Source: Naegleria gruberi
Taxonomy: Eukaryota
Direction: 5' to 3' (one strand)
Assembly (NCBI GenBank): GCA_000004985.1
Contig: GG738870.1
DNA length: 64,000 nucleotides
Shown: positions 1 to 64,000 of the stretch, piece after piece
How positions within the stretch are numbered: position 1 is the stretch's first letter
How the letters are laid out: the number at the start of each line of letters is the position of its first letter
The notes under the pieces: model-generated
Told to the model about the DNA's origin: nothing
The model's input: the letters and a program-made list of their open reading frames with translations, nothing else
The model's database searches: none
Made by a program: the position numbers and the translations under genes

Positions 1-858
1 CAAGCAATTTTTCGAATGACCTTGCCATGTAATTGTTTTGGTGCTAACCTCTCTAACTTCATTGTACCTTAAGAAGAAAGTTTGCTGCAGTAAGAAGTCA
101 CTTATTTTGCAACAATTCCAATTGAATCATGTAACAGATTTTGAATTTGGTAGGAGGAGAATGTCGGGCGAAGCACTCCTCAGTTTTGGCATTTTGGATG
201 CGTTATCTTGTTGTCATTATCGTTGGTTAGTGAAACTTCATTGAGTGTTTACTTGCATTTACAGTTTTTTCACATAGAACTGAACAACTTGGACAAAGAT
301 TTGGTAGGTTTAGGATAGATATCGCTGCGACAACCTTCACAACAGTAGTGAATTTTTCTCAGTTTTCTTTAGGTTTTGAATTATTAAATGGATTTCACAT
401 CTTCTAAGCATTTGAAGTTGTGATGGTAGATAAATGCAAAGGTTCAAACATCCAATGAACATTGTTTGTCTATTCGAAAATCTGTCAACATCAAGGATAA
501 AAAGACATGTTATCTAATGTTTCGAATTAACCTTGATTGTAATGATGTTATAACCAATTTATTCTCCTAAAGTCATAATTTGACATAAATTGTTCTGAAC
601 TTTTCGCATAGTTGGTGCAGCTGAGAGAACGACACAAAATTCCTATAAGGCCAAACAATCCAACAAGAAATGGCTGAATAATTCCATCAGATTTTATATC
701 ATTCTTCCAACTCTCATTGTCATTAGCTTAGTATCCTAATTGTTTAAGTAAGCAATTTAACCGACTACAGACACCTCTGTTGTTTGTTAAAAACAGTAGA
801 TGTACTAAGGAAGTTACATTATTCACTCTTCAATTTTTAATTCAGTTCTCATTATTTC

Positions 859-924
859 AAATTCTTAATTGTTGTTCTTTAGAAGAATTTTTAAAAAGAA
901 ATTAAGAACAACAATTAAGAAAAG
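859..924. repeat. Perfect 18-bp inverted repeat (TTCTTAATTGTTGTTCTT at 862..879, reverse complement at 904..921) forming a long hairpin
   Basis: Both arms were read directly. The 24-nt loop is itself A/T-palindromic. The hairpin lies 65-130 nt downstream of the stop codon (988) of the minus-strand WH2 gene. Confidence 0.8.
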
Positions 925-987
925 GCATCTGAAAAGCATTGGGCAAATAAATTATTTATTAATATTTTTTTCTCACATATAGTACAC

Positions 988-2608
988 TTATTTCTTTTGC
1001 ATCTTTGCACGTTGGGCCATAATCATTGACATCATGTCACCACCGCCACCGCCACTACTGACAGGTGGGCTAGAGCTGGCAGAATTACCACCACCACCAC
1101 CACCGCCACTTTTTGGTGGCAATTTTGGAGAATCATCTGGTGGAGTAACCTTACGAAGAGATTTACCGGCACGAATTGAGGCAAGCAAGTCATCTCTACC
1201 ACCACCTGAATCATCTGATGGCATTTCAACAGCAGCTCTTGTTGGAGGAGGTGGAGTATTCTTTGGTGGAGGAGGTGGACTGACACCACTTGGAGGAGGA
1301 GGAACACCACCACCACTTGGAGGAGGTGGAGGTGTACTCTTAACTGGAGGTGGTGGAGGTGGACTACCACTTGACATTGGTGGAGGAGGTGGTGGGCCTG
1401 TATTCATTGGTGGGGGTGGTGGAGTACTCTTCATTGGTGGAGGAGGTGGCATATTGTTCGATTGAAATGGAGGAGGTGGAGTGCCTGTATTCATTGGAGG
1501 AGGTGGAGGTGTGTTCTTAACTGGAGGTGGAGGAGGCATGTTATTTGTAATTGGTGGTGGAGGAGGAGTGCCTGTATTCATTGGTGGTGGAGGAACACTA
1601 TTATTCATTGGTGGAGGTGGAGGATTATTGACATTTGGTGGAGGTGGTCTACTGTTAATTGTTGGTGTTGAAGCAGATGAGAATGATGATTGTCTGCTAT
1701 AAGTACTAACTGGTGAAGAGACACTTGAAGGAGTTCCTGGAGTGAGTGGAATATCCAAACTAACAGGGTTACCCAATAATCCAGCAGATGATCCAGCTCT
1801 ACTTGCAGTTGTGAAATCAGTCTTATTTTGGAAAGTATTGGTTTGATAAGATTGATTACTGGAAGAGCTCATAGTATCACCACTTTCACTCCAATCATTG
1901 AATGAAGCAATATTATTCTTGAAATTTGAAGTTGGTAAATCAATAACCTTCTTCTTAAGACCTGTACGTGATGTTGGTTTGACAGCATGCATTTTGGTCA
2001 ATTCTTCACGACCAGTCATTGAACGTGCTGATTTCAAACGATCATAAATAATTGTCATTTCAGCTCCAATACGATTAATTTCTTGTGATTCTAATTCAAT
2101 CAAAGTTTCCAATTCACGACTTGATGAATCAATAAAAAAGACAACATTCTAATATAAATTATTATCATAATATCATAATATCAAAAACAACCATCGAGCG
2201 GAGAGGAAAGTTTAAAACCATCAATTTTCAATTAAAATAACAACAAAAAGTTTACCATCATTCAGCACCACATTAAATCATCATCGTCATCAACAAACAC
2301 AGCAAAGGATTAACGACAATTGTTTGTAGTTTTTGGCGGGAACAAATCAATTGGTTTGTTAAAATAAAGAACACAACACAGACGCAACATGTTGTTAGCC
2401 TTCCTTTTGCTTTAAAAAAACTTACAGTTAAAACGGCGGCAAGATAATCTTTGGTTTTTTCAAAAGTTCCTTCCTTGTCGCTATTTTGATAATTGTAACA
2501 ACACCAATTGATAATTTCGCCAATCTTCTTTTCTGTTTGTTCCAACTTGGCGATTTCTTCAGGTGTTTTGTTCAGCTGCTCGATGAGCTGCTGATTGAGT
2601 TGAGACAT
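988..2608 (-). CDS. Proline-rich WH2-domain actin-regulatory protein (FH1-like polyproline tracts plus a single C-terminal WH2 motif); 2 exons
   Basis: The ATG sits at 2608 and exon 1 (2426..2608) ends ...LAAVLT at a GTAAGT donor. A roughly 277-nt intron ends at a TAG acceptor (2149-2150), and exon 2 is 988..2148 at phase 0. The ORF-track 'M' at 2112 is TTG and is internal. Exon 2 encodes a Ser-rich linker, about 15 PPPP(P) runs (profilin/SH3-binding type) and a C-terminal WH2 consensus (LLASIRAGKSLRKV), with no acidic CA tail. The ORFs 1034..1465(+), 1032..1370(-) and 1462..1702(+) are off-frame or antisense readings of the same Pro-codon repeats. Confidence 0.6.
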
Positions 2609-2734
2609 TTTTTAATTAAATATTTTTTATTAAAATTTTTTTCAATCAAATGTCAATCCACTTTTTGACAGCCCATTTGTTCTAATTTCCAACACAATAC
2701 CCCAAATCTTTTTACAAAGATATTTATTGGTTGA

Positions 2735-3665
2735 CTACAAATTTGAAATAATGAATTGTCTCAATCCTTCTTTATCAAATCCTTCACCTGTTGGTAAAAT
2801 GTGTCTTTTTGGATGTGAAATTTGAATGCTGTCATTTTGTTCAAACCAATCATTGGCCAAAGCTTGAGACATTGCTGGAGTGATAACCTCATCATTCATC
2901 CCGTAAATATGAAGAGATTTTAGACAACCACCAATCTTCTTTCCATTATTCAATAAAACTTTCATAATTTGCTGAATTTGAATTGCCTTTGCTTTGAATC
3001 CTCCAACAAGAATTATAAATTTCAAATTACATTGTACAATTTCATTGCCATCAATTATTTTCCTCTCAAAGAATGTTTCTCTAATTGCCTTAATGACATT
3101 TTCAAAATCCAAATCATCATCGTCATCTTTAACAATTTCAAAAAATGATTTTGGTAAATGATCTCTATTTAATAATCCATAATGTTCCAAAGTAATGAGT
3201 ATGGATACAGTGGAAACTATCATAGCTCCCTATTAAATTCAAACACAATTTGCACAAAATTCAAATAAATTCTTGCTTTCTTAGATAAATGAGATTACTC
3301 ACCTGAGAAAATCCAAGCAAACCATCCACAATATTTCCTTCCATTCTTTGATTTTTAATATAATCTGTGAGGTAAATGATTGCCTTCCTCCAACTTCCAT
3401 AGACAGTTCTATCCAAGTTTGGTTTTATCCATGTTCTATAACATTCTCTATTTTCTTTTGCATATTCCAATTGTTCCGAAGTCAATTCTGCAACTAGTGG
3501 AGCATCAGGAAATAAAAACTTTTTAATCGGAGTTGATTTGATTTGTTTCAAGAAGGCTAAACTTTTCTCTTCAAAGATTTTTCCATTCTGTAACCAGCCG
3601 TGTATCATGACTAGAGATTTTGTGGAATTTCGTGATGAGGTTGCTGTAGTTGGTTGTGTTTGCAT
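2735..3665 (-). CDS. FSH1/OVCA2-family serine hydrolase; 2 exons
   Basis: Exon 1 is 3302..3665 (ATG at 3665) and ends ...LLGFSQ at a GTGAGT donor. A 72-nt intron follows, and after a TAG acceptor exon 2 (2735..3229) begins GAMIVS..., which restores the nucleophile elbow G-F-S-Q-G-A split across the intron. The whole protein aligns to the FSH1/OVCA2 alpha/beta-hydrolase family. Confidence 0.8.
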
Positions 3666-3722
3666 TTTTTTTCAAGTTGGAAATTCATTGTAAAATTGTG
3701 CGTCCTCAAACCGAGAGTAATA

Positions 3723-5619
3723 CTATTTCCTCATGAGTTTATTGAATCGATTGAGGAGAAGATTCTTATTGGAAGAGGAAGAAGGACTGGTTGAAAGAGT
3801 GGGTTGAGTTTGTTCGAGTGAGTTTCTTGTTGGACTGTTGGTGGCAGAAGAAGATGATGATGCATTGGTTTCTCTTACTAGCTCTTCAAATTCCTTTTCT
3901 ATGGCAGCATCTATTTGTATCTCCTGGTCTTGATTTGATGAACTGTCTGAGAATGTGGTTATGTGTAAAAGAGCTGTCTTGATTAGTGAAATAGCATCCC
4001 AATGAGTGTTATCGAATAGGAATATCGTCTTGTTGTTAATGTCATGGGAAAAATCTATTGCCAAATCAAAGATTGCATATATAGAAGAAATGTTTGCTTT
4101 GAGAATAATGTACATGATTACTGGAAGGAGTTTTTGCTCGTAATCTCTTTCTTGAATGTGCTTTACATGCTTCTTTACAACTTCAGTAAGCATGTAGTAT
4201 ACATCTTTGCAAATAATGATTTTGTCACTGATAATTTCCTTCTTGGTTATTTCCTTAAATTTGCTAATGATTGGTTGATATTCTCCCTCTAAACAGAGGT
4301 CATATTCTGCGCCTAGATCAACAAGAGACAACCCTCTGAGTTCAGAAATTCTTTTACAAACCAGTTTGGCTTCATCTTTTTGCATATATAGCTCAGTTAA
4401 CTCTTTTTCAATTTTGGAAACAACTGCTTGGCAAATCACACTATAGAGTACATTCTTGTGTTTTGAAAGGTGTGGATAATGCTTCCAAGAAGATGCTTCA
4501 GTAAGGTGCTGTGTCAAATTTACACAAAACTCCTTTACATACAATGCTGAAAAGTCAGGTGTTATGAGAGACATCTCTGAGGAGCTGAATTCATTTCTAA
4601 ATTTACGAGTAAAGCTTTCGAATACAGAAGAAAGAGGGTGATTATCCATATTTTCAATGTTGAGTATATAGCCCAATAAAAAGTAATATAATTCTTGCTC
4701 TTCATGAATATTTGATAATTGTGCAAGCCAGTTCTTTTCATATTCCTCATTTTCATATGACATTTTGTGTTCATGATAATTTTCCATAATGAATTGAATC
4801 CACAATGTATCACATCCATTACTTTTCAATATTTCTTTAGGTCCAACATCAAAATACTCTTCCATTATTTCATTTTCTGAAATTCCAGGTCCATCAACAG
4901 TAACATTCATATTTGATTGTTCTAATTCTTGATTATAATAAGTGGCTCTAAGTGTATCAATATCAAACAATTCCTTTTCAATTTGTTCTCTAATTTTACT
5001 CTTTTCTTGGAATTTTCTTTTCATTTTCAAATAATTCTTTTCATTTCAATTAATTTATCCATTCAATAATTTTACTTACATCTCCACTTTGATTTGATTC
5101 ATTGATTTTTTTCACTAATTCTGCTTGTTCGTTATCTAATTTAATTAATTTTAATCTTGTCATGTTAAATTGATCATTTAACTGGTCAATTTGTGAATTA
5201 AATACTTTCTCTTCATGATGTTTTACAATGCCAAAATATTCTGGTCTCTTTTGTGATGATAATGTTGCACCAACATTAGATGTACCAATACTAGTAGAAG
5301 TAGTTGGATTTTTAACAATATTTAACAATGCAAGTACTCTTTCAGTACACTTTTCATAAATCATTTTCAAACTAGCCAATTGATTCACTGACAAGTGTTG
5401 AATCAACTCTCTAGATTGTAAAATTGATCCGATCGATTGCACAGCCAAACCATAATGTTGTAAAGCCTCCAAAGGCTGCAAATTACCTTCCTCTAATTTT
5501 AATCCCAAATGCACTTGTTCATAAATTTGTTTTAGATATTGATCAATAATAGGTCCCGATGATGATGGCGTTGATGAAGATGGAGAGGAGTAATTGTGTT
5601 GTGGTTGTTGGGAGGACAT
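3723..5619 (-). CDS. VPS9-domain protein (Rab5-family GEF-like); probably 2 exons
   Basis: The downstream ORF 3723..5030 contains a clear VPS9 signature (KLLPVIMYIILKANISSIYAIFDLAIDF). The upstream ORF 5050..5619 (ATG 5619) ends ...SGD at a GTAAGT donor (exon 1 ends at 5080). A 43-nt intron with an AAG acceptor gives exon 2 (3723..5036) starting NYLKMKRKFQEK at phase 0. The alternative reading is two adjacent genes 19 bp apart. Confidence 0.6.
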
Positions 5620-5938
5620 TCAATGAGGTTCAACTTATTTTTTTTTACAGTTCTATTTATTCCTTTTCTAAAGTGATTCTAATTGGAATTTGTTCATTCA
5701 ATTAATGTTTGTTTAATATTAATTGTGAAAATAGAACTTGAAAGGAGATGGATTAAGGTTGAGGAATTTGGCTTCTTCTTCTGGTTAATAGCATTTAATT
5801 AAGCTTGTCATTGAAATATCTCATGTCAAAAAAATCCAATTTTAATGCACTCATATTCTATTGGATAGATTTTGATTGACCAAATACTTTCTATTAATAT
5901 TTGGCTTATCTGATTCTTACAATGCACACCATAAAAAA

Positions 5939-7171
5939 ATGATCAAAAGTATCAAACAGCAACATTCAATGGCAAAGTTCATGATGAAAACAACTGCCAA
6001 TCAAAATGTAATGATTTTTCATCAAGCCAAGCAGCAAGGTTTTCATCAAAACGTAAAACTTGCAAATAATCAAAATGCTCAACTCTCACATTTGGTGATC
6101 GGAGGAGGTTCTGGATTTTTAGGTAAACAAGTTTTGAAACAATTGTTAAAATCACACAAAGGTGCTGCTGGTGATGGTTTCACTCAATTTCAGGATGAAT
6201 TGTCAAATCTTTCACAAATTACAATAATTTCAAGAAATCCAAAAGAAACTAAACTTGCATTAGAAAAAGAATTGAAAAATTTGAATTTGGAAAAGAATAG
6301 TTTAATTCAAATTGGTGTAAAGAATTGGAAAGATGATGATTCAGTTTTTCTGTTCAATCATCAAATATTTGATGAGAAGGAAACTTATGGACGTGATAAG
6401 AAAGTTGCTGCTATTAATTTGAGTGGTGTTTCTATTGGAAAGCAAAGTTGGACTCCCAAATATAGAAAGGAAATATTCGAATCTAGAACCAAAACTACTT
6501 TGGATTTGATTCAATATTTGGATTCATTTGGTGAAAGTGCTAGTACATTTATTGGAACATCTGCTGTTGGTTTTTATCCATGCACCACTGATGGAAACCA
6601 AACTAATGTTTACACTGAAGATTTGACAACTCCTGCCAACAATCAATTTGGTGAGCTCACTAATGCAGTTGAAGAAGCCATCAAAAACACAAATTCCAAC
6701 AATATCAAAAACAAGATTATCATGAGACCAGGTGTTTTAATTGGTAAAGGAGGAGGTGTTTTAAATGACATGATGGTTCCATATATTGGATTGGCTATTC
6801 CAATAGTTTTTGGAAATGGAAATCAACCATTTAGTTGTATCCATCTTGAAGATGCTGCAAATATGTACATTCACGCATTATATCAAAACTTTAATTCCCA
6901 AAATAAGCAAGTTGCAATTTACAATACTGTAATGCCTGAATTGGTCAATTTCAAACAATTTGTAAAGTGTTTGAATTCCAAAGCAAATCCATTCTCGTTC
7001 CCACTTATTCCATTCCCTTACTCAATTGTAAAGACTATCTTTGGTAAGGAGAGAGCTCAATTATTATGTGAAGGCCAATTCGTCCTTCCTGCAAGAGCTC
7101 AACAAGAAAATTTCCAATTTAAATATCCAACTCTTGATTCAATGATTGAACAAGTCACCTCACGCAAATAA
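5939..7171 (+). CDS. NAD(P)-binding epimerase-family protein (YfcH/SDR39U1-like with DUF1731-type C-terminus), probably mitochondrial
   Basis: This is a single long ORF (the track starts it at a TTG at 5876; the first ATG is 5939). It has a Rossmann motif VIGGGSGFLGKQVLKQLL near the N-terminus and a conserved C-terminal region of the TIGR01777/SDR39U1 type. The basic N-terminus resembles a targeting peptide. Confidence 0.7.
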   Translation: MIKSIKQQHSMAKFMMKTTANQNVMIFHQAKQQGFHQNVKLANNQNAQLSHLVIGGGSGFLGKQVLKQLLKSHKGAAGDGFTQFQDELSNLSQITIISRNPKETKLALEKELKNLNLEKNSLIQIGVKNWKDDDSVFLFNHQIFDEKETYGRDKKVAAINLSGVSIGKQSWTPKYRKEIFESRTKTTLDLIQYLDSFGESASTFIGTSAVGFYPCTTDGNQTNVYTEDLTTPANNQFGELTNAVEEAIKNTNSNNIKNKIIMRPGVLIGKGGGVLNDMMVPYIGLAIPIVFGNGNQPFSCIHLEDAANMYIHALYQNFNSQNKQVAIYNTVMPELVNFKQFVKCLNSKANPFSFPLIPFPYSIVKTIFGKERAQLLCEGQFVLPARAQQENFQFKYPTLDSMIEQVTSRK

Positions 7172-7278
7172 TCATCCAAAATATTCTATTCAACTTTCAT
7201 TGACAATGTGAATTATAGGGATCTTTACAATATATAAACACCGGGTTACTCTAGAAAAGTTTTCTTTAGTTTTTTTAT

Positions 7279-7936
7279 TTACAAAATATTGCAAGTCTTC
7301 TTTTTGGTTTTATCATTAATTCTCTGATTCTCCACCACTTCTTCATGCATATATGCCTTAATCACTTGTTCGAAAACTTCCTTAACTCCCTCCTGTGTCA
7401 ATGCACTACTTTCCATAAAGGCAAATGCACCCGTTTCCTTAGCGAGATTCATTCCTTCTTGTGTGGTGACTGGTTTCATTTCACGTTCTTCGAGGCATCG
7501 AAGGAAATCTTCATTCGTCCTTAAATCTTTCTTGGTTCCAACGAGGACGAAAGGTGTATGAGGATTGTGGTATTTAATTTCCTTTATCCATTTAGTTTGG
7601 ACATTGGAAAAACTATCTGGATTGACTGTGCTATATGTTACAAGGAAAACATCTGTATCTGGATAAGAAAGTGGACGAATTCGATCATAACTAAGTTTCG
7701 AAAAAAATTAATCAATAAAGAAGTGACTTTCTAACTTACTCTTCCTGACCAGCTGTGTCCCACATGGAAATCAACACAACTTCATTATTGTACTTTGTAT
7801 TTGCACTGTAATTATCAAAAACTGTTGGAATATAGCTGTCATCTGCTATTTTACCAAAAGCATAGCTCATTAACAGCATTGTTTTACCAACTGCACCATC
7901 TCCAACGCATACACATTTAATATTGATATCAGACAT
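7279..7936 (-). CDS. Rho-family small GTPase (Rac-like), CAAX = CNIL; 2 exons
   Basis: Exon 1 is 7740..7936 ([19 protein letters not shown]...WDTAGQE) and ends at phase 2 on a GTAAGT donor. A 49-nt intron (7691..7739) with a TAG acceptor gives exon 2 (7279..7690), which completes the invariant [17 protein letters not shown] motif. The C-terminus is KKKTCNIL, a geranylgeranyl CAAX box. Confidence 0.9.
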
Positions 7937-8242
7937 TTTGTTGTTATTGTTTTGAAGATTGAAAACCTAAGCATGCTACAGGATTTATGCCAAATGTCAA
8001 CTTGATACTGTTCCTTGTTCAATTATTTGAAAATTGAACTCATCTTACAAAAAATTGTGCCGCCCAAATGTAATTAAATAATGCTTGTTTTTGTACTATT
8101 TCTTTTCCACGATGGGGAATTGGCCAAATAAAAAAGTATGTGTTTTTTCATTAGTATTTGTGGATGAAGAGAGATTTTGATTTCCTAACAAATCTTGAGA
8201 TTGTAAAACTCACAATAAAACAATTTAACCAGATTTAAAAAA

Positions 8243-9508
8243 ATGGCTGAAAACAAGAAGCGCCTCTATTCCCAAACTTTTGATAGTCAACAAGAAGAAA
8301 CGGCATTAGATGAAACCTCCTCCGATCTAACAACCTTTCTTATAAACCACTACAATTATTCGAATCCCTCTTCCAGTGATGAAAGCAATCATTCTAACCC
8401 CTTTCTCAAATATCGTAAATTATCTAATGTTGTAATCAAAACAACTTTCAAGGATTTTTATTTAAATGATTTTATTGCAAAAAGAAGCGGGCTTTTAAGA
8501 AAGATGATTGATTCGAATAGTGAGTGGAATTTAGGTAAAGATGAAGAAGGAAGATTTATTATTGATTTGTGTCAAGTTCAAGATTCAATTGTGAGCAAAG
8601 ACGAAATTTTGGAAGAATCTGATTTTGAAATTATTTTCAAATATTTGTATTCTGATAAAATTGATGAACGGATTTGTGTTGGTGAAAATGGGGATTTCGA
8701 ACAGGCAAGGAGAATTGTTCAGCTCACAAAATATTTTGACATGAATTACATGTTAAAATCAATGTTGGATAGGAATAGTGGATTAATGGAGGATTTTTGT
8801 AGAATACAAGTTAAATCTTGGATGGAATTCAAGTTGACTGAAGAAGATTACTTTTTATTATTAAGATCGATAGAGGGAGAACAACCCTCAATAGAGCTTG
8901 CCAATTTAATATGTCAAGAATCAGAATTTCCATTTGATTGGAAATGTTATGTGTTAATTGAAGCAATCAAGACTCAAAATGGAATTGATGATATTAACCA
9001 GATTACAAAAGAAATGTTACAACCTGTTGAAAGGTCAATTGAATACATCAAGAATGAATCCAAGCGTGTTATCAAAGGTGGTCATTTTTTTACTAAACAC
9101 AAACAAATGGCTGAAATATTAGGAATACAGAACGAGGAAATAGATTACAAATCACTTCATTTAATCAATCAAACTACCCAATTTACACAATATTACAGTA
9201 CTTATTTTGAAAAAGAGCACCATTTTGAATTATTTGGTGGTGGGTTGAAAGTTTCTATTGAGAAAGCTGGAAGTCAATCATGGAACTATTTTCTTTCGAA
9301 AAATTTTGGTAATCAGGATGACAATGTTAAGGTAATATTCTATTACACAGTAGATGATGGCAAGACAATCAAAAAGGAAAGCTTTTTTTCTAAATATTGC
9401 AGGTGCGATTTTGATCTTGATAATGAAGAAGTGGTGTTTGGATTGTTGGTAATTTTAAATGTTCATGAGGGAAGGAAATCCACTAAAAATCCAACTTGCT
9501 TCTTGTAA
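8243..9508 (+). CDS. BTB/POZ-domain protein (BTB plus BACK-like helical region)
   Basis: This is a single ORF with its ATG at 8243. It has a BTB-type pattern (VVIKTTFKDFYLNDFIAKRSGLLRKMI...RFIIDLCQV...FEIIFKYLYSDKID), and the remainder is helical with no other recognisable domain. Confidence 0.55.
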   Translation: MAENKKRLYSQTFDSQQEETALDETSSDLTTFLINHYNYSNPSSSDESNHSNPFLKYRKLSNVVIKTTFKDFYLNDFIAKRSGLLRKMIDSNSEWNLGKDEEGRFIIDLCQVQDSIVSKDEILEESDFEIIFKYLYSDKIDERICVGENGDFEQARRIVQLTKYFDMNYMLKSMLDRNSGLMEDFCRIQVKSWMEFKLTEEDYFLLLRSIEGEQPSIELANLICQESEFPFDWKCYVLIEAIKTQNGIDDINQITKEMLQPVERSIEYIKNESKRVIKGGHFFTKHKQMAEILGIQNEEIDYKSLHLINQTTQFTQYYSTYFEKEHHFELFGGGLKVSIEKAGSQSWNYFLSKNFGNQDDNVKVIFYYTVDDGKTIKKESFFSKYCRCDFDLDNEEVVFGLLVILNVHEGRKSTKNPTCFL

Positions 9509-9545
9509 AACAATTAATAGCCAATTTAGGAAATTTTTAAATAAT

Positions 9546-10180
9546 TTAATCAAATTTTGAATATGGGTGCGGTTTGATACCTGAACGTGACATGATCATC
9601 TTCTTTGACCAATCTTTATCCTTTTGTGACATGCAGAATGCTTGATATCTAAATGTTGTATCCTCACAAACCTGTTTAGAAGCAACTGTATAATAAGTAT
9701 GGAAAAATGGTAATAAAGCAGAAACCAAAGATAATGCAACTGAAAAATAGATTACTTTAAATCCTCTCGTAAAAGCTGTTTGTGTACTAATGTGATGAAG
9801 TTGTGGTGTTTTGAAGTACCATGGATAAAGGAATGAAACACCCAGTCCAAATGCTGTAGGTCCAAATATGTTAAATGATAAATTTCTAGTTTGTTTCAAT
9901 TTTTGAATTAATTCAAAATCTAATGGAAATAATTCCTTAAATTTATCCATAGTACTCTGTGATACTTCCAAATTGTCTCCTAACCATCTATATGTTTGAA
10001 AATGTTCATACGATTTAAATACTAAATATCCAAAACTTATAAAGTATCCTGTCAAATACTAAATTTTGACAATTAATTATCAAGTAATTTGAAAAATACC
10101 TTATGAATATGGGTGAGAGAACTCACCATTCTCTTATTTCTAAGTGCCCATAAATCTTGTAATTTACCAGGTTGAGACAT
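9546..10180 (-). CDS. Small predicted membrane protein (about 189 aa); 2 exons
   Basis: The ATG is at 10180 and exon 1 (10127..10180) reads MSQPGKLQDLWALRNKRM before a GTGAGT donor. A 68-nt intron with a TAG acceptor gives exon 2 (9546..10058) at phase 0. There are two or three hydrophobic segments (GPTAFGLGVSFLYPWYF, VIYFSVALSLVSALLPFF). I assign no family. Confidence 0.45.
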
Positions 10181-10890
10181 TTTCCGTCCTTTTTTTGCAA
10201 TCCAATTTTTAAATATTTAATATCTTGTTGATGATGACGATAATGGTGAAACTCCACACAACTATCAAGATGATTGTTTTTTATTGTCCGAGTAATAATT
10301 GAAGGCGAGTGCAAGTGAATGGTCAATCAAATTGGCGCCTATAGCTTGTTATCCATACTCTCAATTTTTTTGTTTGGTGAGTAACAAGCATAGCAGATTG
10401 AAATTCATCATCGTAAAAAGAATAGTGAAAAACTTCAATATCTTAAAGTCTTAATCTCCAACCCTTGGGTCATTGGAAGTTGTGGAGAAAATTTTTTCAT
10501 CTTCTTCATTGAAACGTTCTTAATATTGTTATTTAGTATTTTCAATTTCTAAATGGTGTTCATTGAGATGTTGTGTATTGAATTCCTTGGCAGAGAATTA
10601 CTTCAAACTCCAATTTTAAAGCAACAAACAGAAGCAATAATAAGCAGACATGGGGTGATAAATGGTTACCACAAAATGTTGAGCCAAGAACAATCAGATG
10701 AAAGAAGAAAAGATAAAATGCCCTTTGCAAAAAAATTTCAAAACACCCGCCATAACCCTCTGATTTTTGCTTGTTTCAAAGCTTTGCTTAGTTTTGGTGA
10801 AGAAAATATAGCAATATAATCACACAATATTTAATTACAACAACAACAACAATTATTTATATACTGTAAAAATTAATAGGAATATCCATC

Positions 10891-13800
10891 ATGTCTAACC
10901 TCCAAGAATTTGAACAAGTTATTGCCAATATCCTCTCTCCGGACAATAACATTAGAAACCAAGCAGAAGCATATTATAATAGCACCAAGTCTAACCCAGA
11001 TTTGTGTGTTGGTTCATTGGTTCAATTACTTCGCTCATCACAACATATCCACGTAGGTTTTAATTTTTATTCTTATTTTCATTGAATATAATTTTAAAAT
11101 CATAGGTAAGAGGTCTTGCTTGTGTTCTCTTGAGAAAAGTCATTACTAAAACCGAAGAATCTCTCTTCCCTCTCTTATCACCACAAGTACAACAATTGGT
11201 TAAATCCGAATTACTCCAAGCATTGAGACAAGAAACTGTTTCCCATGTTAGAACTAAATTAATTTATACAATTTCTGGGTTCGTTTCAGGATTAATAGAA
11301 GATAATCAATACCCAGAATTCCTTCCAACAATTTTCACTTGGGCCACTGACCAAAACCCAACACTCAGAAGTAGTGCTATGGGTATCTTCACTCAATTAT
11401 CAACTTATTTATTGGATAAGGGTTTGGAACCATATCTTCAACAAATCTTCGAGTTGGTTAGAAATTGTTTGCAAGACTCTGATAACCGTGTTACTCTTGA
11501 TGCTTTTGAAGCTTTATGTTCAGTTGTCACTGTTATTGACAAATCTAAGACACCAGCCTTTTCCGCTTGTATTCCTCATCTTTTGAGTATTCTTGCTGCT
11601 CAATTGAATAATAATGATTTTGAAACAGCTGCAAATTGTGTTGAACAATTAATTGAAGTTGCTGTCTCTCAATCATCCTTCTTCAAATCATATGCTTCCG
11701 CCGTTGTCACTGCCATGTATCAAATTGGTAGCACTCCTCAAATTGAAGATAGTGTTAGACATTTGGCTATTGAATTTATGATTTCATACTCCGAAGCTTC
11801 ACCAAGTGTTGTCAGAAGAATTCCAAACTTTGTTGAAAATCTTTTACCATTATGTATGAATCTTATGTTGGATATTGAACACGAAGAAAATGAATGGTCA
11901 AATACCTATGAAGATGATGATAATGAACTCACCAATTATGATGTTGGTTTGGAATCATTGGATAGATTGGCTTTGTCAGGTGTTAATCCTGAACAAGTTG
12001 CTACTGTTGCTTTCAAATATATTCCAGAATTCATTAATAATGCTAACGATTGGAGATACAGACACACTGGTTTGATGGCTATTTCTCAAACTGCTGAAGG
12101 TTGTAACGAACAATATGCTAAATATTTGAAGGAAATTGTTCATATGAATGTCAAACTTTTCAGTGACCCACATCCACGTGTTAGATATGCTGCTATTCAC
12201 TGTGCTGCTCAATTATCTACCGATTTTGCTGGACAAATTCAATCCGAATATCATAGCTTGATTGTTCCTGCTTTGCTCCAAGGTATGAGTGATCAAATTC
12301 CAAAGGTTCAATCCCATGCTGCTACTGCCATTGTTAACTTTGTTGATGATTGTGAAAGCAAGTATGTCCACATTTATCTCGATAGCATTCTTTCCAAGTT
12401 GCTTGACTTGTTGAAGACTGGTAGAAGATTTGTTCAAGAACAATCTCTCTCTGCTATTTCAGCTGTTGCCGATTGTGCTGAAAATCTTTTCATCAATTAT
12501 TATGATTTCATCATGCCTTTCCTCAAGGAAATTTTGTGGAACGCTACTGGTAAAACTGAACGTGTTTTGAGAGCTCGTGCTATTGAATGTGTTAGTTTGA
12601 TTGGTGTTGCTGTCGGTAAAGAAAAGTTCGGAAATGATGCTCGTCAAATTATGGAAGTTTTGATTAATACCCAACAACAAACTCTCGATTCCGATGATCC
12701 AATTGTTCAACATCTCCATCAAGCTTATACAAGAATTGCTAAGTGTCTTGGTGAAGATTTTGTTCCATATCTTGGTTTCACTGTTCCTCCACTTTTGAAG
12801 TCTGCTGCTATTGAGCCTGATGTTACTATTTCTGATGTTGATGGTTCAAATGAAGGCGTTGATGAAGAAGGTGTTGAATCTGTTACTCTCTCAATTAAGG
12901 GTGTTGGTGATAAGGTTATTAGTATTAGAACTTCAACATTGGAAGAAAAGCATTTGGCTTGCTCTTGCCTCTACTCTTATGTTGTTGTCATGAAAGATGC
13001 CATGTTGCCATATATCAAGGAAATTACTGATATTATGGTTCCTCTTCTCAAGTTCCCATACTTAGAAGATATCAGAGATGTCAGTGCTACTATTATGCCA
13101 AAGTTGATCAAGGCTGTTAAGCTTGCTGTTCAAAAAGGAAAGACTCAACCACAAACTCTTAAGGGTCTTTTGGACTTTATTATTTTGCATATCGTTCCTG
13201 CTCTTAAAGTTGAACCTGAAGTCAAGACTGCTGTTACTCTTACTGAATCATTGAACGATTGTATTGTTGAAGTTGGTGAAAACTGTATGACTAAGGAACA
13301 AGTTGAAGAATGTTGTGAAATTCTCAAGAATATCTTGCTTCACGGTTTGGCTAGAAAGCAAAGCATTCTCACTGAACAAGAACAAGAAGAAGATGACGAA
13401 GAACAACTCAGACTTGATGACGAATGTGAATTGGAAGATCAATTATTAACTGGTGTTTCTGAATTTGTTGGAACAATGATGAAGACACAAAAACAAACCA
13501 TTTGGGAACCATTCATGAATCATCTCTGGGATACATATAGAGTTATGGTTCAAGATCAAAACTCACCTGAGGAACAAAGAATTTCATTGTGTGTTTTCTG
13601 TGACTTCATTGAACAAGGTGAACAAGTTGCTCTCCAACATTTGGACTATATTTTGAATCTTTTCGTCAATTTTGCTCCTTCAGACAATCCAGAAGTTAGA
13701 CAAGCTGCTGTATATGGTTTGGGTGCTTGCTCTAAACATGGAGGTCCATTATTCAATCAACACGCAGAAAATATTGCTGGTCTTTTGAAGTCAGTTATAG

Positions 13801-14210
13801 AAAGAGAAGATGCTCGTTTCCTTGAATGTGCTGCTGCTACCTGTAATGCTTTGAGTGCTTTATTCAAATGTGTGACATCAAGACAAGTTTCTCAAGCAGA
13901 TAATTTCATACAATTTTGGTTCAAGAGTTTACCAGCTGCTGGTGATATGATCGAAGCTAGAATTGTTCACGACAACCTTATTAACCTTGCTAAACAAGGT
14001 AATCAACTTATCTTCAGTGATTTGACACATCTCTTCCGTGTATTTGCTCGTATTCTTGATACTGAAGCCATAAGTATGGAATCACAAATTACAAGTATTC
14101 AAATGATTAAGCAAATGCAACAACAACAACCACAAGCTGTCCAACAAGCTCTTTCTCAATTATCTCAAGAAGAAGCTAACAGACTTATCTCAATTGTGTC
14201 TAAAAATTAA
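10891..14210 (+). CDS. Importin-beta family nuclear transport receptor (karyopherin beta-3/importin-5/Kap121-like); 2 exons
   Basis: Exon 1 is 10891..11052 and ends ...SQHIH at a GTAGGT donor. A 53-nt intron with a TAG acceptor gives exon 2 (11106..14210, stop TAA). The N-terminal importin-beta motif and HEAT repeats are colinear with IPO5 (for example VRGLACVLLRKVI... against IPO5 ARQMAAVLLRRLL). The antisense ORFs 11976..12722(-) are spurious. Confidence 0.85.
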
Positions 14211-14247
14211 ATACGTCAAAAAATAAATTATTAATAATTATTAAAAA

Positions 14248-15319
14248 AATGATTGAACTTGAATCGGATAGCCTTGAAAAGTTTGTCTCGGAAACCAAAT
14301 GTTTTTGTTTAGATTGTGATGGAGTTATAGTACGAGGTTTGTTTTGTTGTTTGCATTGTTAAAGACCTTCCTCCATCATTGTACTGTGAAATTTAAAATT
14401 AAAGGAACAGAATTAATTCACAATGTAAAAGAAACATTGGAAGATTTAAGAAAATTGAACAAAAAGATCTTTTTCATTACCAACAATTCATCAAATTCAA
14501 GAAAAGGATATTTAAAGAAATTCCAATCTTTAGGACTTGAAATTGATGTTGTAGGTTTTTAAATTTAAATACCTGAATTTTAAATTAGAAATTAACAAGT
14601 CTGAAATATTGTCATCCTCATATGCAGCTGCTGTTTATGTGAAAGAACACGGAATTAAAACAGCCTACGTAATTGGAGGTGATGGAATCAAAGAAGAATT
14701 ACAATTAATTGGAGTTGAAGCTGCTGCATTTGATGAACATTTAGGTAAACCATTAAAAGAAGAAGAATTTATGGGAGAATGGGAAGAGTTTACAAAAAGA
14801 TATCCAGTTGACAAAATTGGAGCAGTCATTGTTGGATATGATAATAGATTCAATAACTTTAAATTAGCAATGGCACATCAAATTTTGAGAGAAAATCCAA
14901 ATTGTTTATTCATTGCAACAAATACTGACGCAACTCTTCCTTACAAACAAGGTTTGTTCTTACCAGGAGGTGGTTGTTTTGTTTCAGCACTTTCTACATG
15001 TATTGGAAGAAAGCCAGATATTGTTGCTGGTAAACCTTCAACCTTACTACTTGATACTGCACTCAGTATTCTCTATCATGATTCAGAAAATCAAGTTACA
15101 AGTGAAAATAAGCATGAAACTGTTTGTATGGTTGGTGATAGATTAGAAACTGATATTACACTTGGAAATAGAGTTGGTGTGAAGAGTGTTTGTGTTTTAA
15201 CAGGTGTTGCTCACAGAGATCAATTGGATCAAGTCATTGAAAAACAAGAAACTCTTCAAATTCCTCAATTTTTGCTTTCTAGTTTTGGTGTTATTCATTC
15301 TGTTTTGAATAAAGAATAG
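14248..15319 (+). CDS. HAD-superfamily IIA phosphatase (phosphoglycolate/4-nitrophenylphosphatase, PGP/Pho13-like); 3 exons
   Basis: The exons are 14248..14336 (MIELESD...DCDGVIVR, ending at phase 1), 14405..14550 and 14600..15319. The introns are 68 nt (GT...AAG) and 49 nt (GTAGGT...AAG). The spliced protein carries the HAD motifs DCDGV(I)VRG, FITNNS and GDRLETD. Only 37 bp separate it from the upstream importin stop codon. Confidence 0.85.
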
Positions 15320-15488
15320 ATACCACCACATTTGATCACAAACATATTTCACCATTACGAACAACATATACAAACATGAGCTCAATCATGGTCGTTTCAT
15401 AAGTTGGGAAATAAATTTCGATAAGTCAAAAAGCTTGCTTCTTCAAGCACCAATAAGGAACTAACAAGCATTATCAACTTTGTAAAAA

Positions 15489-17149
15489 ATGAGAAAAAAC
15501 ATCCTTCAAATTGGACGCACCCTTGGTAACAAGAAGGTTGCTGCTCCTTTACTTCTTGCCACACAAACTCATCAACAAGAAAGTAACTTCTCAACAATCA
15601 ACAATACACAATTACATGGTGGATTGAAAGATAAGGACCGTATTTTTACAAACTTGTATGAAAACTTTGATAGACATATTGATGGTGCCATGAAGAGGGT
15701 ATGTATTATTGTACTGTTGAATAACATTAAATTGCGTTGTCTATCTATTTGAACAATAATAATAACAATACTCTCAACCATATATTCATTTAATAACAAT
15801 TTGTATTACAATGATGATATCTTTAAAACAAAATAATAATATTAATAATAACAATAACAACAACATCATGATGATAAATTATTAAAATTATATAATAATG
15901 ATAACAATAACAATAGGGTGATTGGTTTAAGACTAAAGATTTAATCAACAAAGGACCTGACTGGATTATTGACCAAATTAAAAAATCAGGACTTAGAGGT
16001 CGTGGTGGTGCTGGTTTCAACTCTGGTTTGAAGTATTCTTTCATGCCAAAGTCTAATCCTGATGGACGTCCATCATACCTTGTTATTAACTCTGACGAAT
16101 CCGAACCAGGTACTTGTAAGGATAGAGAAATTGTTAGAAATGATCCACATAAATTAGTTGAAGGTGCTCTTTTGGTCGGTTTTGGTATGAGAGCTAGAGC
16201 TGCTTATATTTACATTCGTGGTGAATTCTACAATGAATCAAGAAGATTGCAAGAAGCCATTGATGAAGCCTATCAAAAGGGTTTCCTTGGTAAGAATGCA
16301 TGCGGAACTGGATATGAATTTGATGTATATGTCCATCGTGGTGCTGGTGCTTATATTTGCGGTGAAGAAACTGCTTTAATTGAATCAATTGAAGGTAAGC
16401 AAGGTAAACCAAGATTGAAGCCTCCTTTCCCTGCTGGTGTTGGTTTGTTCTCTTGTCCAACTACTGTCACCAATGTTGAAACTGTTGCTGTCGTTCCAAC
16501 AATTTTGAGAAGATCTCCTGAATGGTTTGCCGGTTTTGGTAGAAAGAATAATGCTGGTACCAAACTTTATGCTATTTCTGGTCACGTTAACACTCCTTGT
16601 GTTGTTGAAGAAGAAATGAGTATTCCATTGAAGGAACTTATTGAAAGACATGCTGGAGGTGTTCGTGGTGGATGGGACAATTTATTGGCTATCATTCCAG
16701 GTGGTAGTTCAGTTCCACTCATTCCAAAGGAAATTTGTGAAACTGTTCTCATGGACTTTGATGCTCTCAGAGAAGTTCAATCTGGTTTGGGTACTGCTGC
16801 CGTCATGGTTATGGATAAGTCAACTGATATTGTTGATGCTATTGCTCGTCTTTCTAAATTCTATGCCCATGAAAGTTGTGGTCAATGTACTCCATGTAGA
16901 GAAGGTACTGGTTGGTTGTTGAACATGATGGACAGAATGGTTAAGGGTAATGCCGAAATTGAAGAAATTGATACATTGGAAGAAGTTTCTCGTCAAATTG
17001 AAGGTCACACAATTTGTGCTTTGGGTGATGCTGCTGCTTGGCCAGTGCAAGGTTTGATTCGTCACTTCAGAGGTGAAATGGAAGATAGAATTAAGAAGTA
17101 CAAGAATGCTGAAAAGGCTAAGAGAGCTAGAAATCATATTGTTCATTAA
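15489..17149 (+). CDS. NDUFV1: NADH dehydrogenase [ubiquinone] flavoprotein 1 (complex I 51-kDa subunit); 2 exons
   Basis: Exon 1 is 15489..15697, a presequence followed by [12 protein letters not shown]. After a 219-nt AT-rich intron carrying an AAT/AAC microsatellite, exon 2 is 15917..17149. It is about 65% identical by eye to human NDUFV1 through the FMN/NADH site ([27 protein letters not shown]) and the 4Fe-4S cysteines ([10 protein letters not shown]). Confidence 0.92.
15740..15916 (+). repeat. Imperfect AAT/AAC/ATG microsatellite inside the NDUFV1 intron
   Basis: The sequence reads (AAT)n(AAC)n...ATCATGATGATAAATTATTAAAATTATATAATAATGATAACAATAACAATAG and is confined to the 219-nt intron. 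Confidence 0.7.
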
Positions 17150-17409
17150 ATCTTTGGAGGGCTTTCAAAAACAAAAGGGTGCTTGCCAATTAAATAAAAT
17201 ATAAAAAAACAAATTATTAATTTAACATTTATTCAAATAAGGAAGTAAATGTGTAAGGCAGTTTTGAACGTTTTAAATAAGACCCATTCAACTCATTGTT
17301 AAATTGTCACACTGTTTGATAAAGGTAAGTAACAAGTTCACTTCTTAAAAGCAAATTTAATAAAGTGAGGAACGGAAGTTATTTTAAGAACACAATTCGA
17401 TCAAAAAAA

Positions 17410-18495
17410 ATGTCATCAATTATTATTGCAGGTCTCGGAATGAGATCAGTCATCAAAGTTGAAGGTCCAAACGTTTCTCTTCAAACTCTTTTAAAGGATT
17501 TTTGCGAAAAGAATAAAATCAATCCCGAACAATATGGTTTATTACATAAAAAGAAGGATCTTGATCTATCACTGCGTATGTATTTGTTTTTAACTCATCA
17601 TTAAATAATTTAATTTAAATAATGATAGCATTCCGTTTGAGTGGAGTTTCCAACAATGCAACAATAGAAGTAATCAAGAAAGCAACATCATCAACTGTAA
17701 AATCAGCAGCAACTTTGGGACTTCAATTACCAGATGGTCAAAGACTGAAATCAATGTATCCTATTGATATTTCATTGTGGATTGCTTTAAAGAGATTTGA
17801 AAAGAAGGAAAATGTTAATCTCACTCTTGTTGAAGATAAATCAGGCAAATATAGCATTCCTTCACTGATCTATATGAATCAAGAATTTAAAACTTTGGAA
17901 GATTTAAAGAAGACTAAATTATCTGATATTGGTTTGAGAGATAATTCAACAGCCTTGTTACGTTTAAATTTTGTTTCAACAGATAAAACAATTGAAGAAC
18001 TTAGGGATGAAATTGAGGAAACCGATGATTTTGTACCAAAGAAGAAAGTTAAAATTGAGATACACAAGTCACACAACAACAAACAGAGGAACTCCAAGTG
18101 ATATTTTGATGGTGGATGATTTTTCGCCNNNNNNNNNNNNNNNNNNNNNNNNNNNNNNNNNNNNNNNNNNNNNNNNNNATCAAGAGACACCAATTTACAT
18201 GTACATTGCACCACCAATCAAAAGATTTGATGACCTATCTCAGACTTTGAAAGATGCAAATTTAATTCCAGCTTCAATTATCAATGTAGGATTAGATAGA
18301 AAGAATCCAAAGAGTGAATCATTTGAATCTCCAAAATTGAAAACAGATCTTTTGTCACAAGTCACAGATATTGAACTAGTTAGTGTTCCAAAGAATGAAA
18401 ATGTTCCAACTCCAACCCCAACCACAACTAAAAGTGCTAAGAGTGAAAAGAATGTAAAGAACCTTCTCTCCAAATTAACAGGAAAGAGACATTAA
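17410..18495 (+). CDS. ASPSCR1: TUG/ASPSCR1-type UBX-domain protein (tandem N-terminal UBL domains, C-terminal UBX), interrupted by an assembly gap
   Basis: Exon 1 is 17410..17575 (VIKVEGPNVSLQTLLKDFCEKNKINPEQYGL...DLSL), aligning to TUG UBL1. A 53-nt intron (GTATGT...TAG) leads to exon 2 from 17629 (PFRLSGVSNNATIEV, then LQLPDGQRLKS, the UBL2 region). After the N-run the frame becomes +1 and encodes the UBX C-terminus (ETPIYMYIAPPIKRFDDLSQTLKDANLIPASIINVG), ending with a stop at 18495. The join across 18100..18180 cannot be resolved. Confidence 0.7.
18129..18178. other. Assembly gap (50 N)
   Basis: This is a run of N inside the TUG-like gene. The missing part of the UBX domain and the frame change across the gap imply that the true gap is larger or hides an intron. 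Confidence 0.95.
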
Positions 18496-18546
18496 ATTCA
18501 TGAACTTGTTATCTTTGTAAACTCCAATACAAATTCTCTTGAAAAA

Positions 18547-19959
18547 ATGAAACGATTAGCCTCTTCGTACGATGGTGGTTCAGCTTCTCACCAAATCAAA
18601 AAGACAAAACTTGATGCTACTTTTACTATTGAAGCATTATGTAATGATTGTCTTGCAAATATTCTTTCCTACTTGGAATTTAAGGATCTTTTTTCTTGCT
18701 TACTTGTCTGTAAGGATTGGAGTGTTTTGCTAAGATCGGAACATGCAATACAACACTTTTTCATTTGTTTTAATTTGCAACAATTTTTCCTAGATAAATT
18801 TGAACAAAGAGATGAATGGTTTGTAAAATTGAGAACATGGATTACAGGCTTGTATCATTGTTTTGGATTGTCGTCCTATTGTGATGTTTTCAAAAATAGA
18901 GAGTTGATGAAAAGGCAACAATTTCAACCTTTTATCGACATTATTTCATTTGAGTATGCGAGTGATATTTGTATGAGCTTTGAGGTTACTGTTCATCTCG
19001 AACAAGAGGTATCATTGAGATTGAAATTTTGTCTCTCTTATACAGAAGATGAGTATGTTTATACAAATGTTGAATCGGGCAATTCAAAGTTTGATTGGAA
19101 AAAGTTTAATATTGATCCATCCAAGAAAAGTATAATTGTATTCAGATTTAATGGGAGTGAAGAGGAAGATACTGATTGTACTGTAGAGGAATATGAAAAG
19201 AATTCAGAGTTTTTTATGGCATTCTCAGAATATTTCCAATTTGAGGATTTATTTGAATTCTTAAAAAGGCATCTCAATTTTCAACCACGTAGAACTTATA
19301 ATACAATGTTTGATTTTGCTGAGGATGAAGAGGTAAATTGTTGTGATTATACCTCTAATGAAGATCTAGATATTCGACATGAAATTTTAGAAATGCCAAT
19401 ACTAAGAGTGGCAGAATCATATAGACTTGAATGTTTGGATGTAATGATTAATGTAATTGAGAGGACATATTCTTACATGGTATCTAAAATGGAAACAACA
19501 GAAATTAAGGAGAATGAGATTGTAATTTCAAATGTTGTTGGGATTTCACATGTTGTTAGATTTAATAGGAATTACTTACGTAATATTCATACTGATTTCA
19601 CACTAAAATTCAATGATAAGAGTTGGACATCTGATTTTCAAGTGAAAGAACATTTTTATTATGGACATGATGGATATGAAGGCAATCACCTATTTAAATT
19701 GACCGATTGTGAAACAGGTGAAGAAACATTCATTGGAGGATATACCTATGGTGTAAGAGAATTGGTAGTATGGGAATCTGACAGTATTGAACAATTGAAA
19801 TCTATTGGACTTCCATTCGATAATGTTTTGGAATTTATAAGTAGAGTTATTGATAAGTTGCTCCCTCAATTGCCTTGTTATGATCCATTTAATGGAAAAC
19901 CTACTTCTAATCAATCTCTATACTTGTATCTGAAAGGAACCTATGAAGAAAACTATTAA
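18547..19959 (+). CDS. F-box domain protein
   Basis: This is a single ORF with its ATG at 18547. It has an N-terminal F-box consensus (LCNDCLANILSYLEFKDLFSCLLVCKDWSVLL), and the rest has no recognisable domain. Confidence 0.55.
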   Translation: MKRLASSYDGGSASHQIKKTKLDATFTIEALCNDCLANILSYLEFKDLFSCLLVCKDWSVLLRSEHAIQHFFICFNLQQFFLDKFEQRDEWFVKLRTWITGLYHCFGLSSYCDVFKNRELMKRQQFQPFIDIISFEYASDICMSFEVTVHLEQEVSLRLKFCLSYTEDEYVYTNVESGNSKFDWKKFNIDPSKKSIIVFRFNGSEEEDTDCTVEEYEKNSEFFMAFSEYFQFEDLFEFLKRHLNFQPRRTYNTMFDFAEDEEVNCCDYTSNEDLDIRHEILEMPILRVAESYRLECLDVMINVIERTYSYMVSKMETTEIKENEIVISNVVGISHVVRFNRNYLRNIHTDFTLKFNDKSWTSDFQVKEHFYYGHDGYEGNHLFKLTDCETGEETFIGGYTYGVRELVVWESDSIEQLKSIGLPFDNVLEFISRVIDKLLPQLPCYDPFNGKPTSNQSLYLYLKGTYEENY

Positions 19960-20086
19960 ATTTACTTTCCACACAAAATTATGTCTTTATTAGGATTGAC
20001 TCCATTCCCCTCGGGTTTGAAATCGATTCAACTCCGTTTCTGTATGTCACGGGAATTAGCAATAACGATTTATTTAAAAACAAAAA

Positions 20087-20571
20087 ATGCCAATACAAAG
20101 ACCTTACACATTTGCTAGTGGTACAGTTTGTGCTCTGACAGCCGCCATCCACACTTTCCTTGGTAGGTAAATGGTTTGAAATGAAATTGAACAATTTGAT
20201 TATTAGGAGGACAAGATATAGTCACCCCTTTACTCAATTCTCACAATCAAGACAAATTAGAAACAGAACCTACTCTTGTATTGCATTCGTGTTGGCATCT
20301 AGTTACTGTTTCTCTGGTGGCTAACTCTGCTCTTTTAATTGCACATGGTTTAGGGCAAAAGAGTGTTTCTATTTTCGGGAGGGAGCTATTTGTTGTTTCT
20401 CCAGATGTTTGCAATTTTGTAAACAATTTAAATTTTCTAAATGGTTTAGTGTTCATAATTATTGGAGGAAGAGGATCAAAAAAGCAAAAAGACAACATTT
20501 GGAAGCGATTACTAGTTACACCTCAATGGATTCTATTCATGGCAATGTATTTCTTGGCTAAGGATATTTAA
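20087..20571 (+). CDS. Small hydrophobic protein (about 146 aa); 2 exons
   Basis: The ATG is at 20087 and exon 1 (20087..20162) ends at phase 1 on a GTAGGT donor. A 44-nt intron with a TAG acceptor gives exon 2 (20207..20571). There are three hydrophobic helices. The overlapping minus ORF 20247..20498 is antisense and spurious. Confidence 0.45.
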
Positions 20572-20613
20572 ACACAACAAATAAAGAGGGTATTTCATTA
20601 AGGGAATTAATAG

Positions 20614-21969
20614 TTATTTCTTATTGATTTGATTCAAAATTCTATTTGCATTTTCATGTCCTGCCTCAGCTGCCTTTGTTATCCATTCAAGAGCTTTTCT
20701 ATCGTTTCTTGGAGTACCCTTACCTTGAGCACACAAACATCCAACATTATATTGTGCATCGACATAGTCATTTTCAGCTGATTTCAGATACCATTCGTAT
20801 GCCTTATCAAGGTCTTCCCTTTCTGCATAAATTGCTCCCACATTATATTGAGCTACTGGATTTTCTGAGACTTGAGAATACCATTCGAGTGATTTGTCCA
20901 AGTTTCTTTCAACCCCCATTCCCTCCTGATAGATGAAGCCAATATTAAAGATGGATTGTGGTGATTGTCCACTGTGAGCAGCATTCAGGAATAACTCCAA
21001 ACTCTTCTTGTAATCTTTTTCTACGCCTAAACCAAATAAGTACATTTCTCCAAGAAATTCCTGAGCTAATGGATGACCCTGATTGCTTGCGTTATTCAAA
21101 TGTTCAAGAGATTTTTCAGTATTTGTTTCAATACCATTACCATAGTGATACATGAGACCGAGTTGGAACTGTGATTCTGCATCTCCATTCTTTGTAAACC
21201 AATCAAATGCTTGTTTTGGATCCTTTTCAACACCTTGCCCATGTAAAAGCATGAATGCAACAGTAGATTGTGATTCAGGTACACCATTTTGAGCTGCTTT
21301 AGAATGCCATTCATAAGACTTGACATAATCTTGTTCACATCCGGTACCATAATAGTACATGAATCCTAATTGTTGCTGAGCTTTGGCATGTCCTATTTCG
21401 CCAGCTTTTGTAAAATTCTCAATTGCATTTTCAAAATTTTGACTTGTTCCTCTTCCATTATAAAAAGCTAATCCAACATTAAACAAAGCATCCCTAACTC
21501 CCTTCTTTGAAGATTTTAAATACCAGTCAAATGCCTTCTCCAACTCTCCTTTGCTTTCATAAATATATCCAAGATAACATTCAGCTTCCAAATAATTTAA
21601 TTCATGTAATTTCTCAAAATATTCAAGTGATTTATCCAAATCTTGTGCGAATTCTTCTCCCAATCCAAGCAAGTACATATTTCCCAACATGAATAAAGCA
21701 TCCACATTATTATCACGAGCTGATAGTTCAAATAATTCTTTGGCTTTCGGAATTTGATTCTGACGTAATAACAATAAACCTTGTTGATAGGCTTGGATAT
21801 GATTTTGAATATTTTCATTATTCGCTTGTCCTGATTGATTATTATTCTTCTGATTGATGTGAAAGCTTCGGAGTGATGAAATTGTTTTTCCACAGGTAAA
21901 AGGTATCAAAAATCCATTCTTTCTATGATGATGGATTGAAAATATTGCCCTTGTGATCAATTTGTTCAT
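20614..21969 (-). CDS. Sel1-repeat (TPR-like) protein with a basic N-terminal presequence
   Basis: This is a single ORF with its ATG at 21969. It has at least ten tandem Sel1-type repeats (for example AQYNVGAIYAEREDLDKAYEWYLKSAENDYVDAQYNVGCLCAQGKG). Confidence 0.8.
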   Translation of the reverse strand: MNKLITRAIFSIHHHRKNGFLIPFTCGKTISSLRSFHINQKNNNQSGQANNENIQNHIQAYQQGLLLLRQNQIPKAKELFELSARDNNVDALFMLGNMYLLGLGEEFAQDLDKSLEYFEKLHELNYLEAECYLGYIYESKGELEKAFDWYLKSSKKGVRDALFNVGLAFYNGRGTSQNFENAIENFTKAGEIGHAKAQQQLGFMYYYGTGCEQDYVKSYEWHSKAAQNGVPESQSTVAFMLLHGQGVEKDPKQAFDWFTKNGDAESQFQLGLMYHYGNGIETNTEKSLEHLNNASNQGHPLAQEFLGEMYLFGLGVEKDYKKSLELFLNAAHSGQSPQSIFNIGFIYQEGMGVERNLDKSLEWYSQVSENPVAQYNVGAIYAEREDLDKAYEWYLKSAENDYVDAQYNVGCLCAQGKGTPRNDRKALEWITKAAEAGHENANRILNQINKK

Positions 21970-22049
21970 TTTTTTAGTTTGAATTTTTGAACTTTTTTAA
22001 AAATTATAAATTTATTTACAATGATGAATTGATTTTTGGTAAATTACAA

Positions 22050-23381
22050 TTAAAATATGAAAGAAATATCTGATAATGGTTTGCAGTTTGAACTTTTAAG
22101 AGATGATTTGAAATTGTCAGCTGTTGAGCCATCAAAAAGCTTGTCATCTCTGTAAAATATTGTGTGCATTCCTCCACAAGCAACTGAGTTAATGTGAAGA
22201 TCTTGATGCTTACTAAAGTCAATTCTCTCAAATGTTGATAGCTTATTTAGGGATGAAATCACATTACCAGAATTTCTGAAACCTCTTCCAGTTCCAAACA
22301 TTACATTTCTATTCTTTTTAGAAATAGCAATAGTGTAATTATCTCCCAAGAAAACATCCCCAATAAATGTATCATGAATGTAAACTTGTGTGAATTTGTA
22401 ATATGTATTAATGGTTGGTAATCCAAGTTGTAGCTCAGAATTCTTTCCTGTCATGAACAATTCACCATCGACTGTCAATACAGCACTGTGCTTTTCACCA
22501 CATACAACTTTTGCAATTCGTGAGGTAGAAGGTATGTCAATCTGCTTAAATTCATTGAGAATAACTACATCTTTACCTGCTCCAGCCATTCCATTTCTAT
22601 TGGATCCGATAGCAAAGAGACGATCTCCCTTCTCATCGCTAACAACTATCAATGAATGATCTTCACCAAATGCCCATTGAGTAATCTTCTCTGATGGTTG
22701 AATAAACTTCTCCATTCCCTTCATTCTTCTAAAAATGTTAATATTATTGTTGTGATGTTGAGCTCTTTCAACACCCAACTCATCAAAATTATTCTTTCCA
22801 GTGCAATAGACATTTCCACTCTCACAAATCAAAGCAGTATGATCAAAACCACAAACAACCTTCGCAATAACTTCATCATTTCCATCATCTTGTTTTAATA
22901 GCTTTAAAGGAACTGGATTAGGAATTGTAACCTCAATCCAATTTTTCAATCCAGATTGGCCATTACAATTATCACCCCATGCAGATAACTTATTATCCTT
23001 AGACAAAGCCATTGTAAAATTAGAACCACATTCAATTGCTTTAATCGAACCTAAACATTTAAAATCCCTAATAACTTTCAAATCAAATGATTGCATTGTA
23101 TTAATGGATTGAGCCAATTGTCCCGAATTATTAGACCCTGATGAGAGAATACAATATTGACTATCACTCTTACTATCCCTTCCCACTACAATGGTATGAA
23201 AGTATCCAGTACGAATACATTCAAGGGAGAAACCACTCGGGAGGGAAACTCTAGCCATCTGATCTAATTTTCTAATCATTGAATCACCAGTTGCTAACTG
23301 ACCAAATTCATTATTACCAAATGAAAGAAAACAAGATCTTTGAGCATCTTGATTGTAGTGGCAGTTATTGCTTGAGGACAT
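22050..23381 (-). CDS. RCC1-repeat (beta-propeller) protein
   Basis: The ORF is 22050..23405, with TTG at 23405 and the first ATG at 23381. It has seven RCC1-like blades with the recurring GxNxxGQLG and CGxxHT motifs. Confidence 0.75.
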   Translation of the reverse strand: MSSSNNCHYNQDAQRSCFLSFGNNEFGQLATGDSMIRKLDQMARVSLPSGFSLECIRTGYFHTIVVGRDSKSDSQYCILSSGSNNSGQLAQSINTMQSFDLKVIRDFKCLGSIKAIECGSNFTMALSKDNKLSAWGDNCNGQSGLKNWIEVTIPNPVPLKLLKQDDGNDEVIAKVVCGFDHTALICESGNVYCTGKNNFDELGVERAQHHNNNINIFRRMKGMEKFIQPSEKITQWAFGEDHSLIVVSDEKGDRLFAIGSNRNGMAGAGKDVVILNEFKQIDIPSTSRIAKVVCGEKHSAVLTVDGELFMTGKNSELQLGLPTINTYYKFTQVYIHDTFIGDVFLGDNYTIAISKKNRNVMFGTGRGFRNSGNVISSLNKLSTFERIDFSKHQDLHINSVACGGMHTIFYRDDKLFDGSTADNFKSSLKSSNCKPLSDISFIF

Positions 23382-23546
23382 TTTTTTGTGTTTTCTTAGT
23401 TTCAAATTTGAGAACAGTGAACTCTTTGAAAATGTTGCGTATTTTACGAATGAACAATGAAATGTTGATGATTTTAAGATGATTGATTGTTGTAGAAACT
23501 TTCTGTTGAGTATGTTAGATGTGATGAGGAAAGATTGAACAATTTA

Positions 23547-24122
23547 TTAAGGTTGTTGGCAATTGACTTGTTTGGTTAATTTAAACTTTGAAATGTCAAC
23601 ATCCAAAGATTTCCATCTTGACATGATATCTGTCAATAAATTAGTATTCAATGATGGTTGTCTAGCTAAAATCCAAGCATATTCAATATGATAAACTCCC
23701 AATATATTTACACATGAAAATACCATTGAATAAGTTTTGTAATCAGTGTCAACAACCCAATATGGACCGGCAAATGGTTGATGTCCAAATGAAACTAATA
23801 ATTTGGCTGGATCTTGTTCTGGATGTGGACAATATGCTTCTCCAATTGCTTGCGAATATTGGCCATTGATATATTCTGAATTGGTGACAATAATTTTGGA
23901 TGAATCTGATGGATTGATGGTATAGTTTGCTTTCGAACAAATACCATTCTTTTCGAATGATGAATCAAATCTGGCAATTTCATACCAAACACCTAAATAA
24001 TTATCAAGCTTGAAATCTTGTTTAGTGTTAACTCTTTGACATTTTCCAAGTTGACCATTAACAGAACTGTTAAATAAATAAAAGATGTAAAAGATAATAA
24101 GAAGGATGGTGAGTGATCTCAT
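23547..24122 (-). CDS. Secreted lipocalin (apolipoprotein D/Blc-like)
   Basis: The ATG at 24122 starts MRSLTILLIIFYIFYLF, a signal peptide. The lipocalin SCR1 motif NYLGVWYEIAR is present, along with conserved Cys residues and a TDY motif. The longer ORF up to 24266 starts upstream of the signal peptide and is unlikely to be real. Confidence 0.75.
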   Translation of the reverse strand: MRSLTILLIIFYIFYLFNSSVNGQLGKCQRVNTKQDFKLDNYLGVWYEIARFDSSFEKNGICSKANYTINPSDSSKIIVTNSEYINGQYSQAIGEAYCPHPEQDPAKLLVSFGHQPFAGPYWVVDTDYKTYSMVFSCVNILGVYHIEYAWILARQPSLNTNLLTDIMSRWKSLDVDISKFKLTKQVNCQQP

Positions 24123-24354
24123 TTCAATTTTTTTCAAATTGTTGGAATTTGTATTGCTGGAAATTAAACTTGAAATGATTCCATACTTGAAGATGGACAA
24201 AATCGTACTTTCTAAACAACGACACAATTTAAATTGCATTTTACAATGACAATTATTATTGGCCAATTATTACATTTCCTTTTACCTTTAGAATACATTC
24301 GTTATAGTTTACTGCAAATAATTTACTCAAAAATTCAAAATATTTTACAAAATC

Positions 24355-25018
24355 TCATTGTTGCTGTTTCGAACATAGAAATGCATTCCATCCCACTGAA
24401 ATAAAATTAATTACCAGAGGTCTATATATCAGTGGAGTGACTATTAACACAAAAATGATTCAATAATTCATTACAAAAAAACAATCACTTACAAAAATAA
24501 TTCAAAGTTTGTACAAAAGGCCAAAATCTAACACTCACAGAATAAGTGTCCACCAAATCTCTCTCAATCTTTGATTTTAACACACTAACTAAAGAATCAC
24601 CTCTCAATCTCTGTTCATTAATAAAATCAGGTGTCTTTTCATCAGGATAATAATAATCAATTGTCGTATTCACAGAATAAAAAAAACTTGTAATAAATGG
24701 TGAATAAATTGTAATTTCAAATCCAACTCTTTTCAGTGTGGTAATGAATTTTTGTCGAGTGGTTGCATTATGTGCAATAGGAAAAACAACTTCCAATAAT
24801 TTCAACCAATTATGAATAATAGGTCCAAGAAAACAACCATAAGCAAACATTTTACATGATCTAATAAGGGAATGATTATCGGAAGATGATGTCTTATTCA
24901 CAATATTTTGAGTGATGGCATCTCCGAGTGATGTTATCACCCCACATGTTACAGATTTTGTTTTCACTGGATGTTCAATTAATAATTGTGAATAACCATG
25001 AATTAGTCGTTTGAACAT
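24355..25018 (-). CDS. Mpv17/PMP22-family inner-membrane protein (Sym1-like); 2 exons
   Basis: The ATG at 25018 starts MFKRLIHGYSQLLIEHPVKTKSVTCGVITSLGD. Exon 1 (24493..25018) ends ...FWPFVQTLNYF at phase 1 on a GTAAGT donor. A 52-nt intron with a TAG acceptor gives exon 2 (24355..24440), FTPLIYRPLVINFISVGWNAFLCSKQQQ*, which completes the family C-terminal motif (WP.VQ..NF..VP...R........WN..LS). The ORF stretch 25019..25159 upstream of the ATG starts with GTG and is probably 5' UTR. Confidence 0.8.
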
Positions 25019-25485
25019 TTTTTTCTTTCCGAAGATGACAAACAATTTTTGATTGACTCCAAAACACCGTACAATGGAATCACATAGCATATAAGAATCA
25101 CCATCCAATGGATTTGCATTATCCATTTCTTCACCATTTTCACATTCAAAATTAATCACATTATTTCAATGTTGAATATTACGAAGTGCATTTTCTTTTG
25201 AAATATTGCTCCGCCGTAGTTGCGGATTCTCAAAATGGAACGTTTGTAAATCAATTAAGCTGGAATAGAGTGTTTTGAAATTTTAAAAAACCTTCTCTTT
25301 ATGAAAGGCACTCTCTTAAGAGCTGTCCTTTTTTAAGCAAGTGTCTTCATTGTTTTTCACAAAGATGACAATAAGTTCCTAATGTAAATATATTCAAAAA
25401 GAAAGAATCTTCTCAATCTACTACTTCACCACCACCAATATAATTGATTAACAGTGCAATCACTACTTCATCAAATCATAAAAAA

Positions 25486-26712
25486 ATGATTTTACTACAC
25501 AAGAAACAACACTTGCTCCGAACAGTATTTTCCAACGCTTGTCATTCGAGGCACTTTCATACCTTTAATTCATCAGCATTCTCTCCATCCTCTCCATCAT
25601 CCAATCAATTAAATTATTTAAATAACAACAATAATCAACAGGCCATATTCTCATCCTCATTCCTTGATTGTGGCAATGCTGTTGCTGCTGCTGATAATGA
25701 TGACAAACAAGCCACGTGGAATTTTTCAATTCTCCATCACGATAATTCAACAAAAAAAATGTCCCAAGAAGCCCCACACCAATTTCATTTAATTGACGGT
25801 CAACAAATTTCTGATGAAATCAAACAAGAAATTGCCACAAGCATTAAGAATGTTGTAGAAAAACAAGAAAAGGATGGTGTTACTGATGTTAAAAAACCAG
25901 GTCTTGCTGTTATCCTTGTCGGAGAAAGAAAGGATTCACAAACCTATGTTTCAATGAAGAAGAAGACTTGTGTTGGATTGGGAATGAATAGTTTTGAAAC
26001 TACTTTTGCTGATGCTGATAGTACCACTACTGAACAAGTTATTGAAGTTATTCAAAAGTACAATCAAGATGATAATGTGAACGGTATTTTAATTCAATTA
26101 CCACTTCCAAAACACATTAATGAAGAACAAGTATTGTCATCTGTTAGCCTTGAAAAAGATGTTGATGGATTATCAGTTTATAATATTGGTAGATTAGCCA
26201 TGCGTGGTAGAGAACCAACATTTATTCCATGTACACCTGCTGGATGTTTGGATTTAATTAAGAGAACTGCCAAGGTATTGAATAGAAAATTGGAAGGATC
26301 TAATGCTATTGTTATTGGTAGAAGTAATATTGTTGGTATTCCAATGTCTCTCCTCTTGTTGCACAAGTTGAACTGTTCTGTTCAAGTTGTTCACTCATAT
26401 TCAAAGGATGTTCCACAAAAGGTTAAGGAAGCTGATATTGTAGTTGCTTGTTGTGGTCAAACTGAATTTGTTCAACCTGAATGGATTAAGCAAGGTGCTA
26501 TTGTCATTGATGTTGGTATTAATGCTGTTGATGACAGTACAAAGAAGGTTGGTTACAGATTGGTTGGTGATGTCAAGTTCAATGATGATTTGAAGAAAGT
26601 TGCTGCTGCTGCAACTCCAGTTCCACGTGGTGTTGGTCCAATGACTATTGCCATGTTGATGAAGAATACTTTTGATAGCTTTAAGAGAAAGCATCCAGAA
26701 CTCTTCCTGTAA
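25486..26712 (+). CDS. Bifunctional methylene-THF dehydrogenase/methenyl-THF cyclohydrolase (FolD/MTHFD2-like), mitochondrial presequence
   Basis: This is a single ORF with its ATG at 25486. The catalytic core is colinear with FolD/MTHFD (LAVILVGERKDSQTYVSMKKK, PLPKHINEEQVL, GRSNIVGIPMSLLL, PRGVGPMTIAML). The first ~110 residues are a basic presequence followed by a Ser/Asn-rich low-complexity stretch. Confidence 0.9.
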   Translation: MILLHKKQHLLRTVFSNACHSRHFHTFNSSAFSPSSPSSNQLNYLNNNNNQQAIFSSSFLDCGNAVAAADNDDKQATWNFSILHHDNSTKKMSQEAPHQFHLIDGQQISDEIKQEIATSIKNVVEKQEKDGVTDVKKPGLAVILVGERKDSQTYVSMKKKTCVGLGMNSFETTFADADSTTTEQVIEVIQKYNQDDNVNGILIQLPLPKHINEEQVLSSVSLEKDVDGLSVYNIGRLAMRGREPTFIPCTPAGCLDLIKRTAKVLNRKLEGSNAIVIGRSNIVGIPMSLLLLHKLNCSVQVVHSYSKDVPQKVKEADIVVACCGQTEFVQPEWIKQGAIVIDVGINAVDDSTKKVGYRLVGDVKFNDDLKKVAAAATPVPRGVGPMTIAMLMKNTFDSFKRKHPELFL

Positions 26713-26863
26713 ATTAAAATTTTGTAAATATCCTAAATCAGAACTTTTCCTTTTTCAAATATTATCTCTTTTGGAAGGTATCTTAATTGACTAGAATACT
26801 TTTTTTGCAATATGACAATCCAATAAAAACTCATCTTTGGTAATAATAAAATTTACTCATTAA

Positions 26864-28245
26864 TTATAGCACGAGATCTAAGATCATCATGATAATGAAA
26901 CCAACAAAGAATCCAGCCAATCCTATTCTACTGGTCAACTTATAAAACTTTTGCTTTTTTCTTGGTACCAAAACATCAGGAGTTTTTTCAAAAATTTCCA
27001 ATTGAGAAGTAGAATTTAAAGTACCTTCCTCTAATTTTGTTGCTGCAACAAGATCTGATTTAGGTTCAGATTCCTCACCAGAAGAATGATCATGTTTTGA
27101 AATAGTTTCAGGAATTAATTCACTCACAACTACAAAAATCATACAAGCACTAGCAAATGATAAGGCATATGGTAATATTGATTCAGATACAGTAACTAAT
27201 CCAGATCCAATAAGACCTCCTAAAATTTCCACTAAAGCACTAGCACTTCCAATAAACTGAAGAGATATTCCAAATTAATGAACTATTTTTTAATACTTAC
27301 AAATGATTTCCAATAACCTGCACCATCTCTAACAAGAGGAAGTGACACAGAAAGCCCTTCAGGAATATTTTGAATTCCAACACCCAAACTCAAACTGACA
27401 GCATTTGAAATTGAAATACCATTCTTATTTGTTTCGTTTGAAATAGATCCGAATGCAACTCCGACAACAATACCCTCTTTTGGAAATTGTTATGTTTTGA
27501 AAGAATTGAATACATACCTGGTAAATTGTGAATAGTCATGGATAACATTAAAAGGAATGATCTTCTAAATTTCACCAATAGTGAACTCAATTTACTCTTC
27601 CAATTTGCTTTCCTTTTAGGTGGAACTTCTGCTGCTTTTTCTTCAATTTTAATTTCAATATTGTTAGAATCTTTCATTTCAATTACAGATGTTGTTGATG
27701 TTACTTCTGTTAGAGACGCTGATGACATTATTGGTTCCACTGCTGCAGCCTCTTGTTCCTCCAATATCTGTAACTCCCTATCATATTGTTTCTTTTTCTT
27801 TTCAACAAAATCATTTAAATAATCAACTATTGATTGGAATAATGTCATAATTATAATGCAATTCCAATCTACTAACCTCCAATATCAAATATAATAAAGA
27901 ATAAAATTCCAATTGTAAATCCTCCAAATACAGGTAACACTGAAATATATTCTCCATATTGTTTTTCACTCAATTCTAAAGAAATTTGGTCAATTCTGTC
28001 ACTCTCAACTTACCTGCAGCAGGCAACAATAAACTGAAGAAAGAAGCTGCCAACATAATACCACCTCCCAATCCAAACAATAATTCCATCACTGTAGTAT
28101 AAAACTTATTAGATCTCCCCGAACAACAAATAAAAAAGAAGCAAGCAGCTGCTCCCAATGTTGTGAACAACCAATTAATAGTAGTAAATATCACACCCAA
28201 TCCGATCGGATGTATCGTCAATAGAAATGAATAAAATTCTGCCAT
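26864..28245 (-). CDS. ZIP-family zinc transporter (ZIP11/ZupT-like); 5 exons
   Basis: The exons on the minus strand are 28014..28245 (ATG 28245), 27877..27975, 27518..27826, 27301..27476 and 26864..27256. The introns are 38, 50, 41 and 44 nt, each with a GT donor and a TAG/AAG/CAG acceptor, and the phases are consistent. The spliced protein is colinear with SLC39A11, with the metal-binding motifs HNLPEG and QNIPEG falling exactly at exon junctions and a C-terminal ...LAGFFVGFIIMMILDLVL. Confidence 0.8.
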
Positions 28246-30062
28246 ATTATGTGTATCGGTGCCATTCGTTGTCTGATTCAATCCTGAATCCATCACCGAG
28301 TAAATTTGAGATAAATGATGAAACCTATTGTGGATCATTTTTTTTGTGTTTGTCGTTGAGAAGATTCTGTTGGTTTGTGGAGTGAAATGGAAATTGGCGT
28401 GTTTTTTGTAATATTCCAAAAGAATCCACAATGTGTGGCAAAAACAATAAGGAGTCCTTATACTTCTAATCTCATTGGAAGAGGATAACAACAAGCAGTT
28501 TGTGCACGTCTATGCTGTTGAAGCAGAATCGATTTCTAGTACAGCTTTGCTTTAAGTGAGCCGGAACAGAGAGTCACATCATCACGGCTAACAATTTTGG
28601 ACCCTTTTGCATTTTCATCATCATTTTAGATTAAAATTCCATCCTTATTATTAAAGGGAAATTAATGTTCGTGTTGTATGTTGCAAGCGCAAATCCAAAG
28701 GCATCAAAATTTGCTAAGGAAATCAAACCATCATAATTATGTTCTTAGTGAGTTGGAATTGAAAATGTCATGAGATATAATTCCTTATTGTTTTTAATTT
28801 GCATTCATAACCTTGGGAGTGATGATTTTGTGATCATTGGTATGAGCCTTATCCAGAGATTTGCCACTACTGTGCAATATGGATCACTCGCAAATTTCGT
28901 CCGCCAAGCGATTTGACTAATTTGGGTATGATTCCCGGTTTACTTTTGTTCGTCATTATAAAACATCTTTGAACCAACAAAATCAATGTCTTTTTACTCT
29001 CCAAAAAAATTCTACAATCAGAATACATCTTTAAAAGTGAAGATTCTAGTGTCTATCTTCTCACTGTTCTGTAGAGTATTCATATCATCATCATTAGCTT
29101 CAAGGAAGTTATTGTCCTAATAGTTCTCTTTAATAGAACCATTTAGTTAGTACTTGGGAAAAAGCCTTTAGAAAATATTTTGCATATTGGACACGAAGAA
29201 GTAATTGCTATTATTATTCTGATATTTTCATCATTTACTGATTAAAACAACAATTGCTAGAGTCTAGCTGAAACTATTAGTAGTAGTAACAGAGGAAAAC
29301 ACCACTCATCATCCAATAGTTCTACCACCCTAAAAGTAAAAGATAGCACTCATCAAAGTCTTCCAAAAGAGTATTGCTGCTATTGGTCCATAATACTTTT
29401 CTAATTGTAAGTATTTTAAATCTAATGAATTGATTGAATTTGTTTTTCTTGCGAACACAACCATCCTTTGAATGATCTATACTTGGATATCGATATATAC
29501 CAAACCAAACAACTCAACTGCAATATTTGGAACAACAATTTCAACATACAATGCTAATATCACGATGACTATCATAAATTACATCATCATCGCGTTGTTG
29601 TTATTATTGATAATCATCTATTAATTGTTAAACATCATCAACATGTCCCTCCGTTAAATAATGCCACGAAATGGTTTTCGTTTTGTGTCTTTATCAGGAT
29701 TAATTTGGAAAAGAACACAAAAAAAAAGAATCACAAACGCTCATTATTAACACTCCCAAAACAGCAAGAACAAGCACTATCGTGAACAACAGTTGACGTG
29801 AAGTTGAAATTGCCTCTTATCAGATATATTGGCTACCATCATCAAATACCAATTTTTATTCTTGTTGGAATTTTACTTATCAACAATATTGTGTATTTTA
29901 ATAGCGTTCTACTTTGTACTATTTACATTCTTGTTTGTTGTAACATTTACTATCATCAAACAAGCAGATTAATTTATATTAATAATTTTGCAAGCACTTG
30001 TGGCTGAAACTAATACTTCTGTCTAGTACAGTTTTGAACGATCGTTCTATATTTTGAAACAA

Positions 30063-32879
30063 ATGCATCACCCTCTACCTCCTCTTCACTCTGCGACCTC
30101 CTATTTACAACAACATGGTGGTCATCATCAGGCGCCACCATCTCCAAGTACACCATCCTCCTATCATCATCCCCAACATGGCTATTATAACAGCAACAGC
30201 AGTAGTAACAATTATCAGAGTGCATATCATCATTCTCCACACCATCATCACTCTTCTGCTGTTAATAGCTCAATGAATGGAGGTTCATCTTCGGTCATTT
30301 ATCATTCCTCTTCATCTTCGCTCTATGGATCAGATTTGGTTTCAGGTGCATCTAGCAGCAATAACAATGCAGCATATCACCATTCTCCACACCATCTCTC
30401 ACACCACCAATCAACTCCAACTTCTCACCATTCCCATTACCATCAAAACTCGTATACCAACAATAACTATCATAATGCAACCACTACCAGTTCACAGCCA
30501 TCCTACAATTATGGCAATACCCAAGACCATTCATACAATTATCAAACAGGCAATAACTATTCATCTTATAATAATACTAGTGTACCAATATCTAACAGTA
30601 ACAATGTTCAAACTCCTACTAGGAGAACAACCTATGAAGAAAATACTCCTGTTACAGTGATATCTTCAGATGAAGAAGACTCACAATATAAAACAATGAA
30701 AACTAGTACTAGTACACCTAATCTATCAAAATCAACACACCACTATGGTTTACAATCACCAAATTTTCAATCTACACCACCTAGTACTAATTATGCACAC
30801 GATTTAAATTCTCCGTCATCATCTGCACATCAACAGCAGCAGTATCAAACTACCTATCCATCTAGTAACAATACATCCTCTTCATATTATCAACATTCAG
30901 GAGGAGGAAATACAGGTGGACCACCAGGTTCGTTGGAAGATAAGTTTTTGTCGATGAGGTCATCTATCATGGTAATACCAAATTCTTCTAGAAGATCGCC
31001 TTCACCTCCACTACCTTCACCAAGATTGGCTAATGAACATCCATCAACACCATCTTCTTCTGTTGCTAATGCAACAACACCTTCCTCTTATACCCAACCT
31101 TTGGCTACCTCCACACCACCATCAACGTATGCAGAACCATCTAAACCTGCATTTAGTGAACCTCTCAAAACAAATTCAAGGAAAGCACTGGATGAAATGA
31201 TGATGAGGTTACAGAGGGAAAAGGAATCTCTTCAGCAGTTCAGAACAACATCAGATTATAGCTATCCTTCCAGTTACCCTTCCACAACTGCTACAACCTA
31301 TAACGCACCTCCTACATATTCACATGATTCATATAATTATACCAATTCATCAACATATCCATCTCCTCACTATTCCAGTTACGCTTCCAAGTACGATGAG
31401 AGGTACAGAGGTAATTCATATTATCAAGATGAGTATAATACTCCAACACCTCCACATAGTTCACATTCTTATCACTCTCCATATGTTTCTGATCCATATT
31501 ATAGAAATCCTAAATATCCTCCAATGTACGCACAAAGTAGTGAAACCATCTCAGATGATGCTCATAATGTGAGGTCAACATCTCCTACTAATCACATAAA
31601 TGGAGCTAGTGATAAGAAGAAACATCATGTACCACCTCCAAACAATACTAGTAGTGGCAACAGGAAAAAACCACCAACAGTTACAAAGAAACCTAAACAC
31701 AAAATTCCTCCACCTCCAAGTTCAACTGCAAATGTTCCTCTACCAACCCCAAATTCCAATACACCAACAGGTTCTGATAAAAAAATCAAGCTGCCACCAA
31801 AACCAAAAAGAAAAGATTCAGAACCTCTAGATAACAATGAGAAAAGTCCAAAGACTAATTTGAACCTTAGAGTTAGAACAAGCAAACAAAAGAAAAGACA
31901 GCAAGATGCTGTTAGAATGTTGAAACAGGACGATAGTGACAATGAGATTATTGAAATGGAAGATGAAAAACAAGACACATACCAACCAAAATCCACTAAA
32001 AGTGATGACGATAAATCTAAGGATGTAGAACTTGACGAAAAAGAAAATGAGATTGGTGACAACTTTGTTTTTTCACGTTCCTCCATGCTTTTACTTTCTG
32101 ATGCAGCTGATATGACAACCAAATGTACCGACTATATCAATTATGAACTTGAGAAGAAGGGATTGTCTATTGAGTTAACATCTGAAGAGCAAGAAATTAT
32201 TGATCTAGCAGTGTATAACATTGTTACTGAATCCAAAAAACCAAACTTTGTCAAAACTCCAGTTGCCTCAACCAGAAAACCGCACAAAAAATTCCTTAAA
32301 TTTTCTGCAGACAATATTAACTCATCAATAACTGTCAATGATTCAGGAGAGTCAATCAAAAAAGGTTTATTGAAGAAAGGACCTGGACTTGATGTTTATG
32401 AAATCGTTTGTGCTGCTAAACTTGACAAAATTAATGAGGATGATATCAAGAAAGAATGCGAAGGCAATCACATGCTTGGCGAAGTAGAATATAGTGACAG
32501 TGAAGACGAACCAAAGGGTGTTAATTTGAGATCTGATAATACTGGCCTTAAATCTATTTTGGGTTTAATTGAAAATGGTGCAGCATCAACTCTAAAATCT
32601 AATGAATCTCTATTCAGTGCTAACATTGAAAAGGTTTTGGAAATGTATTCCTTAAAGAGGAAATCTATTACAAAAGACGTCAAGCTTTTTGAAAAACTTA
32701 AACCTGCAAACTTGTACACCACAACTGGTGAACCAAGAGTTGAGCCATCACCAAAAAAGAAATCTTCACCAAAACGATCAGCTCCAGAACCTAAGAAAAA
32801 GGAAGATGATCAAAAATCTAAAAAGAGAAAATTTGATGTGTTAAAGAAATATAACACCAGAAATGGAAGTAAAGATTAA
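30063..32879 (+). CDS. Low-complexity His/Ser/Asn/Tyr/Pro-rich protein with a Lys-rich, probably nuclear C-terminal region
   Basis: This is a single 2.8-kb ORF (the track starts it at 30054 with TTG; the first ATG is 30063). About 600 residues are compositionally biased (HHSPHH repeats, poly-S/N), followed by a more complex roughly 300-aa C-terminus with KKRK-type basic clusters. I assign no family. Confidence 0.5.
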   Translation: MHHPLPPLHSATSYLQQHGGHHQAPPSPSTPSSYHHPQHGYYNSNSSSNNYQSAYHHSPHHHHSSAVNSSMNGGSSSVIYHSSSSSLYGSDLVSGASSSNNNAAYHHSPHHLSHHQSTPTSHHSHYHQNSYTNNNYHNATTTSSQPSYNYGNTQDHSYNYQTGNNYSSYNNTSVPISNSNNVQTPTRRTTYEENTPVTVISSDEEDSQYKTMKTSTSTPNLSKSTHHYGLQSPNFQSTPPSTNYAHDLNSPSSSAHQQQQYQTTYPSSNNTSSSYYQHSGGGNTGGPPGSLEDKFLSMRSSIMVIPNSSRRSPSPPLPSPRLANEHPSTPSSSVANATTPSSYTQPLATSTPPSTYAEPSKPAFSEPLKTNSRKALDEMMMRLQREKESLQQFRTTSDYSYPSSYPSTTATTYNAPPTYSHDSYNYTNSSTYPSPHYSSYASKYDERYRGNSYYQDEYNTPTPPHSSHSYHSPYVSDPYYRNPKYPPMYAQSSETISDDAHNVRSTSPTNHINGASDKKKHHVPPPNNTSSGNRKKPPTVTKKPKHKIPPPPSSTANVPLPTPNSNTPTGSDKKIKLPPKPKRKDSEPLDNNEKSPKTNLNLRVRTSKQKKRQQDAVRMLKQDDSDNEIIEMEDEKQDTYQPKSTKSDDDKSKDVELDEKENEIGDNFVFSRSSMLLLSDAADMTTKCTDYINYELEKKGLSIELTSEEQEIIDLAVYNIVTESKKPNFVKTPVASTRKPHKKFLKFSADNINSSITVNDSGESIKKGLLKKGPGLDVYEIVCAAKLDKINEDDIKKECEGNHMLGEVEYSDSEDEPKGVNLRSDNTGLKSILGLIENGAASTLKSNESLFSANIEKVLEMYSLKRKSITKDVKLFEKLKPANLYTTTGEPRVEPSPKKKSSPKRSAPEPKKKEDDQKSKKRKFDVLKKYNTRNGSKD

Positions 32880-32987
32880 TTTATTGTAATATGGTGATAT
32901 GATTTTCATAGGCTTGCTTCAAAATTCGAATTTCTCTCGATTCTCACCTACAAGAAAGACCAAATTTCATTCTTAAAAAAACTTATC

Positions 32988-33404
32988 ATGCCTCCTGCAA
33001 AGAGAACATCACGGAGGTTCGAAGTTTCTTCCTCTTCAAATAAGAAAACAAGCCTTGGAAAGAATCAGAAGAAACAAGCAATTACTGCACCATCTTCTCC
33101 ACCTCTCAATAGACCGAAAAGGTCCATCGAAAGAGTAAATTATGAGTTTCACAAGGGTGTTCCTTCTGATGATTCAACAGATTCAGATTATGAAGAAGAA
33201 TCTGATGAATCATCAGACCACTATCCATCATCATGCACTCGGATAACTAAGTCTTCTAATACTGGTTCCAATAGTAAAAGGAAGAAGAGAAATTCTGTTA
33301 CTTCCAGTGATGAAAGGGAAATTATCATTATTTCATCTAGTGATGAATCAGATCAAGAATCAAAAACTCTCACAAGTAAAAATCCAGAAGAAGAATCTGA
33401 ATAA
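32988..33404 (+). CDS. Small acidic Ser-rich protein (138 aa), hypothetical
   Basis: There is an ATG-initiated ORF with coding-like codon use. The protein has basic N-terminal and acidic Ser/Asp/Glu C-terminal tracts that are CK2-site rich. I found no homology. Confidence 0.35.
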   Translation: MPPAKRTSRRFEVSSSSNKKTSLGKNQKKQAITAPSSPPLNRPKRSIERVNYEFHKGVPSDDSTDSDYEEESDESSDHYPSSCTRITKSSNTGSNSKRKKRNSVTSSDEREIIIISSSDESDQESKTLTSKNPEEESE

Positions 33405-33449
33405 GAATTGAGGAGGAAGATTACAGTTTAGAATAAAGGGAAGTTTGAT

Positions 33450-34448
33450 TTATTGTGTAAATATTTGCTTGTAATTTCTCTTGAGCTTATCCAAAAACGA
33501 AGAACTTTCTTTACCACATGGATTGACCGAGATACAAAATTCATTCAGTTTTTGTTCTGATGTTTCAATATTTCGTTTTGTGTCCATAATAAGGACATCA
33601 CCATTTTGAAGTACATCTCCGATTCGCTTTGAAATATCCAAAGTAGAAATTCCATTATTAATTTTGTAAATGGAGAGTCTATCTTCTGGGGCAGTATTGA
33701 GATTATTATTTACATTCTTTATCTTTGCATAATCTGCCAAAATATCTAGTGTTTTACCAATTGACCACATTTTGCTTAATTTCATTGGTATTCCATTTGG
33801 TTGATTAAGTGTTAAATATACAGTTGTTTTGATGGAATCTGCATCATCTAGTGTCTTATTTTTCAATGGTACAATATATGTAGAAGGAAGAGAGGCATTA
33901 CTTGAGGACGTATTACCTGTCGATGAAGATTTGACAGCTGGGATATTACTGAGCTTTGAATTATTTACATTGGTTCTTTCTTGATGAAGTTTCTTTAAAA
34001 GAGCATTTGGTTCCTTTTTCTTTTCAATTTTGATTTCCTTATGTTGATGTTTGTGAGTACATTGATGATCATCAGCATGTCTATGATCTGAACAGAATGA
34101 TTTCAAACATAAGTTACAATTGACCATTTGATCCTCTTTACAATCATGAAATGCACAACAATTCTTTACACTCTCAACTTTACAACCATTTCTAATATGT
34201 CTCTCAATGACAATATTATTATCCTCATGTGGGAATCTCTTTGGCACAAGAGCCTGACACAAAGGACAGGTAGGAATGTGAGACTTTTTCAATTCCTCAT
34301 CAATATTATAAACACACTGATGGGAGGCACATTCACGATGTTCCGAACAAAAATGTTTCTTACAATGAGTACAAGTGAAGGGTAAAAAGTCTTTTTGTCT
34401 ACAAGTCTCCACACAACAATGTTTGCCAAGGTCAAAGAATTCAGTCAT
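33450..34448 (-). CDS. ZFAND1: AN1-type zinc-finger protein with two AN1 fingers and a C-terminal ubiquitin-like domain (ZFAND1/Cuz1-like)
   Basis: This is a single ORF with its ATG at 34448. It has two C-x2-C...C-x-H-x...H-x-C AN1 motifs (CCVETC...HFCSEHRECASHQC and CAFHDC...SFCSDHRHADDHQC) followed by a UBL-like C-terminus. Confidence 0.8.
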   Translation of the reverse strand: MTEFFDLGKHCCVETCRQKDFLPFTCTHCKKHFCSEHRECASHQCVYNIDEELKKSHIPTCPLCQALVPKRFPHEDNNIVIERHIRNGCKVESVKNCCAFHDCKEDQMVNCNLCLKSFCSDHRHADDHQCTHKHQHKEIKIEKKKEPNALLKKLHQERTNVNNSKLSNIPAVKSSSTGNTSSSNASLPSTYIVPLKNKTLDDADSIKTTVYLTLNQPNGIPMKLSKMWSIGKTLDILADYAKIKNVNNNLNTAPEDRLSIYKINNGISTLDISKRIGDVLQNGDVLIMDTKRNIETSEQKLNEFCISVNPCGKESSSFLDKLKRNYKQIFTQ

Positions 34449-34880
34449 TTCTTTTTGTTTTTAAATTCCTGAAAAACAACGCTGTTTGATGTTCTATTAA
34501 TACATAATTAATTTTCTCAACGTTTCCTTGTTGCCTTACAAGTTGAACAGGTAACAAACATTTAAAAATAGAATTTGTGTTCCACTTCCGAAACAACAAA
34601 AAATGATTTGTGCTAGCGCTATTACACTTCCGAAGTCAATAATTTGTGCGTGCTTGAGTTTTGCATTTGGATTGAATGAGGAGGAATTGAGAATTGTGGA
34701 TGGCTTTCATATCGTCTATTGTTTACACTGAATTGTTCAATAAACATTTAAGATATTATTCCTTAAAAGGTTCAAAAAAACATTTATATTTGAAGAATTG
34801 ACTTTTTCAATTCTTTCCAATTTCTTATAAATTTACCTTCTCTGCTTCTTTCATAATCCAATAACAAATTTGAAACAAAA

Positions 34881-35274
34881 ATGAAAAGAACTTGTTTGGT
34901 AGCGCTCTTCTTCTTCCTTGGCTTATTATCTTTTGCATTGGGACAATACAATAATGCATATGGAGGTGCCTATGGATACAATGGAGGTGCTGGTAAGTGC
35001 TTTTAAGATTTTCGATTAATTGATTCAAAATCATGTAATTTTAATGAGATTAGGTTCAAACTATGGAGTGGCAGGTGGAAATTACAATCAATATGCACAA
35101 AATACTCAAGCTTATTCTAATCAAATAAGTGCAATTTCCTATAATCCATATAGTAGTTATGGTTCTTATTATAATGGACCATACAGTTATGGTAATAATT
35201 ATGGTTCTGCCTATTCAATGCCTTATTATGGAGTCCCATACTATGGAGGATACTATCCATATAGATATTGGTAA
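34881..35274 (+). CDS. Secreted Tyr/Gly/Asn-rich small protein (about 105 aa); 2 exons
   Basis: The ATG at 34881 starts MKRTCLVALFFFLGLLSFALG, a signal peptide. Exon 1 (34881..34992) ends at phase 1 on a GTAAGT donor. A 61-nt intron with a TAG acceptor gives exon 2 (35054..35274), made of Y-G-N-S repeats (YGSYYNGPYSYGNNYGSAYSMPYYGVPYYGGYYPYRYW*). Confidence 0.55.
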
Positions 35275-35372
35275 ATAATTCGTGATTTGAATAAATGTTG
35301 TGTGTGAATATTTTGTAAACGATTAAATTCTCAAAAAAAATGCTCAACAAGTAAAGAATAACCAATCGGATC

Positions 35373-36526
35373 ATGCAACAAGACAAAGATAACAAGAAAG
35401 ATAATCAACAACCAATTGATTTTCAAAAAATTAGAGAAAAAATTGATGAAATTCCGCAAGATGTTTTCTATCAAGTGAATGATGATATTGATGAAGATTT
35501 AATTAGGAAAAAAATTGAAAAGGACGCTGAACAAATTGCTAATCAGAAAATTAAATTAATGTTAAAGAAATTGGAGGAAATTCAATTTGATTCAATTAAA
35601 AAGTATTATAAGGAAAAACCAATTTTAGAAGAGGAAAGAAGAAGAGCAGAGTTGGAAAAACAACAAGAATTATTTTACAAACAAGAGAGAGAAAGGTTAC
35701 TAAAACAACAAGAGGAAGAGGAAAAGAAAAAAAATGAAGAGTTGAAGATAAAAAAGGAGAAGGATTTTATGCATTACAAGAATTATATTGATAATCTTCA
35801 TGATGAAATTGGCAGGTTAACAAGTAATATTATTGAAAATCCAACAGCTCCTTCGCTGATTGACCTGTATGATAAAAAGAATGATCACCCCTTTACTGCC
35901 CAAATACTGCATCAATTTGAAATGGAAGGAATTATTGAAAATCCTACACTCAAACAAGAGCAGGATGATGATAGTATAATCAACTCTAGATTTGCTGAAC
36001 AAAAAAGAAGAGAGGCAATGTTATTGAACCATTCTGAAGAAACTGCCCAAAAGAAGGAAGAAAGAGAAATTGATCTTAATCCTCTCAAGCAGACTTTGTA
36101 AGTTTTCAATTTTACAAATTTAATATTGAAAATTATTTCAGAAGCAAGTATGGCATTAAGGGTTTGAACGAATATTTAGATAAGACAATTGAAGAGAAAA
36201 CCAGAGCGTTCAAATTAGCAGAAGAAGAAATGCGAATGAATGAACTTCTTTTCATATTGAACATGTTGAAGGGTGGAAAAAAATTGAATAAGAATTGGAT
36301 TTCACAAGTTTCTTCAAATAGTGAAACATGGATAGAATTCTTTTCTAAAAATTATCAATCCAAAGAGGAGAAATTAATTTCTACAAATCTAGTGCCAGAA
36401 CAAGATCAAACGATATTGAGTCAGGAGCAACTAGCGTCCCAAAAAGAAAAAAGAATGTACCAATTCAATAACCCCCTATTCACAGAGGAGAGCGTGACTA
36501 ATTTTGTTAGGGCTTCAAAATTATAA
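35373..36526 (+). CDS. Charged coiled-coil protein, hypothetical; 2 exons
   Basis: Exon 1 (35373..36097) ends at phase 2 on a GTAAGT donor. A 44-nt intron with a CAG acceptor gives exon 2 (36142..36526). The protein is rich in E/K/R/Q with a heptad character. I assign no family. Confidence 0.5.
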
Positions 36527-36580
36527 AGGAAAGTGTATTAAGAAAACCATACCATTGATGCATCAATTATCTCAATATGA

Positions 36581-36651
36581 AGGGAGATAGTTCAGTGGTA
36601 GAACATGGGATTGTGGTTCCTAAGATCAGGGTTCGATTCCCTGTCTTCCTA
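36581..36651 (+). tRNA. tRNA-His (anticodon GTG)
   Basis: The sequence folds as a cloverleaf: acceptor AGGGAGA/TCTTCCT, D arm GTTC/GAAC, anticodon stem TGGGA/TCCTA with loop TTGTGGT (GTG at 34-36), T arm CAGGG-TTCGATT-CCCTG, and discriminator A. There is no genomically encoded G-1 (A at -1). A T5 run starts 5 nt downstream. Confidence 0.9.
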
Positions 36652-36655
36652 CACC

Positions 36656-36660
36656 TTTTT
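36656..36660 (+). terminator. Pol III T-run terminator for tRNA-His copy 1
   Basis: TTTTT lies 4 nt after the discriminator base. Confidence 0.6.
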
Positions 36661-37546
36661 AACAGCGTAATTTTGAATATGGTTGGTAAATAAGATTTGC
36701 TTGAATACTTAGTTGCGTCTAGACTACATTAACCACAAATTGTTTTTATTGGTCCAAAATCAAGTTTGACTAATCTTTATAATAAATTCACAGATACTGT
36801 AACTCATTCCTATCTTGATTCTTCAGAATTAGTAAATATAGGTTCTCTCTTATTGTACTTTATATTAATTAGATTGTAAAATGAGATAAAACAATTTTGC
36901 CAATTTTCTTTCTTCATTGACTAGGATTACTCGTCTGTTACGTTATTAATAAAATTTAGACCAATAACGGTTCCAAACTAATTAACTATCTGAATACATG
37001 TTCCTTTTATCTGCATAGACCTATAGCCAATGAATATATCAAACAACTAACAAACGAAGACCTTAACATCTCCATTCTAATCCAACTCAAATTGTTGAAT
37101 GCTTCAAAAAAGAACAACTTGAAAAGATAACAGTAACAAAACAACTACTTGATGTTTAACCTTTTCATTGTAAAGTCTTTCATCAAACAACAAATAGATG
37201 TGAAAGTTGATAATCAACAATCAATACCTCACTTTTTTTTAAAATTCTTTAGTGGTGATTTTTTAAAATATCCAAAAATGAACCCGATTAACCGCTTGTG
37301 GCCTCTATCAAATTTTTTAGGCGCCATCTCGAACAAATAAGTCACTGACAAAGGAGGTTGTGCCATCAAATTCGCCTTATAAAGCTCTTATTAAGTTTGT
37401 TAGAATTTGTTGAGGTAAAATTTGATTCTTTAGTTTGATCCAAGAAGCTTGTTGAAGTACGTCCCCGTTGTTGTAATTCACTATAAAACGCTACTGGTTA
37501 GCTTCTAAAAAAAAGCACACAACAACAACAAATATAAACCTTAACA

Positions 37547-38524
37547 ATGCACAACAACTCTATTCACGAATATTTCCACGGTGTTCAATTGGCCGAATTG
37601 ATTCCTGCTGGTCAAAAGCTCGTCGTCTTGAAGGAAGATGAAACCCTCCAAGAAGTTGTTAATCAATTGTCTACCCACCATCTCTTGGCTGCTCCCGTTG
37701 TTGATAAGCAAGGAAAGTTGGTCGGTATGCTCTCAATGCTCGACATTGTTCAATTCATTGTTGCTTCCTCACCAGAAAATGTTGATTTCAAGAATTGGCA
37801 AGAACTCGAAATCTCAGGAAGATGTATTAACTTGCAAACTGTTAAGCACGTTATGGGATTCTCTGCTAGAGATCAATACATGCCATTGAAGAGCAATCTC
37901 CCAGCCACTATGGCTATTGAATTGTTCGCCAAGGGTGTCCACAGAGCTATTGTAGAAGAAGACGTCACCACTGATAAATATATTGGTACTTTGTCTCAAA
38001 CTGATATCCTCAAGAGATTGGCTGAACACCTCCACATGGGTAAGATGAAGCAATTGGGTGAACAATTGGTTAAGGATTTAGGTTTGGGTTTGGCTAAGCC
38101 AGTTACCATTGACGGAAGTGAAAATGTTTTGCACGCCATGAAGGAATTGGCTAAGGCTAATGTTTCTGCTCTCCCAGTTGTTGATCACCACGGTCACTTA
38201 GTTGGTAACTTCTCTGCTTCCGATTTGAGAGGTTTCTACTTGGACAGAATTCCACACTTTGAACTTACCACTCGTACCTTCTTGGAAAAGTACTCACCAA
38301 AGTCTTTGGTTCCATTCTTTGTTGAATTGGATGGTTTGAAGTTTGTTGATTTGGTCAAGAAGTTGACTCACCCAGAAATTCATGATGTTATCCACTCTCA
38401 AACTGTTAAGGTTGACCATTCCATGCACAGAGTTTGGGTTGTTTCTGATGAAAGAAAGGTTGTTGGTGTTATCACTCTCACTGATATCATGAAGGTTATT
38501 ATTGACCATGTTGAAATGGACTAA
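37547..38524 (+). CDS. AMP-activated protein kinase gamma subunit (Snf4-like), 4 CBS domains
   Basis: This is a single ORF with its ATG at 37547. It has four CBS motifs (for example HHLLAAPVVDKQGKLVGMLSMLDIV and VSALPVVDHHGHLVGNFSASDL), and its length and order match the AMPK gamma core. Confidence 0.85.
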   Translation: MHNNSIHEYFHGVQLAELIPAGQKLVVLKEDETLQEVVNQLSTHHLLAAPVVDKQGKLVGMLSMLDIVQFIVASSPENVDFKNWQELEISGRCINLQTVKHVMGFSARDQYMPLKSNLPATMAIELFAKGVHRAIVEEDVTTDKYIGTLSQTDILKRLAEHLHMGKMKQLGEQLVKDLGLGLAKPVTIDGSENVLHAMKELAKANVSALPVVDHHGHLVGNFSASDLRGFYLDRIPHFELTTRTFLEKYSPKSLVPFFVELDGLKFVDLVKKLTHPEIHDVIHSQTVKVDHSMHRVWVVSDERKVVGVITLTDIMKVIIDHVEMD

Positions 38525-38667
38525 ATTAATTATTCTAACTTATTGGTGGAATTTATTTTACTAAATTATCGAGAAATTTTACCTTAATAAAAATAAAAAA
38601 AATTCATAAAATAGTAATTTGGAACAAATTTTGCAGAGCTGGTTGATACAAGTTTTTGATTTGACAT

Positions 38668-40227
38668 TTAATGTACTAACTGTATTTTAAATTTCACAAT
38701 TCCATCATAATCAATATTGACCAGTTTGATTCTCAATTTCTTTTCTCCAATTCTATGATAGAAAATTCTATCCTCAAACAATTCTACAGATGGACTAATT
38801 TCTCCAAATAATTGAAGAACTCTATTGGATGCATCCTTTCTTACTTGTATGTCAGCTTCAATGCTTTCAAACACCTGATCACATCCGGCAGCCAATACTT
38901 CTAAAGTAACATTTTTTAGATGAGGAATACCTTCGAATAGTTGTGTGAGAGTAAGCTCTTCTAATTCAGAGTCAAGAAGGTACAAAGTTTCAAGATTTGG
39001 AAACTTTTTGTTTGCCAATTCAACAAATCCTTGCTCAACATTTTCATCATTGTCCCGTTCTTCCTCTTCTTGATGTTCCTCGTCCTCAGCTTCATTCTTA
39101 ATGTAGCCAAATCTTGCCCATGTTAATCCTTTAAGTTTAGGGAATAATTCTTTTAAAACTCCATCATCATCACAGCCACTAAACTCATCAAAATTGAAAT
39201 CAAACTTTTTAAGTTTTGTCAACTTGTCAAGATCTAATAAGTGTTCACCATAAGGTAACCCGTCAAATAGGTTAAGAGACTCAAGGCTATGTAGTTGATT
39301 AGTAATAATTGGAAGATTATCTGATTCATTCAAATAACGCTCTCCAAAAGTGAGGTCACTAAGTTTTTTACAATGTTCTACAAGTCCTAAAAACACAGCA
39401 TTTTCATATGCCATGCAATATCCCATTTTCAACTTTCTCAAATTTGGTGCATGCTTGAATAAACTCACTAGTGTAGTAGAACTAAATGATTCATTTCCAC
39501 TAACAACATCAAAATATTCCAAATTTTCTAGAATAGGGAAAGAATCTCCAATTTCATATTCGCCTAAATCAATTCTAAGTTTCTTTAATTTGGGCATGCC
39601 AGTAAAAATACAATCTAAAATCTTGTTTGGAAATAGACTACCAAAGATTAATATTTCCAATTCTTTCAATCTAGAGATCCATTCAGTAAAAACATCCAAT
39701 TGTTCTTCATCCCTTAAAAAAACAATAAATGAATTTGCCAATCTCAATTCTTTCAACCCATCAAAAACACCAGAACTAATACATCTCTTGAAAAATTCAC
39801 TTGTTAATTCGAAACTCAATGACTCATTATATTCATCAATAGAGCCCAAATGCAAAACTTTACATCCATTCTTTGGTGAAACATTGATAATGTAATCGAG
39901 CAATCTATTCAAATAATCCCTATCGAACTTTCTAATTTTGAGAAAGGAACTTGTAGGATACCCATCTTTCACTGCAATGCTAACTCTTTCATAAACTAAA
40001 CTCTTTCCTTCACCACCTCCCAAAATATTGTAAAACATTTTACAAACTGGCATTACATTTGGCAGCAATTCCCTAGTTGCTTCAAGATATGTAAACACAT
40101 GAGCCCAAACATCAGAAACAATCCTTCCAACAGGTTCATGATTAGATTTCAACATGATCAACGATTCCGACTTGTAAGTTTTGCTGATCTTGTTATTTTC
40201 TTCAATAGTTTCAAGTTGTCGTTTCAT
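38668..40227 (-). CDS. F-box-like/leucine-rich-repeat protein
   Basis: This is a single ORF with its ATG at 40227. It has an N-terminal F-box-like stretch (IVSDVWAHVFTYLEATRELLPNVMPVCKMFYNIL), multiple LRR units (LxxLxLxxC/N pattern) and an acidic insert. The plus-strand ORF 39350..39895 is antisense to it. Confidence 0.7.
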   Translation of the reverse strand: MKRQLETIEENNKISKTYKSESLIMLKSNHEPVGRIVSDVWAHVFTYLEATRELLPNVMPVCKMFYNILGGGEGKSLVYERVSIAVKDGYPTSSFLKIRKFDRDYLNRLLDYIINVSPKNGCKVLHLGSIDEYNESLSFELTSEFFKRCISSGVFDGLKELRLANSFIVFLRDEEQLDVFTEWISRLKELEILIFGSLFPNKILDCIFTGMPKLKKLRIDLGEYEIGDSFPILENLEYFDVVSGNESFSSTTLVSLFKHAPNLRKLKMGYCMAYENAVFLGLVEHCKKLSDLTFGERYLNESDNLPIITNQLHSLESLNLFDGLPYGEHLLDLDKLTKLKKFDFNFDEFSGCDDDGVLKELFPKLKGLTWARFGYIKNEAEDEEHQEEEERDNDENVEQGFVELANKKFPNLETLYLLDSELEELTLTQLFEGIPHLKNVTLEVLAAGCDQVFESIEADIQVRKDASNRVLQLFGEISPSVELFEDRIFYHRIGEKKLRIKLVNIDYDGIVKFKIQLVH

Positions 40228-40469
40228 TTTTTTTGGGTTTGTGTTTTCAAAATAATTTTGGCGCCAAACAATAAAACTAACTCCGACGGTAAACTGATTT
40301 TAACGTGTTACCTCTTGGAGTAATCCAATTATTCAATGATTTTCAAAGAACATAACACTTGAAAGTGTTGAAATTGGAATCAAATGGCTCATCATACAAC
40401 TGTGTTATTGTAAAGTATTACCACACAAAGAAGCTCTTCAATTTTGATATTTAATTTTTAATCAAAAAA

Positions 40470-41261
40470 ATGTCTCGTAGCTGCCACACACGTCTCGCCC
40501 ACAAACAAATGCTCAACGATTTGATCGACGATATAAAAAACGTTTTCGAAAGTGATTTAATTGTACAAGTTAGCGAAGCTCTTGGAGGTGCTCTATTTTT
40601 CTATCTCGATAAAAAGAATTCTAAATTTCACCTCTCACTATCCTATTCCTTCTCTGGTATGCAAAAATTTCATGTCTTTTCCTTCCAAGTAATTCACAAA
40701 AATGTACAGGATAGACAATTAGTAATTTCTATTCATTTACAAAAAGGAAAAAATATTTCAGAGCAGTCAACTCTGTTTATTGGAAGAGGAGAAAAGAATT
40801 CTAAAAAGATTTATCTAGTTAAGATTGAACCTTCTTTTAGTAGTTTGTCGTTGGCTAAATTGAATAAGAAACTTTTCACACCATTCGGAAGAAAGAGGAA
40901 ATTGGATGCTTTTGATAATGTGAAAGCTAAATTCCTAATGATTAACATGAATCTTTTTCTTGTGGAGGAGGAAAATCATGCTATACAGGAGGAATGCACA
41001 TATATTATGAATAATCACTGGGGATACTGTGGTCTAAATGATTTATATTCATATTCAAGTCTACAATTCCAATATTGTGTTTTTAATAGAGAAAATTACT
41101 ATGTGAAAGGTAGTGTCACTAAATCTGTAGATGGTCATAAGAGATTTGGTTTTAACAAAATACCTTCCACAGCAAAATGTGATCGATGGAGAAGATTGGT
41201 AAAGCCAGAGAATGATTCGGAAACTAGATGGACTAAATCTGTTGGATTTTATTGCGAATGA
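40470..41261 (+). CDS. Hypothetical protein (263 aa)
   Basis: There is an ATG-initiated ORF with host-like codon usage. I did not recognise any family. Confidence 0.4.
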   Translation: MSRSCHTRLAHKQMLNDLIDDIKNVFESDLIVQVSEALGGALFFYLDKKNSKFHLSLSYSFSGMQKFHVFSFQVIHKNVQDRQLVISIHLQKGKNISEQSTLFIGRGEKNSKKIYLVKIEPSFSSLSLAKLNKKLFTPFGRKRKLDAFDNVKAKFLMINMNLFLVEEENHAIQEECTYIMNNHWGYCGLNDLYSYSSLQFQYCVFNRENYYVKGSVTKSVDGHKRFGFNKIPSTAKCDRWRRLVKPENDSETRWTKSVGFYCE

Positions 41262-41398
41262 ATTTTCATTTCAATTTCTCTTGAGAAATATGTGGCAGAA
41301 GTTACATAAAGATTGTCCTTATAATAAAAATCGAGTGGACAGAGAGAAGTGCCACACTTTGTGGTTAATGTAGTCTTGATCTTATTTACCAAGCTGTC

Positions 41399-41404
41399 AA
41401 AAAA
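41399..41404 (-). terminator. Pol III T-run terminator for tRNA-His copy 2
   Basis: TTTTTT on the minus strand lies 4 nt after the discriminator base. Confidence 0.6.
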
Positions 41405-41407
41405 GGT

Positions 41408-41478
41408 GTAGGAAGACAGGGAATCGAACCCTGATCTTAGGAACCACAATCCCATGTTCTACCACTGAACTATCTCCC
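41408..41478 (-). tRNA. tRNA-His (anticodon GTG), inverted identical copy
   Basis: This is the exact reverse complement of 36581..36651, with all 71 positions identical. The -1 position is again A, and a T6 run follows on the minus strand at 41399..41404. Confidence 0.9.
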
Positions 41479-41640
41479 TTCATGTTATAGAGAATCCAAG
41501 CCAAGCATTGATGATAATAAAATAATGATTAAAAATAGATTCGAAAAAAATTATTCATACAAGACGAAGATCACATACAAAAAATTACCGTCATCAAGAT
41601 AATATTTAGGGCTGAATAATTATTAACTTAAATTTTAACA

Positions 41641-44600
41641 ATGCCCTATAACACTAGACATCATTCTACTCCACGTGGATCATATTCCAAATTTTTTGAT
41701 GATGCTGAAGAGGAAGAAGAAGAAGAAGAAGAAGCCCAAACTAGAAAGGTAGGTTTTATACAATTACTCTTTGACCATATATCAAACATATCAATAGCCT
41801 CCGACAAGGAGAACAAGTACAAGGTCAAGTCATAGAAATTCATCAAGTGATAGTGAGGAAATAGATGATCTGACATCTAAACGATCAACAAGACAAAATA
41901 AACCAAGACATAACAGAATAGAACAGGAAGAACCTGAGGATGAGTATTCCGAAAGTATTGCTTCTTCAAGACCAAAAAGAACACCAAAAAAAACAACATA
42001 TACTGATTTTTATACGGAAGACTATGATGAAAATTCGGATAAGGAAACTCCAAAATCATCAAGGAAAAAAGCACCAGCAAGAAGAACAACTGGCACTAAA
42101 GTACAAATTAAAAGGGAATTAATTGAAGCACATACTAGTGAAATCCCGAATCCAACAATTGTACAACAGCCATCCGAACAAGTTGAAACATCAGTAATAA
42201 CTTCTGGTGTTATTGATGACGTATTTAAAGATATTATTCCAAATAATCAACCTATCACTACTGAACAAAACAGTATACCAACTATGGAATTTCCAACTAG
42301 TACCGTACCACCAAGTAATATGGAATTTGATACATCACTCAACAGAAGCCAAAGTGCTATTTCAGAGCAAAGTGATGATCATAAAGGCAAAAAAAGAAAA
42401 AAGAATGAGGAGGATGAGGATTTCGTTATGGATGATGATGAACCAGAGGAGGAAGAAGCCATTGAAGTATCTGATGAAGCTTTATCAGATGCTATTTCTT
42501 CCAATGATGAATTAGAAATGAGACCAACAAGAAGTAGAAAAAAGCCAAAATTTATTGTGGATGATGATGAGGAATTGGAAGAAACAGAAACACCAAAAGA
42601 GAATGGAAAGGATATTAAAAAGAGATTAAGGCCAAGAACCCAAGCTCAACTTAATCCTTATAGCCACCCTATTCCAAATATTGACAATATTGAAATTCCA
42701 TCAAAGAGTACTATGATAAAGGAACAACAAGAACTCTTGGCACCTTTAGATTCCTTAACATTCCAATTTTCAGAGTCTGAATCAGAATCTGACAACGATG
42801 AAACAGGTTTGGTCAATCCAGCATTTGGTAAGAAAGGAGAATATGATCACATTAAGCCAATCAATATTGAACAACTTAAAAAGAAACCATCTGCTGATAT
42901 TGATCCAGTTTTTTCCAAACCTGTTGGATTTGACATGGTTGGTGGTCTTCATAAGCACATTAATGCATTGAAAGAAATGGTAGTATTACCCCTTTTATAT
43001 CCAGAAGTATTTAACAAATTTGATATTACTCCTCCAAGAGGTGTCATATTTTATGGTCCACCTGGTACGGTAAGTTTTGAAATCAGATATATTGTAATAT
43101 TAACAACTAATTTTAGGGTAAAACACTTGTTGCTAGAGCTCTTGCTAGCACCTGTGGTACTGGAACAGATGGAAACAAACCTATTGCCTTCTTTATGCGT
43201 AAAGGTGCTGATATCCTCAGTAAATGGGTTGGTGAAGCTGAAAAACAATTAAGACTTTTGTTTGATGAAGCAAAGAGACTTCAACCTTCCATTATTTTCT
43301 TTGATGAAATCGATGGTTTAGCACCAGTAAGATCATCAAAACAAGATTACATTCACAGCTCAATTGTATCAACTCTTCTTGCACTTATGGATGGTTTAGA
43401 TAGTAGAGGTCAAGTCGTGGTAATCGGAGCCACTAATAGAATAGACTCTATTGATCCAGCTCTTAGAAGACCAGGAAGATTTGACAGAGAGTTACTGTTT
43501 ACTCTTCCTTCTAAAAAAGCAAGAAAAGAAATTTTACAAATTCATACTAAGAATTGGGTACCTCAAATACCAGACGATCTGAAAAATTACATTTCTCTAA
43601 AATCTGTTGGATATTGTGGAGCTGACATTAAAGCACTCTGTGCTGAATCTGCTCTTAACGCTCTTAAAAGATCCTACCCACAAGTTTATACCAGTCAATC
43701 AAGATTAGTTCTTGAGCTTGATACAGTAGAAGTTACGAAGGTAGATTTCCTAAGAGCAATGAAATCAATAGTACCAGCATCACATAGAAATGCCGTAATT
43801 CATGCATCTCCTCTTCCAACTCAACTTGCTCCTTGCCTAAGCCAAAAATTAGAAATGGTTTTGAGAATATGTACAGATGCCTTCCCATTATGTATCAAAA
43901 CCCTAGAGGATAAAGTTGATAATGAAGACCTCGTAATAGAAACTGGTCCAATTTTGGATGATTTTGAAGGAGTAGATGAAAAAACATTTGAAAGCAATTC
44001 AAACGATTTCTTTATCAATCCTCCAACATTCAGACCTTGGGTCTTGATTCACGGACAAAAAGGAATGGGTCAAAATCTTATTGCAAGTGCAGTTTTGTAT
44101 AGTTTAGAAGAGTTCCCATTGTTCTCCCTAAGATATGAAAACCTTATTTCGAATACCTCATCTAGGAGCGAAATTGAAGCAATTATTAATATTATTGCCG
44201 ACTCTAGAAAGAATTCACCATCTATCCTTTGGCTTCCTAATCTTGATGAGTGGTTTGAAAAGAGTACAGATTTAATGAAATCTACTTTGATTTCACTCCT
44301 CAATGAGATACCCTCCTCTGTATATGTGTTCGTCCTTGCTACTTGTAACTACTCTTCTGAAGAATTACCACAAGAATTCACTGAATTATTTGCTGATTAT
44401 AGATTTGAAGTTAGCTCACCATCCAAAGACGAAAGAGTTGAAATGTTCAAACCTATTCTTGCTGATATTGTTAGATCTCCACTTAAGAAAACAAAGGTTA
44501 AGAAAGTTTATCCAACTTTACGTTTGGCTCCTCCAAAAGAACAAAAATCCTCAGAAATCGAGCCAAGCAAAGAAAAGAAATTGCAAAAGCAAGAGAAAGT

Positions 44601-45591
44601 CTATCTGAAAGACTTGAGAAGTGCACTTCGTGAAATTATAACTAGAATTATGGCAAATAAGGTATATACAGTATTTTTGAAACCTTCAAATGAGGAGCAA
44701 AGAAAGTTAATTCCTGATTCATCCAATGAGGAAGATGTTAAAATTTATCTAGTTGATATTTTATTTAAATTGGAAGCTAAGAAGTATAATACAGTTAAAG
44801 AATTCGCAAAAGACATTGAAAAGATTGTTAGAAACGCAGAATCCTACATAAAACAACCAGCTAAGTATATTGATAGACTTACAGTGAAGAGTAAGGGTAA
44901 TGCTCTTTATGACTCTGTAAGACAAGCAATCAAATTACAAATTTCAGAAGAATTAGCCAGAAAATGTAAACATATTGCCAAGAGAAGGATGTTACACGCA
45001 CCTCAACATCAAGATTCAGATGAGGGAACAGAAGAGGTAACAGAAGTTGGACCAGGAACAAAGGAAAAAGATCCAATAATTATTGATGAACAAATGACAG
45101 ATGCCCCAGCAGAAGGAGGAGAACCAAATGACAAACAAATGGATATTAGTGATCCAGTAGTATCTACTATTGAAACAACACCAGTTACCACCACTACTAC
45201 TGACTCTAATCCTTCAACTAGTAATAGCATTGAGAATACATGTGTGCTCACAACAACAGCACCACCTGTTGCCGAGTATCACACTCCTGAAGCAGAACAA
45301 CAGACTATTGCTCTACTTCCTCCTATTGCAACATCATCAGTAGCACTTGAAATCCCAATTATTGTTGAGGAAGAAGTAGAACAACCAGAAGTACCAGTTT
45401 GTGTCGACCACGATCGTATGAATAATTGGTTTGACAACCTTATCGCTCTCACTGAAAGTACCTCTCTAGAGGCACTCGACAAGGTCTTCAGTGTAGTATA
45501 CAAGAGCATCTATCGATACAGATTTACAGCTGATAGAAACCCATTAATGGAAGAACTTGAACGTTATGGCCGAACATTTGAAAAAAAATAA
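41641..45591 (+). CDS. ATAD2: ATAD2/Yta7-type AAA+ ATPase with a C-terminal bromodomain-like region; 3 exons
   Basis: Exon 1 (41641..41748) reads MPYNTRHH...EEEEEEEEEAQTRK and ends on a GTAGGT donor. A 49-nt intron leads to exon 2 (41798..43069), a single stop-free frame (the track shows only its ATG-initiated part at 42284..43252) that ends ...FYGPPGT on a GTAAGT donor. A 47-nt intron with a TAG acceptor leads to exon 3 (43117..45591). Long stretches are identical to human ATAD2 across Walker A/B, sensor 1 and the arginine finger (FDMVGGL, GPPGTGKTLVARALA, IIFFDEIDGLAPVRSS, VVIGATNRIDSIDPALRRPGRFDRE). A second degenerate AAA region and a bromodomain-like helix bundle near residue 1000 follow. 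Confidence 0.85.
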
Positions 45592-45730
45592 AACACCCTT
45601 AACGACCACTTTACCTCTCCCCTATTAATTTTACTGTAAATTTAAAATTTTGAGAGAGAAATAGAGAACATCAACAACAACTTGCTCGGAATAGATTATC
45701 ATCATCATAGATACTTAATCTGCTTGGGAA

Positions 45731-46780
45731 ATGGCTGTAACAGGAAAACCATCAAGCAGCTCTTCACGGAGGACTAATAGTGCACCTAAACCAACATCAA
45801 TATTAAGCAGGAAGGATGTTGAAATTAATAGTAAATACAAAAGAGAACCAACTTTTGTAGATTTGTATCATCAACAAGGTATGTTTCTCCAAGTCCGAAA
45901 ATAAGATCTTATACTTTCTCAAATAGCAAGAGATGCAAAGCTCTACTATCATCAACACGGAAATAGAAATGTTCAGCTGGACTATACGCCCAATAATAGT
46001 TTTGTTGAAAAAAGGGAACCTCACTTTGTGGATTACACAAAAAAGGGACAATATTTCAATAGATTATCGACATTAATTAATGATCAACCATCCTCTTTAG
46101 ATTATACTCCAAATTATTCATATCTTCATGAACGAGTAAAGGGAGGTATAAATATGAGAAAGTCAACAGATAGAGAAACTCATTTTCATAATATTAATGA
46201 AGGGAAGAAACAACAAACAAAAGCAGTAGCATATGTAACACCAAAATCATCCTTAATAGACGATCAACAAAATAAGTTTGTTAAAAGATCTACAAATATT
46301 TATCAAGGAAAAGAATCTCATCCACCTGATTTTTTCAGAACTACCTCAAGAAAAGAAGAAAAGAAGCCAGACACTTCGAACACTAATTATACGCCGTCAT
46401 ATTCTTTAACAACAAGCAGAACAACCCACTATTACGATTTTGAAAAGACAACAGACAGAGAAAAAGCAAAGACATCATGGATACCTTCAAGGTCTCAATT
46501 GGGTAAACATTACGATGTTGCTTATGATGTTGTTGAAATACCTTCCAAAAACTATGTAAATATGAAACGATCAGCTGGTAGAACTGCTCCTAAAAAAGGA
46601 GTAACAGTGGATTTATCTTATACTCCTATTCACAAATTAACAGAGAAGAATTTGGGATGGTCAACTGATTTATTCTTATCTACTGGAAGGGCTGATGATG
46701 TAAAAGCGATAACACAGAGTGCAGATAACTTGGTAAGAAGAGTAAGAGGAGAATTAAGAAAATTTAATAATTCGGAATAA
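45731..46780 (+). CDS. Hypothetical protein with five [D/N/S]YTP motif repeats; 2 exons
   Basis: The ATG is at 45731, and exon 1 (45731..45878) ends at phase 1 on a GTATGT donor. A 48-nt intron with a TAG acceptor gives exon 2 (45927..46780). The motifs LDYTPNNSF, LDYTPNYSY, NYTPSYSL and LSYTPIHKL recur every 30-60 residues. The track's GTG 'M' at 46028 is internal. Confidence 0.5.
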
Positions 46781-46786
46781 ACTCAT

Positions 46787-49332
46787 TTAATTCTTTCGTT
46801 TATAGAAGTAGAGGTAGCCCATATCGAAAGGTGTGTTTTCACTTTGTAAAACTTTGCTATCATTAAACAAAACCCATCTCTTTTCACCATTTCCAACATC
46901 CTTCTTGAGATGGCAAACATAGTGACCACATGAAGTATTTGAACCCATATGACTAATGAAACCAACAAGTTCATACTTTCCACTTCCATCCAAATACTCT
47001 TCTTCTTTCTTTTCAGCTGGTTTTTCATTAGAAGCTTCATTAAGATAACTGTCCATATCATCCATATGACTGAAGAGCCATTCAGCAGCTCTTTCAATAT
47101 TGTTTTGAGTTTGCTTTAAAGCAACAACAGCATGAGTGGAAGGGAAACCAAGATTAGCTAGTGATTCAATGGCATCAGCAGAAGGAGCATTTCCTGATGA
47201 GCTCTTTTCTTGTTTAGCTTCAGGAAGTGGATTATCAATTTCAGGATCATCACAATGCTCAAATACCCATTCCATAGCCTCATTGACACCCTTATTGTTG
47301 GATTTCCAAGCACCTCTCTTAGCTCTATTTTCTGGAATTCCCATTTCTACCAAAGATTGAACGATTTGCATATCAACAAAAATGGATTCTGTCTTCTTTT
47401 CATCACTTGGAAGTTCTTGTTCATTTGGTTTAAGTCCAGTTCCTCTGAGATGAGTAATATCAATCTCTTCAGCATCAGTAATAAATACATCCAATTTCTT
47501 TGGAACCCATCCATCTAAAATAAACTTTCTTACTTGAACAGCCAAATATTGTGGGAAAGTTGCAAGACTAGTTTGTTTCAAGCCAATAGTATTTCTTCCA
47601 AGGGCAGAGCTATAGAAATGATCAACAGGTTCTGTCTCAGCAAAGGCTTCAATACACTTAGACATTGGAATCATTGGTCTAATTTGTTGTTTCTTTTCAG
47701 TACTTGTACTCAAAGGCTTGCTGTTTATATTCTCAGCCAATTTGAGTTCTTTTTCTATTCTTTCTCTTTCCTTCTCTTGTTTACAGAACTCTTCATATTC
47801 TGCCTTATTGGTTGCTTCAGAAAGTGGAACTGGGAGTGAAATCAAATTATCCTTTCTGTAAGTATATTTAACCTTAGATGTTTCTGAGCATTCAATTCTT
47901 TCTTCCACATTGTAATTGAAAATACTATTTACAGAGTCTGTACAGTTAATTCTCTTGTCTTCTCTTTCGATTAATTGGAGTAAGTGTTGGTAAAATTCTA
48001 CAGCATCTTGTTGTCTCATAGTGCTGAACTCTGGATGGCCCTTTCCAACAACATTCTTGAATGATCTTGGTGGAATACCTTCTTGGAATGAATCGACGTG
48101 CTCTTCTGACTTGGAATAATCTCCAGAAAGTAATCCATTAGCGAGTTTTGCCATTTGAAGAGAGAAAGTATCCAATGAACTAGATCCTGTATAACAAGAC
48201 AATTCCTTATCGTGATATCTTTCTTGAACTTCTGGGAATGAGAAAAGAGTTTGCATGACACTAGCCAAATAGCAAGAATTACCAATGTTCTTCAAACCAG
48301 TAAAACCTGGCCCATACATTGGTTGCAAATGCTTATCAGATTCTTGAATTCTAGTAAAATCAAAGTTCAAATTTTGGTCCAATTCCATTTCAGCCATAGT
48401 TTTAGTTGTTTTCTTCATTTCTCTGATATTAATTCCAAAATATTCCAAATGTTCAACAAGCTTGGAATCCTTAACCATCTTATCTTCAGCATATGAATAT
48501 ACGTCAGCCTTTGGTTCTCCGTTATCATCCAATTGAATAGTTCCCAATTTGACACAAACAGGGAATCCAGTCTTTTGATAATGTTCAACAGCATGATTAT
48601 TACCACCAGTACCATCCCAGAATTTTCTACCACATCCAATATGACCGTCAGAAAGATTCAACCAAAGATTATCTGTGATATCACACTCAGCACACTTCCA
48701 TCCATGAGCTGGGACTTTAATATTTCCAATTTGTTTAAGCTCCATAGTATGTTTAGATTCAGTTAACTCTTCACCTTCCCATTTGAGAACTTCTTGTTTA
48801 CGTTCTGCAGATTGGTTTTCCAAAATACCTTTAATTGAAAGTTTAACTTTCTCAGGTAAATCATTATTTGGTAATGGTATTACAACATTATTTGGTTCTA
48901 ATAATACAAGTGACAACAATTCATCATAAAGTTTTTCGTCATTTTCTTCCTCTTCTTTGATTTGGAATCCTCCTTCAACACCAATAGCCATTTTGGTTGG
49001 TTGATCTTCAGATTTTTCTTCAATAGGCTTTTCCTTCTTGATCTTTTTAATATTCAAGAATACAGTATTACCAGTTAATTGATGATGTCTTCTTGTGTAC
49101 TTTGGAGAGAAAGCCAAGAATGTATTCAAACAAACATTGATTCCTCCTTCCGATTTCTAATGATCAAACCAATAAAAGTTACTTTTATACACAAGTTTAA
49201 AAACAAATATACTTACTGGTGAATCAAAAGAAAGACAACATTCTTCCTTATGAATTGGAGTATGACTAGTTGGAATATTGATCCTGCTAAAATCAAACTT
49301 TAAAGAAGAAACATCAACGTGGGATTGAGACA
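46787..49332 (-). CDS. USP5: Ubiquitin carboxyl-terminal hydrolase 5/Ubp14 (isopeptidase T): ZnF-UBP, USP catalytic domain, two UBA domains; 2 exons
   Basis: Exon 1 (49216..49332) reads MSQSHVDVSS...KEECCLSFDSP and ends on a GTAAGT donor. A 60-nt intron with a TAG acceptor gives exon 2 (46787..49155). The protein is colinear with human USP5: the ZnF-UBP motif HGWKCAECDITDNLWLNLSDGHIGCGRKFWDGTGGNNHAVEHY, the Cys box GLKNIGNSCYLASVMQ, two UBA domains and the His box GHYVCHLKK. Confidence 0.9.
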
Positions 49333-49524
49333 TTTTTTTTGTTCTAAATTTAATTTTATGGTTCCTCTCACTTGTAATGATCAGTCTTTGTTATCCAGAT
49401 GTTCAATTGCTATTTGTAAGAAGTTCTTGTTTTTCGGGTTCAACATCACACAAGAAGGCTTTTTTTCATCATCACTTGCATCAAATATAAACATAAATAA
49501 ATTTTAATTAATTTTATTAAAAAA

Positions 49525-51618
49525 ATGAGTACACTTTATCAACAGGTACCAAAATATATTATTCAAGATGAATTGACGAATATTGTTCAGAAGAGAGAGG
49601 AAAAATATATTGGAGGGAAAATTGGGAACGATGTTATTCCAAGACACTTGACAATATGTAATCAATCTAGAGAATGTATTTATTTTTCTGAGCAATCGGA
49701 AACACTTTATTATATTGATGCTCGTCAATCAACTATGAAAAATATTAAACATGCTAAAATACAAAAGGTAATTAATTTGGAATGGGAATTTATTAATAAT
49801 AATTAAATAGATCCTAAAGACTGATTTGATTTTAAGAAATATTAAACAAATTAGTTATAATAGCAGTGGAAATAGATTATTAGTAATTAGTGACTTTGAT
49901 ATTAATGTTATTTCTATTCCAGAATATAAATCTGGTGATTCCGAATCGGTTAACACAACAATAGAATTTTCTCTTTCTTTATTAGAACACTCTAGTCAAA
50001 ATGTAAAAGTTTCTTGGCATCCACTCAGTAATGATCATATTGTTGCTCTTGATAGTGATTCAATTTTAAGAATTATTCAAGTTAGTTCTGGTAAAATTGA
50101 AGAAATACCTCTCTTAGAAAAGACAAAAGATTCTGTTGCATCATTTTCATTTGGATCTAAGAAATTATGGGAACGTTTTACCATTTACCTTACAACAACG
50201 ACACAAGCATTATTTGCTCTATGCCCAATTATTCCAAGTGGATGTGTTGTTTCGGAAAAATTCTTAGCTGATATTGTTAACAGTACCTATAGTTTTGAAA
50301 TGGAATCGGTCAAACATTTTTTTAGTGGAATTATTTCAAATGTATCTGATGATGAAGAGAATAGAGAAGTAACCTTAAAAACATCCACAAAGGAAAATCA
50401 TGCATTCAAAAACAGGATAATTCCAATCCACAATAAGAAAGTATCGAATTTAGATATAGCAGATATGATTACAATTAATCAAAATTCCAATTTACCATCA
50501 TGTCTAGTAACTGTAAACACAAGTGGAGTTATTCATCTTTTTGTAATTACTGACAATATTAGACCTGTATGGAAAAAAAAGTCATTCGATGTAAACGTAT
50601 CACCACAAGTTATTGAAGCTAGTTGTATACAAGAGGTTTTAACAGGAGATAAAATGAATAGCTCACTGCCTCCTTATTTAACTTTACATCCATTATCTAT
50701 TGAGACAGTTTATTGCGTTCATGAAAGAGGTGCTAATGAAATTACTTTCCCATTTATTTCTACTATGTTTACAGAAAAAATTGCTGCTATCCAATTTGAG
50801 AAAACCGTCTCTTGCCCTTTATTTATTTCTACTGAACTGTATGTACAATTTTATCATATTTCAACTTATTATTGTTTAGTGTTGAGCCTCCTAAAGCCTT
50901 TGATATTTTACACGACATTTTATATGGTACCACAATCTTCTATATTGAGAATAAGAACCAACGTGTGTTAATTTCCTCTGCAAATATTCCTGTTATATAT
51001 GACAATGAAGAAAGTTGTACTTCAGTCTATAATTCTGATTTCTCCAATGCACTTGATAATATTGTCAACAATCTTCACAAACCAGTCCAAATTAATAAGG
51101 GTTGGAATAAGCTTGAACTTCCATTTATTCAAATTTCTGAAAATACAGCTGTTGCTGACGAACTCATCAGCTTTACCCTCCAAAAGTTGAAAAAGATGGC
51201 AGAAACTCAGAATAGACATCAACAATCACTCGAAAAGTTGACTGTGATGGATACTCAAATGAGACAAACTCAGAATAATATCGATGACAAATGTAAGAAA
51301 TTATATGACAAACACAAAGAATTGCATGATAGAATCAAAAGAATCTATGAGCTTGTTTTCGTAAGAGAGCTCAATAAGGAAGAAAAACAATTTATCAAGG
51401 ATATTAGAGAAAAAGATAAGATTATCAGTGCTTACAAACAAAAGTTAGAAAACACTAGACAAGTTTTAGAAAATTATAAGGATAAACCAATCAATACCAA
51501 CCAAGAAAGCAATAACTACACTCCTGAAATAATGGAAAAGATTACCACTTATATGGATAAGACATCAAGGATAATTGAGGCTACAAGAGAAGAATTACTT
51601 TCAATAAAGCAAAAATAA
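49525..51618 (+). CDS. Nup88/Nup82-like nucleoporin (N-terminal beta-propeller, C-terminal coiled coil); 3 exons
   Basis: The exons are 49525..49767 (GTAATT donor), 49811..50838 (43-nt intron; GTATGT donor at phase 2) and 50880..51618 (41-nt intron). The propeller segment VSWHPLSNDHIVALDSDSILRIIQV parallels Nup88's [25 protein letters not shown], and the C-terminal roughly 170 residues are coiled coil, as in Nup88/Nup82. Confidence 0.6.
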
Positions 51619-51619
51619 G

Positions 51620-53491
51620 TTATTCATTTTTCTTTTGCAGAATTGTGTCACCTAAACGAACTTTTTGTCCTTTGTGAAGATTGAATTCTAAGCGATCTTC
51701 TTCATTGCTTTCAAAAATGAGGATAATGGTTGAACCAAGTTTGAAATAACCTAATTCTTCACCCTTCTCTATCGAAAGACCTCCTTGAACATAATTTCTT
51801 GACAAAACAACAACTTCTTCACCTTGTTCTGGATCCTTGATGTGCTCTTCCTTTGTCTTCTTATCTACAAGTTCAACCTTTTCAGTTTGAGTTGGTTGGG
51901 CTGGTTGAGATGGTTTGGTCTTCTTCTTTCTTGGTCTCTTTACATTGGTTCTCAAAGAATTATCAAAGTTTACAACACATGACCCCACATTCAAAGCACC
52001 AACAATAACATAATGCATGTTACCATAATCCCATTTACCATTAAGAACAACTCTTTCATTTTGTGTGTACAAATTAGGATACTTGTTCAAATAGAGAGGC
52101 ATGACAGGATAAAGTTTACCATAAATATGTTTTCTTGACTCTACAGTCATATCACAAGGGCTGTGGAATCTGTGATAATCACCAGGAGCCAAATATAATA
52201 CACAATAATGTAATTGTTTCTTTTGCTTTGTGTTTTGATTGTTGTTCGATACAGCAGCTTGATCATGTTCCGAATATTCTTCTCCAATAGTAATTTCTTC
52301 ATCTTGTTGTGGTTGATATCCATTACGCTTTGAAAATACAGAAAAGTGATTGTTAAATGTAATGTTTTGTGACTTTTCCTTTTGTAATAATTGTTGCATT
52401 GAATAAGTTACACCTTTAACTTGTGGAAGGTAAATATGTTCATAGGTTTCATCCAATTGGTCAAGTTCAACAGATAATGTACCAAATCTTGCAACTGTAC
52501 CATCGACAGGAGAAACCATTAGTGATCTTTGATATTCACGTTCAATATCATTCAAGTCAGCATTTTCATCGAGATGGATCTTTCTCAGAATCTTTCTCTT
52601 GTGTTGAACACTGAGTGAAGGTCTTGTTGTTGGTTTTAATTTTCTTGAGAAAAAGTCTTGAAGACTGGCATATTCTTCTAACGGCTTTTCAATCTCTTCC
52701 ATATTTACATTATAAAACCAACCATAGGCATTATATACCAATGGTCTAAGTATTTCTGGACGAAGTTCTGTGCTTCCGATATTACCCCAACATCTTGATA
52801 TAAAGTTTGTTGGAATAGCCTTTGATAATAATTGTAAAAAGGTTTGCTTTTCTGGTTGTTGGTGTAATTGTTTTTGTTCCTCCAAGTCTACTAAAAAGTC
52901 ATCATTGATATCGGTCATGTCAAGATAATTAAAGAAGGATCCTAGTATTAGTAGTATGGTGGATGTTGTTGCGGCACCCAACAAGAAATATTTGAAGAAT
53001 TTTTTTATGTAACCTTTTTTCTTCTTCTTTGGAGGTTCTTGGTTGTTCGATGAGTTATTATTACCACCCCTGTTATTGGTGCTGCTACTGGATGATGATT
53101 TTTCATCACCTGTTGTTGTTGTAGTGCTAGTAGTAGAAGTTGTAGAAGATGGATTGATTCCTGTGGAAGTATTGTTATTATTAGAGGTAGACATGACAGG
53201 AATTGAATGATGATATAATCTTTTAGAATTAATAGAAATCATCGGATTATTTAAATTCATAGATGACACTGAATGATTTAGACTTGTTGAAAAACATCTC
53301 CAACTTTGATTTAAATTACTAGTGTTATTATTAATAATAGAATTAGAAGCAGTAAAACCAGATGAAATGATATTACTACCAACAATATTGACAATAGGAT
53401 TACTCGAGGAATTTGATGAATTGATGAAGGAAGCCGAGTGCAAGCTCTTCTTGATAAGTTGAGCCTTCTTTAATGCAAAACACTGCTTCAT
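51620..53491 (-). CDS. Phosphatidylserine decarboxylase proenzyme with a long low-complexity N-terminal extension
   Basis: This is a single ORF with its ATG at 53491. The PSD core is present (YLAPGDYHRFHSPCDMTV, VVLNGKWDYGNMHYVIVGALNVGS) and the self-cleavage site GST lies in FKLGSTIILIFES. Its stop codon (51620-51622) is 1 nt from the stop of the convergent Nup88-like gene. Confidence 0.85.
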   Translation of the reverse strand: MKQCFALKKAQLIKKSLHSASFINSSNSSSNPIVNIVGSNIISSGFTASNSIINNNTSNLNQSWRCFSTSLNHSVSSMNLNNPMISINSKRLYHHSIPVMSTSNNNNTSTGINPSSTTSTTSTTTTTGDEKSSSSSSTNNRGGNNNSSNNQEPPKKKKKGYIKKFFKYFLLGAATTSTILLILGSFFNYLDMTDINDDFLVDLEEQKQLHQQPEKQTFLQLLSKAIPTNFISRCWGNIGSTELRPEILRPLVYNAYGWFYNVNMEEIEKPLEEYASLQDFFSRKLKPTTRPSLSVQHKRKILRKIHLDENADLNDIEREYQRSLMVSPVDGTVARFGTLSVELDQLDETYEHIYLPQVKGVTYSMQQLLQKEKSQNITFNNHFSVFSKRNGYQPQQDEEITIGEEYSEHDQAAVSNNNQNTKQKKQLHYCVLYLAPGDYHRFHSPCDMTVESRKHIYGKLYPVMPLYLNKYPNLYTQNERVVLNGKWDYGNMHYVIVGALNVGSCVVNFDNSLRTNVKRPRKKKTKPSQPAQPTQTEKVELVDKKTKEEHIKDPEQGEEVVVLSRNYVQGGLSIEKGEELGYFKLGSTIILIFESNEEDRLEFNLHKGQKVRLGDTILQKKNE

Positions 53492-53591
53492 TTTTTATGT
53501 CAACACTTTTCACAATGCCCACCAACACATTCAATCGATTGGATAACACATTGAAATAAGATTAAAAAAAATAATAAGGATAATAAATTAT

Positions 53592-54254
53592 TTAAAAGAA
53601 ATCATCCAAATCTTTAGATTCTTCAACTTCGTCACCACCATCTCCGAAAAAGTCATCATTATAGTTGCTATGGGCTTTCTTCTTATTATTACTGGAGAAG
53701 AGTGAATCATACGATTTGGCTTCAGCTTCCTTCTTTCTTCTTTCTAATTCTTCCTTTTCCTTCTTTGCTCTTTCTTTTGATTCACGTTTTTGCATTTCTC
53801 TGAAATTCTTGTCTCTTTGCATCTTTTCCTTTTCAAAATCTACTTGTTTTTCAACTTGAGTCTTGTTTAATCTGTTACAGATTTCCTTATTCTTTTGAAT
53901 GACAACGTGACGAACAGCCTTTCTGTCAAAGAATCCAACTTCACCAGTGTCCATGTCACCTGTTTTTTTAAGATTTGAAGCCATTGTATAAACTACTTTG
54001 ACTTGTGGTTCCTTTTTACCTTGAATTGAATTGTATTTTGTAAGTTGAGACAAGTCTTCAATAACTTCCTTCGGAATATCGTTGATTGTCTGTCCTGTAT
54101 GTAAACGTAAATAAACGTGAGCAGAACTGAATCCGTCAACGTGGAACCAGACATCTTCTGGGAATGAATACTTGATGAGATCTTCATTTTCAAACTTGTC
54201 TCTACCCATGTAAACTACATAGGAAGGATCAATACAGGTAAAGTAAAAGACCAT
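53592..54254 (-). CDS. CCDC25: CCDC25/Jlp2-family protein (NFACT-R_1/DUF814 domain plus charged coiled-coil tail)
   Basis: This is a single ORF with its ATG at 54254. The N-terminus MVFYFTCIDPSYVVYMGRDKFENEDLIKYSFPEDVWFHVDGFSSAHVYLRL is the conserved CCDC25 domain. Confidence 0.85.
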   Translation of the reverse strand: MVFYFTCIDPSYVVYMGRDKFENEDLIKYSFPEDVWFHVDGFSSAHVYLRLHTGQTINDIPKEVIEDLSQLTKYNSIQGKKEPQVKVVYTMASNLKKTGDMDTGEVGFFDRKAVRHVVIQKNKEICNRLNKTQVEKQVDFEKEKMQRDKNFREMQKRESKERAKKEKEELERRKKEAEAKSYDSLFSSNNKKKAHSNYNDDFFGDGGDEVEESKDLDDFF

Positions 54255-54302
54255 TTTTTTTTAAATTTCAAAATTTAATTAATTGATGAATTTAAATTTA
54301 GA

Positions 54303-55970
54303 TTAATGTTTATTTTCTAATTTTTGTTCCAAAGCTTGAATTCTTTCTAAACAAAATTCAATCAATTGGTCTTGTCTTTGAATGGTTTCTTCCAAGTTTT
54401 CAACTTTCTTATTTAAAATTTTGATAATTTCAGAGTTGACAGCTGTGGAATTCTCAACATTAATTGTTTGATCCAAATGTTTTCTTTCAATTGAGTGAAT
54501 AATATCTTCATCTTTAGCTAAATCTATTGGTGTTTTACCTTGAGCATTTTTCAATTGAATATTTGCACCAGCGTCAAGTAAAGCAGTTGTAATTTTCTTC
54601 TTGAAATCGAGTTCTTCATCTGTCGTTGCTGGTAGAACTGCAATATGAAGAGCAGAGTTGCCTTCTTTATCAACTGAGTTTACAAATTCAGGAAACATTT
54701 TGACAATGAAATAAACAACTGATTCTCTCATATTTTCCACAGCAACATGTAGAGGTTGTCTATTCTTATTATCAACATTCTTTTCATCAATATTAAGGGT
54801 AAACGGAGGATTTAACAACACTTTCAATAATTCTATCTGACCTCCAGCTGCAGCCCAATAAACACAAAATGATTTCTGAATATTAATTCCCTTTGATTGG
54901 AAAAAAGAAACCATTTCCAAGTCTCCCAGATATGATGCAAGCGCTATAACATTCATGTTAACCTTTCCAAATTTCTTATGTTTGAATTTTCTGTTCATAT
55001 CAGCATTCTTGTTGATTAAGAAAAGAATCATTTCCTTTTGCTTATTCATGACAGCCTCACATAATGGGGTCCAGTTCTGATAATGAGTGGAGAAAAAACA
55101 AGCATCAATGTAAGCTCCTTTTTGCAACAGATAATTTACAAGTACAGATGAACCGTGGCGAACAGCAAGGTGAAGGGAAGTCTTTATATTTGTTACTGAA
55201 ATCAAAGAAACCAAAATACTTACTTCATGTTCACTCAATGGTTGTAAAATATCCACACCTAACATGTTCAATAATTTTAGATAATCCAAATTACTATTAA
55301 TGGCACATTTTATGACACAATTAAGGATCGTTTCTTTAAATTCTTTTGCAACAATCCAAGCATCAAAATTATCTGCCTTCTCAATGGCATTAGCAACAAA
55401 GTATTCACTAATATAACTATCGTACAAAATATTAATACAATCATAAAGATTAGTGTGACAGACCATGTAGTGAAAAGGAGCTGTAATCATGTTATCGTTA
55501 ATGAACAATGAATAAAACATACTCAGTCCATTTGAATCTTTAAGCTTCAAAAACTCATCCAAAAATTTCAATTCTTTCATCTTCTCAAACACAAAGCTCC
55601 CGTTAGAAAAATCAAGGTCATTTGAACCTTTATGTTTGAAACCATATTGAATGGCCAAGTGAAGACAATTTCTATTCTCCAAACAAAGATGAGGTCCTTT
55701 TAATTGACTTGCATTGGAAGTTGTAAATAACAGTTTTAGTCTGGAAACGGAACCTTCTTTCAATGAAAACACAAACTCTTTCAATACATCCGATTCAAAA
55801 GTTTTTGATTTTATATCTTCCATTATGCTTGCATTCCTCTTTCTTCCTAATTCCTTTTCACTCTCGTCTTTGACATGAAGACCTTCATTCATCTTCATGA
55901 TTGTATTTTTCCTTAATACACTTTGCCTCCTTGAAGGAGAAATAGGAAGCTGAGGTAATGGCTTGCTCAT
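54303..55970 (-). CDS. Ankyrin-repeat protein with a C-terminal coiled coil
   Basis: This is a single ORF with its ATG at 55970. It has at least six ANK repeats (for example TSLHLAVRHGSSVLVNYLLQKGAYIDA and RQPLHVAVENMRESVVYFIV) and a helical tail. Confidence 0.75.
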   Translation of the reverse strand: MSKPLPQLPISPSRRQSVLRKNTIMKMNEGLHVKDESEKELGRKRNASIMEDIKSKTFESDVLKEFVFSLKEGSVSRLKLLFTTSNASQLKGPHLCLENRNCLHLAIQYGFKHKGSNDLDFSNGSFVFEKMKELKFLDEFLKLKDSNGLSMFYSLFINDNMITAPFHYMVCHTNLYDCINILYDSYISEYFVANAIEKADNFDAWIVAKEFKETILNCVIKCAINSNLDYLKLLNMLGVDILQPLSEHEVSILVSLISVTNIKTSLHLAVRHGSSVLVNYLLQKGAYIDACFFSTHYQNWTPLCEAVMNKQKEMILFLINKNADMNRKFKHKKFGKVNMNVIALASYLGDLEMVSFFQSKGINIQKSFCVYWAAAGGQIELLKVLLNPPFTLNIDEKNVDNKNRQPLHVAVENMRESVVYFIVKMFPEFVNSVDKEGNSALHIAVLPATTDEELDFKKKITTALLDAGANIQLKNAQGKTPIDLAKDEDIIHSIERKHLDQTINVENSTAVNSEIIKILNKKVENLEETIQRQDQLIEFCLERIQALEQKLENKH

Positions 55971-55987
55971 TTTTTTAATAAGACACT

Positions 55988-56164
55988 ATGCTACTGGGAT
56001 GTGTTATCATTACAGCAATATTAATAAAAATGAATAGAGGATGTATGGATGTTAACAGTTTAGTAGTTGGAGGAGTACAGGATGTAAAAGACAATGTGGT
56101 CGGAGGATTCCACACTTTGAATAAGGCTACATCAATTTTGAAGAGAACACTTATCACCTGTTGA
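55988..56164 (+). CDS. Stand-alone truncated paralog of the Gly/Val-rich 11-mer module (58 aa), possibly a pseudogene
   Basis: There is an ATG-initiated 58-codon ORF reading MLLGCVIITAILIKMNRGCMDVNSLVVGGVQDVKDNVVGGFHTLNKATSILKRTLITC*. About 85% of nucleotides match 60342..60545 of the Exo84-like gene's first exon, but it has one 33-bp repeat unit instead of three and ends at a TGA where the other copy continues. It is below the 60-aa track threshold. The minus ORF 55975..56172 is its antisense. Confidence 0.45.
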   Translation: MLLGCVIITAILIKMNRGCMDVNSLVVGGVQDVKDNVVGGFHTLNKATSILKRTLITC

Positions 56165-56584
56165 TCATTCAATCCTTTGAATATGTTTACTTTTCCATTG
56201 ACAGAATTTCACATTATTTGTAGATTTGAATTCAGCTTCTTCCTCCTGTTTTTCAGTTAGTAGTTTTACATTAATTTATAATTCATTCTTTGTATTTGTT
56301 TACACAAGAGAATAGTTAATAATAAGAATAGACAAAAGATTCTTGAATGTCCAAGTTTTTACAATGATAAAATGGCCAAACACAACCCTAACTACCGATA
56401 GAAATAAAAAATCAATCTCATTCATGACGGTTGAAATATGAGAATGACAGTTTACAATGATTTTGAAACTAAAATGATTGGATGATCATAGACTTATTGT
56501 ATTGACGTAGAGAATTCACAACCCATACAAACTCTTAAAAGTGTTTGGTCTAAGAGAAAGAAAGGTATTAAAAAAAACATAACA

Positions 56585-57868
56585 ATGAAAGTTTCAAATT
56601 TATTATTCATTTGTCTATTCCTATTCACTTTTGCTTACAAGTTGACTGTTGCCTCTAGCACTTCCAACATGCTACAACCAGTCAATTTATTTCAGAAGAG
56701 AACATCTCAAGCAGTGTGCACATGTCCTAGATGTCCAGACAAAATTAACATCAACAATTTCTTGTTCTCAACTGAGGTGAATTGTCCCACCAAGTGTCCC
56801 ACAGGCTATTACGTCAATGGAATGGATCTCTTGATTTCACCATTTAATGACTACCATACCTACATTATTGAAACTACATCCACTGACACTTCAAACAAAA
56901 TTAATGACTTGTCAAAAGATCAAACCAGATACAATCTTGGAGATTGTTTCAGTGCCTCTACTTCCTTAAATCTTGATACCACTGATTACACTACCAAGAT
57001 TACATGTAAGAATGCCATTACTCAATGCTCAGTTCAAGTGAAAAATGTTTGTTTTTGCTCCAAATCCCCTTCAAAATTGGTTATTATTGCTCCTTCTCTT
57101 GTTGTGACTGGATCTAAATACACACCTGAAGTAAGAATTGTTGACAATGATGGAAATATAGTTCCAAGAAACTATCTCATTGAATTCATTTCACCTGGTC
57201 AATCCTATACTTCTATGGCATCAAATGGTATCATGAAAGTTAATGAACTTATTGCCCCAAGCTCTGGTACTGTTACATTAAGAGCTTCTATCAGTTCTCT
57301 TTCAGGTTCTGCTCCTTCATTGACTTCTGCTGAGTTTACTGTCACTGTCACTCAATCCTTATTCACATGTTATGGTGCTTCACCTTCCAACAGTTCTGTT
57401 TGTAGTGGTAAAGGAACATGTACTGCTCAAGATGTTTGCTCATGTTTCACAGGATACAGTGGTAGTAAATGTGAAACATTCTCCTCAACCACTCAAGTTT
57501 CCAGCATTAAACTCTCAGTTCCCTCCACTGTGAATAGTGGTTCTCAATTTACTGCAACTGTTTCAATGTTGGATTCAAGTGGAAGTACCATGAAATCAGG
57601 TTCAGGAACTATCACTTTGGATATTGTTGGTGCATCTTCTGATGTTACAATGGTTGGTGATAAGTCCAAAGTGGCAGGTGAAGGTGTTGCTTCATTCTCT
57701 GTTCAATTGTCAACATTGACATCAACTTCGATCTCTCTAAAGGCGAACTATCAAACACTTTCAGATACCAAATCAGTTAATGTGGATATATCCAGGACAT
57801 CTCAATGTGCTGCCATTTGGAGTTATCTTTTCACAATAACCTTTTTTGTAATTTTATTTATTATCTAA
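56585..57868 (+). CDS. Secreted Ser/Thr-rich cell-surface protein with an EGF-like Cys module and a C-terminal hydrophobic (GPI-type) tail
   Basis: This is a single ORF with a signal peptide (MKVSNLLFICLFLFTFAYKL). It has an EGF-like Cys pattern (CSGKGTCTAQDVCSCFTGYSGSKCE) and an N-terminal Cys-rich region (CTCPRCPDK...CPTKCPTGYY). Much of the rest is Ser/Thr-rich and likely O-glycosylated, and the last ~22 residues (AAIWSYLFTITFFVILFII) look like a GPI-anchor signal. Confidence 0.7.
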   Translation: MKVSNLLFICLFLFTFAYKLTVASSTSNMLQPVNLFQKRTSQAVCTCPRCPDKININNFLFSTEVNCPTKCPTGYYVNGMDLLISPFNDYHTYIIETTSTDTSNKINDLSKDQTRYNLGDCFSASTSLNLDTTDYTTKITCKNAITQCSVQVKNVCFCSKSPSKLVIIAPSLVVTGSKYTPEVRIVDNDGNIVPRNYLIEFISPGQSYTSMASNGIMKVNELIAPSSGTVTLRASISSLSGSAPSLTSAEFTVTVTQSLFTCYGASPSNSSVCSGKGTCTAQDVCSCFTGYSGSKCETFSSTTQVSSIKLSVPSTVNSGSQFTATVSMLDSSGSTMKSGSGTITLDIVGASSDVTMVGDKSKVAGEGVASFSVQLSTLTSTSISLKANYQTLSDTKSVNVDISRTSQCAAIWSYLFTITFFVILFII

Positions 57869-57922
57869 TAATAATAATATTGCATTAAATAAATTTAATA
57901 TTACAAAATTTAATTATTATAA

Positions 57923-58281
57923 ATGGATCAAGACTTCATTGACTCAAGTTATTTCTCAAATGATCTGACAAAGTCTAATAACATCAAGTCATGTATTAGA
58001 ATAGTGTTCAAGTAGGTAATACCAGTAGTATTTTACGTGAATTTTATCATGAGCTTCCAAAGAAACATTCTAAGGGAGGTCAATCTCTTGAAAGATTTGC
58101 TAGAAATAGAGAAATTGCCAAGAATGAATATCTAAAGATTATTGCAGAGAAGGCAAATTCTTTATTCGTATCGCCAACTTTGAATGCTCCAACTGTAGAT
58201 GCTATTATTCTTGCTGGATGTGCTGAATTGAAGAATGAATTACTTTCTCTCAAATCTGATTGTTTGGTAATAGTAAAATAG
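57923..58281 (+). pseudogene. Eukaryotic release factor eRF1 remnant (NIKS-region fragment plus middle-domain fragment), frame-broken and internally deleted
   Basis: A stop-free frame over 58000..58281 encodes NSVQVGNTSSILREFYHELPKKHSKGGQSLERFARNREIAKNEYLKIIAEKANSLFVSPTLNAPTVDAIILAGCAELKNELLSLKSDCLVIVK*. This aligns residue by residue with eRF1 domain 2 ([56 protein letters not shown]...[26 protein letters not shown]). A different frame over 57923..58015 encodes MDQDFIDSSYFSNDLTKSNNIKSCIRIVFK*, which resembles the NIKS loop region of domain 1. No canonical splice joins the two frames, and about 100 aa of eRF1 lying between them, plus the N- and C-terminal parts, are absent. Confidence 0.5.
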
Positions 58282-58302
58282 TAAAAAGTAACTAAGAGTG
58301 AT

Positions 58303-59398
58303 TTAGGTCAATTTGAACATGCCTTGAATTGCCTTGGCAGAGTAAGCTTCTTCCAAACTCTTCTTTTCTTCATCGGTTAATTGAATTTCCAATGCTTGCA
58401 CATTGAGTTCAATATTTACAGCTTTAGTGGCGCCAACAATTGGACAAGCAACACCTGGCTTGGAAAGCAACCAAGCAAGTGCAATTTGAGCAGGTGGTAC
58501 ATTTCTCTTCTTTGCAATTTCTGAAACTCTTCTCAATGTTTCTTTATCACCCTCTGTTAAATTTTCCTTAAATATATTTTGGAAATAATCAGAGGTAGCT
58601 CTCTTGGAATCAATTGCTTGTTCAGCATTGACAAATTCATGAGCACGAGCGAGCATTCCATTGGAAAGAGGTCCCCATGGAGTGAGAGAAACATGTTGGT
58701 CAACACATAATGGATTCATTTCTCTTTCTTCTTCTCTATAGATGAGATTGTGGAGATTTTGCATGGAAATGAATTTGGTCAATCCCTTCTTCTCAGCATA
58801 GTGTTGAGCTTTAGCAAATTGCCAAGCAAACATTGTGGAAGCACCAATGTATCTGACCTTTCCAGACTTGACTAAATCATGGAGTGTTTCCATAGTTTCT
58901 TCAATTGGAGTATTTTCATCCCAACGATGGATAATGTACAAATCAATGTCTATTCAATCAATCATTATTAATCAAATGAAATATTTCAGTAAACTTACAA
59001 TCGAGACCTAATCTTTGCAATGAATCTTCAACTGCATGCATAATGTGCTTTCTGGAGAGACCAAAAGTGTTTGGTTTCAACTTGCTAAAGTCCATTACCA
59101 TAGATTGTTCACCACTTCTGTCCACTGGAGCACAAACTTTGGTAGCCACAACAATTTCCTCTCTTGAAATGTTGAATTTCTTAATGAAATTTCCTAAAAT
59201 TCTTTCACTTTCTCCATTACTATAAACATTGGCAGTATCGAAAAAGTTAATTCCCAAATCCCATGCCTTCTTCAAAATGATCATTGATTCCTCTTCATTC
59301 AATACCCAAGGCATCCACTTGGAAGATCCAAAACTCATACAACCCAAACAAAGTTGAGAAACCTTCAAACCACTATTACCCAAATTGACGTATTTCAT
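58303..59398 (-). CDS. Aldo-keto reductase; 2 exons
   Basis: Exon 1 (58999..59398, ATG 59398) ends ...LQRLGLD at phase 1 on a GTAAGT donor. A 49-nt intron with a TAG acceptor gives exon 2 (58303..58949), which starts YIDLYIIHRWD and reconstitutes the AKR hallmark LGLDYIDLY. The family is conserved throughout the protein (GASTMFAWQFAKA, PWGPLSNG). Confidence 0.9.
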
Positions 59399-59511
59399 TG
59401 TTTCTTTAATATTTTTTCTCTATCAAACTATGAAGCTTATTCAATAAGAATTGAATTTGTTTTTTTTGTTTTTGAAATTGTTCTTCTTTATTGCCAGCGA
59501 ATTTAAGTAGG

Positions 59512-59613
59512 AAAATTTGTGCTCATATTTTCGCGAGCAGATTAATGTTTTGATGGTTTTGGATGGATATGATGATTTAAAATTGTGCTCACATTTTCAC
59601 GAGCAGATTAATG
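59512..59613 (+). repeat. Two roughly 35-bp direct repeats (AAAATT(T)GTGCTCAyATTTTCrCGAGCAGATTAATG) spaced 66 bp
   Basis: Copy A (59512..59547) and copy B (59578..59613) differ by two substitutions and one T indel. Each contains a small palindromic core (CTCGCGAG in A, CTCGTGAG in B). They lie in the roughly 360-bp region between the aldo-keto reductase ATG (minus, 59398) and tRNA-Met (59761). The track ORF 59517..59789 merely spans them. Confidence 0.7.
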
Positions 59614-59760
59614 ACTGTAGACATTTAAAAAAAGTGAATTCTTTTTGTAAATTGGTACAAGGTCAATCTGGTTTTGGATGTTATGTAATTCCTTTTGTAA
59701 GCACTCAAGCACTCACTTTGGACTTCAACAAGCATTCATACTTTTGGCTAATAATGTATC

Positions 59761-59833
59761 GGGGTCATGGCGCAGTCGGTAGCGCGTAGGTCTCATAATC
59801 CTAAGGTCGTGAGTTCGATCCTCACTGACCCCA
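59761..59833 (+). tRNA. Elongator tRNA-Met (anticodon CAT)
   Basis: The sequence GGGGTCATGGCGCAGTCGGTAGCGCGTAGGTCTCATAATCCTAAGGTCGTGAGTTCGATCCTCACTGACCCCA is near-identical in its D arm, anticodon arm and T arm to metazoan or fungal elongator tRNA-Met, with anticodon loop CTCATAA. A T5 run lies at 59836..59840. Confidence 0.9.
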
Positions 59834-59835
59834 AC

Positions 59836-59840
59836 TTTTT
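59836..59840 (+). terminator. Pol III T-run terminator for tRNA-Met
   Basis: TTTTT lies 2 nt after the tRNA 3' end. Confidence 0.55.
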
Positions 59841-60248
59841 GCTTTCAATTAGTCATATTTAAGAACCCTTATTGAACTTTCCACGAAGAGGATTCTGGAA
59901 CAACAAGGTGGAAATAGTATTAGATTTTTAAATTTATGCCTTCAAGATTGGTTTCAACATCATCTGTTAAATCTGTTAAACCACAAAAGAAAGATAAAAA
60001 CAAAGCCAGTAAATCCTGTGAGAAAGAAGCTCAAAACCAATAATGCCAAACTTCATACCAGCCCACAACAAAGCTAAAATCCAAATCCCACAACCAGCGA
60101 AAATAGTGCCTGAGCACGTGGTGATATTAGCCAACTCCAGAATTCGGTATTTTATTATAGAATAGAAACAGAAATATGAAGGAATTTTCAAATTAATGTT
60201 GCTAAATGGCTTTTAGGCTGTATTAAGACAGATGTTAAGAATTTGAGA

Positions 60249-62765
60249 ATGAAAGTTGGTGCCCTGTTACAAGGTGCTCAGTCGTCTTTTAACAGACATT
60301 ATCAATGGCTTGTTCTGTTTTTTAACGATAAAACATCTATGCTTCTTGGACGTGTTATTATTACAGCAACATTAATAAAAATGAATAGAGGATTTATAAC
60401 GGAAGGTGTACAGGATGTTAAAGGTTTAGTGGTCGGTGGTGTTCAGGATGTTAAAGGCTTAGTAGTTGGAGGAGTACAGGATGTAAAGGACAAGGTGGTT
60501 GGAGGATTCCACACTTTGAATAAGGCTACATCAATATTGAGGAGAAAAATTATTAGTGATGTTGGAAATGCTAAGGAACTAAATAAGAAGGTGATCAGTT
60601 ATTTTACAGGAAAAGAGAGTAGGTTGATGAAGAATATTATTTAATAATTAATAATTATAAATAATATTTTAAATAGAGGCTCTTGAACATCCTTCAACAA
60701 TTAATTTTGCATCAGATGAATTTGATCCTGAGGATTGTAGGTTATCATCAATGTTTAATAATTCTGATTTTTAGATACTGATACCTTATTCACAAAATCC
60801 GATTACAAACAAATTGAAAGCAATTGGCTTGCAGGATTATCTATTGAACAAACAAAAGCAAAGGAAAAATTACAAGAATTAGTTTCAGATAATTATATAC
60901 AATTCATTGATGCTTCAAAAGAGGTTTCAAGTTTTATGGATGTTGATTTGATTGAAATTGGTAATCTTGTAACTTCTATGAAAAATGTTATTTCAGACAT
61001 TGACTCAGTTGATTTGACTTTGGATTATAGATGTTTGTACCCAACTTTTAAAAGTGTTGATGTTGAGGCTTTAAGAGAAGTTGAATATACAATGCTACCA
61101 GAATTGGAAATGATAATTTCTCAAAGACTATTTCACAAAGCAGCAGAATTGGTTGAATTAATAGATAAAAAACTAGTGTTGGAAGATGATATCAAAATGG
61201 AAAAAGACTACAGAGCGTCACTTCAACAATTGAAAAAGAAATTCTACCAAAAAAGAATTGAACTCAGTGAATCTGTTTCTGAGTCGGTCAAAAGTGGCCT
61301 TTCCAGTAATAAGGATGTTAAATTATTGGAAAAAATTTCAGGAACAGAGATTGCTATTACAACTTATCTAAAAGGAAAAAAGGTTAGAATTAAGAATATT
61401 CTTACAAAGATAGAATGCAGAGGAAATGTTGAGGACTACACAAAAACAGCCTCCAAACATGTTTTCAAGATGATTGAAGTAGTTTGTGCGGAGTTTAGAG
61501 AGTTATTTACTGATGATACAAATACCTCTTTTTTTATTCAGTGGTCATTTGAGGTGTTAGAAAAATTAGTCTCCACTGTCAAAGTTCAAATATTAGGTCA
61601 ACAATGTTTTGAAACCACATCTAACAGTATCAATGTTATCATTAAGAAGGCTCAACAGTTAGAAAAGATGGGTATCACAGTATCTTTCTACATACATAAA
61701 CTGTTGTTACCTGATGTTGAGAAAACAATGAGACAACGATGTATTGAATTAAGAGAGGAGATATTTAGAATAGCTTGTTCTGAATTATGGAATTACAAAA
61801 ATGTTCCCTGCGATTTATTTGCTGTTGCCCTTCCAGATGTTGTAAAGCAATTGAAGGTGGGGCAAAGTTGCCTTGTATTTGTGAATAGTATTCGTACTTT
61901 TATTATTAATTGTAGTTTAATAGTTTCCTCATATGTAAGTAATCACATACCAATATCTTACACCGTCAAGTCTTTCAATATTGTAAATATGTGTGTCACA
62001 GAACTCTTTGAGACTACCTTATCAAAATATTATGAGATTGGTTTGTCAAAAACCATTAGTGAGAAACAATTCTTTGTAATTTTATCAAGTTCAAGGTTTA
62101 TCTTACAAGGAATGTTGGAGGAGGTTTCAGAGATGTTAAAGGTTTGTTCTTGTAAACATATTTTCTCTTTAACATTTGATTAGTTATTATTTGATAAGAA
62201 TTTACCAGTAGAAATTACAATTCTTAAATCTAAAATATTTGGTTTTGATTCAAGATTGTTAGAGAAATATTGTGAGAACAAAGCTTTCAATTTAGTAGAT
62301 GAAAAAATAGGATGGAATCACAGCTACATTGCTCAAGAAATATCATCTGTAACGAGTGTCAGCAAATTCTTTGCTCAGGTCATCTCATACTTTGATAAAT
62401 TATCGAATCATATAGCTTCATCTTTTGACAAGGATTCTATCCCAATAATGAGGCTTTTCATTAAATATACGGTAGAATATCTTACTGACAAGAGTAATGC
62501 AATGACAAGCATGATTGAGGATACAAAAGAATCAGCAAAGAAACATAAGGTTAATCAGATTATTCTTGATCTGAGCTACTTTAAACAACAATTATCAAGC
62601 AGAGATTTTATTTCAGAGGAAGTAAGTATTGTTTTAATCATAATTATTTACCCATGATAGGATGAGGATACGATTATATCATATATTGATTTCATAAGAG
62701 ATTTAAACCATGGATCAGAGAGTGTGCTCTCTAATCGAGCAATTGAAGAGATACTTAATAAATAA
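60249..62765 (+). CDS. Exo84/Vps51-family vesicle-tethering-complex subunit with an unusual Gly/Val-rich 11-mer-repeat N-terminal exon; 5 exons
   Basis: The proposed exons are 60249..60618, 60677..60740, 60821..62141, 62184..62621 and 62661..62765 (stop TAA 62763-62765). The track ORF starts at TTG 60243; in-frame ATGs at 60249 and 60342 are alternative starts. Exon 1 ends at phase 1 on a GTAGGT donor, with a 58-nt intron and TAG acceptor, and exon 2 has a matching phase 1. Introns of 80 nt (GT...AAG), 42 nt (GTTTGT...TAG) and 39 nt (GTAAGT...TAG) follow. Exon 2 encodes ...NFASDEFDPEDC, the Vps51/Dor1-type FDPE motif, and exon 3 encodes NWLAGLSIEQTKAKEKLQELVSDNYIQFIDASKEV followed by ISQRLFHKAAELVELIDKKL, which resembles Exo84's IAQRDFEGAVDLLDKLN. 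The rest is an alpha-helical bundle. Confidence 0.55.
60402..60500 (+). repeat. Coding 33-bp tandem repeat, 3 units (GVQDVKGLVVG 11-mers)
   Basis: The units are 60402..60434, 60435..60467 and 60468..60500, with about 80% pairwise identity. They encode EGVQDVKGLVV / GGVQDVKGLVV / GGVQDVKDKVV, and the paralog at 55988..56164 has a single unit. Confidence 0.85.
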
Positions 62766-62836
62766 ACTTTGCCGCCAATTTCTCCCGCTTTTTGTTGGCG
62801 TTTTTCAGTACAACAATAAAAATCAATATCAAAAAA

Positions 62837-63990
62837 ATGCACTCAAGTTACTTCCTCAATCACAAGTCATCTAGGCCTAAGAATGATGATACGGAAGAAG
62901 ATGAAGACATTATTGTTGAATTATCAACAAAAAAAGACCAAAGAAAAGTTATCTTAACTGGGTCTAAGGAAGAAATAAATACATCTGAAGATGAAGTTGA
63001 AGAAGGATATTTATCGGATAGCTTAAAAGAGGTTGACTATCATAACTTGGAAGAACCATCTTTCATTGAAAATTCGGATGAAGAAGATATGGATCTCATA
63101 ACGATACAATCACTAAGGGAATCTCATCAGCAAAAATTAGACCAAGTGGAACGAGAATACCTCTCTCTTAGAGAAAAGAACAATATGTCAGTTGATGTGC
63201 ATAAAACAAGAAATGTTCGGATTAAAAACCCAATGAATTCATACAGAACAGTCACATTTAGTGACCAATTTGATGAGGAGCCAAGAAACTCTCCTAAATC
63301 TGACACTGAAGAAAGGGATTTCTCTCAAGTAAACAGAAGAGTATCTGAGATCATCAGTGAGGTCAGTTTGGACGACGATAATACCAGTGTCAGTTCTGAT
63401 GACACTGAGTTCAAACAAGATTACAAACACTATTTCAATGACCCAAGTTTACATAATCAATTGATTGATGAAGAGTCAGTAGAACGAGACTATAACTATA
63501 ATGATATTAGTGACACTTGTACAGTGATTTCGGATGTGTCAGAATTTGTAAAGGAAAGAGATGCCGAGGGACCAACAGAAAACATCGAACGTAAAAACAT
63601 CACTGTGCCTCTTCCATTCAAATTTGAGGACAGAGAGGCCAGAAAGCCTTTGGGCATTCATAGAAGGAAGATGGATGACTATATCAATAAGATTAAAATG
63701 GAAGAAGAACATCATCTCAACAAAAGATTCAAAGCAAATCCAGTTCCAAAATCAACAAAGACTCCTTTATATGAATCTGTAAGAATAAGGACTGAATTAC
63801 AGACAAAGCTGGAGAGAAAGGCTCTTGAGGAAATGACTAAAAAAATAATTAAGCCATTTTATTTTGCTGAGAGAGACGAAAGGAGGTCCAAACAATTAGA
63901 AGAAGAGAAAATACTAAAACAAGAGGAGCATTATATGAGATTTGAAAAAGGATTTGTGGCTAATCCAGGTTTGTTTCAAATTTTCCTATA
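62837..63990 (+). CDS. TPX2-family microtubule-associated protein (partial; continues past the window end)
   Basis: The frame is stop-free from the ATG at 62837 to the window end. It is not in the ORF track because it has no stop; the listed ORFs 63239..63430(-) and 63561..63782(+) are off-frame. The TPX2 signature motifs are TVPLPFKFEDREARK (PFxFxxxxR) and KRFKANPVPKS (FKAxPxP), followed by KLERKALEEMTKKIIKPFYFAERDERRSKQLEEEKILKQEE, and the sequence ends ...FVANPG at a probable GTTTGT donor at 63968. Confidence 0.6.
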
Positions 63991-64000
63991 TTCTTACATC

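Follow-up and report, generated by a model that had tools for sequence, protein, structure and literature searches.

The genome of Naegleria gruberi contains 924 tRNA genes (tDNAs), and neighbouring pairs of tDNAs for the same amino acid are approximately 8-fold enriched in it (PMC2888827). In the published counts for N. gruberi, 8 parallel and 4 '+-' same-amino-acid pairs were found versus 1.0 and 0.5 expected, respectively, at a distance cut-off of <1 kb; in addition, tDNA relocation has been linked to rearrangements (PMC2888827). According to yeast comparative genomics and to studies of replication-fork pausing at tDNAs, tRNA genes can be fragile sites and synteny breakpoints (cited in PMC2888827). 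In Drosophila, 59% of fixed inversions are accompanied by inverted duplications of unique breakpoint sequence (PMC1885836, Ranz et al. 2007). These breakpoint duplications of the Drosophila melanogaster group range from 46 bp to 1.9 kb, are 88 ± 5% identical and have been explained by staggered breaks (PMC1885836). Nothing specific to the flanks of tDNAs was found in publications dealing with the tRNA genes or repeats of Naegleria.

Here, an inverted pair of tRNA-His(GUG) genes was analyzed in a 64-kb stretch of N. gruberi DNA (contig GG738870.1), referred to below as the window. The window represents nuclear DNA of Naegleria gruberi. Because the cut-off of the published counts was <1 kb, this 4.8-kb pair is not among them. 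The pair is best explained, with a probability of roughly 0.7, by a lineage-specific DNA-level duplication of a short tDNA unit in a rearranged chromosome stretch, with no mobile element involved.

Two tRNA-His genes and their shared 3' flank

The features of the locus and its immediate surroundings are as follows.

35373..36526, plus strand: left neighbour, consisting of two ORFs (242 and 120 aa) that match no Pfam family
36574..36743, plus strand: duplicated unit, copy 1, ~170 nt (inverted-repeat arms, alignments)
36581..36651, plus strand: tRNA-His(GUG), copy 1 (ARAGORN; Rfam RF00005, 69.2 bits)
36652..36743, plus strand: 3' flank of copy 1, 92 nt (alignment, block searches)
36744..37546: spacer of ~800 nt from the duplicated unit to the CBS gene start
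37547..38524, plus strand: four-CBS-domain protein of AMPK-gamma/SNF4-like architecture (Pfam CBS x4, PDB matches)
38668..40227, minus strand: 519-aa ORF with weak, sub-threshold leucine-rich-repeat matches (Pfam)
40470..41261, plus strand: 263-aa orphan ORF with no Pfam family
41354..41486, minus strand: duplicated unit, copy 2, 133 nt (inverted-repeat arms, alignment)
41354..41408, minus strand: 3' flank of copy 2, 55 nt (alignments)
41409..41479, minus strand: tRNA-His(GUG), copy 2 (ARAGORN; Rfam, 69.2 bits)
41641..45591, plus strand: ATAD2-like gene (AAA+ ATPase plus bromodomain), several exons (Pfam, orthologues)

Both tRNA genes have the anticodon GTG and are identical at 71 of 71 positions; copy 1 shows A1:U72 and the discriminator base A73. 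The internal B box of copy 1, GGTTCGATTCC, is located at 36630-36640, and that of copy 2 at 41420-41430. A terminator directly follows the tRNA sequence, CACC with five T residues in copy 1 and CACC with six in copy 2. Both genes are nuclear, paralogous and apparently functional, and both should stay in the annotation as genuine genes. A preceding sequence-only reading of the window had recognized the complete identity of the genes and placed copy 1 correctly. Its position for copy 2 was one base off: the interval 41408-41478 matches at only 20 of 71 positions, and the full identity holds with copy 2 at 41409-41479. The same reading took the genes to face outward, which is wrong. Copy 1 is transcribed rightwards (plus strand) and copy 2 leftwards (minus strand), so that they converge over a spacing of 4,757 bp, as the flank coordinates of that reading themselves imply. 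Because of this convergence, the bracketed segment includes the 3' flanks of both genes.

Copy 1 of the duplicated unit comprises a 5' leader of 7 nt, the tRNA, CACC with T5, and the 3' flank up to the end of homology. The repeat finder detected inverted arms of 87 nt with 99% identity (36574-36660 and 41400-41486) and a second inverted block of 26 nt with 92% identity (36718-36743 and 41354-41379). The 3' flank of copy 1 carries TTGGTAAATAAGA, starting at 36683, and AGACTACATTAACCACAAA (36721-36739). The 3' flank of copy 2 starts 147 nt past the stop codon of the orphan ORF and consists, in this order, of CACC with T6, GACAGC, TTGGTAAATAAGA, TCA, AGACTACATTAACCACAAA and GTGT.

To assess the similarity of the 3' flanks, the 200 nt that follow each tRNA-His copy were subjected to gapped local alignment and compared with 2000 shuffles. 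The local score was 68.5 versus 22.6 ± 3.8 for the shuffles (maximum 38; 0 of 2000 reached the observed value). The tRNA-Met gene that is also present in the window had flanks with no such similarity. The aligned 3' flanks are identical at 51 of 54 positions and differ in the length of the T-run (T5 versus T6) and by two indels, one of 16 and one of 22 nt; copy 1 has the longer flank at both indels, and the two stretches are found in its flank only. Past 36743 and 41354, the alignment further downstream revealed no significant similarity. The duplicated unit as a whole has a length of 133-170 bp and an identity of 94%, and its ends read TCTCAATATGA... and ...CACAAATTGT. The blocks TTGGTAAATAAGAT and AGACTACATTAACCACAAA each occur exactly twice in the window, solely at the two tRNA-His copies, with chance expectations of 0.11 and 0.05, respectively. 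The computed alignment, with its sharp homology ends, thus bears out what had been noticed by eye, namely, similarity extending past the tRNA, blocks shared by both flanks, two insertions in the copy-1 flank, and a duplication that includes a tRNA plus flank and not the tRNA alone.

An upstream element (TCT..ATA..ATGA) that had also been described as shared was not confirmed. The local score of the 200-nt upstream flanks, 18.0, was not significant (18.7 ± 2.9 for shuffles); upstream identity comprises just 4 bases, and 6 of the 7 leader bases within the arms. The element is weakened further by a second N. gruberi genotype (see below), which differs at 4 of the 25 bases upstream of copy 2.

The 3' flank of copy 1 does not form a stable RNA fold (z = +0.90 and -0.06), and neither flank folded better than shuffles on either strand. 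The Rfam E-value scan of 36300-41800 detected the two tRNAs, plus three sub-threshold chance matches elsewhere. A search for an external B box (GGTTCGANNCC with at most one mismatch, within ~100 nt downstream) found none, the only B boxes near the genes being the internal ones. The shared flank blocks probably have no function of their own.

The duplicated unit is present in just two, neighbouring, copies in 64 kb, and the window contains no repeat besides it. In JGI metagenome contigs, 0 matches were found to a 30-mer from the 3' half of the tRNA-His and 0 to a 37-mer from the core. Two viral-contig matches to the 19-mer flank block were rejected as chance; both are located in a phage coding repeat, and no tRNA is present there.

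Gene neighbourhood, second genotype and relatives

The stop codon of the left neighbour is located 54 nt ahead of tRNA-His copy 1. In the spacer that follows copy 1, no ORF of at least 80 aa and nothing resembling the surroundings of copy 2 was found; two transcript-like contigs start 24 and 13 nt upstream of the ATG of the CBS gene. The encoded CBS protein matches a predicted protein of N. gruberi at 100% identity and aligns over its full length with AMPK gamma-1 and the S. pombe gamma chains, and partially with SNF4 (E from 1e-8 to 1e-10). Together with the four CBS domains, these matches make the label AMPK-gamma, assigned in the sequence-only reading, reasonable as a description of architecture. 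From the label F-box/LRR assigned to the 519-aa ORF, the leucine-rich-repeat part stands at the sub-threshold level only, and no F-box was detected. The 263-aa ORF has no homologue outside N. gruberi, its sole database relative being the N. gruberi annotation of the same ORF (250 aa). On the right-hand side, tRNA-His copy 2 is located 161 nt upstream of the ATAD2-like gene, in divergent orientation; the ATAD2-like protein starts with MPYNTR and has an N-terminus conserved with N. lovaniensis.

The locus was also compared with contigs of a second N. gruberi genotype, which is 98.7-99.6% identical to the reference. One contig (L001) is collinear with the reference through the left gene, copy 1 with its own long flank, including both long stretches, and the whole CBS gene. 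On another contig (L012), 69 nt of the 71-nt copy 2 are located where the reference has them, and the contig continues into the right-hand gene; it ends inside copy 2, and the copy-2 3' flank and the right inner junction are outside contig coverage. If the variant of the second genotype is used, the arms are 100% identical. Judging from these contigs, the arrangement is older than the split of the two sampled N. gruberi genotypes. An orientation polymorphism, as had been envisaged, was not seen: at the left inner and right outer junctions, the second genotype is arranged like the reference.

In N. lovaniensis, N. fowleri and Willaertia magna, the gene order is importin (-), small gene (+), ATAD2-like gene (+), 337-aa gene (+), UBP (-), and no tRNA is present within 18-24 kb at the ATAD2-like locus of these species. 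The ATAD2-like gene of N. gruberi is the first of a block with order conserved in the three relatives. The small gene and importin were found at 9549-14207 in inverted orientation, and a second N. gruberi block, 15917-26709, is likewise inverted. Between these blocks and the ATAD2-like start codon, which it abuts, lie 15 kb of non-syntenic DNA with copy 2 at their end. A search of the 26.7-41.7 kb region for relics of the small gene or of syntenic genes found only the CBS gene and the first ATAD2-like exon. No syntenic counterparts of the three bracketed genes were found at the loci examined in the relatives; the CBS orthologues of N. lovaniensis (on a different contig, with no tRNA nearby) and Willaertia are located in unrelated neighbourhoods. 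In addition, a 2-kb ENA contig carrying a 67%-identical CBS homologue contained no tRNA. The synteny breakpoint was located to the interval 26.7-41.6 kb, within which the break need not be at a tRNA; the nearest feature to the conserved block is tRNA-His copy 2. The gene order compared here shows that the stretch is heavily rearranged relative to other heteroloboseans, and that copy 2 was gained at its present position in the N. gruberi lineage, a statement that covers copy 2 only.

Origin of the inverted pair

The DNA-level duplication copied a piece of ~135-170 bp, which starts with a short stretch of 5' leader and includes the 71-nt gene, the Pol III T-run, and 45-80 nt more. A Pol III transcript would stop at the T-run, and therefore the copy was made from DNA and not through an RNA intermediate. 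After the duplication, the tRNA would have been kept identical by purifying selection, and the hitch-hiking 3' flank would have started to decay, with three substitutions, the T5/T6 difference, and the indels of 16 and 22 nt. Most likely, the copy was made during a rearrangement, for which two routes may be considered. By the first route, an inversion of ~4.8 kb would proceed via staggered breaks, fill-in, and end-joining, so that the DNA between the staggered nicks would end up at each end of the inverted segment, in opposite orientations. The copies are indeed inverted, located at the segment ends, sharp-edged, and tens to hundreds of bp in size, as this model supposes; the route is proposed tentatively, with somewhat less than even chances. 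By the second route, repair synthesis or template switching would copy the tDNA unit into a nearby break. A second inverted-duplicate pair, derived from the other breakpoint, was not found by the repeat finder and alignment. The staggered-break model permits such a pair to be missing if one break alone is staggered. It is unlikely that the pair is, more specifically, the footprint of a ~4.8-kb staggered-break micro-inversion that helped assemble the lineage-specific three-gene block beside the conserved synteny block.

The sharp ends of the unit on both sides and the unusually high number of tDNAs in N. gruberi (924; PMC2888827) might also suggest that the tRNA-His with its trailer of ~55-90 nt belongs to a dispersed family, either a small non-autonomous cassette that contributed to this high number or a conserved functional element found with all tRNA-His genes, the two copies having arrived or persisted independently and not through a single local event. 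This is improbable, given that only two copies, adjacent to each other, exist in 64 kb, that the tRNA-Met flanks are unrelated, and that neither target-site duplications nor terminal inverted repeats nor an A-rich tail were seen on inspection of the unit ends. Moreover, a terminator placed between tRNA and 'body' rules out a SINE transcript, the flank has no fold, external B box or Rfam match, and its two large indels argue against selection on it. The shared flank might alternatively be the scar of a tRNA-targeting retrotransposon (solo LTR, Ty3/DGLT-A/TRE-like), or the copies might be tRNA retrogenes. tRNA genes are generally known as favoured targets in yeasts and Dictyostelium (cited in PMC2888827), but the common sequence is just 55-92 nt long, one-sided, and contiguous with the tRNA, and it has no further copy in the window. 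The ORFs beside the tRNAs contain no reverse transcriptase, integrase, transposase, gag or recombinase domain, and the homology spans the 5' leader and sequence past the T-run, neither of which would be present in a Pol III retrocopy. A retrotransposon or retrogene origin is thus largely refuted and very improbable. Since the T5/T6 terminator directly follows the tRNA, and since the search for target-site duplications, terminal repeats, a structured RNA, an external B box and transposon genes gave nothing, the suggestion in the sequence-only reading of a tRNA-associated short element or a retroelement target-site history finds no support.

The arms of 87 nt, with 99% identity (or complete identity with the second-genotype variant), make the segment formally a substrate for inversion, as had been pointed out. 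Homologous recombination between them might flip the 4.7-kb three-gene block, so that both orientations would coexist in populations or cells, and the end of contig L012 inside copy 2 leaves room for this at the inner right junction of the second genotype. Against it, contig L001 is collinear with the reference through copy 1 and the whole CBS gene, and no recombinase gene is located nearby. Arms of 87 bp are a poor substrate for spontaneous recombination. In addition, the flanks adjacent to the arms show independent divergence, and frequent exchange should have kept them alike; an invertible segment is therefore quite improbable. Near-identical arms of this length are a known hazard in short-read assembly, and short repeats sometimes mislead assemblers; nothing more specific suggests that a single tRNA-His gene was placed twice. 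This is extremely improbable: the copies differ by indels and have different flanks on both sides, and the contigs of the second genotype, from an independent metagenome assembly, recover both loci with unique flanks and refute such an artefact.

The preferred DNA-level duplication makes the pair an ordinary kind of tRNA-gene turnover, with no sign of a mobile element or a switch. Such turnover is routine, and the pair alone has modest value as a clean, datable case. If a signature of this type, with brief inverted tDNA copies on either side of a small group of genes, recurs among the 924 tDNAs, tRNA-gene breakage with fill-in duplication could multiply tRNA genes and scramble gene order in Naegleria. 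If many inverted tDNA pairs exist genome-wide, one mechanism might account for both the ~900 tDNAs and the poor synteny between Naegleria species, neither of which has been explained.

Comparison with described systems

As for local same-anticodon pairs of protists, identical tRNA genes are separated by only a few kb at this locus, and the genome is very rich in tDNAs; the flank homology, which is the proof of DNA-level duplication here, is outside the scope of the protist tDNA surveys. Like tRNA-derived SINEs, the unit combines a tRNA sequence with a short downstream 'body' unrelated to it and occurs in more than one copy. It differs from them in that the tRNA is canonical (69 bits), the terminator precedes the 'body', neither a tail nor a target-site duplication is present, and only two copies, adjacent to each other, were seen. 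Unlike Dictyostelium tRNA genes, the tRNA-His copies have no external B box downstream.

The position of copy 2 resembles yeast tDNA breakpoints, since it is the first feature outside a block that is conserved in three relatives and tRNA-free there; unlike the yeast work, this is a single locus without statistics and with a breakpoint interval of 15 kb. Compared with the Drosophila breakpoint duplications, the bracketed 4.7-kb segment is far smaller and its inversion hypothetical, and a tRNA gene has been duplicated rather than a fragment of a protein gene. In both cases, a short unique sequence is present in inverted copies with sharp edges at the ends of a segment, and the size (133-170 bp) and identity (94%) of the N. 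gruberi unit are within or near the Drosophila range. The copies likewise show decay via substitutions and small deletions, and the surrounding region of N. gruberi contains inversions.

Structure and extent of the tRNA-His duplication

The window, with a G+C content of 32–36% throughout, comes from the nuclear genome of N. gruberi, a heterolobosean amoeba. Three tRNA genes were identified in these 64 kb by ARAGORN and Rfam:

36581-36651, plus strand: tRNA-His(GTG), copy 1
41409-41479, minus strand: tRNA-His(GTG), copy 2
59761-59833, plus strand: tRNA-Met

ARAGORN and Rfam confirmed the two identical tRNA-His genes of the sequence-only reading, and 71/71 bases agree between 36581-36651 and 41409-41479. 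That reading had placed copy 2 at 41408-41478, where the match fails, so its coordinate was one base off. It had also described the genes as facing outward. Since the left-hand copy 1 lies on the plus strand and the right-hand copy 2 on the minus strand, they are transcribed towards each other, with the 3' flanks inside the segment and the 5' sides outward; the flank coordinates of the same reading fit this convergent arrangement. Both copies (36580-36651 and 41409-41480) have A1:U72 as the first pair, A73 as the discriminator and A as the genomic -1 base. Therefore the tRNA-His marker G-1 is not encoded, and in N. gruberi it would have to be added post-transcriptionally or be absent. In other organisms, Thg1 adds G-1 to tRNA-His after transcription, and some protists lack G-1.

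The repeat finder revealed inverted arms of 87 nt (36574-36660 and 41400-41486, 99% identity) and a second inverted block of 26 nt (36718-36743 and 41354-41379, 92%). MAFFT and gapped pairwise alignment reproduced the similarity past the T-run proposed in the sequence-only reading: the order of the 3' flank is CACC-T5-AACAGC-[16 nt]-TTGGTAAATAAGA-[22 nt]-TCTAGACTACATTAACCACAAATTGT in copy 1 and CACC-T6-GACAGC-TTGGTAAATAAGA-TCAAGACTACATTAACCACAAAGTGT in copy 2, with 51/54 identities, one difference in T-run length and two indels. The 200-nt downstream flanks gave a local alignment score of 68.5 versus 22.6±3.8 (maximum 38) in 2000 shuffles, so the observation is statistically well founded; the flanks of the tRNA-Met gene scored at background. 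Each of the shared trailer blocks TTGGTAAATAAGA...AGACTACATTAACCACAAA occurs exactly twice in the window, solely at the tRNA-His copies, and a blastn comparison of this region with the full window found no further repeat. Past 36743 and 41354 the similarity falls to background. Upstream of the tRNA copies four bases are identical and 6/7 arm bases match; the leaders read AATATGA in copy 1 and AACATGA in copy 2, and this difference, like that between the trailers, tells the two loci apart. Local alignment of the 200 nt upstream of each copy scored no better than background (18.0, shuffles 18.7±2.9). These limits define a sharply bounded unit, approximately 170 nt long at copy 1 and 133 nt long at copy 2. 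Because the homology spans leader bases and sequence past the terminator, DNA was copied and not a Pol III transcript, and the earlier proposal that a tRNA-plus-flank unit was duplicated, not the tRNA alone, holds.

Several identities of the shared flank were considered and rejected. The Rfam E-value scan found no known RNA in it, and folds of both flanks on both strands were no better than shuffles, so it is neither a known RNA nor a structured one. A Dictyostelium-type external B box was rejected, B-box matches near the tRNA-His genes being solely internal. The T5/T6 Pol III terminator sits directly between the canonical tRNA and the shared flank, excluding a SINE body. Inspection of the ends showed none of the marks of a mobile unit (target-site duplications, terminal inverted repeats, an A-rich tail), and the neighbouring ORFs have no reverse-transcriptase, integrase or transposase domains that would mark a retroelement scar. 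Thus, the suggestion of a short mobile element or a retroelement history was not upheld.

Genes in and around the bracketed segment

The two tRNA-His genes lie among the following features:

35373-36526: unannotated left-hand gene, stop codon 54 nt before copy 1
36744-37546: spacer from the copy 1 flank to the CBS gene, about 800 nt, no ORF of at least 80 aa
37547-38524, plus strand: CBS gene, four CBS domains
38668-40227, minus strand: 519-aa ORF, LRR matches sub-threshold
40470-41261, plus strand: 263-aa orphan ORF
41641 (ATG): ATAD2-like gene, AAA+ and bromodomain regions

The spacer is unusually long for the compact N. gruberi genome. Two transcript-like contigs of the CBS gene (L002, L003) begin only 13-24 nt 5' of its ATG, which excludes the spacer as a 5' UTR. 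The CBS ORF is 100% identical to an N. gruberi predicted protein, followed by proteins of N. lovaniensis (77%) and Willaertia magna (57%). Mammalian AMPK gamma-1 and the gamma subunit of S. pombe align to nearly the full length of its product, and yeast SNF4 to residues 5-231 (E-values from 1e-8 to 1e-10 in all cases). In view of the four CBS domains and these alignments, the earlier AMPK-gamma assignment is reasonable as a description of the domain architecture. The F-box/LRR label of the 519-aa ORF fared worse, as the domain search found no F-box and the LRR matches were sub-threshold. The sole match of the 263-aa ORF among 5.8 billion proteins was its own N. gruberi annotation; no Pfam family was found, nor, apart from the N. 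gruberi assembly, any exact-sequence match in the contig collection, and this ORF may not be a real gene. The copy 2 flank starts 147 nt past its stop codon.

The 5' end of copy 2 is located 161 nt upstream of the ATG of the ATAD2-like gene, in divergent orientation, and the N. lovaniensis protein shares its N-terminus, MPYNTR. A direct 28-nt similarity (37535-37562 and 41629-41656, 79%, TAAA..TTAACAATGC) surrounds the start codons of CBS and of the ATAD2-like gene; it probably reflects a common translation-start context and not homology. In another part of the window, ORF fragments with GGVQDVKGLVV repeats (55978-56208, minus strand, and 60180-60641, plus strand; 62% identity over 74 aa) flank the tRNA-Met gene (59761-59833) about 4.2 kb apart on opposite strands. 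They could represent a second small inverted duplication, again close to a tRNA gene, or match through low complexity.

Second genotype and related amoebae

A second N. gruberi genotype is represented by two contigs of the ENA metagenome assembly ERZ929261 (98.7% and 99.6% match to the window). Contig L001 is collinear with 35485-38662 and contains the left-hand gene, copy 1, the full-length flank with both long stretches, the spacer and the whole CBS gene, whereas L012 is collinear with 41411-44615, from inside copy 2 into the ATAD2-like gene. Since each carries its own tRNA-His locus, both copies are older than the divergence of the genotypes. The second genotype has the reference arrangement at the left inner and right outer junctions, and its contigs stop short of the right inner junction. 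Position 1 of L012 corresponds to 41411, so the contig lacks the last 2 nt of copy 2 on the 3' side; the assembler k (127) exceeds the 87-nt repeat, and low coverage or local trailer polymorphism could explain this end. At 36576, L001 has the base of copy 2; full identity (100%) of the 87-nt arms is therefore their probable earlier state. Four of the 25 positions upstream of copy 2 differ between the genotypes, which argues against a constrained upstream element; the upstream motif of the sequence-only reading, with its 200-nt flanks at background, was not sustained.

Clear ATAD2-like orthologues were found in N. lovaniensis, N. fowleri and W. magna. All three relatives share the order importin (minus), small gene of 170-200 aa (plus), ATAD2-like (plus), gene of ~340 aa (plus) and UBP-type deubiquitinase (minus), and ARAGORN detected no tRNA across the 18-24 kb of these loci. 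When the duplicated unit was compared by blastn with 110 kb of relatives' loci, short chance matches alone were returned. In N. gruberi, the ATAD2-like-to-UBP block is intact (41641-49390), and the small gene and importin lie at 9549-14207, 27 kb from this block and inverted. The Complex I 51K / UBX / THF dehydrogenase block, right-hand in N. lovaniensis, is at 15917-26709 and inverted in N. gruberi. Both the 9549-14207 and 15917-26709 blocks are thus displaced and inverted relative to the order common to the three relatives, a multi-inversion pattern. Between 26.7 and 41.6 kb, a stretch of 15 kb, CBS alone has a counterpart in the relatives' fetched loci. In N. lovaniensis its orthologue has other neighbours, on another contig, and no tRNA nearby; the Willaertia orthologue and a 67%-identical environmental homologue are likewise in another context without a tRNA.

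Given the conserved tRNA-free order in three relatives and the rearrangement in N. gruberi, copy 2 is the first feature outside the conserved block, in a region with several inversions. Judging from these gene orders, its gain at the present position took place within the N. gruberi lineage. The 110 kb of relatives' loci (L004-L008, L011) contain no tRNA genes versus three in the 64-kb window, a possible sign that tDNAs are sparser in the relatives, the sample being too small for significance.

Origin of the pair

The data show that a 133-170-bp tDNA unit was duplicated at the DNA level, that the presence of at least one copy at its current site is particular to the N. gruberi lineage, and that the region around the pair is rearranged. 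The favoured explanation (probability about 0.7) is an ordinary paralogous duplication at the DNA level that is linked to rearrangement and whose flank has no function. By one route, a staggered-break inversion would leave inverted duplicates at the ends of the 4.7-kb block; the available relatives offer no syntenic counterparts of the genes inside it that would orient the ancestral order. By another, repair synthesis or template switching would copy the unit into a nearby break and give the same present-day structure, for which reason the staggered-break route specifically is proposed only tentatively, at about half the weight of duplication in general.

That the unit belongs to a dispersed family or is a conserved trailer seems unlikely, with two copies in the 64-kb window. 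A currently active flip-flop of the segment is less likely still: ongoing inversion, as envisaged earlier, finds no support in the limited data, contig L001 being collinear with the reference, and the two flanks have decayed independently. A retroelement or SINE origin, the defining features of which fail, is very improbable, and an assembly artefact even more so, in view of the second assembly and the distinct flanks of the copies.

N. gruberi has 924 tDNAs, with 77 adjacent pairs <1 kb apart versus 39 expected and an approximately 8-fold enrichment of same-amino-acid pairs (Bermudez-Santana et al., PMC2888827). The observed and expected numbers of such pairs are 8 and 1.0 for '++', 4 and 0.5 for '+-', and 0 and 0.5 for '-+' (PMC2888827). 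With 924 tDNAs in 41 Mb, a given tDNA is expected to have ~0.22 others, whatever their kind, within ±4.9 kb; same-anticodon neighbours would be far fewer. The authors tied tDNA relocation at least partly to chromosomal rearrangement and noted that replication forks pause at tDNAs (PMC2888827).

In Drosophila, 17 of 29 inversions have inverted duplications of unique breakpoint sequence (46 bp-1.9 kb, median 321 bp, 88±5% identical), which decay via substitutions and small deletions and were explained by staggered breaks, fill-in and end-joining (Ranz et al., PMC1885836). The N. gruberi pair resembles such duplicates, and matches the prediction of a staggered-break inversion, in that a short unique sequence is inverted at both ends of a 4.7-kb gene block, its homology ends sharply, the region has other inversions, and the size and identity fit. 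As a tRNA-gene duplication, the pair is a fresh instance of an already known kind of event.

Follow-up and report, generated by a model that had tools for sequence, protein, structure and literature searches.

The stretch of DNA analysed here, in the following called the window, comprises 64,000 nucleotides of contig GG738870.1 from Naegleria gruberi; in agreement with this origin, a search with its sequence gave a match of 100% identity to a protein of this species. Between positions 45,731 and 53,491 it carries two pairs of bona fide protein-coding genes, which in both cases lie on opposite strands with their 3' ends facing each other (Table 1). Pair 1 consists of a YTP-repeat gene and a USP5-type ubiquitin hydrolase gene, and pair 2 of a Nup88-like nucleoporin gene and a phosphatidylserine decarboxylase (PSD) gene. 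Reading of the junctions base by base reproduced the stop-to-stop distances of the initial annotation, 6 nt for pair 1 and 1 nt for pair 2, and the four introns (48, 60, 43, and 41 nt) all fall within the 38-60 nt given there.

Table 1 Coordinates of the two convergent gene pairs, their poly(A) hexamers, and two further tight junctions.
Feature	Position	Strand	Details
YTP-repeat gene	45731-46780	+	exons 45731-45878 and 45927-46780; 333 aa; stop TAA 46778-46780
YTP gene intron	45879-45926	+	48 nt, GTATGT..TAG
Pair 1 spacer, stop to stop	46781-46786		6 nt, ACTCAT
USP5-type ubiquitin hydrolase gene	46787-49333	-	ATG 49333; 828 aa; stop TAA (tta) 46787-46789
USP5 gene structure	exon 1 49217-49333, intron 49157-49216, exon 2 46787-49156	-	intron 60 nt
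AATAAA containing YTP stop	46776-46781	+	candidate dual-use stop/poly(A) signal
ATTAAA containing USP5 stop	46786-46791	-	candidate dual-use stop/poly(A) signal
Second ATTAAA for USP5	~46760-46765	-	21 nt downstream of stop, within YTP coding sequence
Nup88-like nucleoporin gene	49525-51618	+	exons 49525-49767, 49811-50838, 50880-51618; 669 aa; stop TAA 51616-51618
Nup88-like gene introns	49768-49810, 50839-50879	+	43 nt, 41 nt
AATAAA in last five codons of Nup88-like gene	51603-51608	+	starts 13 nt ahead of stop; 7 nt between
Pair 2 spacer, stop to stop	51619		single nucleotide, G
PSD gene	51620-53491	-	single ORF, 623 aa; stop TAA 51620-51622
Third convergent junction	9506-9548		+ stop 9506-9508, 37-nt spacer, - stop 9546-9548 inside ATTAAA
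Tandem junction	14208-14251	+	importin stop 14208-14210 inside ATTAAA; spacer 38 nt, AATAAA 14224-14229
HAD/PGP-type phosphatase gene start, tandem junction	ATG 14249	+	

The genes and their ends

The name of the USP5 gene is backed by its Pfam domains, which follow the USP5 (isopeptidase T) architecture with zf-UBP_var, zf-UBP (2e-18), and UCH (9e-48) and two inserted UBA domains (UBA_7/UBA, in two stretches). The UCH domain reaches residue 776 of 780 and profile position 254 of 254, four residues ahead of the stop, and the C-terminus ...YKRK(N/D)* is common to four relatives, with orthologues of 834 and 833 aa sharing this C-terminus. Likewise, the PSD gene deserves its name from a PS_Dcarbxylase match (5e-49) extending to residue 618 of 623 (profile position 197 of 198). 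LGST is the C-terminal self-cleavage motif of the PSD family; in the translation it is followed by a 39-residue tail to the stop, and the C-terminus matches those of N. lovaniensis and Willaertia (P0007, P0008, P0009).

A Pfam search with the Nup88-like protein gave no match. Its sequence profile matched solved Nup88 chains in the PDB over the N-terminal part (9hcj_W0, E = 1.2e-21; 9sob_W, 5.8e-21), along with Nup82 (5cww_B, 2.8e-4), which supports the Nup88 label. Nup88/Nup82 proteins combine an N-terminal beta-propeller with a C-terminal coiled coil; the profile match falls in the former region, and the coiled coil is a prediction from the sequence alone. The spliced protein is collinear with its Willaertia homologue across intron 2, their alignment ending 6-7 residues short of either terminus at most, and the alignment with the N. 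lovaniensis orthologue reaches residue 666 of 669.

The YTP protein aligns end to end with proteins from N. lovaniensis (P0003, 62-63% identity) and Willaertia (P0004, 43-45%), while Pfam and PDB searches with it gave no match. A search among 1.84 billion proteins yielded only 19 representatives of the family, and the YTP protein belongs to a family of orphan proteins restricted to few lineages. One distant member showed a sub-threshold match to the SHIPPO repeat (E = 0.0099), too weak to be used.

From the domain ends and the homologues we conclude that all four stops are genuine gene ends. The case that the initial annotation had named against itself, a hidden 3' intron moving one of the stops, is ruled out by the domain ends and by the homologues from N. 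lovaniensis and Willaertia magna, and the terminal ORFs of both pairs have high coding-potential scores. The public annotation is inferior to these gene models at both loci. Its model NAEGRDRAFT_68100 (467 aa) shortens the Nup88-like gene by retaining the 41-nt intron 2 and stopping at 50971, and the annotation misses the YTP gene, for which no N. gruberi protein was found among the homology-search matches. With public models wrong or absent at both loci, tight junctions are under-counted in the annotation.

Two further junctions had been listed as tight. The 37 nt at the third convergent junction (spacer 9509-9545) were confirmed, and both flanking ORFs score as coding, their ends having been checked at the sequence level only; the labels "BTB" and "membrane protein" were not confirmed, as neither ORF has a Pfam match. 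The tandem junction between the importin gene and the PGP-like gene is indeed tight, but its spacer is 38 nt and not 37 nt, since the ATG lies at 14249.

Poly(A) signals at the stops and the predicted transcript overlap

According to a direct RNA-seq report on N. gruberi (PMC11529991), the median 3' UTR is 39 nt and very short UTRs occur, the top hexamer AAUAAA lies 15-20 nt upstream of cleavage, and a U-rich downstream element is found at 3' ends. AAUAAA there overlaps 11-13% of stops ("dual-use"), for which the median UTR is 22 nt. In pair 1 both the YTP and the USP5 stop share bases with such a hexamer (Table 1), while this is the case for neither stop of pair 2. The AATAAA at 51603-51608 is the sole AWTAAA between -30 and +100 of the Nup88-like stop, with AATAAG at the stop itself. 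Around the PSD stop no AWTAAA was found between -30 and +100, the stop itself carrying just the variants AATGAA and AATAAC, and therefore the 3' end of the PSD mRNA is not predictable. In the window as a whole stops overlapped by AWTAAA are enriched, with 10 of 31 putative terminal stops, taken from a rough ORF-based gene map in which internal exon ends may be included, while for TAA trinucleotides in general the share is 8.2% (binomial p = 1.2e-4).

In the 30 nt past each of the four tight stops T makes up 47-57%, while the other stops average 38%, which is consistent with the U-rich downstream element described in the same report (PMC11529991). A-richness of the final ten codons of the tightly paired genes, tested as a possible source of a U-rich element for the partner, was only marginal (Mann-Whitney p = 0.046, n = 4), and this result is not relied on.

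Comparing the 1-nt and 6-nt spacers with the published UTR lengths of 22-39 nt, we strongly infer that the mRNAs of each pair overlap, antisense to one another, at their 3' ends. The initial annotation had held that 3' UTRs and poly(A) signals of convergent partners overlap on opposite strands. For the UTRs this is to be expected from the published lengths (PMC11529991), but the two hexamers of pair 1 are separate and lie 4 nt apart. What must fall in the coding sequence of the partner are the cleavage sites and the UTRs.

Cleavage sites were predicted from the distances published for the species, with the signal 15-20 nt ahead of cleavage (PMC11529991). The YTP mRNA would accordingly be cleaved near 46796-46801, in the last 3-4 codons of USP5, and the USP5 mRNA near 46766-46771, or at ~46740-46745 via the second ATTAAA, in the last YTP codons. 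The predicted complementary overlap of the two mRNAs would amount to roughly 30 nt and at most ~60 nt. For the Nup88-like mRNA cleavage is predicted ~5-10 nt beyond the stop, inside the PSD coding sequence, and a PSD UTR of at least 2 nt would reach into the stop codon and coding sequence of the Nup88-like gene. A UTR of 5-10 nt, as it follows for the Nup88-like mRNA, would be unusually short and counts against the prediction.

We give a probability of about 80% to the reading that these are ordinary convergent protein-coding pairs, whose spacers have shrunk to nearly zero since 3'-end formation in this organism requires very little dedicated DNA. The last codons of each gene would then double as 3' UTR and downstream element of the partner, and the overlap would most simply be a neutral by-product of compaction. 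The unusual 3'-end formation suggested before is superfluous, as the known dual-use stop/poly(A) signal accounts for pair 1. With an overlap of this kind a rearrangement would also be unlikely to separate the partners, and this would account for both pairs staying together in related species.

Spacer lengths and alternative explanations

The window contains nine convergent junctions with spacers of 1, 6, (21 or 434), 37, (42 or 654), 45, 107, 143, and 151 nt and a median of 42-107 nt, depending on two uncertain ORFs. The divergent, promoter-bearing spacers are several-fold longer (155-2017 nt). Under an exponential distribution matched to the convergent spacers of the window, the probability of at least two out of nine gaps being 6 nt or shorter is 0.05-0.26, so gaps as tight as these are not clearly more frequent than expected by chance. 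Since convergent spacers in the window run short generally, the pairs form the tail of a continuous spacer distribution. With 82% of it in coding-like ORFs, the window is very dense, and to this extent the initial annotation was right; its "strongly streamlined" nuclear genome does not agree with the figures for the whole genome. With ~41 Mb and 15.7 thousand genes, the genome of the free-living N. gruberi is not a reduced one. An Rfam scan of the window returned three tRNAs only, and an assembly gap lies at 18129-18178, away from the pairs.

The convergent arrangement of both pairs is kept in relatives, while the tightness varies from -2 to 91 nt and is not conserved. Pair 1 is found tail to tail in Willaertia magna with a spacer of 4 nt, in the metagenomic relative L005 with overlapping stop codons sharing two bases (-2 nt), in N. 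lovaniensis with 73 nt, and in another Naegleria with 91 nt. Pair 2 lies tail to tail in N. lovaniensis with a 9-nt spacer and the PSD stop again inside ATTAAA; no synteny of pair 2 was found in Willaertia.

This persistence, for pair 1 even across genera, would fit an overlap that is a selected regulatory device, where a sense/antisense duplex of ~30 nt or polymerase collision leads to mutually exclusive expression or provides input for RNAi, and tail-to-tail antisense regulation has been documented elsewhere in eukaryotes (e.g. PMC3004915, PMC2262095). We find such a device, and with it the mutual regulation considered in the initial annotation, unlikely. The spacer is free to vary among relatives in both pairs (6 nt in pair 1 and 1 nt in pair 2 of N. 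gruberi against the values above), which argues against selection for tightness, and pair 2 lacks synteny in Willaertia. Convergent spacers in the window are generally short and do not single out these pairs, and the pairs staying together is accounted for equally well by there being no room for a breakpoint. Furthermore, no function evidently connects the partners, which are a nucleoporin and a lipid decarboxylase in one case and an orphan protein and a deubiquitinase in the other. Even less probable in our view is the bolder form, in which the pairs are evolutionarily locked sense/antisense units that survived from Naegleria to Willaertia because the ~30-nt duplex or polymerase collision couples expression negatively. 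If true, such coupling might act, for example, at the amoeba-to-flagellate switch, should the orphan YTP protein be flagellar.

The tight spacing could in principle also be an artefact, caused by a misplaced stop (a missed 3' intron or a non-coding ORF) or by spacer DNA lost in assembly, and the public annotation would agree with this, as it ends the Nup88-like gene ~650 nt from PSD and has no gene at the YTP position; the assembly gap mentioned above shows that the window is not free of gaps elsewhere. This reading is largely refuted and very improbable, since collinearity with the homologues extends across the disputed intron and as far as the C-termini, the terminal ORFs score high for coding potential with Pfam domains ending at the stops, and the junctions recur in independent assemblies of other species, at 4, 9, and -2 nt. 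Finally, the mRNAs might merely abut, with cleavage at or just past the stop and UTRs of about zero length. The AATAAA that ends 7 nt ahead of the Nup88-like stop shows that signals can sit in coding sequence, and very short UTRs are among those reported for N. gruberi (PMC11529991), but a signal-to-cleavage distance of 15-20 nt puts every candidate site past the 1-nt or 6-nt spacer, and in pair 2 the two UTRs would have to sum to at most 1 nt, which makes abutting mRNAs hardly credible.

Relation to known systems

The closest known system consists of the dual-use stop/poly(A) signals and ultrashort 3' UTRs of Giardia, Spironucleus, and N. gruberi (Genome Res 2024, PMC11529991), described for the same organism and the same signal. 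The likeness lies in the hexamers sharing bases with the YTP, USP5, importin, and 9546 stops, as well as in the 10 overlaps among the 31 putative stops of the window. The passages of that report which deal with UTRs and signals treat them gene by gene, without convergent neighbours serving as mutual UTRs, and no relevant study of convergent or overlapping genes in Naegleria came up in literature searches. What the present pairs offer are concrete loci where coding sequence must, on the preferred reading of compaction, also serve the gene on the opposite strand as its 3' UTR and downstream poly(A) element. They differ from the dual-use system in that two of the four genes, Nup88-like and PSD, have no AWTAAA over the stop.

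In microsporidia and nucleomorphs spacers are too short for termination signals, transcripts enter neighbouring genes, and the overlap stabilises gene order; such overlapping transcription in compacted eukaryotic genomes was reportedly described by Williams et al. in 2005. The N. gruberi pairs resemble these cases in having a spacer too short for termination signals, with transcripts that would run on into the neighbour and an overlap that would stabilise the gene order. However, microsporidia and nucleomorphs have highly reduced parasite or endosymbiont genomes with often multigene transcripts, while the free-living N. gruberi has a large gene set and retains canonical AAUAAA-directed cleavage, and only the 3' tips of its transcripts are predicted to overlap.

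Tail-to-tail cis-NATs of Arabidopsis, S. pombe, and fungi (e.g. PMC3032780, PMC3004915, PMC2262095) likewise involve convergent protein-coding genes with mRNAs complementary at their 3' ends. Their overlaps usually extend over tens to hundreds of UTR nucleotides, and some of them have been shown to be regulatory. In the N. gruberi pairs the predicted overlap is ~30 nt and includes coding sequence. Overlapping coding genes of viruses and prokaryotes show a similar packing without dispensable spacer, and in L005 the stops do share two bases, whereas in the N. gruberi pairs no coding nucleotide is shared, stops included. Set against these systems, the two pairs represent the extreme end of an already described and ordinary gene packing in N. 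gruberi, real and of low novelty, and they illustrate what short 3' UTRs and dual-use stops are known to entail rather than a new mechanism.

Stop-codon spacing and gene models at the convergent junctions

The stops of two convergent gene pairs had been placed 6 and 1 nt apart in the initial annotation, and direct reading of the bases bears this out: the YTP-repeat and USP5-type genes (pair 1) are separated by ACTCAT, and the Nup88-like and phosphatidylserine decarboxylase (PSD) genes (pair 2) by a single G. A third convergent junction, described as 37 nt wide, is so (stops 9506-9508 and 9546-9548), and the names given to its two ORFs, BTB (8219-9508) and membrane protein (9546-10058), are unconfirmed since a Pfam search returned no match at E <= 0.01 for either. 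The tandem gap 3' of the importin stop, claimed to be 37 nt, is 38 nt because the next ATG, that of a HAD/PGP-type phosphatase gene, lies at 14249. Within this region (14208-14251) an AATAAA at 14224-14229 would put importin cleavage approximately at the downstream ATG, so that the phosphatase promoter and 5' UTR must sit inside the importin gene.

Coordinates of the genes at the two tight junctions, with poly(A) hexamers and predicted mRNA ends, and of other features in the window
Feature	Coordinates	Strand	Stop codon	Structure	Product	Hexamer	Predicted mRNA end
YTP-repeat gene	45731-46780	+	TAA 46778-46780	one 48-nt intron	333 aa	AATAAA 46776-46781	~46796-46801
USP5-type gene	46787-49333	-	TAA (as tta) 46787-46789	ATG 49333; intron 49157-49216, 60 nt	828 aa	ATTAAA 46786-46791	~46766-46771
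Nup88-like gene	49525-51618	+	TAA 51616-51618	introns of 43 and 41 nt, donors GTAATT/GTATGT		AATAAA 51603-51608	5-10 nt beyond stop, within PSD gene
PSD gene	51620-53491	-	TAA 51620-51622	continuous ORF			
Assembly gap	18129-18178			50 N			
tRNA-His(GTG) genes	36574-36660 and 41400-41486			87-nt inverted repeat			
eRF1-like ORF	58000-58281	+		93 codons			

The possibility that an unrecognised 3' intron had shifted a stop was checked at each end, and all four stops stand. In the USP5-type protein the UCH domain reaches profile position 254 of 254, 4 residues short of the stop, and its C-terminal ...YKRK(N/D)* is shared with four relatives, N. lovaniensis and Willaertia magna among them. In two Naegleria relatives an intron interrupts the USP5 gene some 60 codons from its stop (N. 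lovaniensis, L001 11386-11452; another Naegleria, L003 7249-7309), where the N. gruberi ORF (46787-49156) is uninterrupted; its final 61 residues align at 74-82% identity, and the presence of the intron in congeners implies gain or loss within Naegleria.

The PSD domain reaches profile position 197 of 198, 5 residues short of the stop, and the C-terminus agrees with the N. lovaniensis and Willaertia proteins and with the public N. gruberi model. In this public model (P0007, 533 aa) translation begins 82 residues past the first ATG of the ORF, and the 8 residues VKRPRKKK, which the continuous ORF and the proteins of N. lovaniensis and Willaertia contain, are absent; the missing stretch looks like a 24-nt intron called in error.

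For the Nup88-like gene the two-intron model is the sole sensible one. The alignment with the Willaertia homologue (725 aa) spans the second intron junction and ends within 6-7 residues of both C-termini, that with the N. lovaniensis orthologue runs up to residue 666 of 669, and a two-sequence profile matches solved Nup88 chains (E = 1e-21). The spliced product is identical to the N. gruberi protein NAEGRDRAFT_68100 over the first two exons (100%), but this 467-aa public model keeps the 41-nt intron (50839-50879) and stops at 50971 with loss of the C-terminal 246 residues, which is why the 1-nt junction is not visible in the public annotation.

The YTP-repeat protein aligns over its full length with annotated orthologues in N. 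lovaniensis (337 aa) and Willaertia (341 aa). No N. gruberi protein was present among the homologue-search matches, and the gene therefore appears to be unannotated in this species. The public N. gruberi gene models are thus deficient at both 49525-51618 and 45731-46780, and corrected models are a practical by-product of the analysis. The protein carries repeated (D/N)YTP motifs, and its family is small: when a profile was run against 1.84 billion representatives it found just 19 proteins at E <= 0.001 (7 at <= 1e-10), and searches of Pfam and PDB gave no match. One distant member (1333 aa) has a sub-threshold match to sperm-tail PG-rich (SHIPPO) repeats, a faint hint that the protein might be flagellar.

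Poly(A) signals and predicted transcript ends

A direct RNA-sequencing study from 2024 with N. gruberi among its species (PMC11529991) gives a median 3' UTR of 39 nt, a signal 15-20 nt before cleavage, and a downstream U-rich element and an upstream UGUA as auxiliary elements; it describes AAUAAA as overlapping about 11-13% of stop codons (“dual-use”), for which the median UTR is 22 nt. The pair 1 stops lie within AATAAA (YTP) and ATTAAA (USP5), and the stops at 9546 and 14210 are likewise within ATTAAA. Among 31 putative terminal stops in the window, 10 are overlapped by AATAAA (4) or ATTAAA (6), whereas the rate for TAA trinucleotides overall is 8.2% (p = 1.2e-4). The proportion with ATTAAA seems higher than one would expect from the published figure, which centres on AAUAAA. 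The Nup88-like hexamer falls within the final five codons, and scanning from -30 to +100 around the PSD stop revealed neither hexamer.

When the published distances are applied to the hexamer positions, the predicted ends would make the YTP and USP5 mRNAs complementary over about 30 nt, each other's last codons included. A PSD UTR of at least 2 nt would run into the Nup88-like gene. The T content of the 30 nt 3' of each of the four tight stops is 47-57%, against a mean of 38% at other stops, consistent with the partner's last codons, rich in A, providing a U-rich element downstream; a direct test of A-richness in these codons was marginal only. The reading proposed in the initial annotation is supported in part: from the 1- and 6-nt spacers and the published distances we strongly infer transcript overlap in both pairs, while mutual regulation of the partners would be speculative and is probably not required.

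Spacing across the window and in relatives

A rough coding-potential map puts 82% of the window within coding-like ORFs, at about 33% G+C throughout, with three tRNA genes and one assembly gap. The nine convergent spacers are 1, 6, 37, 45, 107, 143, 151, 21 or 434, and 42 or 654 nt, the last two hinging on the reality of two small ORFs; several other convergent ends are fixed by the point where a Pfam domain finishes or, at 7279, by a Ras CAAX box. Divergent spacers range from 155 to 2017 nt. Under an exponential matched to the window's convergent spacers, two gaps of at most 6 nt among nine have P = 0.05-0.26. The two pairs are not outliers; spacing is tight in general, and they form the short end of its range.

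Three other features were observed. The assembly gap lies within a run of plus-strand coding ORFs and prevents completion of the gene model at that point. The two tRNA-His genes are 99% complementary and flank a 4.7-kb segment with three protein-coding genes (CBS-domain, LRR-like and one other). The eRF1-like ORF, with a good coding score, matches the middle of eRF1 domain 2 alone (19-93 of 133, E = 2.5e-17) and sits in the 434-nt space between EGF-like and aldo-keto reductase genes, ending 21 nt from the aldo-keto reductase stop. This ORF may represent a pseudogene or a gene fragment, or else belong to a multi-exon gene that has not been recognised.

In relatives the pair 1 spacer is 4 nt in Willaertia magna, 73 nt in N. 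lovaniensis, 91 nt in another Naegleria (L003/L004) and -2 in a metagenomic relative, where two bases are common to both stop codons (TTTTAATC). The pair 2 spacer is 9 nt in N. lovaniensis, with the PSD stop there too within ATTAAA, and the genes are not adjacent in Willaertia magna. Orientation and adjacency are thus conserved and spacer length is not. This pattern does not fit selection for a particular overlap; it fits neutral shrinkage together with protection from rearrangement, since a breakpoint would find no space between the genes. Also in Willaertia, 27 nt separate the AAA-bromodomain gene from the YTP gene (L002 9973/10001).

Comparison with known systems

A literature search found no paper on convergent overlaps specific to Naegleria. 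Transcript overlap caused by compaction is classic in microsporidia and nucleomorphs (reportedly treated by Williams et al. in 2005), and tail-to-tail antisense pairs are common across plants and fungi. For N. gruberi itself, both ultrashort UTRs and dual-use stop/poly(A) signals have been reported before (PMC11529991), and the two pairs are a well-documented further instance of an already known phenomenon.

Follow-up and report, generated by a model that had tools for sequence, protein, structure and literature searches.

Canonical Exo84/EXOC8 proteins bear a PH domain for lipid interaction, and the role of N-terminal helices in exocyst assembly has been summarised (PMC6784791). Amphipathic helices built from 11-residue repeats (3-11 helices) form a described class (PMC5889406, PMC4807253); a wide Val/Gly-rich apolar face and a basic tail are typical of helices that lie on lipid surfaces, and in the case of the weakly hydrophobic helix of Plin4, 66 residues are insufficient for targeting (PMC5889406). 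Here, we present an analysis of a 64-kb stretch of Naegleria gruberi NEG-M DNA (the window). We consider it likely that Exo84 in this species has a repeat module as exon 1, is translated from ATG 60381, and begins with a long amphipathic helix that may contact lipid, and that a duplicate of its 5' end, copy A, is a dead fragment. Altogether, the N-terminal repeat helix of Exo84 and its duplicate would represent a modest, lineage-specific variant.

The Exo84 gene and its repeat module

Six ORFs in the window match N. gruberi RefSeq proteins exactly, while protein searches returned no N. gruberi Exo84 model. The region 60381-62765 on the plus strand is the gene for this exocyst subunit, with six exons and introns of 36-58 nt. 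Its product matches the Pfam families Exo84_C (4.5e-18) and VPS51_Exo84_N (7.6e-7), is 49% identical to N. fowleri Exo84 across 92% of its length, and aligns over residues 212-410 with the C-terminal domain of yeast Exo84 (PDB 2d2s). The earlier note had described an Exo84/Vps51-like tethering gene; the gene is Exo84 and not Vps51. With only ~30 residues between the two Pfam domains, a PH domain would not fit there, and no PH family was matched at E<=10. The gene and its neighbours are laid out as follows:

53592..54254, minus strand: NFACT-R (CCDC25-like) gene, XP_002676867; synteny anchor
54303..55970, minus strand: ankyrin-repeat gene, XP_002676868 (RefSeq match, Pfam)
60381..60618, plus strand: Exo84 exon 1 from the probable ATG (N. 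fowleri homology, codon score, start context)
60619..60676, plus strand: intron 1, 58 nt, GTAGGT...TAG (N. fowleri intron at the same codon position and phase)
60677..60736, plus strand: micro-exon 2, 60 nt, phase 1 at both ends (kept in N. fowleri; Pfam)
60737..60774, plus strand: intron 2, 38 nt, GTAGGT...TAG (comparison with the N. fowleri locus)
60775..61934, plus strand: exon 3, remaining VPS51_Exo84_N and Exo84_C (Pfam, N. fowleri Exo84)
61935..61970, plus strand: intron 3, 36 nt, in frame, GTAAGT...AAG (comparison with N. fowleri)
61971..62141, plus strand: exon 4 (comparison with N. fowleri)
62142..62183, plus strand: intron 4, 42 nt, GTTTGT...TAG
62184..62621, plus strand: exon 5
62622..62660, plus strand: intron 5, 39 nt, GTAAGT...TAG
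62661..62765, plus strand: exon 6, with stop TAA at 62763-62765
62838..63980, plus strand: FAM161-like gene downstream of Exo84; second synteny anchor

If left unspliced, intron 3 adds 12 aa that look like an "insertion" when compared with N. fowleri, at exactly the place where that species has a 45-nt GTAAGT intron. The NFACT-R gene serves as a synteny anchor because in N. fowleri it lies immediately next to Exo84 in divergent orientation, and the FAM161-like gene as a second because it also lies downstream of Exo84 there; the order NFACT-R/Exo84/FAM161 is conserved in N. gruberi and N. fowleri.

Exon 1 contains the repeats that the earlier note had described as three tandem 33-bp units encoding 11-mers, and both a repeat search and TRF recover them:

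60405..60503, plus strand: three tandem 33-bp units, one 11-residue repeat each

The units are in register (60405-60437, 60438-60470, and 60471-60503), and TRF reports a period of 33 bp with 2.6-3.1 copies at 60404-60506 (score 123). The resulting 79-residue N-terminal module reads MNRGFITE-(GVQDVKGLVVG)x2-GVQDVKDKVVG-GFHTLNKATSILRRKIISDVGNAKELNKKVISYFTGKE, after which exon 1 ends in phase 1. Judged by comparative sequence analysis, this Gly/Val-rich 11-residue repeat is a real, species-conserved first coding exon of Exo84: the exon 1 product is 65% identical over 66 aa to the N terminus of N. fowleri Exo84, pN/pS is 0.28 at a pS of 0.79, and the codon score of 0.34 exceeds that of all 112 spurious ORFs. 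Module and conserved basic tail are found on Exo84 in both Naegleria species sampled, the N. gruberi module having three 11-residue units and that of N. fowleri two, and the module leads straight into the VPS51/Exo84 N-terminal assembly helix, the start of which is encoded by the conserved 60-nt micro-exon.

The suggested comparison with relatives speaks against the idea that the module was spliced onto Exo84 by exon shuffling. Because N. fowleri Exo84 already starts with the module, the module is, on the basis of this comparison, the ancestral Naegleria Exo84 N terminus and predates the split of the two species; the same module, exon 1 donor, and micro-exon in the orthologue argue against recent shuffling.

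Splice junction and start codon

The joining of the repeat-bearing ORF to Exo84 at 60618/60677 rests on strong comparative support and on gene models of another species, N. fowleri. The geometry proposed earlier holds: exon 1 stops at 60618, in phase 1, with a GTAGGT donor, and the exon 1 donor of N. fowleri is at the identical phase-1 position; the 58-nt intron ends in TAG; and the following exon has no in-frame ATG. This micro-exon encodes (K)ALEHPSTINFASDEFDPED(Y), and the VPS51_Exo84_N match begins there. It has a counterpart in N. fowleri, likewise 60 nt long and lacking an in-frame ATG (L001 10256-10315), that is included in model CAG4715816.1. Two details were revised. The motif given as FDPEDC becomes FDPEDY after splicing of 60736 to 60775, the C having arisen because translation was carried on into the second GTAGGT donor. 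Moreover, GTAGGT, described earlier as a donor used repeatedly in this genome, is not over-represented: it occurs 14 times in the window versus 11.2 expected, 19 of 100 shuffles reach 14, and only two of the six introns mapped (five in Exo84 and one in a reductase gene) use it, namely, the first two of Exo84.

From its alignment with the N. fowleri start, ATG 60381 (MNRGFITEGVQDVK) is the likely start codon of Exo84. An in-frame TAA lies two codons before the N. fowleri ATG. The context of ATG 60381 (taaaaATGa) is A-rich, as in annotated genes here, whereas the contexts of ATGs 60249 and 60339 are not. Upstream lies an open stretch, which is probably 5' leader or promoter:

60180..60380, plus strand: 67-codon open stretch in the exon 1 frame, with in-frame ATGs 60249 and 60339

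With ATG 60381 as the start, the "hydrophobic helix" VIITATLIKMNRGF that the earlier note had placed in the protein probably belongs to the leader instead, and the N. fowleri locus has no counterpart of this peptide.

Two other readings of this 5' region deserve consideration. In one, which we regard as unlikely, translation starts at ATG 60249 or 60339, and the protein gains one or more hydrophobic segments. The 67 open codons before ATG 60381 are indeed an outlier compared with 2-31 codons upstream of seven annotated genes, and copy A retains ATG 60339; however, N. fowleri has a stop rather than a counterpart at this place, the contexts of both ATGs fall well short of the AAAA-ATG seen in annotated genes, and a hydrophobic N terminus would be odd for a cytosolic tethering subunit. 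The codon score of 60180..60380 (0.08-0.13) falls between spurious and true coding sequence: it is reached by 7-9% of spurious open stretches but corresponds to the 4th percentile of true coding windows. In the other reading, which is highly improbable, the repeat ORF is an independent small gene ending at TAA 60642-60644, Exo84 starts elsewhere, and the N. fowleri models are wrongly fused. Although the repeat ORF has its own stop eight codons past the donor, and splicing-blind gene callers report the N. fowleri equivalent as a 70-aa ORF, the tails produced by reading through the donor are short and unrelated (SRLMKNII* in N. gruberi and SK* in N. fowleri), while the position and phase of the donor are kept at a pS of ~0.8. 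In addition, the micro-exon and exon 3 begin the Exo84 N-domain without an in-frame ATG in both species, no other exon from which Exo84 could start is present in intron 1, and the N. fowleri models of two independent annotations, XP_044565486 and CAG4715816, both start with MSKELIAEGVQDVKELFAEGVQDVKDKFVGGINMMNKAT and then run into Exo84. We therefore favor the module as exon 1 of Exo84, translated from ATG 60381.

The predicted helix and the upstream duplicate

A single long amphipathic helix with 11/3 periodicity and a net charge of +5 is the probable structure of the module. Its 79 residues include no proline, and AlphaFold2 without an alignment predicts one continuous helix over residues 3-76 (mean pLDDT, 92), a single-sequence helix being weak evidence. 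The hydrophobic moment of the whole module is maximal at 98 degrees (z=3.1; reached by 0.05% of shuffles), that of the N. fowleri module peaks at 98-100 degrees, and the repeat half has its moment in the same direction as the tail half. The amphipathicity is moderate: either half alone gives a marginal p of about 0.05, and for the isolated N. gruberi repeat array the peak is at 130 degrees and not at 98; 11-residue harmonics arise by construction from any repeated unit. Overall, the moment peak and the predicted helix agree with the earlier suggestion that the 11-residue periodicity reflects an amphipathic helix. In the model that we prefer, this helix would lie on a membrane or other lipid surface, giving Exo84 a lipid contact in a protein in which no PH-type family was matched.

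Part of the 5' end of Exo84 recurs 4.3 kb upstream in the same orientation:

55957..56164, plus strand: copy A, truncated duplicate of the Exo84 5' end (blastn, repeat search, alignment)
60304..60553, plus strand: copy B, the parent sequence duplicated in copy A (blastn, repeat search)

The identity, previously put at ~85% throughout, is 85-91% across segments: ~200-250 bp of 60304-60553 recur at 55957-56154, with 90% identity between 55986-56046 and 60337-60397 and 91% between 56047-56154 and 60446-60553. Blastn against the whole window gave E=6e-37 (108 nt, 90.7%) and E=2e-21 (55957-56046, 85%) and no third copy of the module within the 64 kb. As described earlier, copy A is truncated, has its own TGA (ORF 55988-56164, 58 aa, or 44 aa from ATG 56030), and sits beside the divergent ankyrin gene, its ORF beginning 18 nt from the ankyrin ATG (55970, minus strand). 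The single repeat unit that it was said to contain is present in full, accompanied by an extra partial or degenerate unit, the two together spanning 56039-56104; the array is 48 nt shorter than in copy B, a difference that is in frame. Copy A holds only the Exo84 leader and the first ~170 coding nt, without the final ~21 module residues or any further Exo84 exon. As read from these sequences, the direction of the duplication is from Exo84 to the fragment and not the reverse. Copy A most likely dates from after the divergence of the two species, on the N. gruberi side; pS between copies A and B is 0.23, compared with 0.79 between the species, and the 22-kb N. fowleri locus contains no such fragment. 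Because the first 14 nt of the ankyrin gene overlap the 5' edge of copy A, the leader and promoter of that gene must fall inside it, and copy A would now form this region. The same intergenic block contains a second truncated gene piece, from eRF1 domain 2.

For both helix and duplicate, an alternative function can be envisaged. The N-terminal helix could be a protein-protein element, either a hendecad coiled coil that extends the assembly helix or a docking site for a Naegleria-specific partner, a possibility that we take seriously while giving it less weight than lipid contact. The module adjoins the VPS51_Exo84_N assembly region, a setting in which N-terminal helices are known to act (PMC6784791); the hydrophobic unit positions 2, 5, 8, and 9 are in partial agreement with an a/e/h hendecad core; the helix predicted by AlphaFold is stable even in the absence of lipid; and the N. 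fowleri units have Glu where those of N. gruberi have Gly, yielding a more conventional soluble helix. Conversely, about 5 of 11 residues make up a wide apolar face rich in Val and Gly, the tail has a strongly basic character (+5/+6), and no partner is known. Copy A, in turn, could be a functional mini-gene making a free amphipathic peptide of 44-58 residues, which appears improbable. Its frame is open, neither ATG is lost and the second still has an A-rich context, the length difference from copy B preserves the frame, the fragment retains an amphipathic moment, and pN/pS between the copies is below 1; however, this value of 0.40 comes from 21 differences and fits both neutrality and constraint. 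Copy A also lacks the conserved end of the module (VGNAKELNKKVISYFTGKE), reaching its stop 10 nt beyond the homology; of the eight amino acid differences that can be polarised with N. fowleri, six, among them two new Cys, changed on the copy A lineage; the N. fowleri locus has no such copy; the fragment shares sequence with the start and leader of the ankyrin gene; and another gene fragment lies nearby. Except for N. fowleri exon 1, no protein homologous to copy A was found among 1.84 billion representatives. Copy A is, most likely, a non-functional pseudogene fragment.

Comparison with known systems

The closest system is the orthologous Exo84 of N. fowleri (XP_044565486.1/KAF0980773.1, FDP41_013256; CAG4715816.1), with 49-52% identity end to end. 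The two genes share their flanking genes, the structure and phases of exon 1, micro-exon, and exon 3, the module, and the basic tail. They differ in that N. fowleri has two units rather than three, with Glu at positions 7 and 11 in place of Gly, and a frame that is closed rather than open upstream of the ATG; moreover, one of the two N. fowleri models skips the micro-exon. Like other partial 5'-end duplicates and unprocessed pseudogene fragments, copy A is partial and ends just past the homology; in contrast to these, it has lost neither its open frame nor its two ATGs, and it borders on another gene, probably acting as the leader/promoter of that gene.

The module shares with the 3-11 helices of perilipin, alpha-synuclein, and apolipoproteins an 11-residue periodicity encoded by tandem DNA units (33 bp here), a Gly/Val/Lys-rich, proline-free, and net positive composition, and a hydrophobic face that is continuous at about 98 degrees per residue. 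However, it is only about 7 hendecads long, has no Pfam match, found nothing with phmmer against the PDB, and gave a profile match to alpha-synuclein of E=0.24; the resemblance might, by analogy, lie in a possible mode of action and not in family membership. Finally, N. gruberi Exo84 shares with the canonical Exo84/EXOC8 proteins of yeast and animals the VPS51_Exo84_N assembly helix and the Exo84_C helical domain, and differs from these proteins in carrying, in place of the PH domain, a 79-residue N-terminal repeat helix.

Exo84 gene model and its first exon

The gene downstream of the Gly/Val-rich module encodes Exo84. A Pfam scan of the spliced product returned matches to Exo84_C (PF16528; E=4.5e-18; 66 bits, cut-off 32) and VPS51_Exo84_N (PF08700; E=7.6e-7; 29.6 bits, cut-off 24.2); therefore, of the earlier designation of this tethering gene as "Exo84/Vps51-like," Exo84 is retained and Vps51 is dropped. 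Moreover, PDB 2d2s, which is the C-terminal domain of yeast Exo84 crystallized on its own, matches the Naegleria profile with E=4.5e-4 and covers Naegleria residues 212-410. Joining 60249-60618 to 60677-60736 and 60775 onward generates an uninterrupted frame, and the VPS51_Exo84_N match begins in the second of these segments, a micro-exon of 60 nt.

Features of the N. gruberi Exo84 gene
60381..60618, plus strand: exon 1 from the aligned ATG, encoding the 79-residue module
60677..60736, plus strand: exon 2, the 60-nt micro-exon
61935-61970, plus strand: 36-nt in-frame intron (GTAAGT...AAG), matched in N. fowleri by a 45-nt GTAAGT intron
62142-62183, plus strand: short intron, 42 nt
62622-62660, plus strand: short intron, 39 nt
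62763-62765, plus strand: stop codon TAA

The intron at 61935-61970 shows up as a 12-residue "insertion" relative to N. fowleri, and a reading based on open frames would retain these residues; it is detectable only through the N. fowleri intron at the same position. Two details of the earlier note need revision. The spliced micro-exon reads FDPEDY, and the "C" in the proposed FDPEDC motif is an artifact of reading into the second donor. Also, counts give no support to GTAGGT as the habitual donor of the genome. The G+C content of the window is 33%.

Comparison with N. fowleri strongly supports the proposed joining of exon 1 to Exo84 at 60618/60677. The sole Exo84 homolog among 5.8 billion proteins is N. 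fowleri FDP41_013256 (RefSeq XP_044565486.1; E=1e-199, 49% identity, 92% query coverage); neither the single sequence nor a two-species profile retrieved anything beyond N. fowleri, and no Exo84 protein model for N. gruberi came up. FDP41_013256 starts with MSKELIAEGVQDVKELFAEGVQDVKDKFVGGINMMNKATNMLKKKIKSEVGIAKEVNKKVISIFTGRE, i.e., the same module with two units, which continues directly into Exo84; the modules of the two species are 65% identical across 66 residues. The start is identical in another, independent model from N. fowleri, CAG4715816.1 (735 aa), which retains the micro-exon (KTLEHPSTINFSDDDFYPEEY). The N. fowleri exon 1 donor, GTAAGT, has a codon position and phase identical to those of the GTAGGT donor in N. 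gruberi, while the tails obtained by reading through the donors are unrelated (SK* in N. fowleri and SRLMKNII* in N. gruberi), as would be expected of intron sequence. The N. fowleri micro-exon (10256-10315 of locus L001, VFQX01000017.1) is also 60 nt long and, as had been noted for N. gruberi, lacks an in-frame ATG. Judged from these sequences, exon 1 evolves as a coding sequence, with a pN/pS of 0.28 at a pS of 0.79 between the species and a codon score (0.34) higher than that of any of the 112 spurious open stretches drawn from the window. Gene order is common to both species: NFACT-R (minus strand), Exo84, and FAM161. Because the module is the Exo84 N-terminus in N. fowleri too, exon shuffling onto Exo84 is not upheld; rather, the comparison indicates that the module was already the Exo84 N-terminus in the common ancestor of both Naegleria species, with no recent grafting.

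The RefSeq model FDP41_013256 skips the conserved 60-nt micro-exon at the start of the VPS51_Exo84_N domain, whereas CAG4715816.1 keeps it. This skipping is likely an annotation error; because it preserves the frame, it possibly represents an alternative isoform.

The repeat module and the start of translation

Tandem repeat finding (TRF) identified a 33-bp period at 60404-60506 (score 123), and three in-register 33-bp units begin at 60405, 60438, and 60471, in agreement with the three units previously described. Thus, the module contains three 11-residue units in N. gruberi and two in N. fowleri. It matched no Pfam family and, on its own, no PDB entry, and the two-species profile matched alpha-synuclein with an E-value of only 0.24. 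An exhaustive phmmer search of 1.84 billion protein representatives returned the N. fowleri exon 1 ORF (65% identical, E=1e-16) together with other matches, which we rejected as homologs because they are unrelated low-complexity repeat proteins. A word-indexed search for the module among 5.8 billion proteins gave nothing at E<=10; because phmmer later found the N. fowleri ORF, this empty result is a false negative, probably caused by composition filtering, and negatives from this type of search are unreliable for repeat-rich queries. A 25-nt resemblance of 62122-62145 to the repeat unit (E=0.065) was treated as chance.

The idea that the module is an 11-residue amphipathic repeat is upheld by its predicted helical geometry. 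The 79 residues include no proline and have a net charge of +5, with basic residues clustered in the conserved tail, whose own net charge is +5 for N. gruberi and +6 for N. fowleri. When the unit is drawn as a 3-11 helix, positions 8, 1, 5, 9, 2, and 10 line up along a continuous face (N. gruberi: L, G, V, V, V, V; N. fowleri: L, G, V, F, V, A), and positions 3, 7, 11, and 4 (Q, G/E, G/E, D) form the opposite face, with K6 on the boundary. The hydrophobic moment of the whole module peaks at 98 degrees per residue (0.29, z=3.1, reached by 0.05% of shuffles), and that of the N. fowleri module has its maximum at 98-100 degrees. In N. gruberi the moment points to 114 degrees in the repeat half and to 81 degrees in the tail half, and in N. 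fowleri to 122 and 61 degrees, respectively, so that the two halves are similar in direction; each half on its own is only marginally amphipathic (p about 0.05). The 11-residue periodicity arises partly from repetition itself, and for the N. gruberi repeat array alone the moment peaks at the 130-degree harmonic. AlphaFold2 run without an alignment predicts a single helix spanning residues 3-76 (mean pLDDT 92), which, as a single-sequence prediction, is weak evidence for a helix.

The ATG at 60381 (MNRGFITEGVQDVK) corresponds in the alignment to the N. fowleri ATG (MSKELIAEGVQDVK), and a TAA lies two codons ahead of the latter. AAAA(A) precedes the ATG in five of seven annotated genes in the window; the context at 60381 (taaaaATGa) fits this pattern, while those of the ATGs at 60249 and 60339 do not. 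Nothing in the entire N. fowleri locus corresponds to the N. gruberi peptide upstream of 60381. Based on these observations, we place the hydrophobic helix VIITATLIK, previously suggested to be part of the protein, in the leader. A longer Exo84 N-terminus, with translation starting upstream of 60381, would be in line with the frame that stays open for 67 codons upstream (60180-60380, plus strand), compared with 2-31 codons in the seven annotated genes, and with the codon score of this stretch (0.08-0.13), which lies above the mean of spurious ORFs (-0.09) and below that of true coding windows (0.29). However, the missing N. fowleri counterpart, the TAA two codons before the N. fowleri ATG, and the poor context of the ATGs at 60249 and 60339 make such an extension unlikely. 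We note that a 71-codon ORF at 59976-60191 (minus strand), between tRNA-Met and Exo84, encodes a strongly hydrophobic product with no Pfam match.

A partial copy in the NFACT-R-Exo84 interval

The distance between NFACT-R and Exo84 is 725 bp in N. fowleri (L001 8621-10000) versus about 6 kb in N. gruberi (53592-60380), and this interval is a lineage-specific insertion or a rearrangement hotspot. Across the window, six long ORFs are identical to RefSeq proteins of N. gruberi NEG-M, and these proteins come from a single 418,085-bp scaffold; two of them are the genes listed first below.

Features in the N. gruberi NFACT-R-Exo84 region
53592-54254, minus strand: gene XP_002676867, exact match to a RefSeq N. 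gruberi NEG-M protein
54303-55970, minus strand: ankyrin gene, XP_002676868, exact match to a RefSeq N. gruberi NEG-M protein; in the extra DNA
55957..56164, plus strand: copy A, partial duplicate of the Exo84 5' segment; in the extra DNA
56585-57868: EGF-like secreted protein, XP_002676775, 427 aa; in the extra DNA
About 58000-58278, plus strand: eRF1 domain-2 fragment (Pfam eRF1_2, E=2.5e-17); in the extra DNA
Beyond the eRF1 fragment: aldo-keto reductase gene, one intron; in the extra DNA
59761-59833: tRNA-Met; in the extra DNA

A second copy of the module at about 55988-56164 was correctly recognized in the earlier note. Copy A matches the parent segment (copy B, 60304..60553) in two blocks, with 90% identity between 55986-56046 and 60337-60397 and 91% identity between 56047-56154 and 60446-60553. 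Because the repeat matches and blastn of 60200-60700 against the whole window (two blocks, E=6e-37 and E=2e-21) find these two copies and no further ones, the duplication is real and comprises exactly two copies in 64 kb. Within the repeat array, copy A is 48 nt shorter than copy B; it has one full unit, as described before, but also a further partial unit that had been overlooked. Its ORF (55988-56164, 58 aa) ends at its own TGA (56162-56164), as initially reported, 10 nt past the end of homology at 56154. The 5' edge of copy A (55957-55978) reaches into the ankyrin gene on the opposite strand, covering the initial 14 nt of its coding sequence.

Copy A is absent from the 22-kb N. fowleri locus, and pS between copies A and B is 0.23 compared with 0.79 between the species; the far lower value argues that copy A is a younger duplication in the N. 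gruberi lineage. Compared with its parent, it is truncated and lacks the conserved end of the module and exons 2-6. Of the eight amino acid differences that can be polarized with N. fowleri, six arose on the copy A lineage; among them are two K to N replacements, one K to T, and two newly gained Cys. We consider it likely that copy A is a dead fragment that now lies within the leader or promoter of the ankyrin gene. A functional mini-gene, as formerly suggested, would have the 58-aa ORF as its product, and pN/pS between the copies is 0.40, from counts too small to be decisive (21 differences, of which 9 are synonymous and 12 non-synonymous); the missing module end and exons, together with the replacements on its own lineage, make this alternative very improbable. 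Splicing of copy A into the downstream EGF-like gene was rejected because that gene is annotated with its own ATG and its protein has a hydrophobic N-terminus resembling a signal peptide. An LTR-like element, with direct repeats of ~200 bp flanking 4.1 kb, was also rejected, given that the repeat consists of conserved Exo84 coding sequence and that ordinary cellular genes fill the interior (EGF-like, aldo-keto reductase with its intron, and tRNA-Met).

The eRF1 fragment, located between the EGF-like and aldo-keto reductase genes, covers 75 of 133 profile positions (19-93). Because it is bounded by stops and the other eRF1 domains are absent, it is probably a pseudogene fragment. Together with copy A, this neighboring piece suggests that short stretches of genes were copied into the intergenic DNA here, possibly by templated repair insertion or by insertion with target duplication. 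In the same region, about 150-250 nt upstream of tRNA-Met, two direct repeats of 35 nt (AAATTTGTGCTCATATTTTCGCGAGCAGATTAATG) occupy 59513-59547 and 59579-59613 (plus strand; 66 nt apart, 91% identity). Elsewhere in the window, two tRNA-His(GTG) genes are in opposite orientation 4.8 kb apart (36581-36652, plus strand; 41408-41479, minus strand).

Possible function and comparison with known systems

Perilipins, alpha-synuclein, and apolipoproteins contain 11-residue-repeat helices that fold when they contact a lipid surface (PMC5889406, PMC4807253), and canonical Exo84 carries a PH domain for lipid interaction (PMC6784791). In both Naegleria proteins, the gap between the VPS51_Exo84_N and Exo84_C matches is about 30 residues, and Pfam gave no PH family match in the Exo84 protein at E<=10; the AlphaFold model of full-length N. 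fowleri Exo84 (pLDDT 42) is too poor to inform on a PH fold. We treat the missing PH domain as a variant architecture and not as a reason to exclude the protein from Exo84. Our preferred reading, which we put forward tentatively and with less than an even chance, is that the N-terminal helix would supply lipid contact in place of the PH domain. The continuous 3-11 face is shared with the lipid-binding families. As the main rival, the helix, which lies directly ahead of the VPS51_Exo84_N match, could instead be a protein-protein helix that extends the N-terminal assembly region, a prospect that we also hold to be real but short of even. Should the helix contact lipid, we speculate further that it would act, similarly to those of synuclein and perilipin, as the membrane or curvature sensor of Exo84. 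The 33-bp coding repeat is expandable (two units in N. fowleri and three in N. gruberi), and the repeat number would tune affinity; truncated copy A, next to the ankyrin gene, could even be the source of a free peptide acting as a competitor. We regard it as unlikely, though conceivable, that the apparently PH-less Naegleria Exo84 with its repeat-built helix is a convergent sensor tuned in this way.

Altogether, our analysis provides a six-exon N. gruberi Exo84 model for a locus for which the protein searches here returned none, including a 60-nt micro-exon omitted by one N. fowleri annotation, and an undescribed N-terminal module on a core exocytosis factor that is so far found in Naegleria only. 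If the module binds lipid, this would be a tethering complex that exchanged a PH domain for a repeat-based amphipathic helix, and the two versus three units would offer a small, tractable system for relating repeat number to membrane affinity; unless lipid binding is demonstrated, the importance is modest. Copy A and the eRF1 fragment indicate that short gene pieces are copied into intergenic DNA of this genome, which is relevant to annotation.

Compared with known systems, yeast and animal Exo84 carry a PH domain that sits between their N-terminal helix and C-terminal domain and is not found in Naegleria Exo84. The module has in common with the helices of perilipin, synuclein, and apolipoprotein the tandem 11-residue periodicity and the continuous amphipathic 3-11 face but no sequence homology, as none to these families was found in Pfam, PDB, or the 1.84 billion protein representatives. 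Because public protein records of N. fowleri already contain this Exo84 module, albeit undescribed, we conclude that our finding is not a new kind of system but a lineage-specific variant of a known protein, accompanied by an ordinary partial duplicate.

Follow-up and report, generated by a model that had tools for sequence, protein, structure and literature searches.

Bacterial release factor 2 is autoregulated via a CUU UGA C shift site in its gene, prfB. For eRF1, recoding has been described in the Mimivirus gene R726 and the Megavirus gene mg280, which combine UGA-C readthrough with a +1 shift at CUU UAG C or CUU UAA C; internal stops were reported to be absent from other eukaryotic class-I factors, including an Acanthamoeba paralogue (Jeudy et al. 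2012, PMC3521657). The recoding has been extended to klosneuviruses and others, and the viral factors have neither a mini-domain nor an acidic tail (Zinoviev et al. 2019, PMC6582330). Our literature search recovered the recoding in Mimiviridae and no report for cellular eukaryotes, with the caveat that it was incomplete for subscription journals and that a prior description is possible. Here, we discuss a short stretch of Naegleria gruberi DNA (57911..58267, + strand) that, judging from alignments to its intact relatives, is very probably a dead partial copy, i.e. a pseudogene fragment, of a Naegleria "frameshift-type" eRF1 gene.

The window, i.e. the whole 64-kb stretch of DNA that was analysed, is AT-rich (about 33% GC), follows the standard genetic code and consists mostly of long single-exon genes with short introns now and then. 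In agreement with the preliminary description, the remnant is placed between two intact genes. Its 5′ neighbour encodes an EGF-like-domain protein of 427 aa with a signal peptide (56585..57868, + strand), and a two-exon aldo-keto reductase gene (AKR; 58303..59398, − strand) is convergent with it. The AKR intron was verified by splicing and measures 49 nt (GTAAGT..TAG, 58950..58998); the spliced product matches the Pfam family Aldo_ket_red with E = 5.9e-76 over positions 2–290 of 291. Searches of the window with tblastn returned neither an intact eRF1 nor any second eRF1-like sequence, and an Rfam scan of the remnant gave zero RNA family matches.

The larger part of the remnant is contained in a stop-free open reading frame of 94 codons (58000..58281, + strand) without any Met inside. 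At 33% GC, the chance expectation for such a frame is about 7e-4 by a rough estimate. Residues 5–82 of this frame match Pfam PF03464 (eRF1_2) with E = 2.5e-17 and 63.9 bits, compared to a gathering cutoff of 27.1, and the match spans profile positions 19–93 of 133. Solved eRF1 structures match the remnant as well, namely PDB 8ip8 (E = 3e-15) and human 1dt9 (E = 2.9e-12, residues 162–237). With human eRF1 as the query, tblastn against the window provided E = 7e-14 at 45% identity. The earlier assignment of the 94-codon frame to the eRF1 middle domain is borne out by these values, and the similarity remains significant in a formal alignment by a wide margin relative to the limit of 1e-3 named in the preliminary description. 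The homologous fragment itself, GNTSS...LKSDCL (84 aa; 58015..58266, + strand), corresponds to residues 211–294 of the Naegleria lovaniensis protein and is 75% identical to it. Both the structure and the tblastn alignments identify GGA GGT CAA at 58075..58083 (+ strand) as the catalytic GGQ motif (human G183-Q185), the segment LPKKHSKGGQS of the remnant pairing with the human eRF1 segment that holds G183-G184-Q185. The previous reading, in which KGGQS (58072..58086) occupied a different position and the catalytic GGQ was lost, has to be reversed. Hence, the GGQ-loop middle domain expected of a functional eRF1 is present in the remnant.

A profile search over 1.84 billion representatives placed two proteins far ahead, ABK040_015924 of Willaertia magna (P0004) and C9374_008678 of N. 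lovaniensis (P0005), the latter a protein of 376 aa with the UniRef name "Eukaryotic peptide chain release factor subunit 1". The word-indexed protein searches proved lossy, as the remnant query missed P0005. Over 84 aa, the remnant shares 75% of its residues with P0005 (E = 8.6e-33), and its identity is 67% to the W. magna protein and 45% to human eRF1; over their whole length, members of the parent family are ~40% identical to human eRF1. The divergence of the remnant from N. lovaniensis and W. magna about equals that of a USP5-type protein encoded in the same window (46787..49000, − strand), which shows 76% identity to Naegleria fowleri and 68% to W. magna. These alignments show that the remnant descends from a divergent eRF1 family of Naegleria and Willaertia rather than from a canonical-type eRF1, because the identity amounts to 75% for the N. 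lovaniensis family gene as compared to 45% for human eRF1. The proposed duplicate of an essential translation factor can be retained as far as an eRF1-type duplicate is concerned, but the same identities speak against a canonical-type parent. Both N. lovaniensis and W. magna have intact relatives, as do environmental contigs, and we assume that N. gruberi likewise possesses an intact parent copy. The intact loci reside on contigs of 466 kb (N. lovaniensis) and 170 kb (W. magna). The eRF1-like gene of N. lovaniensis has ordinary cellular neighbours, and the W. magna neighbourhood is sparser and includes a ribosomal L22 gene. None of the neighbours of the remnant in the window has a homologue within +/-10 kb of these loci; thus, the remnant occupies a locus different from those of the intact genes in N. 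lovaniensis and W. magna. The full-length W. magna copy shows further frame disturbances around GGQ, which may be assembly errors or real decay.

Upstream of the middle-domain fragment, the N domain is represented by scraps. The 5′ edge of the relic (57911..57962, + strand) was located by tblastn and by pairwise alignment to the N. lovaniensis gene (L021); within it, 57930..57962 reads KTSLTQVISQM, which matches residues 56–66 of the N. lovaniensis eRF1-like protein. It is followed by the NIKS-bearing piece DLTKSNNIKSCI (57962..57997, + strand; NIKS at 57980..57991). DNA and protein alignments to the N. lovaniensis gene and to a sister copy (L001, see below) identify this piece as homologous to the NIKS region; taken alone in the window, it yields E = 2.2 and is not significant. 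A vestige of the parental +1 frameshift site is found at 57995..57999 (+ strand), where TGT ATT is kept and UAA_C has been deleted after 57997. The adjoining post-shift relic (R)NSVQV (57998..58014, + strand) matches NRKSVET in N. lovaniensis and NRLSVLG in human eRF1, and it ends at the internal-deletion junction 58014/58015. These N-domain scraps, KTSLTQVISQM, DLTKSNNIKSCI, and NSVQV, lie in three frames, and the GTS loop and YxCxxxF are absent. As for the upstream ATG ORF with a NIKS-like loop that had been noted before (MDQDFIDSSYFSNDLTKSNNIKSCIRIVFK, 30 codons; 57923..58015, + strand), both the ORF and the NIKS homology stand; however, comparison with the related copies shows that the ATG at 57923 did not serve as a start in the ancestor. 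L001 has TTG and N. lovaniensis TGC at the same position, and the ORF departs from the ancestral frame over its first 13 codons. We regard it as a chance ORF. A Pfam search with the 30-aa product gave zero matches.

Two ways of restoring a reading frame by splicing were considered and rejected. Contrary to the statement that no canonical GT...AG can join the frames, a 23-nt GT..AG at 57993..58015 does join them. As an intron, this candidate was discarded, the stretch being homologous to the parental coding sequence VFNRKSVET and the verified nearby intron measuring 49 nt. An intact eRF1 obtained via unusual splicing was discarded too, as matches in the 64 kb are limited to 58015..58266 and the short N-domain scraps, and the AKR gene abuts the 3′ end.

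Relative to the N. lovaniensis gene the remnant carries five lesions, namely a 5′ truncation, deletions of 7, 5, and 369 nt, and a 3′ truncation. The 5′ truncation removed about 47 N-terminal codons, i.e. everything 5′ of about parent codon 48 including the start codon and the GTS loop. The 7-nt deletion maps to about 57962 (+ strand), where L001 shows an in-frame 6-nt gap, and the 5-nt deletion after 57997 (+ strand) removes UAA_C, as seen in the alignment with L001. The stretch already recognised as missing between the NIKS piece and the middle-domain piece amounts to 369 nt (123 codons in N. lovaniensis coordinates), deleted at 58014/58015 (+ strand) according to the alignment to the N. lovaniensis gene. 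With it went YxCxxxF and all else that had been left of the N domain, as well as the first part of the M domain. At 58267/58268, at the edge of the segment 58267..58302, homology to both L001 and the parent stops, and a further 35 nt lead into the stop codon of the convergent AKR gene. This 3′ truncation cost the copy its last M-domain residues and its entire C domain, i.e. all that follows about position 294 in the N. lovaniensis protein and ~244 in human eRF1, and tblastn with the full-length parent found nothing of the C domain (eRF3 binding, GILRY-type motif, acidic tail) in the window. An in-frame start codon for the M-domain frame is absent. The preliminary description had missed the 5′ truncation, the 7-nt deletion, and the 3′ truncation at 58267/58268.

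Compared to eRF1 (ETF1/Sup45; Pfam eRF1_1, eRF1_2, eRF1_3), the remnant retains the GGQ M-domain sequence and a trace of the NIKS loop, but accounts for ~120 of roughly 440–490 residues, distributed over three frames, with no YxCxxxF and no C domain. A complete in-frame N domain, a C domain, and an intact ORF with an initiation codon, all expected of a functional eRF1, are lacking. Significant homology to a functional gene is found together with disabling lesions, as in a partial-duplicate pseudogene. The likeness to unprocessed partial-duplicate pseudogenes extends to the truncation at both ends, the internal deletions, the frameshifts and the missing usable start, to the intergenic position between intact genes, and to a sister copy that is decaying by non-triplet indels. 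The remnant differs from them in that some of its frame disruption reflects the +1 shift site of the functional parent and is no lesion. With its disabling lesions and 75% identity to the N. lovaniensis gene, the interpretation as a decayed, partial, and non-functional eRF1-type copy rather than a mini-ORF is upheld. We are similarly confident that the remnant does nothing, or at most rides passively in the 3′ regions of its convergent neighbour genes. It probably originated from a partial duplication to a new locus, with the deletions occurring afterwards. Alternatively, the remnant may be a dispensable paralogue that decayed in situ after a rearrangement.

The sister copy was found by a protein search with the remnant, which led to a 79-aa ORF on a 541-bp contig (L001) of assembly GCA_006365155.1. 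Over 57878..58267 of the window the two copies are 96.7% identical, with 13 substitutions in 390 nt and indels of 1, 5, and 1 nt. They have in common the AT-rich 5′ flank (back to 57878) and the junction between the NIKS piece and GNTSS. As this junction is shared with an independent assembly, the internal deletion is real and not an assembly artefact, and it is older than the split of the two copies. Past 58267, L001 continues as eRF1 (DYRLRT*IVTVVDVACGG) with an in-frame TGA, whereas the window copy diverges. Besides the exchange of ATG for TTG, L001 differs by NINS in place of NIKS and by an extra G inside the GGQ codons, which introduces a frameshift. Conversely, it retains the shift site UGU AUU UAA CAG G: an early in-frame NUU-stop-C with the remainder in +1 is seen in this decayed sister copy and is lost from the window copy, where UAA_C is deleted. 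In the M-domain frame, 3 synonymous differences per 58.3 sites and 5 non-synonymous differences per 208.7 sites were counted. The resulting dN/dS is about 0.47, or about 0.6 (up to 0.62) when the NIKS piece is included, values derived from just 10 coding substitutions, a number too small for neutrality to be rejected. By themselves, the open 94-codon frame and a dN/dS of ~0.5 do not prove neutrality. The three non-triplet indels in 390 nt between the two copies argue for a lack of coding constraint.

The frame structure of the intact relatives gives a different meaning to part of the disruption in the remnant. The N. lovaniensis annotation divides the gene into an eRF1_1 ORF of 80 aa, which ends ...TKASNIKSSL*, and a second ORF behind it, which encodes the 376-aa protein. 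The site between them reads AAC AUC AAG UCG AGU CUU UAA CAG GAA GAG CGU G, and a +1 move at CUU_UAA_C gives NIKS-SL-NRKSVETA..., which aligns without gaps to NIKS-RV-NRLSVLGA of human eRF1. A +1 break at a conserved NUU_UAA_C directly after (N/R)IKS is present in all distinct intact genes inspected on the DNA level (7/7). Both N. lovaniensis (L021) and W. magna (L022) read AGU CUU UAA CAG. Among the other contigs, L004 has UGU AUU UAA CCG, L045 and L046 (one gene on two contigs) AGU GUU UAA CAG, L047 AGU GUU UAA CCG, L048 UCU AUU UAA CAG, and L049 CGU GUU UAA CCG. The proteins of this family are 35–47% identical to one another with NUU_UAA_C invariant, and their +1 frame continues with NR(Q/K)SV..., gapless versus canonical NIKS-RV-NRLSV. 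Arithmetically, the site corresponds to the canonical ...GUU AAC... (V-N) plus one extra U. The diagnostic +1-frame reading xFNRxSV was detected in 11 of the best 150 cluster representatives. In both N. lovaniensis and W. magna, ~30 conserved codons of the +1 frame precede the first AUG, which makes reinitiation unlikely; likewise, an intron at the site is unlikely because one family member (P0079) was found in transcript data, namely a Trinity assembly for the amoebozoan Paradermamoeba levis. In a scan of JGI metagenomes, L004 was assigned to the frame-broken family and the other contigs were of the canonical type and served as negative controls. NIKS and NRxSV are found in one frame in each of 14 such control contigs (from L005–L020; frame break in 0/14), and the same holds for eRF1 genes of giant-virus MAGs (L023–L043; 0/21). 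In a neighbour-joining tree of 134 eRF1 sequences, which is crude, the frameshift-type genes do not form one clean clade.

As NUU_UAA_C is found in the intact parent genes, one of the two frame changes in the remnant was inherited. According to the alignments, the M-domain piece is out of frame with the NIKS piece owing to the parental +1 shift plus the 5-nt deletion of UAA_C. Plain decay, as initially proposed, accounts for the 5-nt deletion, but not for the +1 switch that the copy inherited from its parent. These data also bear on a reading of the remnant as a decayed duplicate of a canonical-type eRF1, in which both frame changes would be mere decay. Such a duplicate would equally appear as an eRF1-family fragment with disabling lesions. 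We consider it improbable, as the fragment, which represents the most conserved part of the protein, is 75% identical to the N. lovaniensis family gene and no more than 45% to human eRF1, and as all intact family members show the offset downstream of NIKS at NUU_UAA_C.

From the comparison of sequences, the break at NUU_UAA_C in the parent gene can be read as a programmed +1 ribosomal frameshift. UAA-C would serve as a weak termination context that competes with the +1 event, and the latter could proceed via P-site re-pairing from NUU to UUU or via out-of-frame decoding of AAC. At slow termination, or low eRF1 activity, the ribosome would move to U_AAC and more full-length factor would be produced; at efficient termination, or high eRF1 activity, the 58–80-aa N-terminal peptide alone would result. 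The shift site of the parent would thereby act as a sensor of termination efficiency, by analogy with the logic of bacterial prfB and Mimivirus R726. For N. lovaniensis, the junction peptide of the +1 shift is predicted to contain ASNIKSSLNRKSVETATR. Within the window, the UAA-C stop context occurs at 2 of 33 gene ends, a sample too small to show avoidance. Overall, we lean towards regarding the remnant as the fossil of a class of cellular eRF1 genes that occurs in Naegleria and Willaertia, in one or more amoebozoans (Paradermamoeba), and in many uncultured protists. Expression of these genes would depend on programmed +1 frameshifting at NUU_UAA_C, exactly between NIKS-x-(L/I/V) and NRxSV, and would represent a eukaryotic counterpart of the autoregulatory loop of bacterial RF2.

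The resemblance to prfB lies in a gene that is broken early by an in-frame stop after NUU and before C, the remainder following in the +1 frame; for N. lovaniensis and W. magna, the site is CUU UAA C. In contrast to prfB, the parent family encodes a factor of the eukaryotic/archaeal type, the stop is UAA instead of UGA, the P-site codon is CUU, AUU or GUU, and a Shine-Dalgarno stimulator is not expected; the window copy itself is devoid of the site. With the eRF1 genes of Mimiviridae (R726, mg280), the family shares an eRF1-type ORF that requires a +1 shift. It differs from them by the lack of an upstream stop (open from ATG to UAA), by a stop that is always UAA, by an acidic tail that is kept (...DLxDF(Y/I/L)), and by its occurrence in nuclear genomes and a cellular transcriptome. 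UGA-C readthrough, CUU UAG C, and the loss of tail or mini-domain, which mark the Mimiviridae-type eRF1, are not features of the parent family. Moreover, the shift site of the Naegleria-type genes lies exactly between the V and the N of NIKSRV-NR, while the one mimivirus-like locus that was inspected (L044) shifts at UCC UAG C, ~35 codons further downstream.

The differences to the viral genes speak against the notion that the remnant goes back to a viral eRF1 within integrated giant-virus DNA and not to a host gene. Its attraction is that the eRF1 genes of Mimiviridae use an RF2-like +1 frameshift (PMC3521657, PMC6582330) and that Naegleria is named as a klosneuvirus host in a citation within PMC11702301. 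Furthermore, an ORFan-dense, virus-like contig of 17.6 kb (L049) carries GUU_UAA_C. However, the identities of 75% to N. lovaniensis and 67% to W. magna track the divergence of orthologues, as exemplified by USP5 (76% to N. fowleri, 68% to W. magna), and the intact genes are embedded among ordinary cellular genes on contigs of 170–466 kb. No viral genes were seen among the neighbours of the remnant in the window, and the parent family has no upstream UGA readthrough and keeps its acidic C-terminal tail. A scan of IMG/VR with family-specific patterns returned zero matches, and broad patterns recovered 21 unbroken canonical-like giant-virus eRF1s plus the one divergent +1-shifted locus with another site (L044). 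Taken together, we judge a viral origin of the remnant even less probable than a canonical-type parent. Exchange of the Naegleria-type site between virus and host is possible, because the virus-like contig L049 carries it.

Least probable is a functional mini-gene, in which the 23-nt intron (57993..58015) or a frameshift would generate a ~111-aa protein with NIKS and GGQ, e.g. a ribosome-binding modulator: by arithmetic the join preserves the frame, a run of 94 codons free of stops is unlikely by chance, and GGQ is intact, but the sole verified intron nearby measures 49 nt and starts with GTAAGT, the "intron" is homologous to parental coding sequence (VFNRKSVET), the ATG is not conserved and is followed by 13 codons out of the ancestral frame, L001 has non-triplet indels as well as a disrupted GGQ and a TGA in frame, and with most of both domains absent a stable fold would be unlikely.

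The remnant therefore appears as an ordinary pseudogene fragment, and its value is that of a pointer to a conserved, apparently undescribed RF2-like shift cassette in the eRF1 genes of amoebae. Being young, the pseudogene could help to date a small rearrangement in the lineage of the Naegleria gruberi group. Because it contains the conserved NUU_UAA_C frame change, the eRF1-type gene is split or mis-spliced in the current annotations for N. lovaniensis and W. magna. The frameshift-type family also bears on the origin of eRF1 recoding in mimiviruses. Should the frame change be a programmed frameshift, the autoregulation of release factors by a "shifty stop" would have arisen in, or moved to, cellular eukaryotes, and would extend beyond bacteria and giant viruses. 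This would provide a directly testable eukaryotic sensor of termination efficiency. If the frameshift-type gene is the sole eRF1 of Heterolobosea, feedback through frameshifting would set the termination capacity of these organisms. As a paralogue, it would represent a back-up factor that is induced when termination becomes limiting, possibly exchanged with giant viruses.

The block that holds the eRF1 remnant is flanked by a direct repeat with copies at window 55957-56154 and 60304-60553. Overall identity between the copies is 71% in a gapped blastn alignment, rising to about 90% in ungapped cores of 61-108 nt. Both copies contain 33-nt tandem units, two in the first and three in the second, one frame of which reads VVGGVQDVK. 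Between them lies a 4.2-kb block with the remnant, the two genes on either side of it (EGF protein and AKR) and a tRNA-Met gene; no further copies of the repeat were found elsewhere in the window. Within the same block, a 35-nt motif, AAATTTGTGCTCATATTTTCGCGAGCAGATTAATG, occurs twice, 66 nt apart (59513-59547 and 59579-59613). Both copies are intergenic, lying between the AKR start and tRNA-Met(CAT) (59761-59833), and the motif includes the palindrome TGCTC..GAGCA. It may represent a promoter element.

Elsewhere in the window, two tRNA-His(GTG) genes (36581-36652, + strand; 41408-41479, - strand) stand in opposite orientation with about 4.8 kb between them. A strongly negative GC skew (-0.35) and raised GC content at 30001-32000 coincide with a 941-aa low-complexity ORF rich in Ser, Pro, His and Asn (30054-32879). 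The N run at ~18130-18190, translated as X within the ORF at 17971-18495, is a scaffold gap, and the assembly of the window is therefore a gapped draft.

The 220-aa NFACT-R protein of the window (53592-54254) is encoded with identical amino-acid sequence on a contig of metagenome project PRJEB11402 (L002, ENA ERZ929261). The same project includes a contig (L046, ERZ929215) with another, different frameshift-type eRF1 (P0007). A Naegleria-type site was also found in an eRF1 gene (L049:2190-3363, JGI Ga0599142_0003061) on a 17.6-kb contig that appears virus-like, with 42-45% GC and dense small ORFan genes on both strands. Its shift site, CGU GUU UAA CCG, is as in Naegleria-type genes, and the upstream stop is absent. 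A divergent viral eRF1 (L044:2975-3650, IMG/VR UViG_3300045431_000245) differs from the Naegleria-type family in the position of its +1 break, at UGC UCC UAG CCU, approximately 35 codons 3' of NIKS.

In the intact eRF1-type genes of N. lovaniensis (L021:9667-11131, PYSW02000035.1) and W. magna (L022:5947-7347, JBEGDK010000067.1), NUU_UAA_C is the point where the public gene models split the gene. The N. lovaniensis annotation consists of an 80-aa ORF and C9374_008678, begun from an internal Met, and in the W. magna model ABK040_015924 both NIKS and GGQ are left out by introns that are invented. Near its GGQ, the W. magna gene also has two local disturbances of the frame, which may be assembly errors.

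W. magna additionally carries a 0.86-kb partial eRF1-type duplicate (L003:9911-10763, JBEGDK010000169.1), annotated as protein ABK040_013511 and 97.2% identical to L022:6134-6993. Its 5' end lies just past the shift site, and an in-frame TGA replaces the conserved Arg of DxRL. As W. magna thus has its own partial duplicate, partial copies of the frameshift-type eRF1 gene arose independently in two genera.
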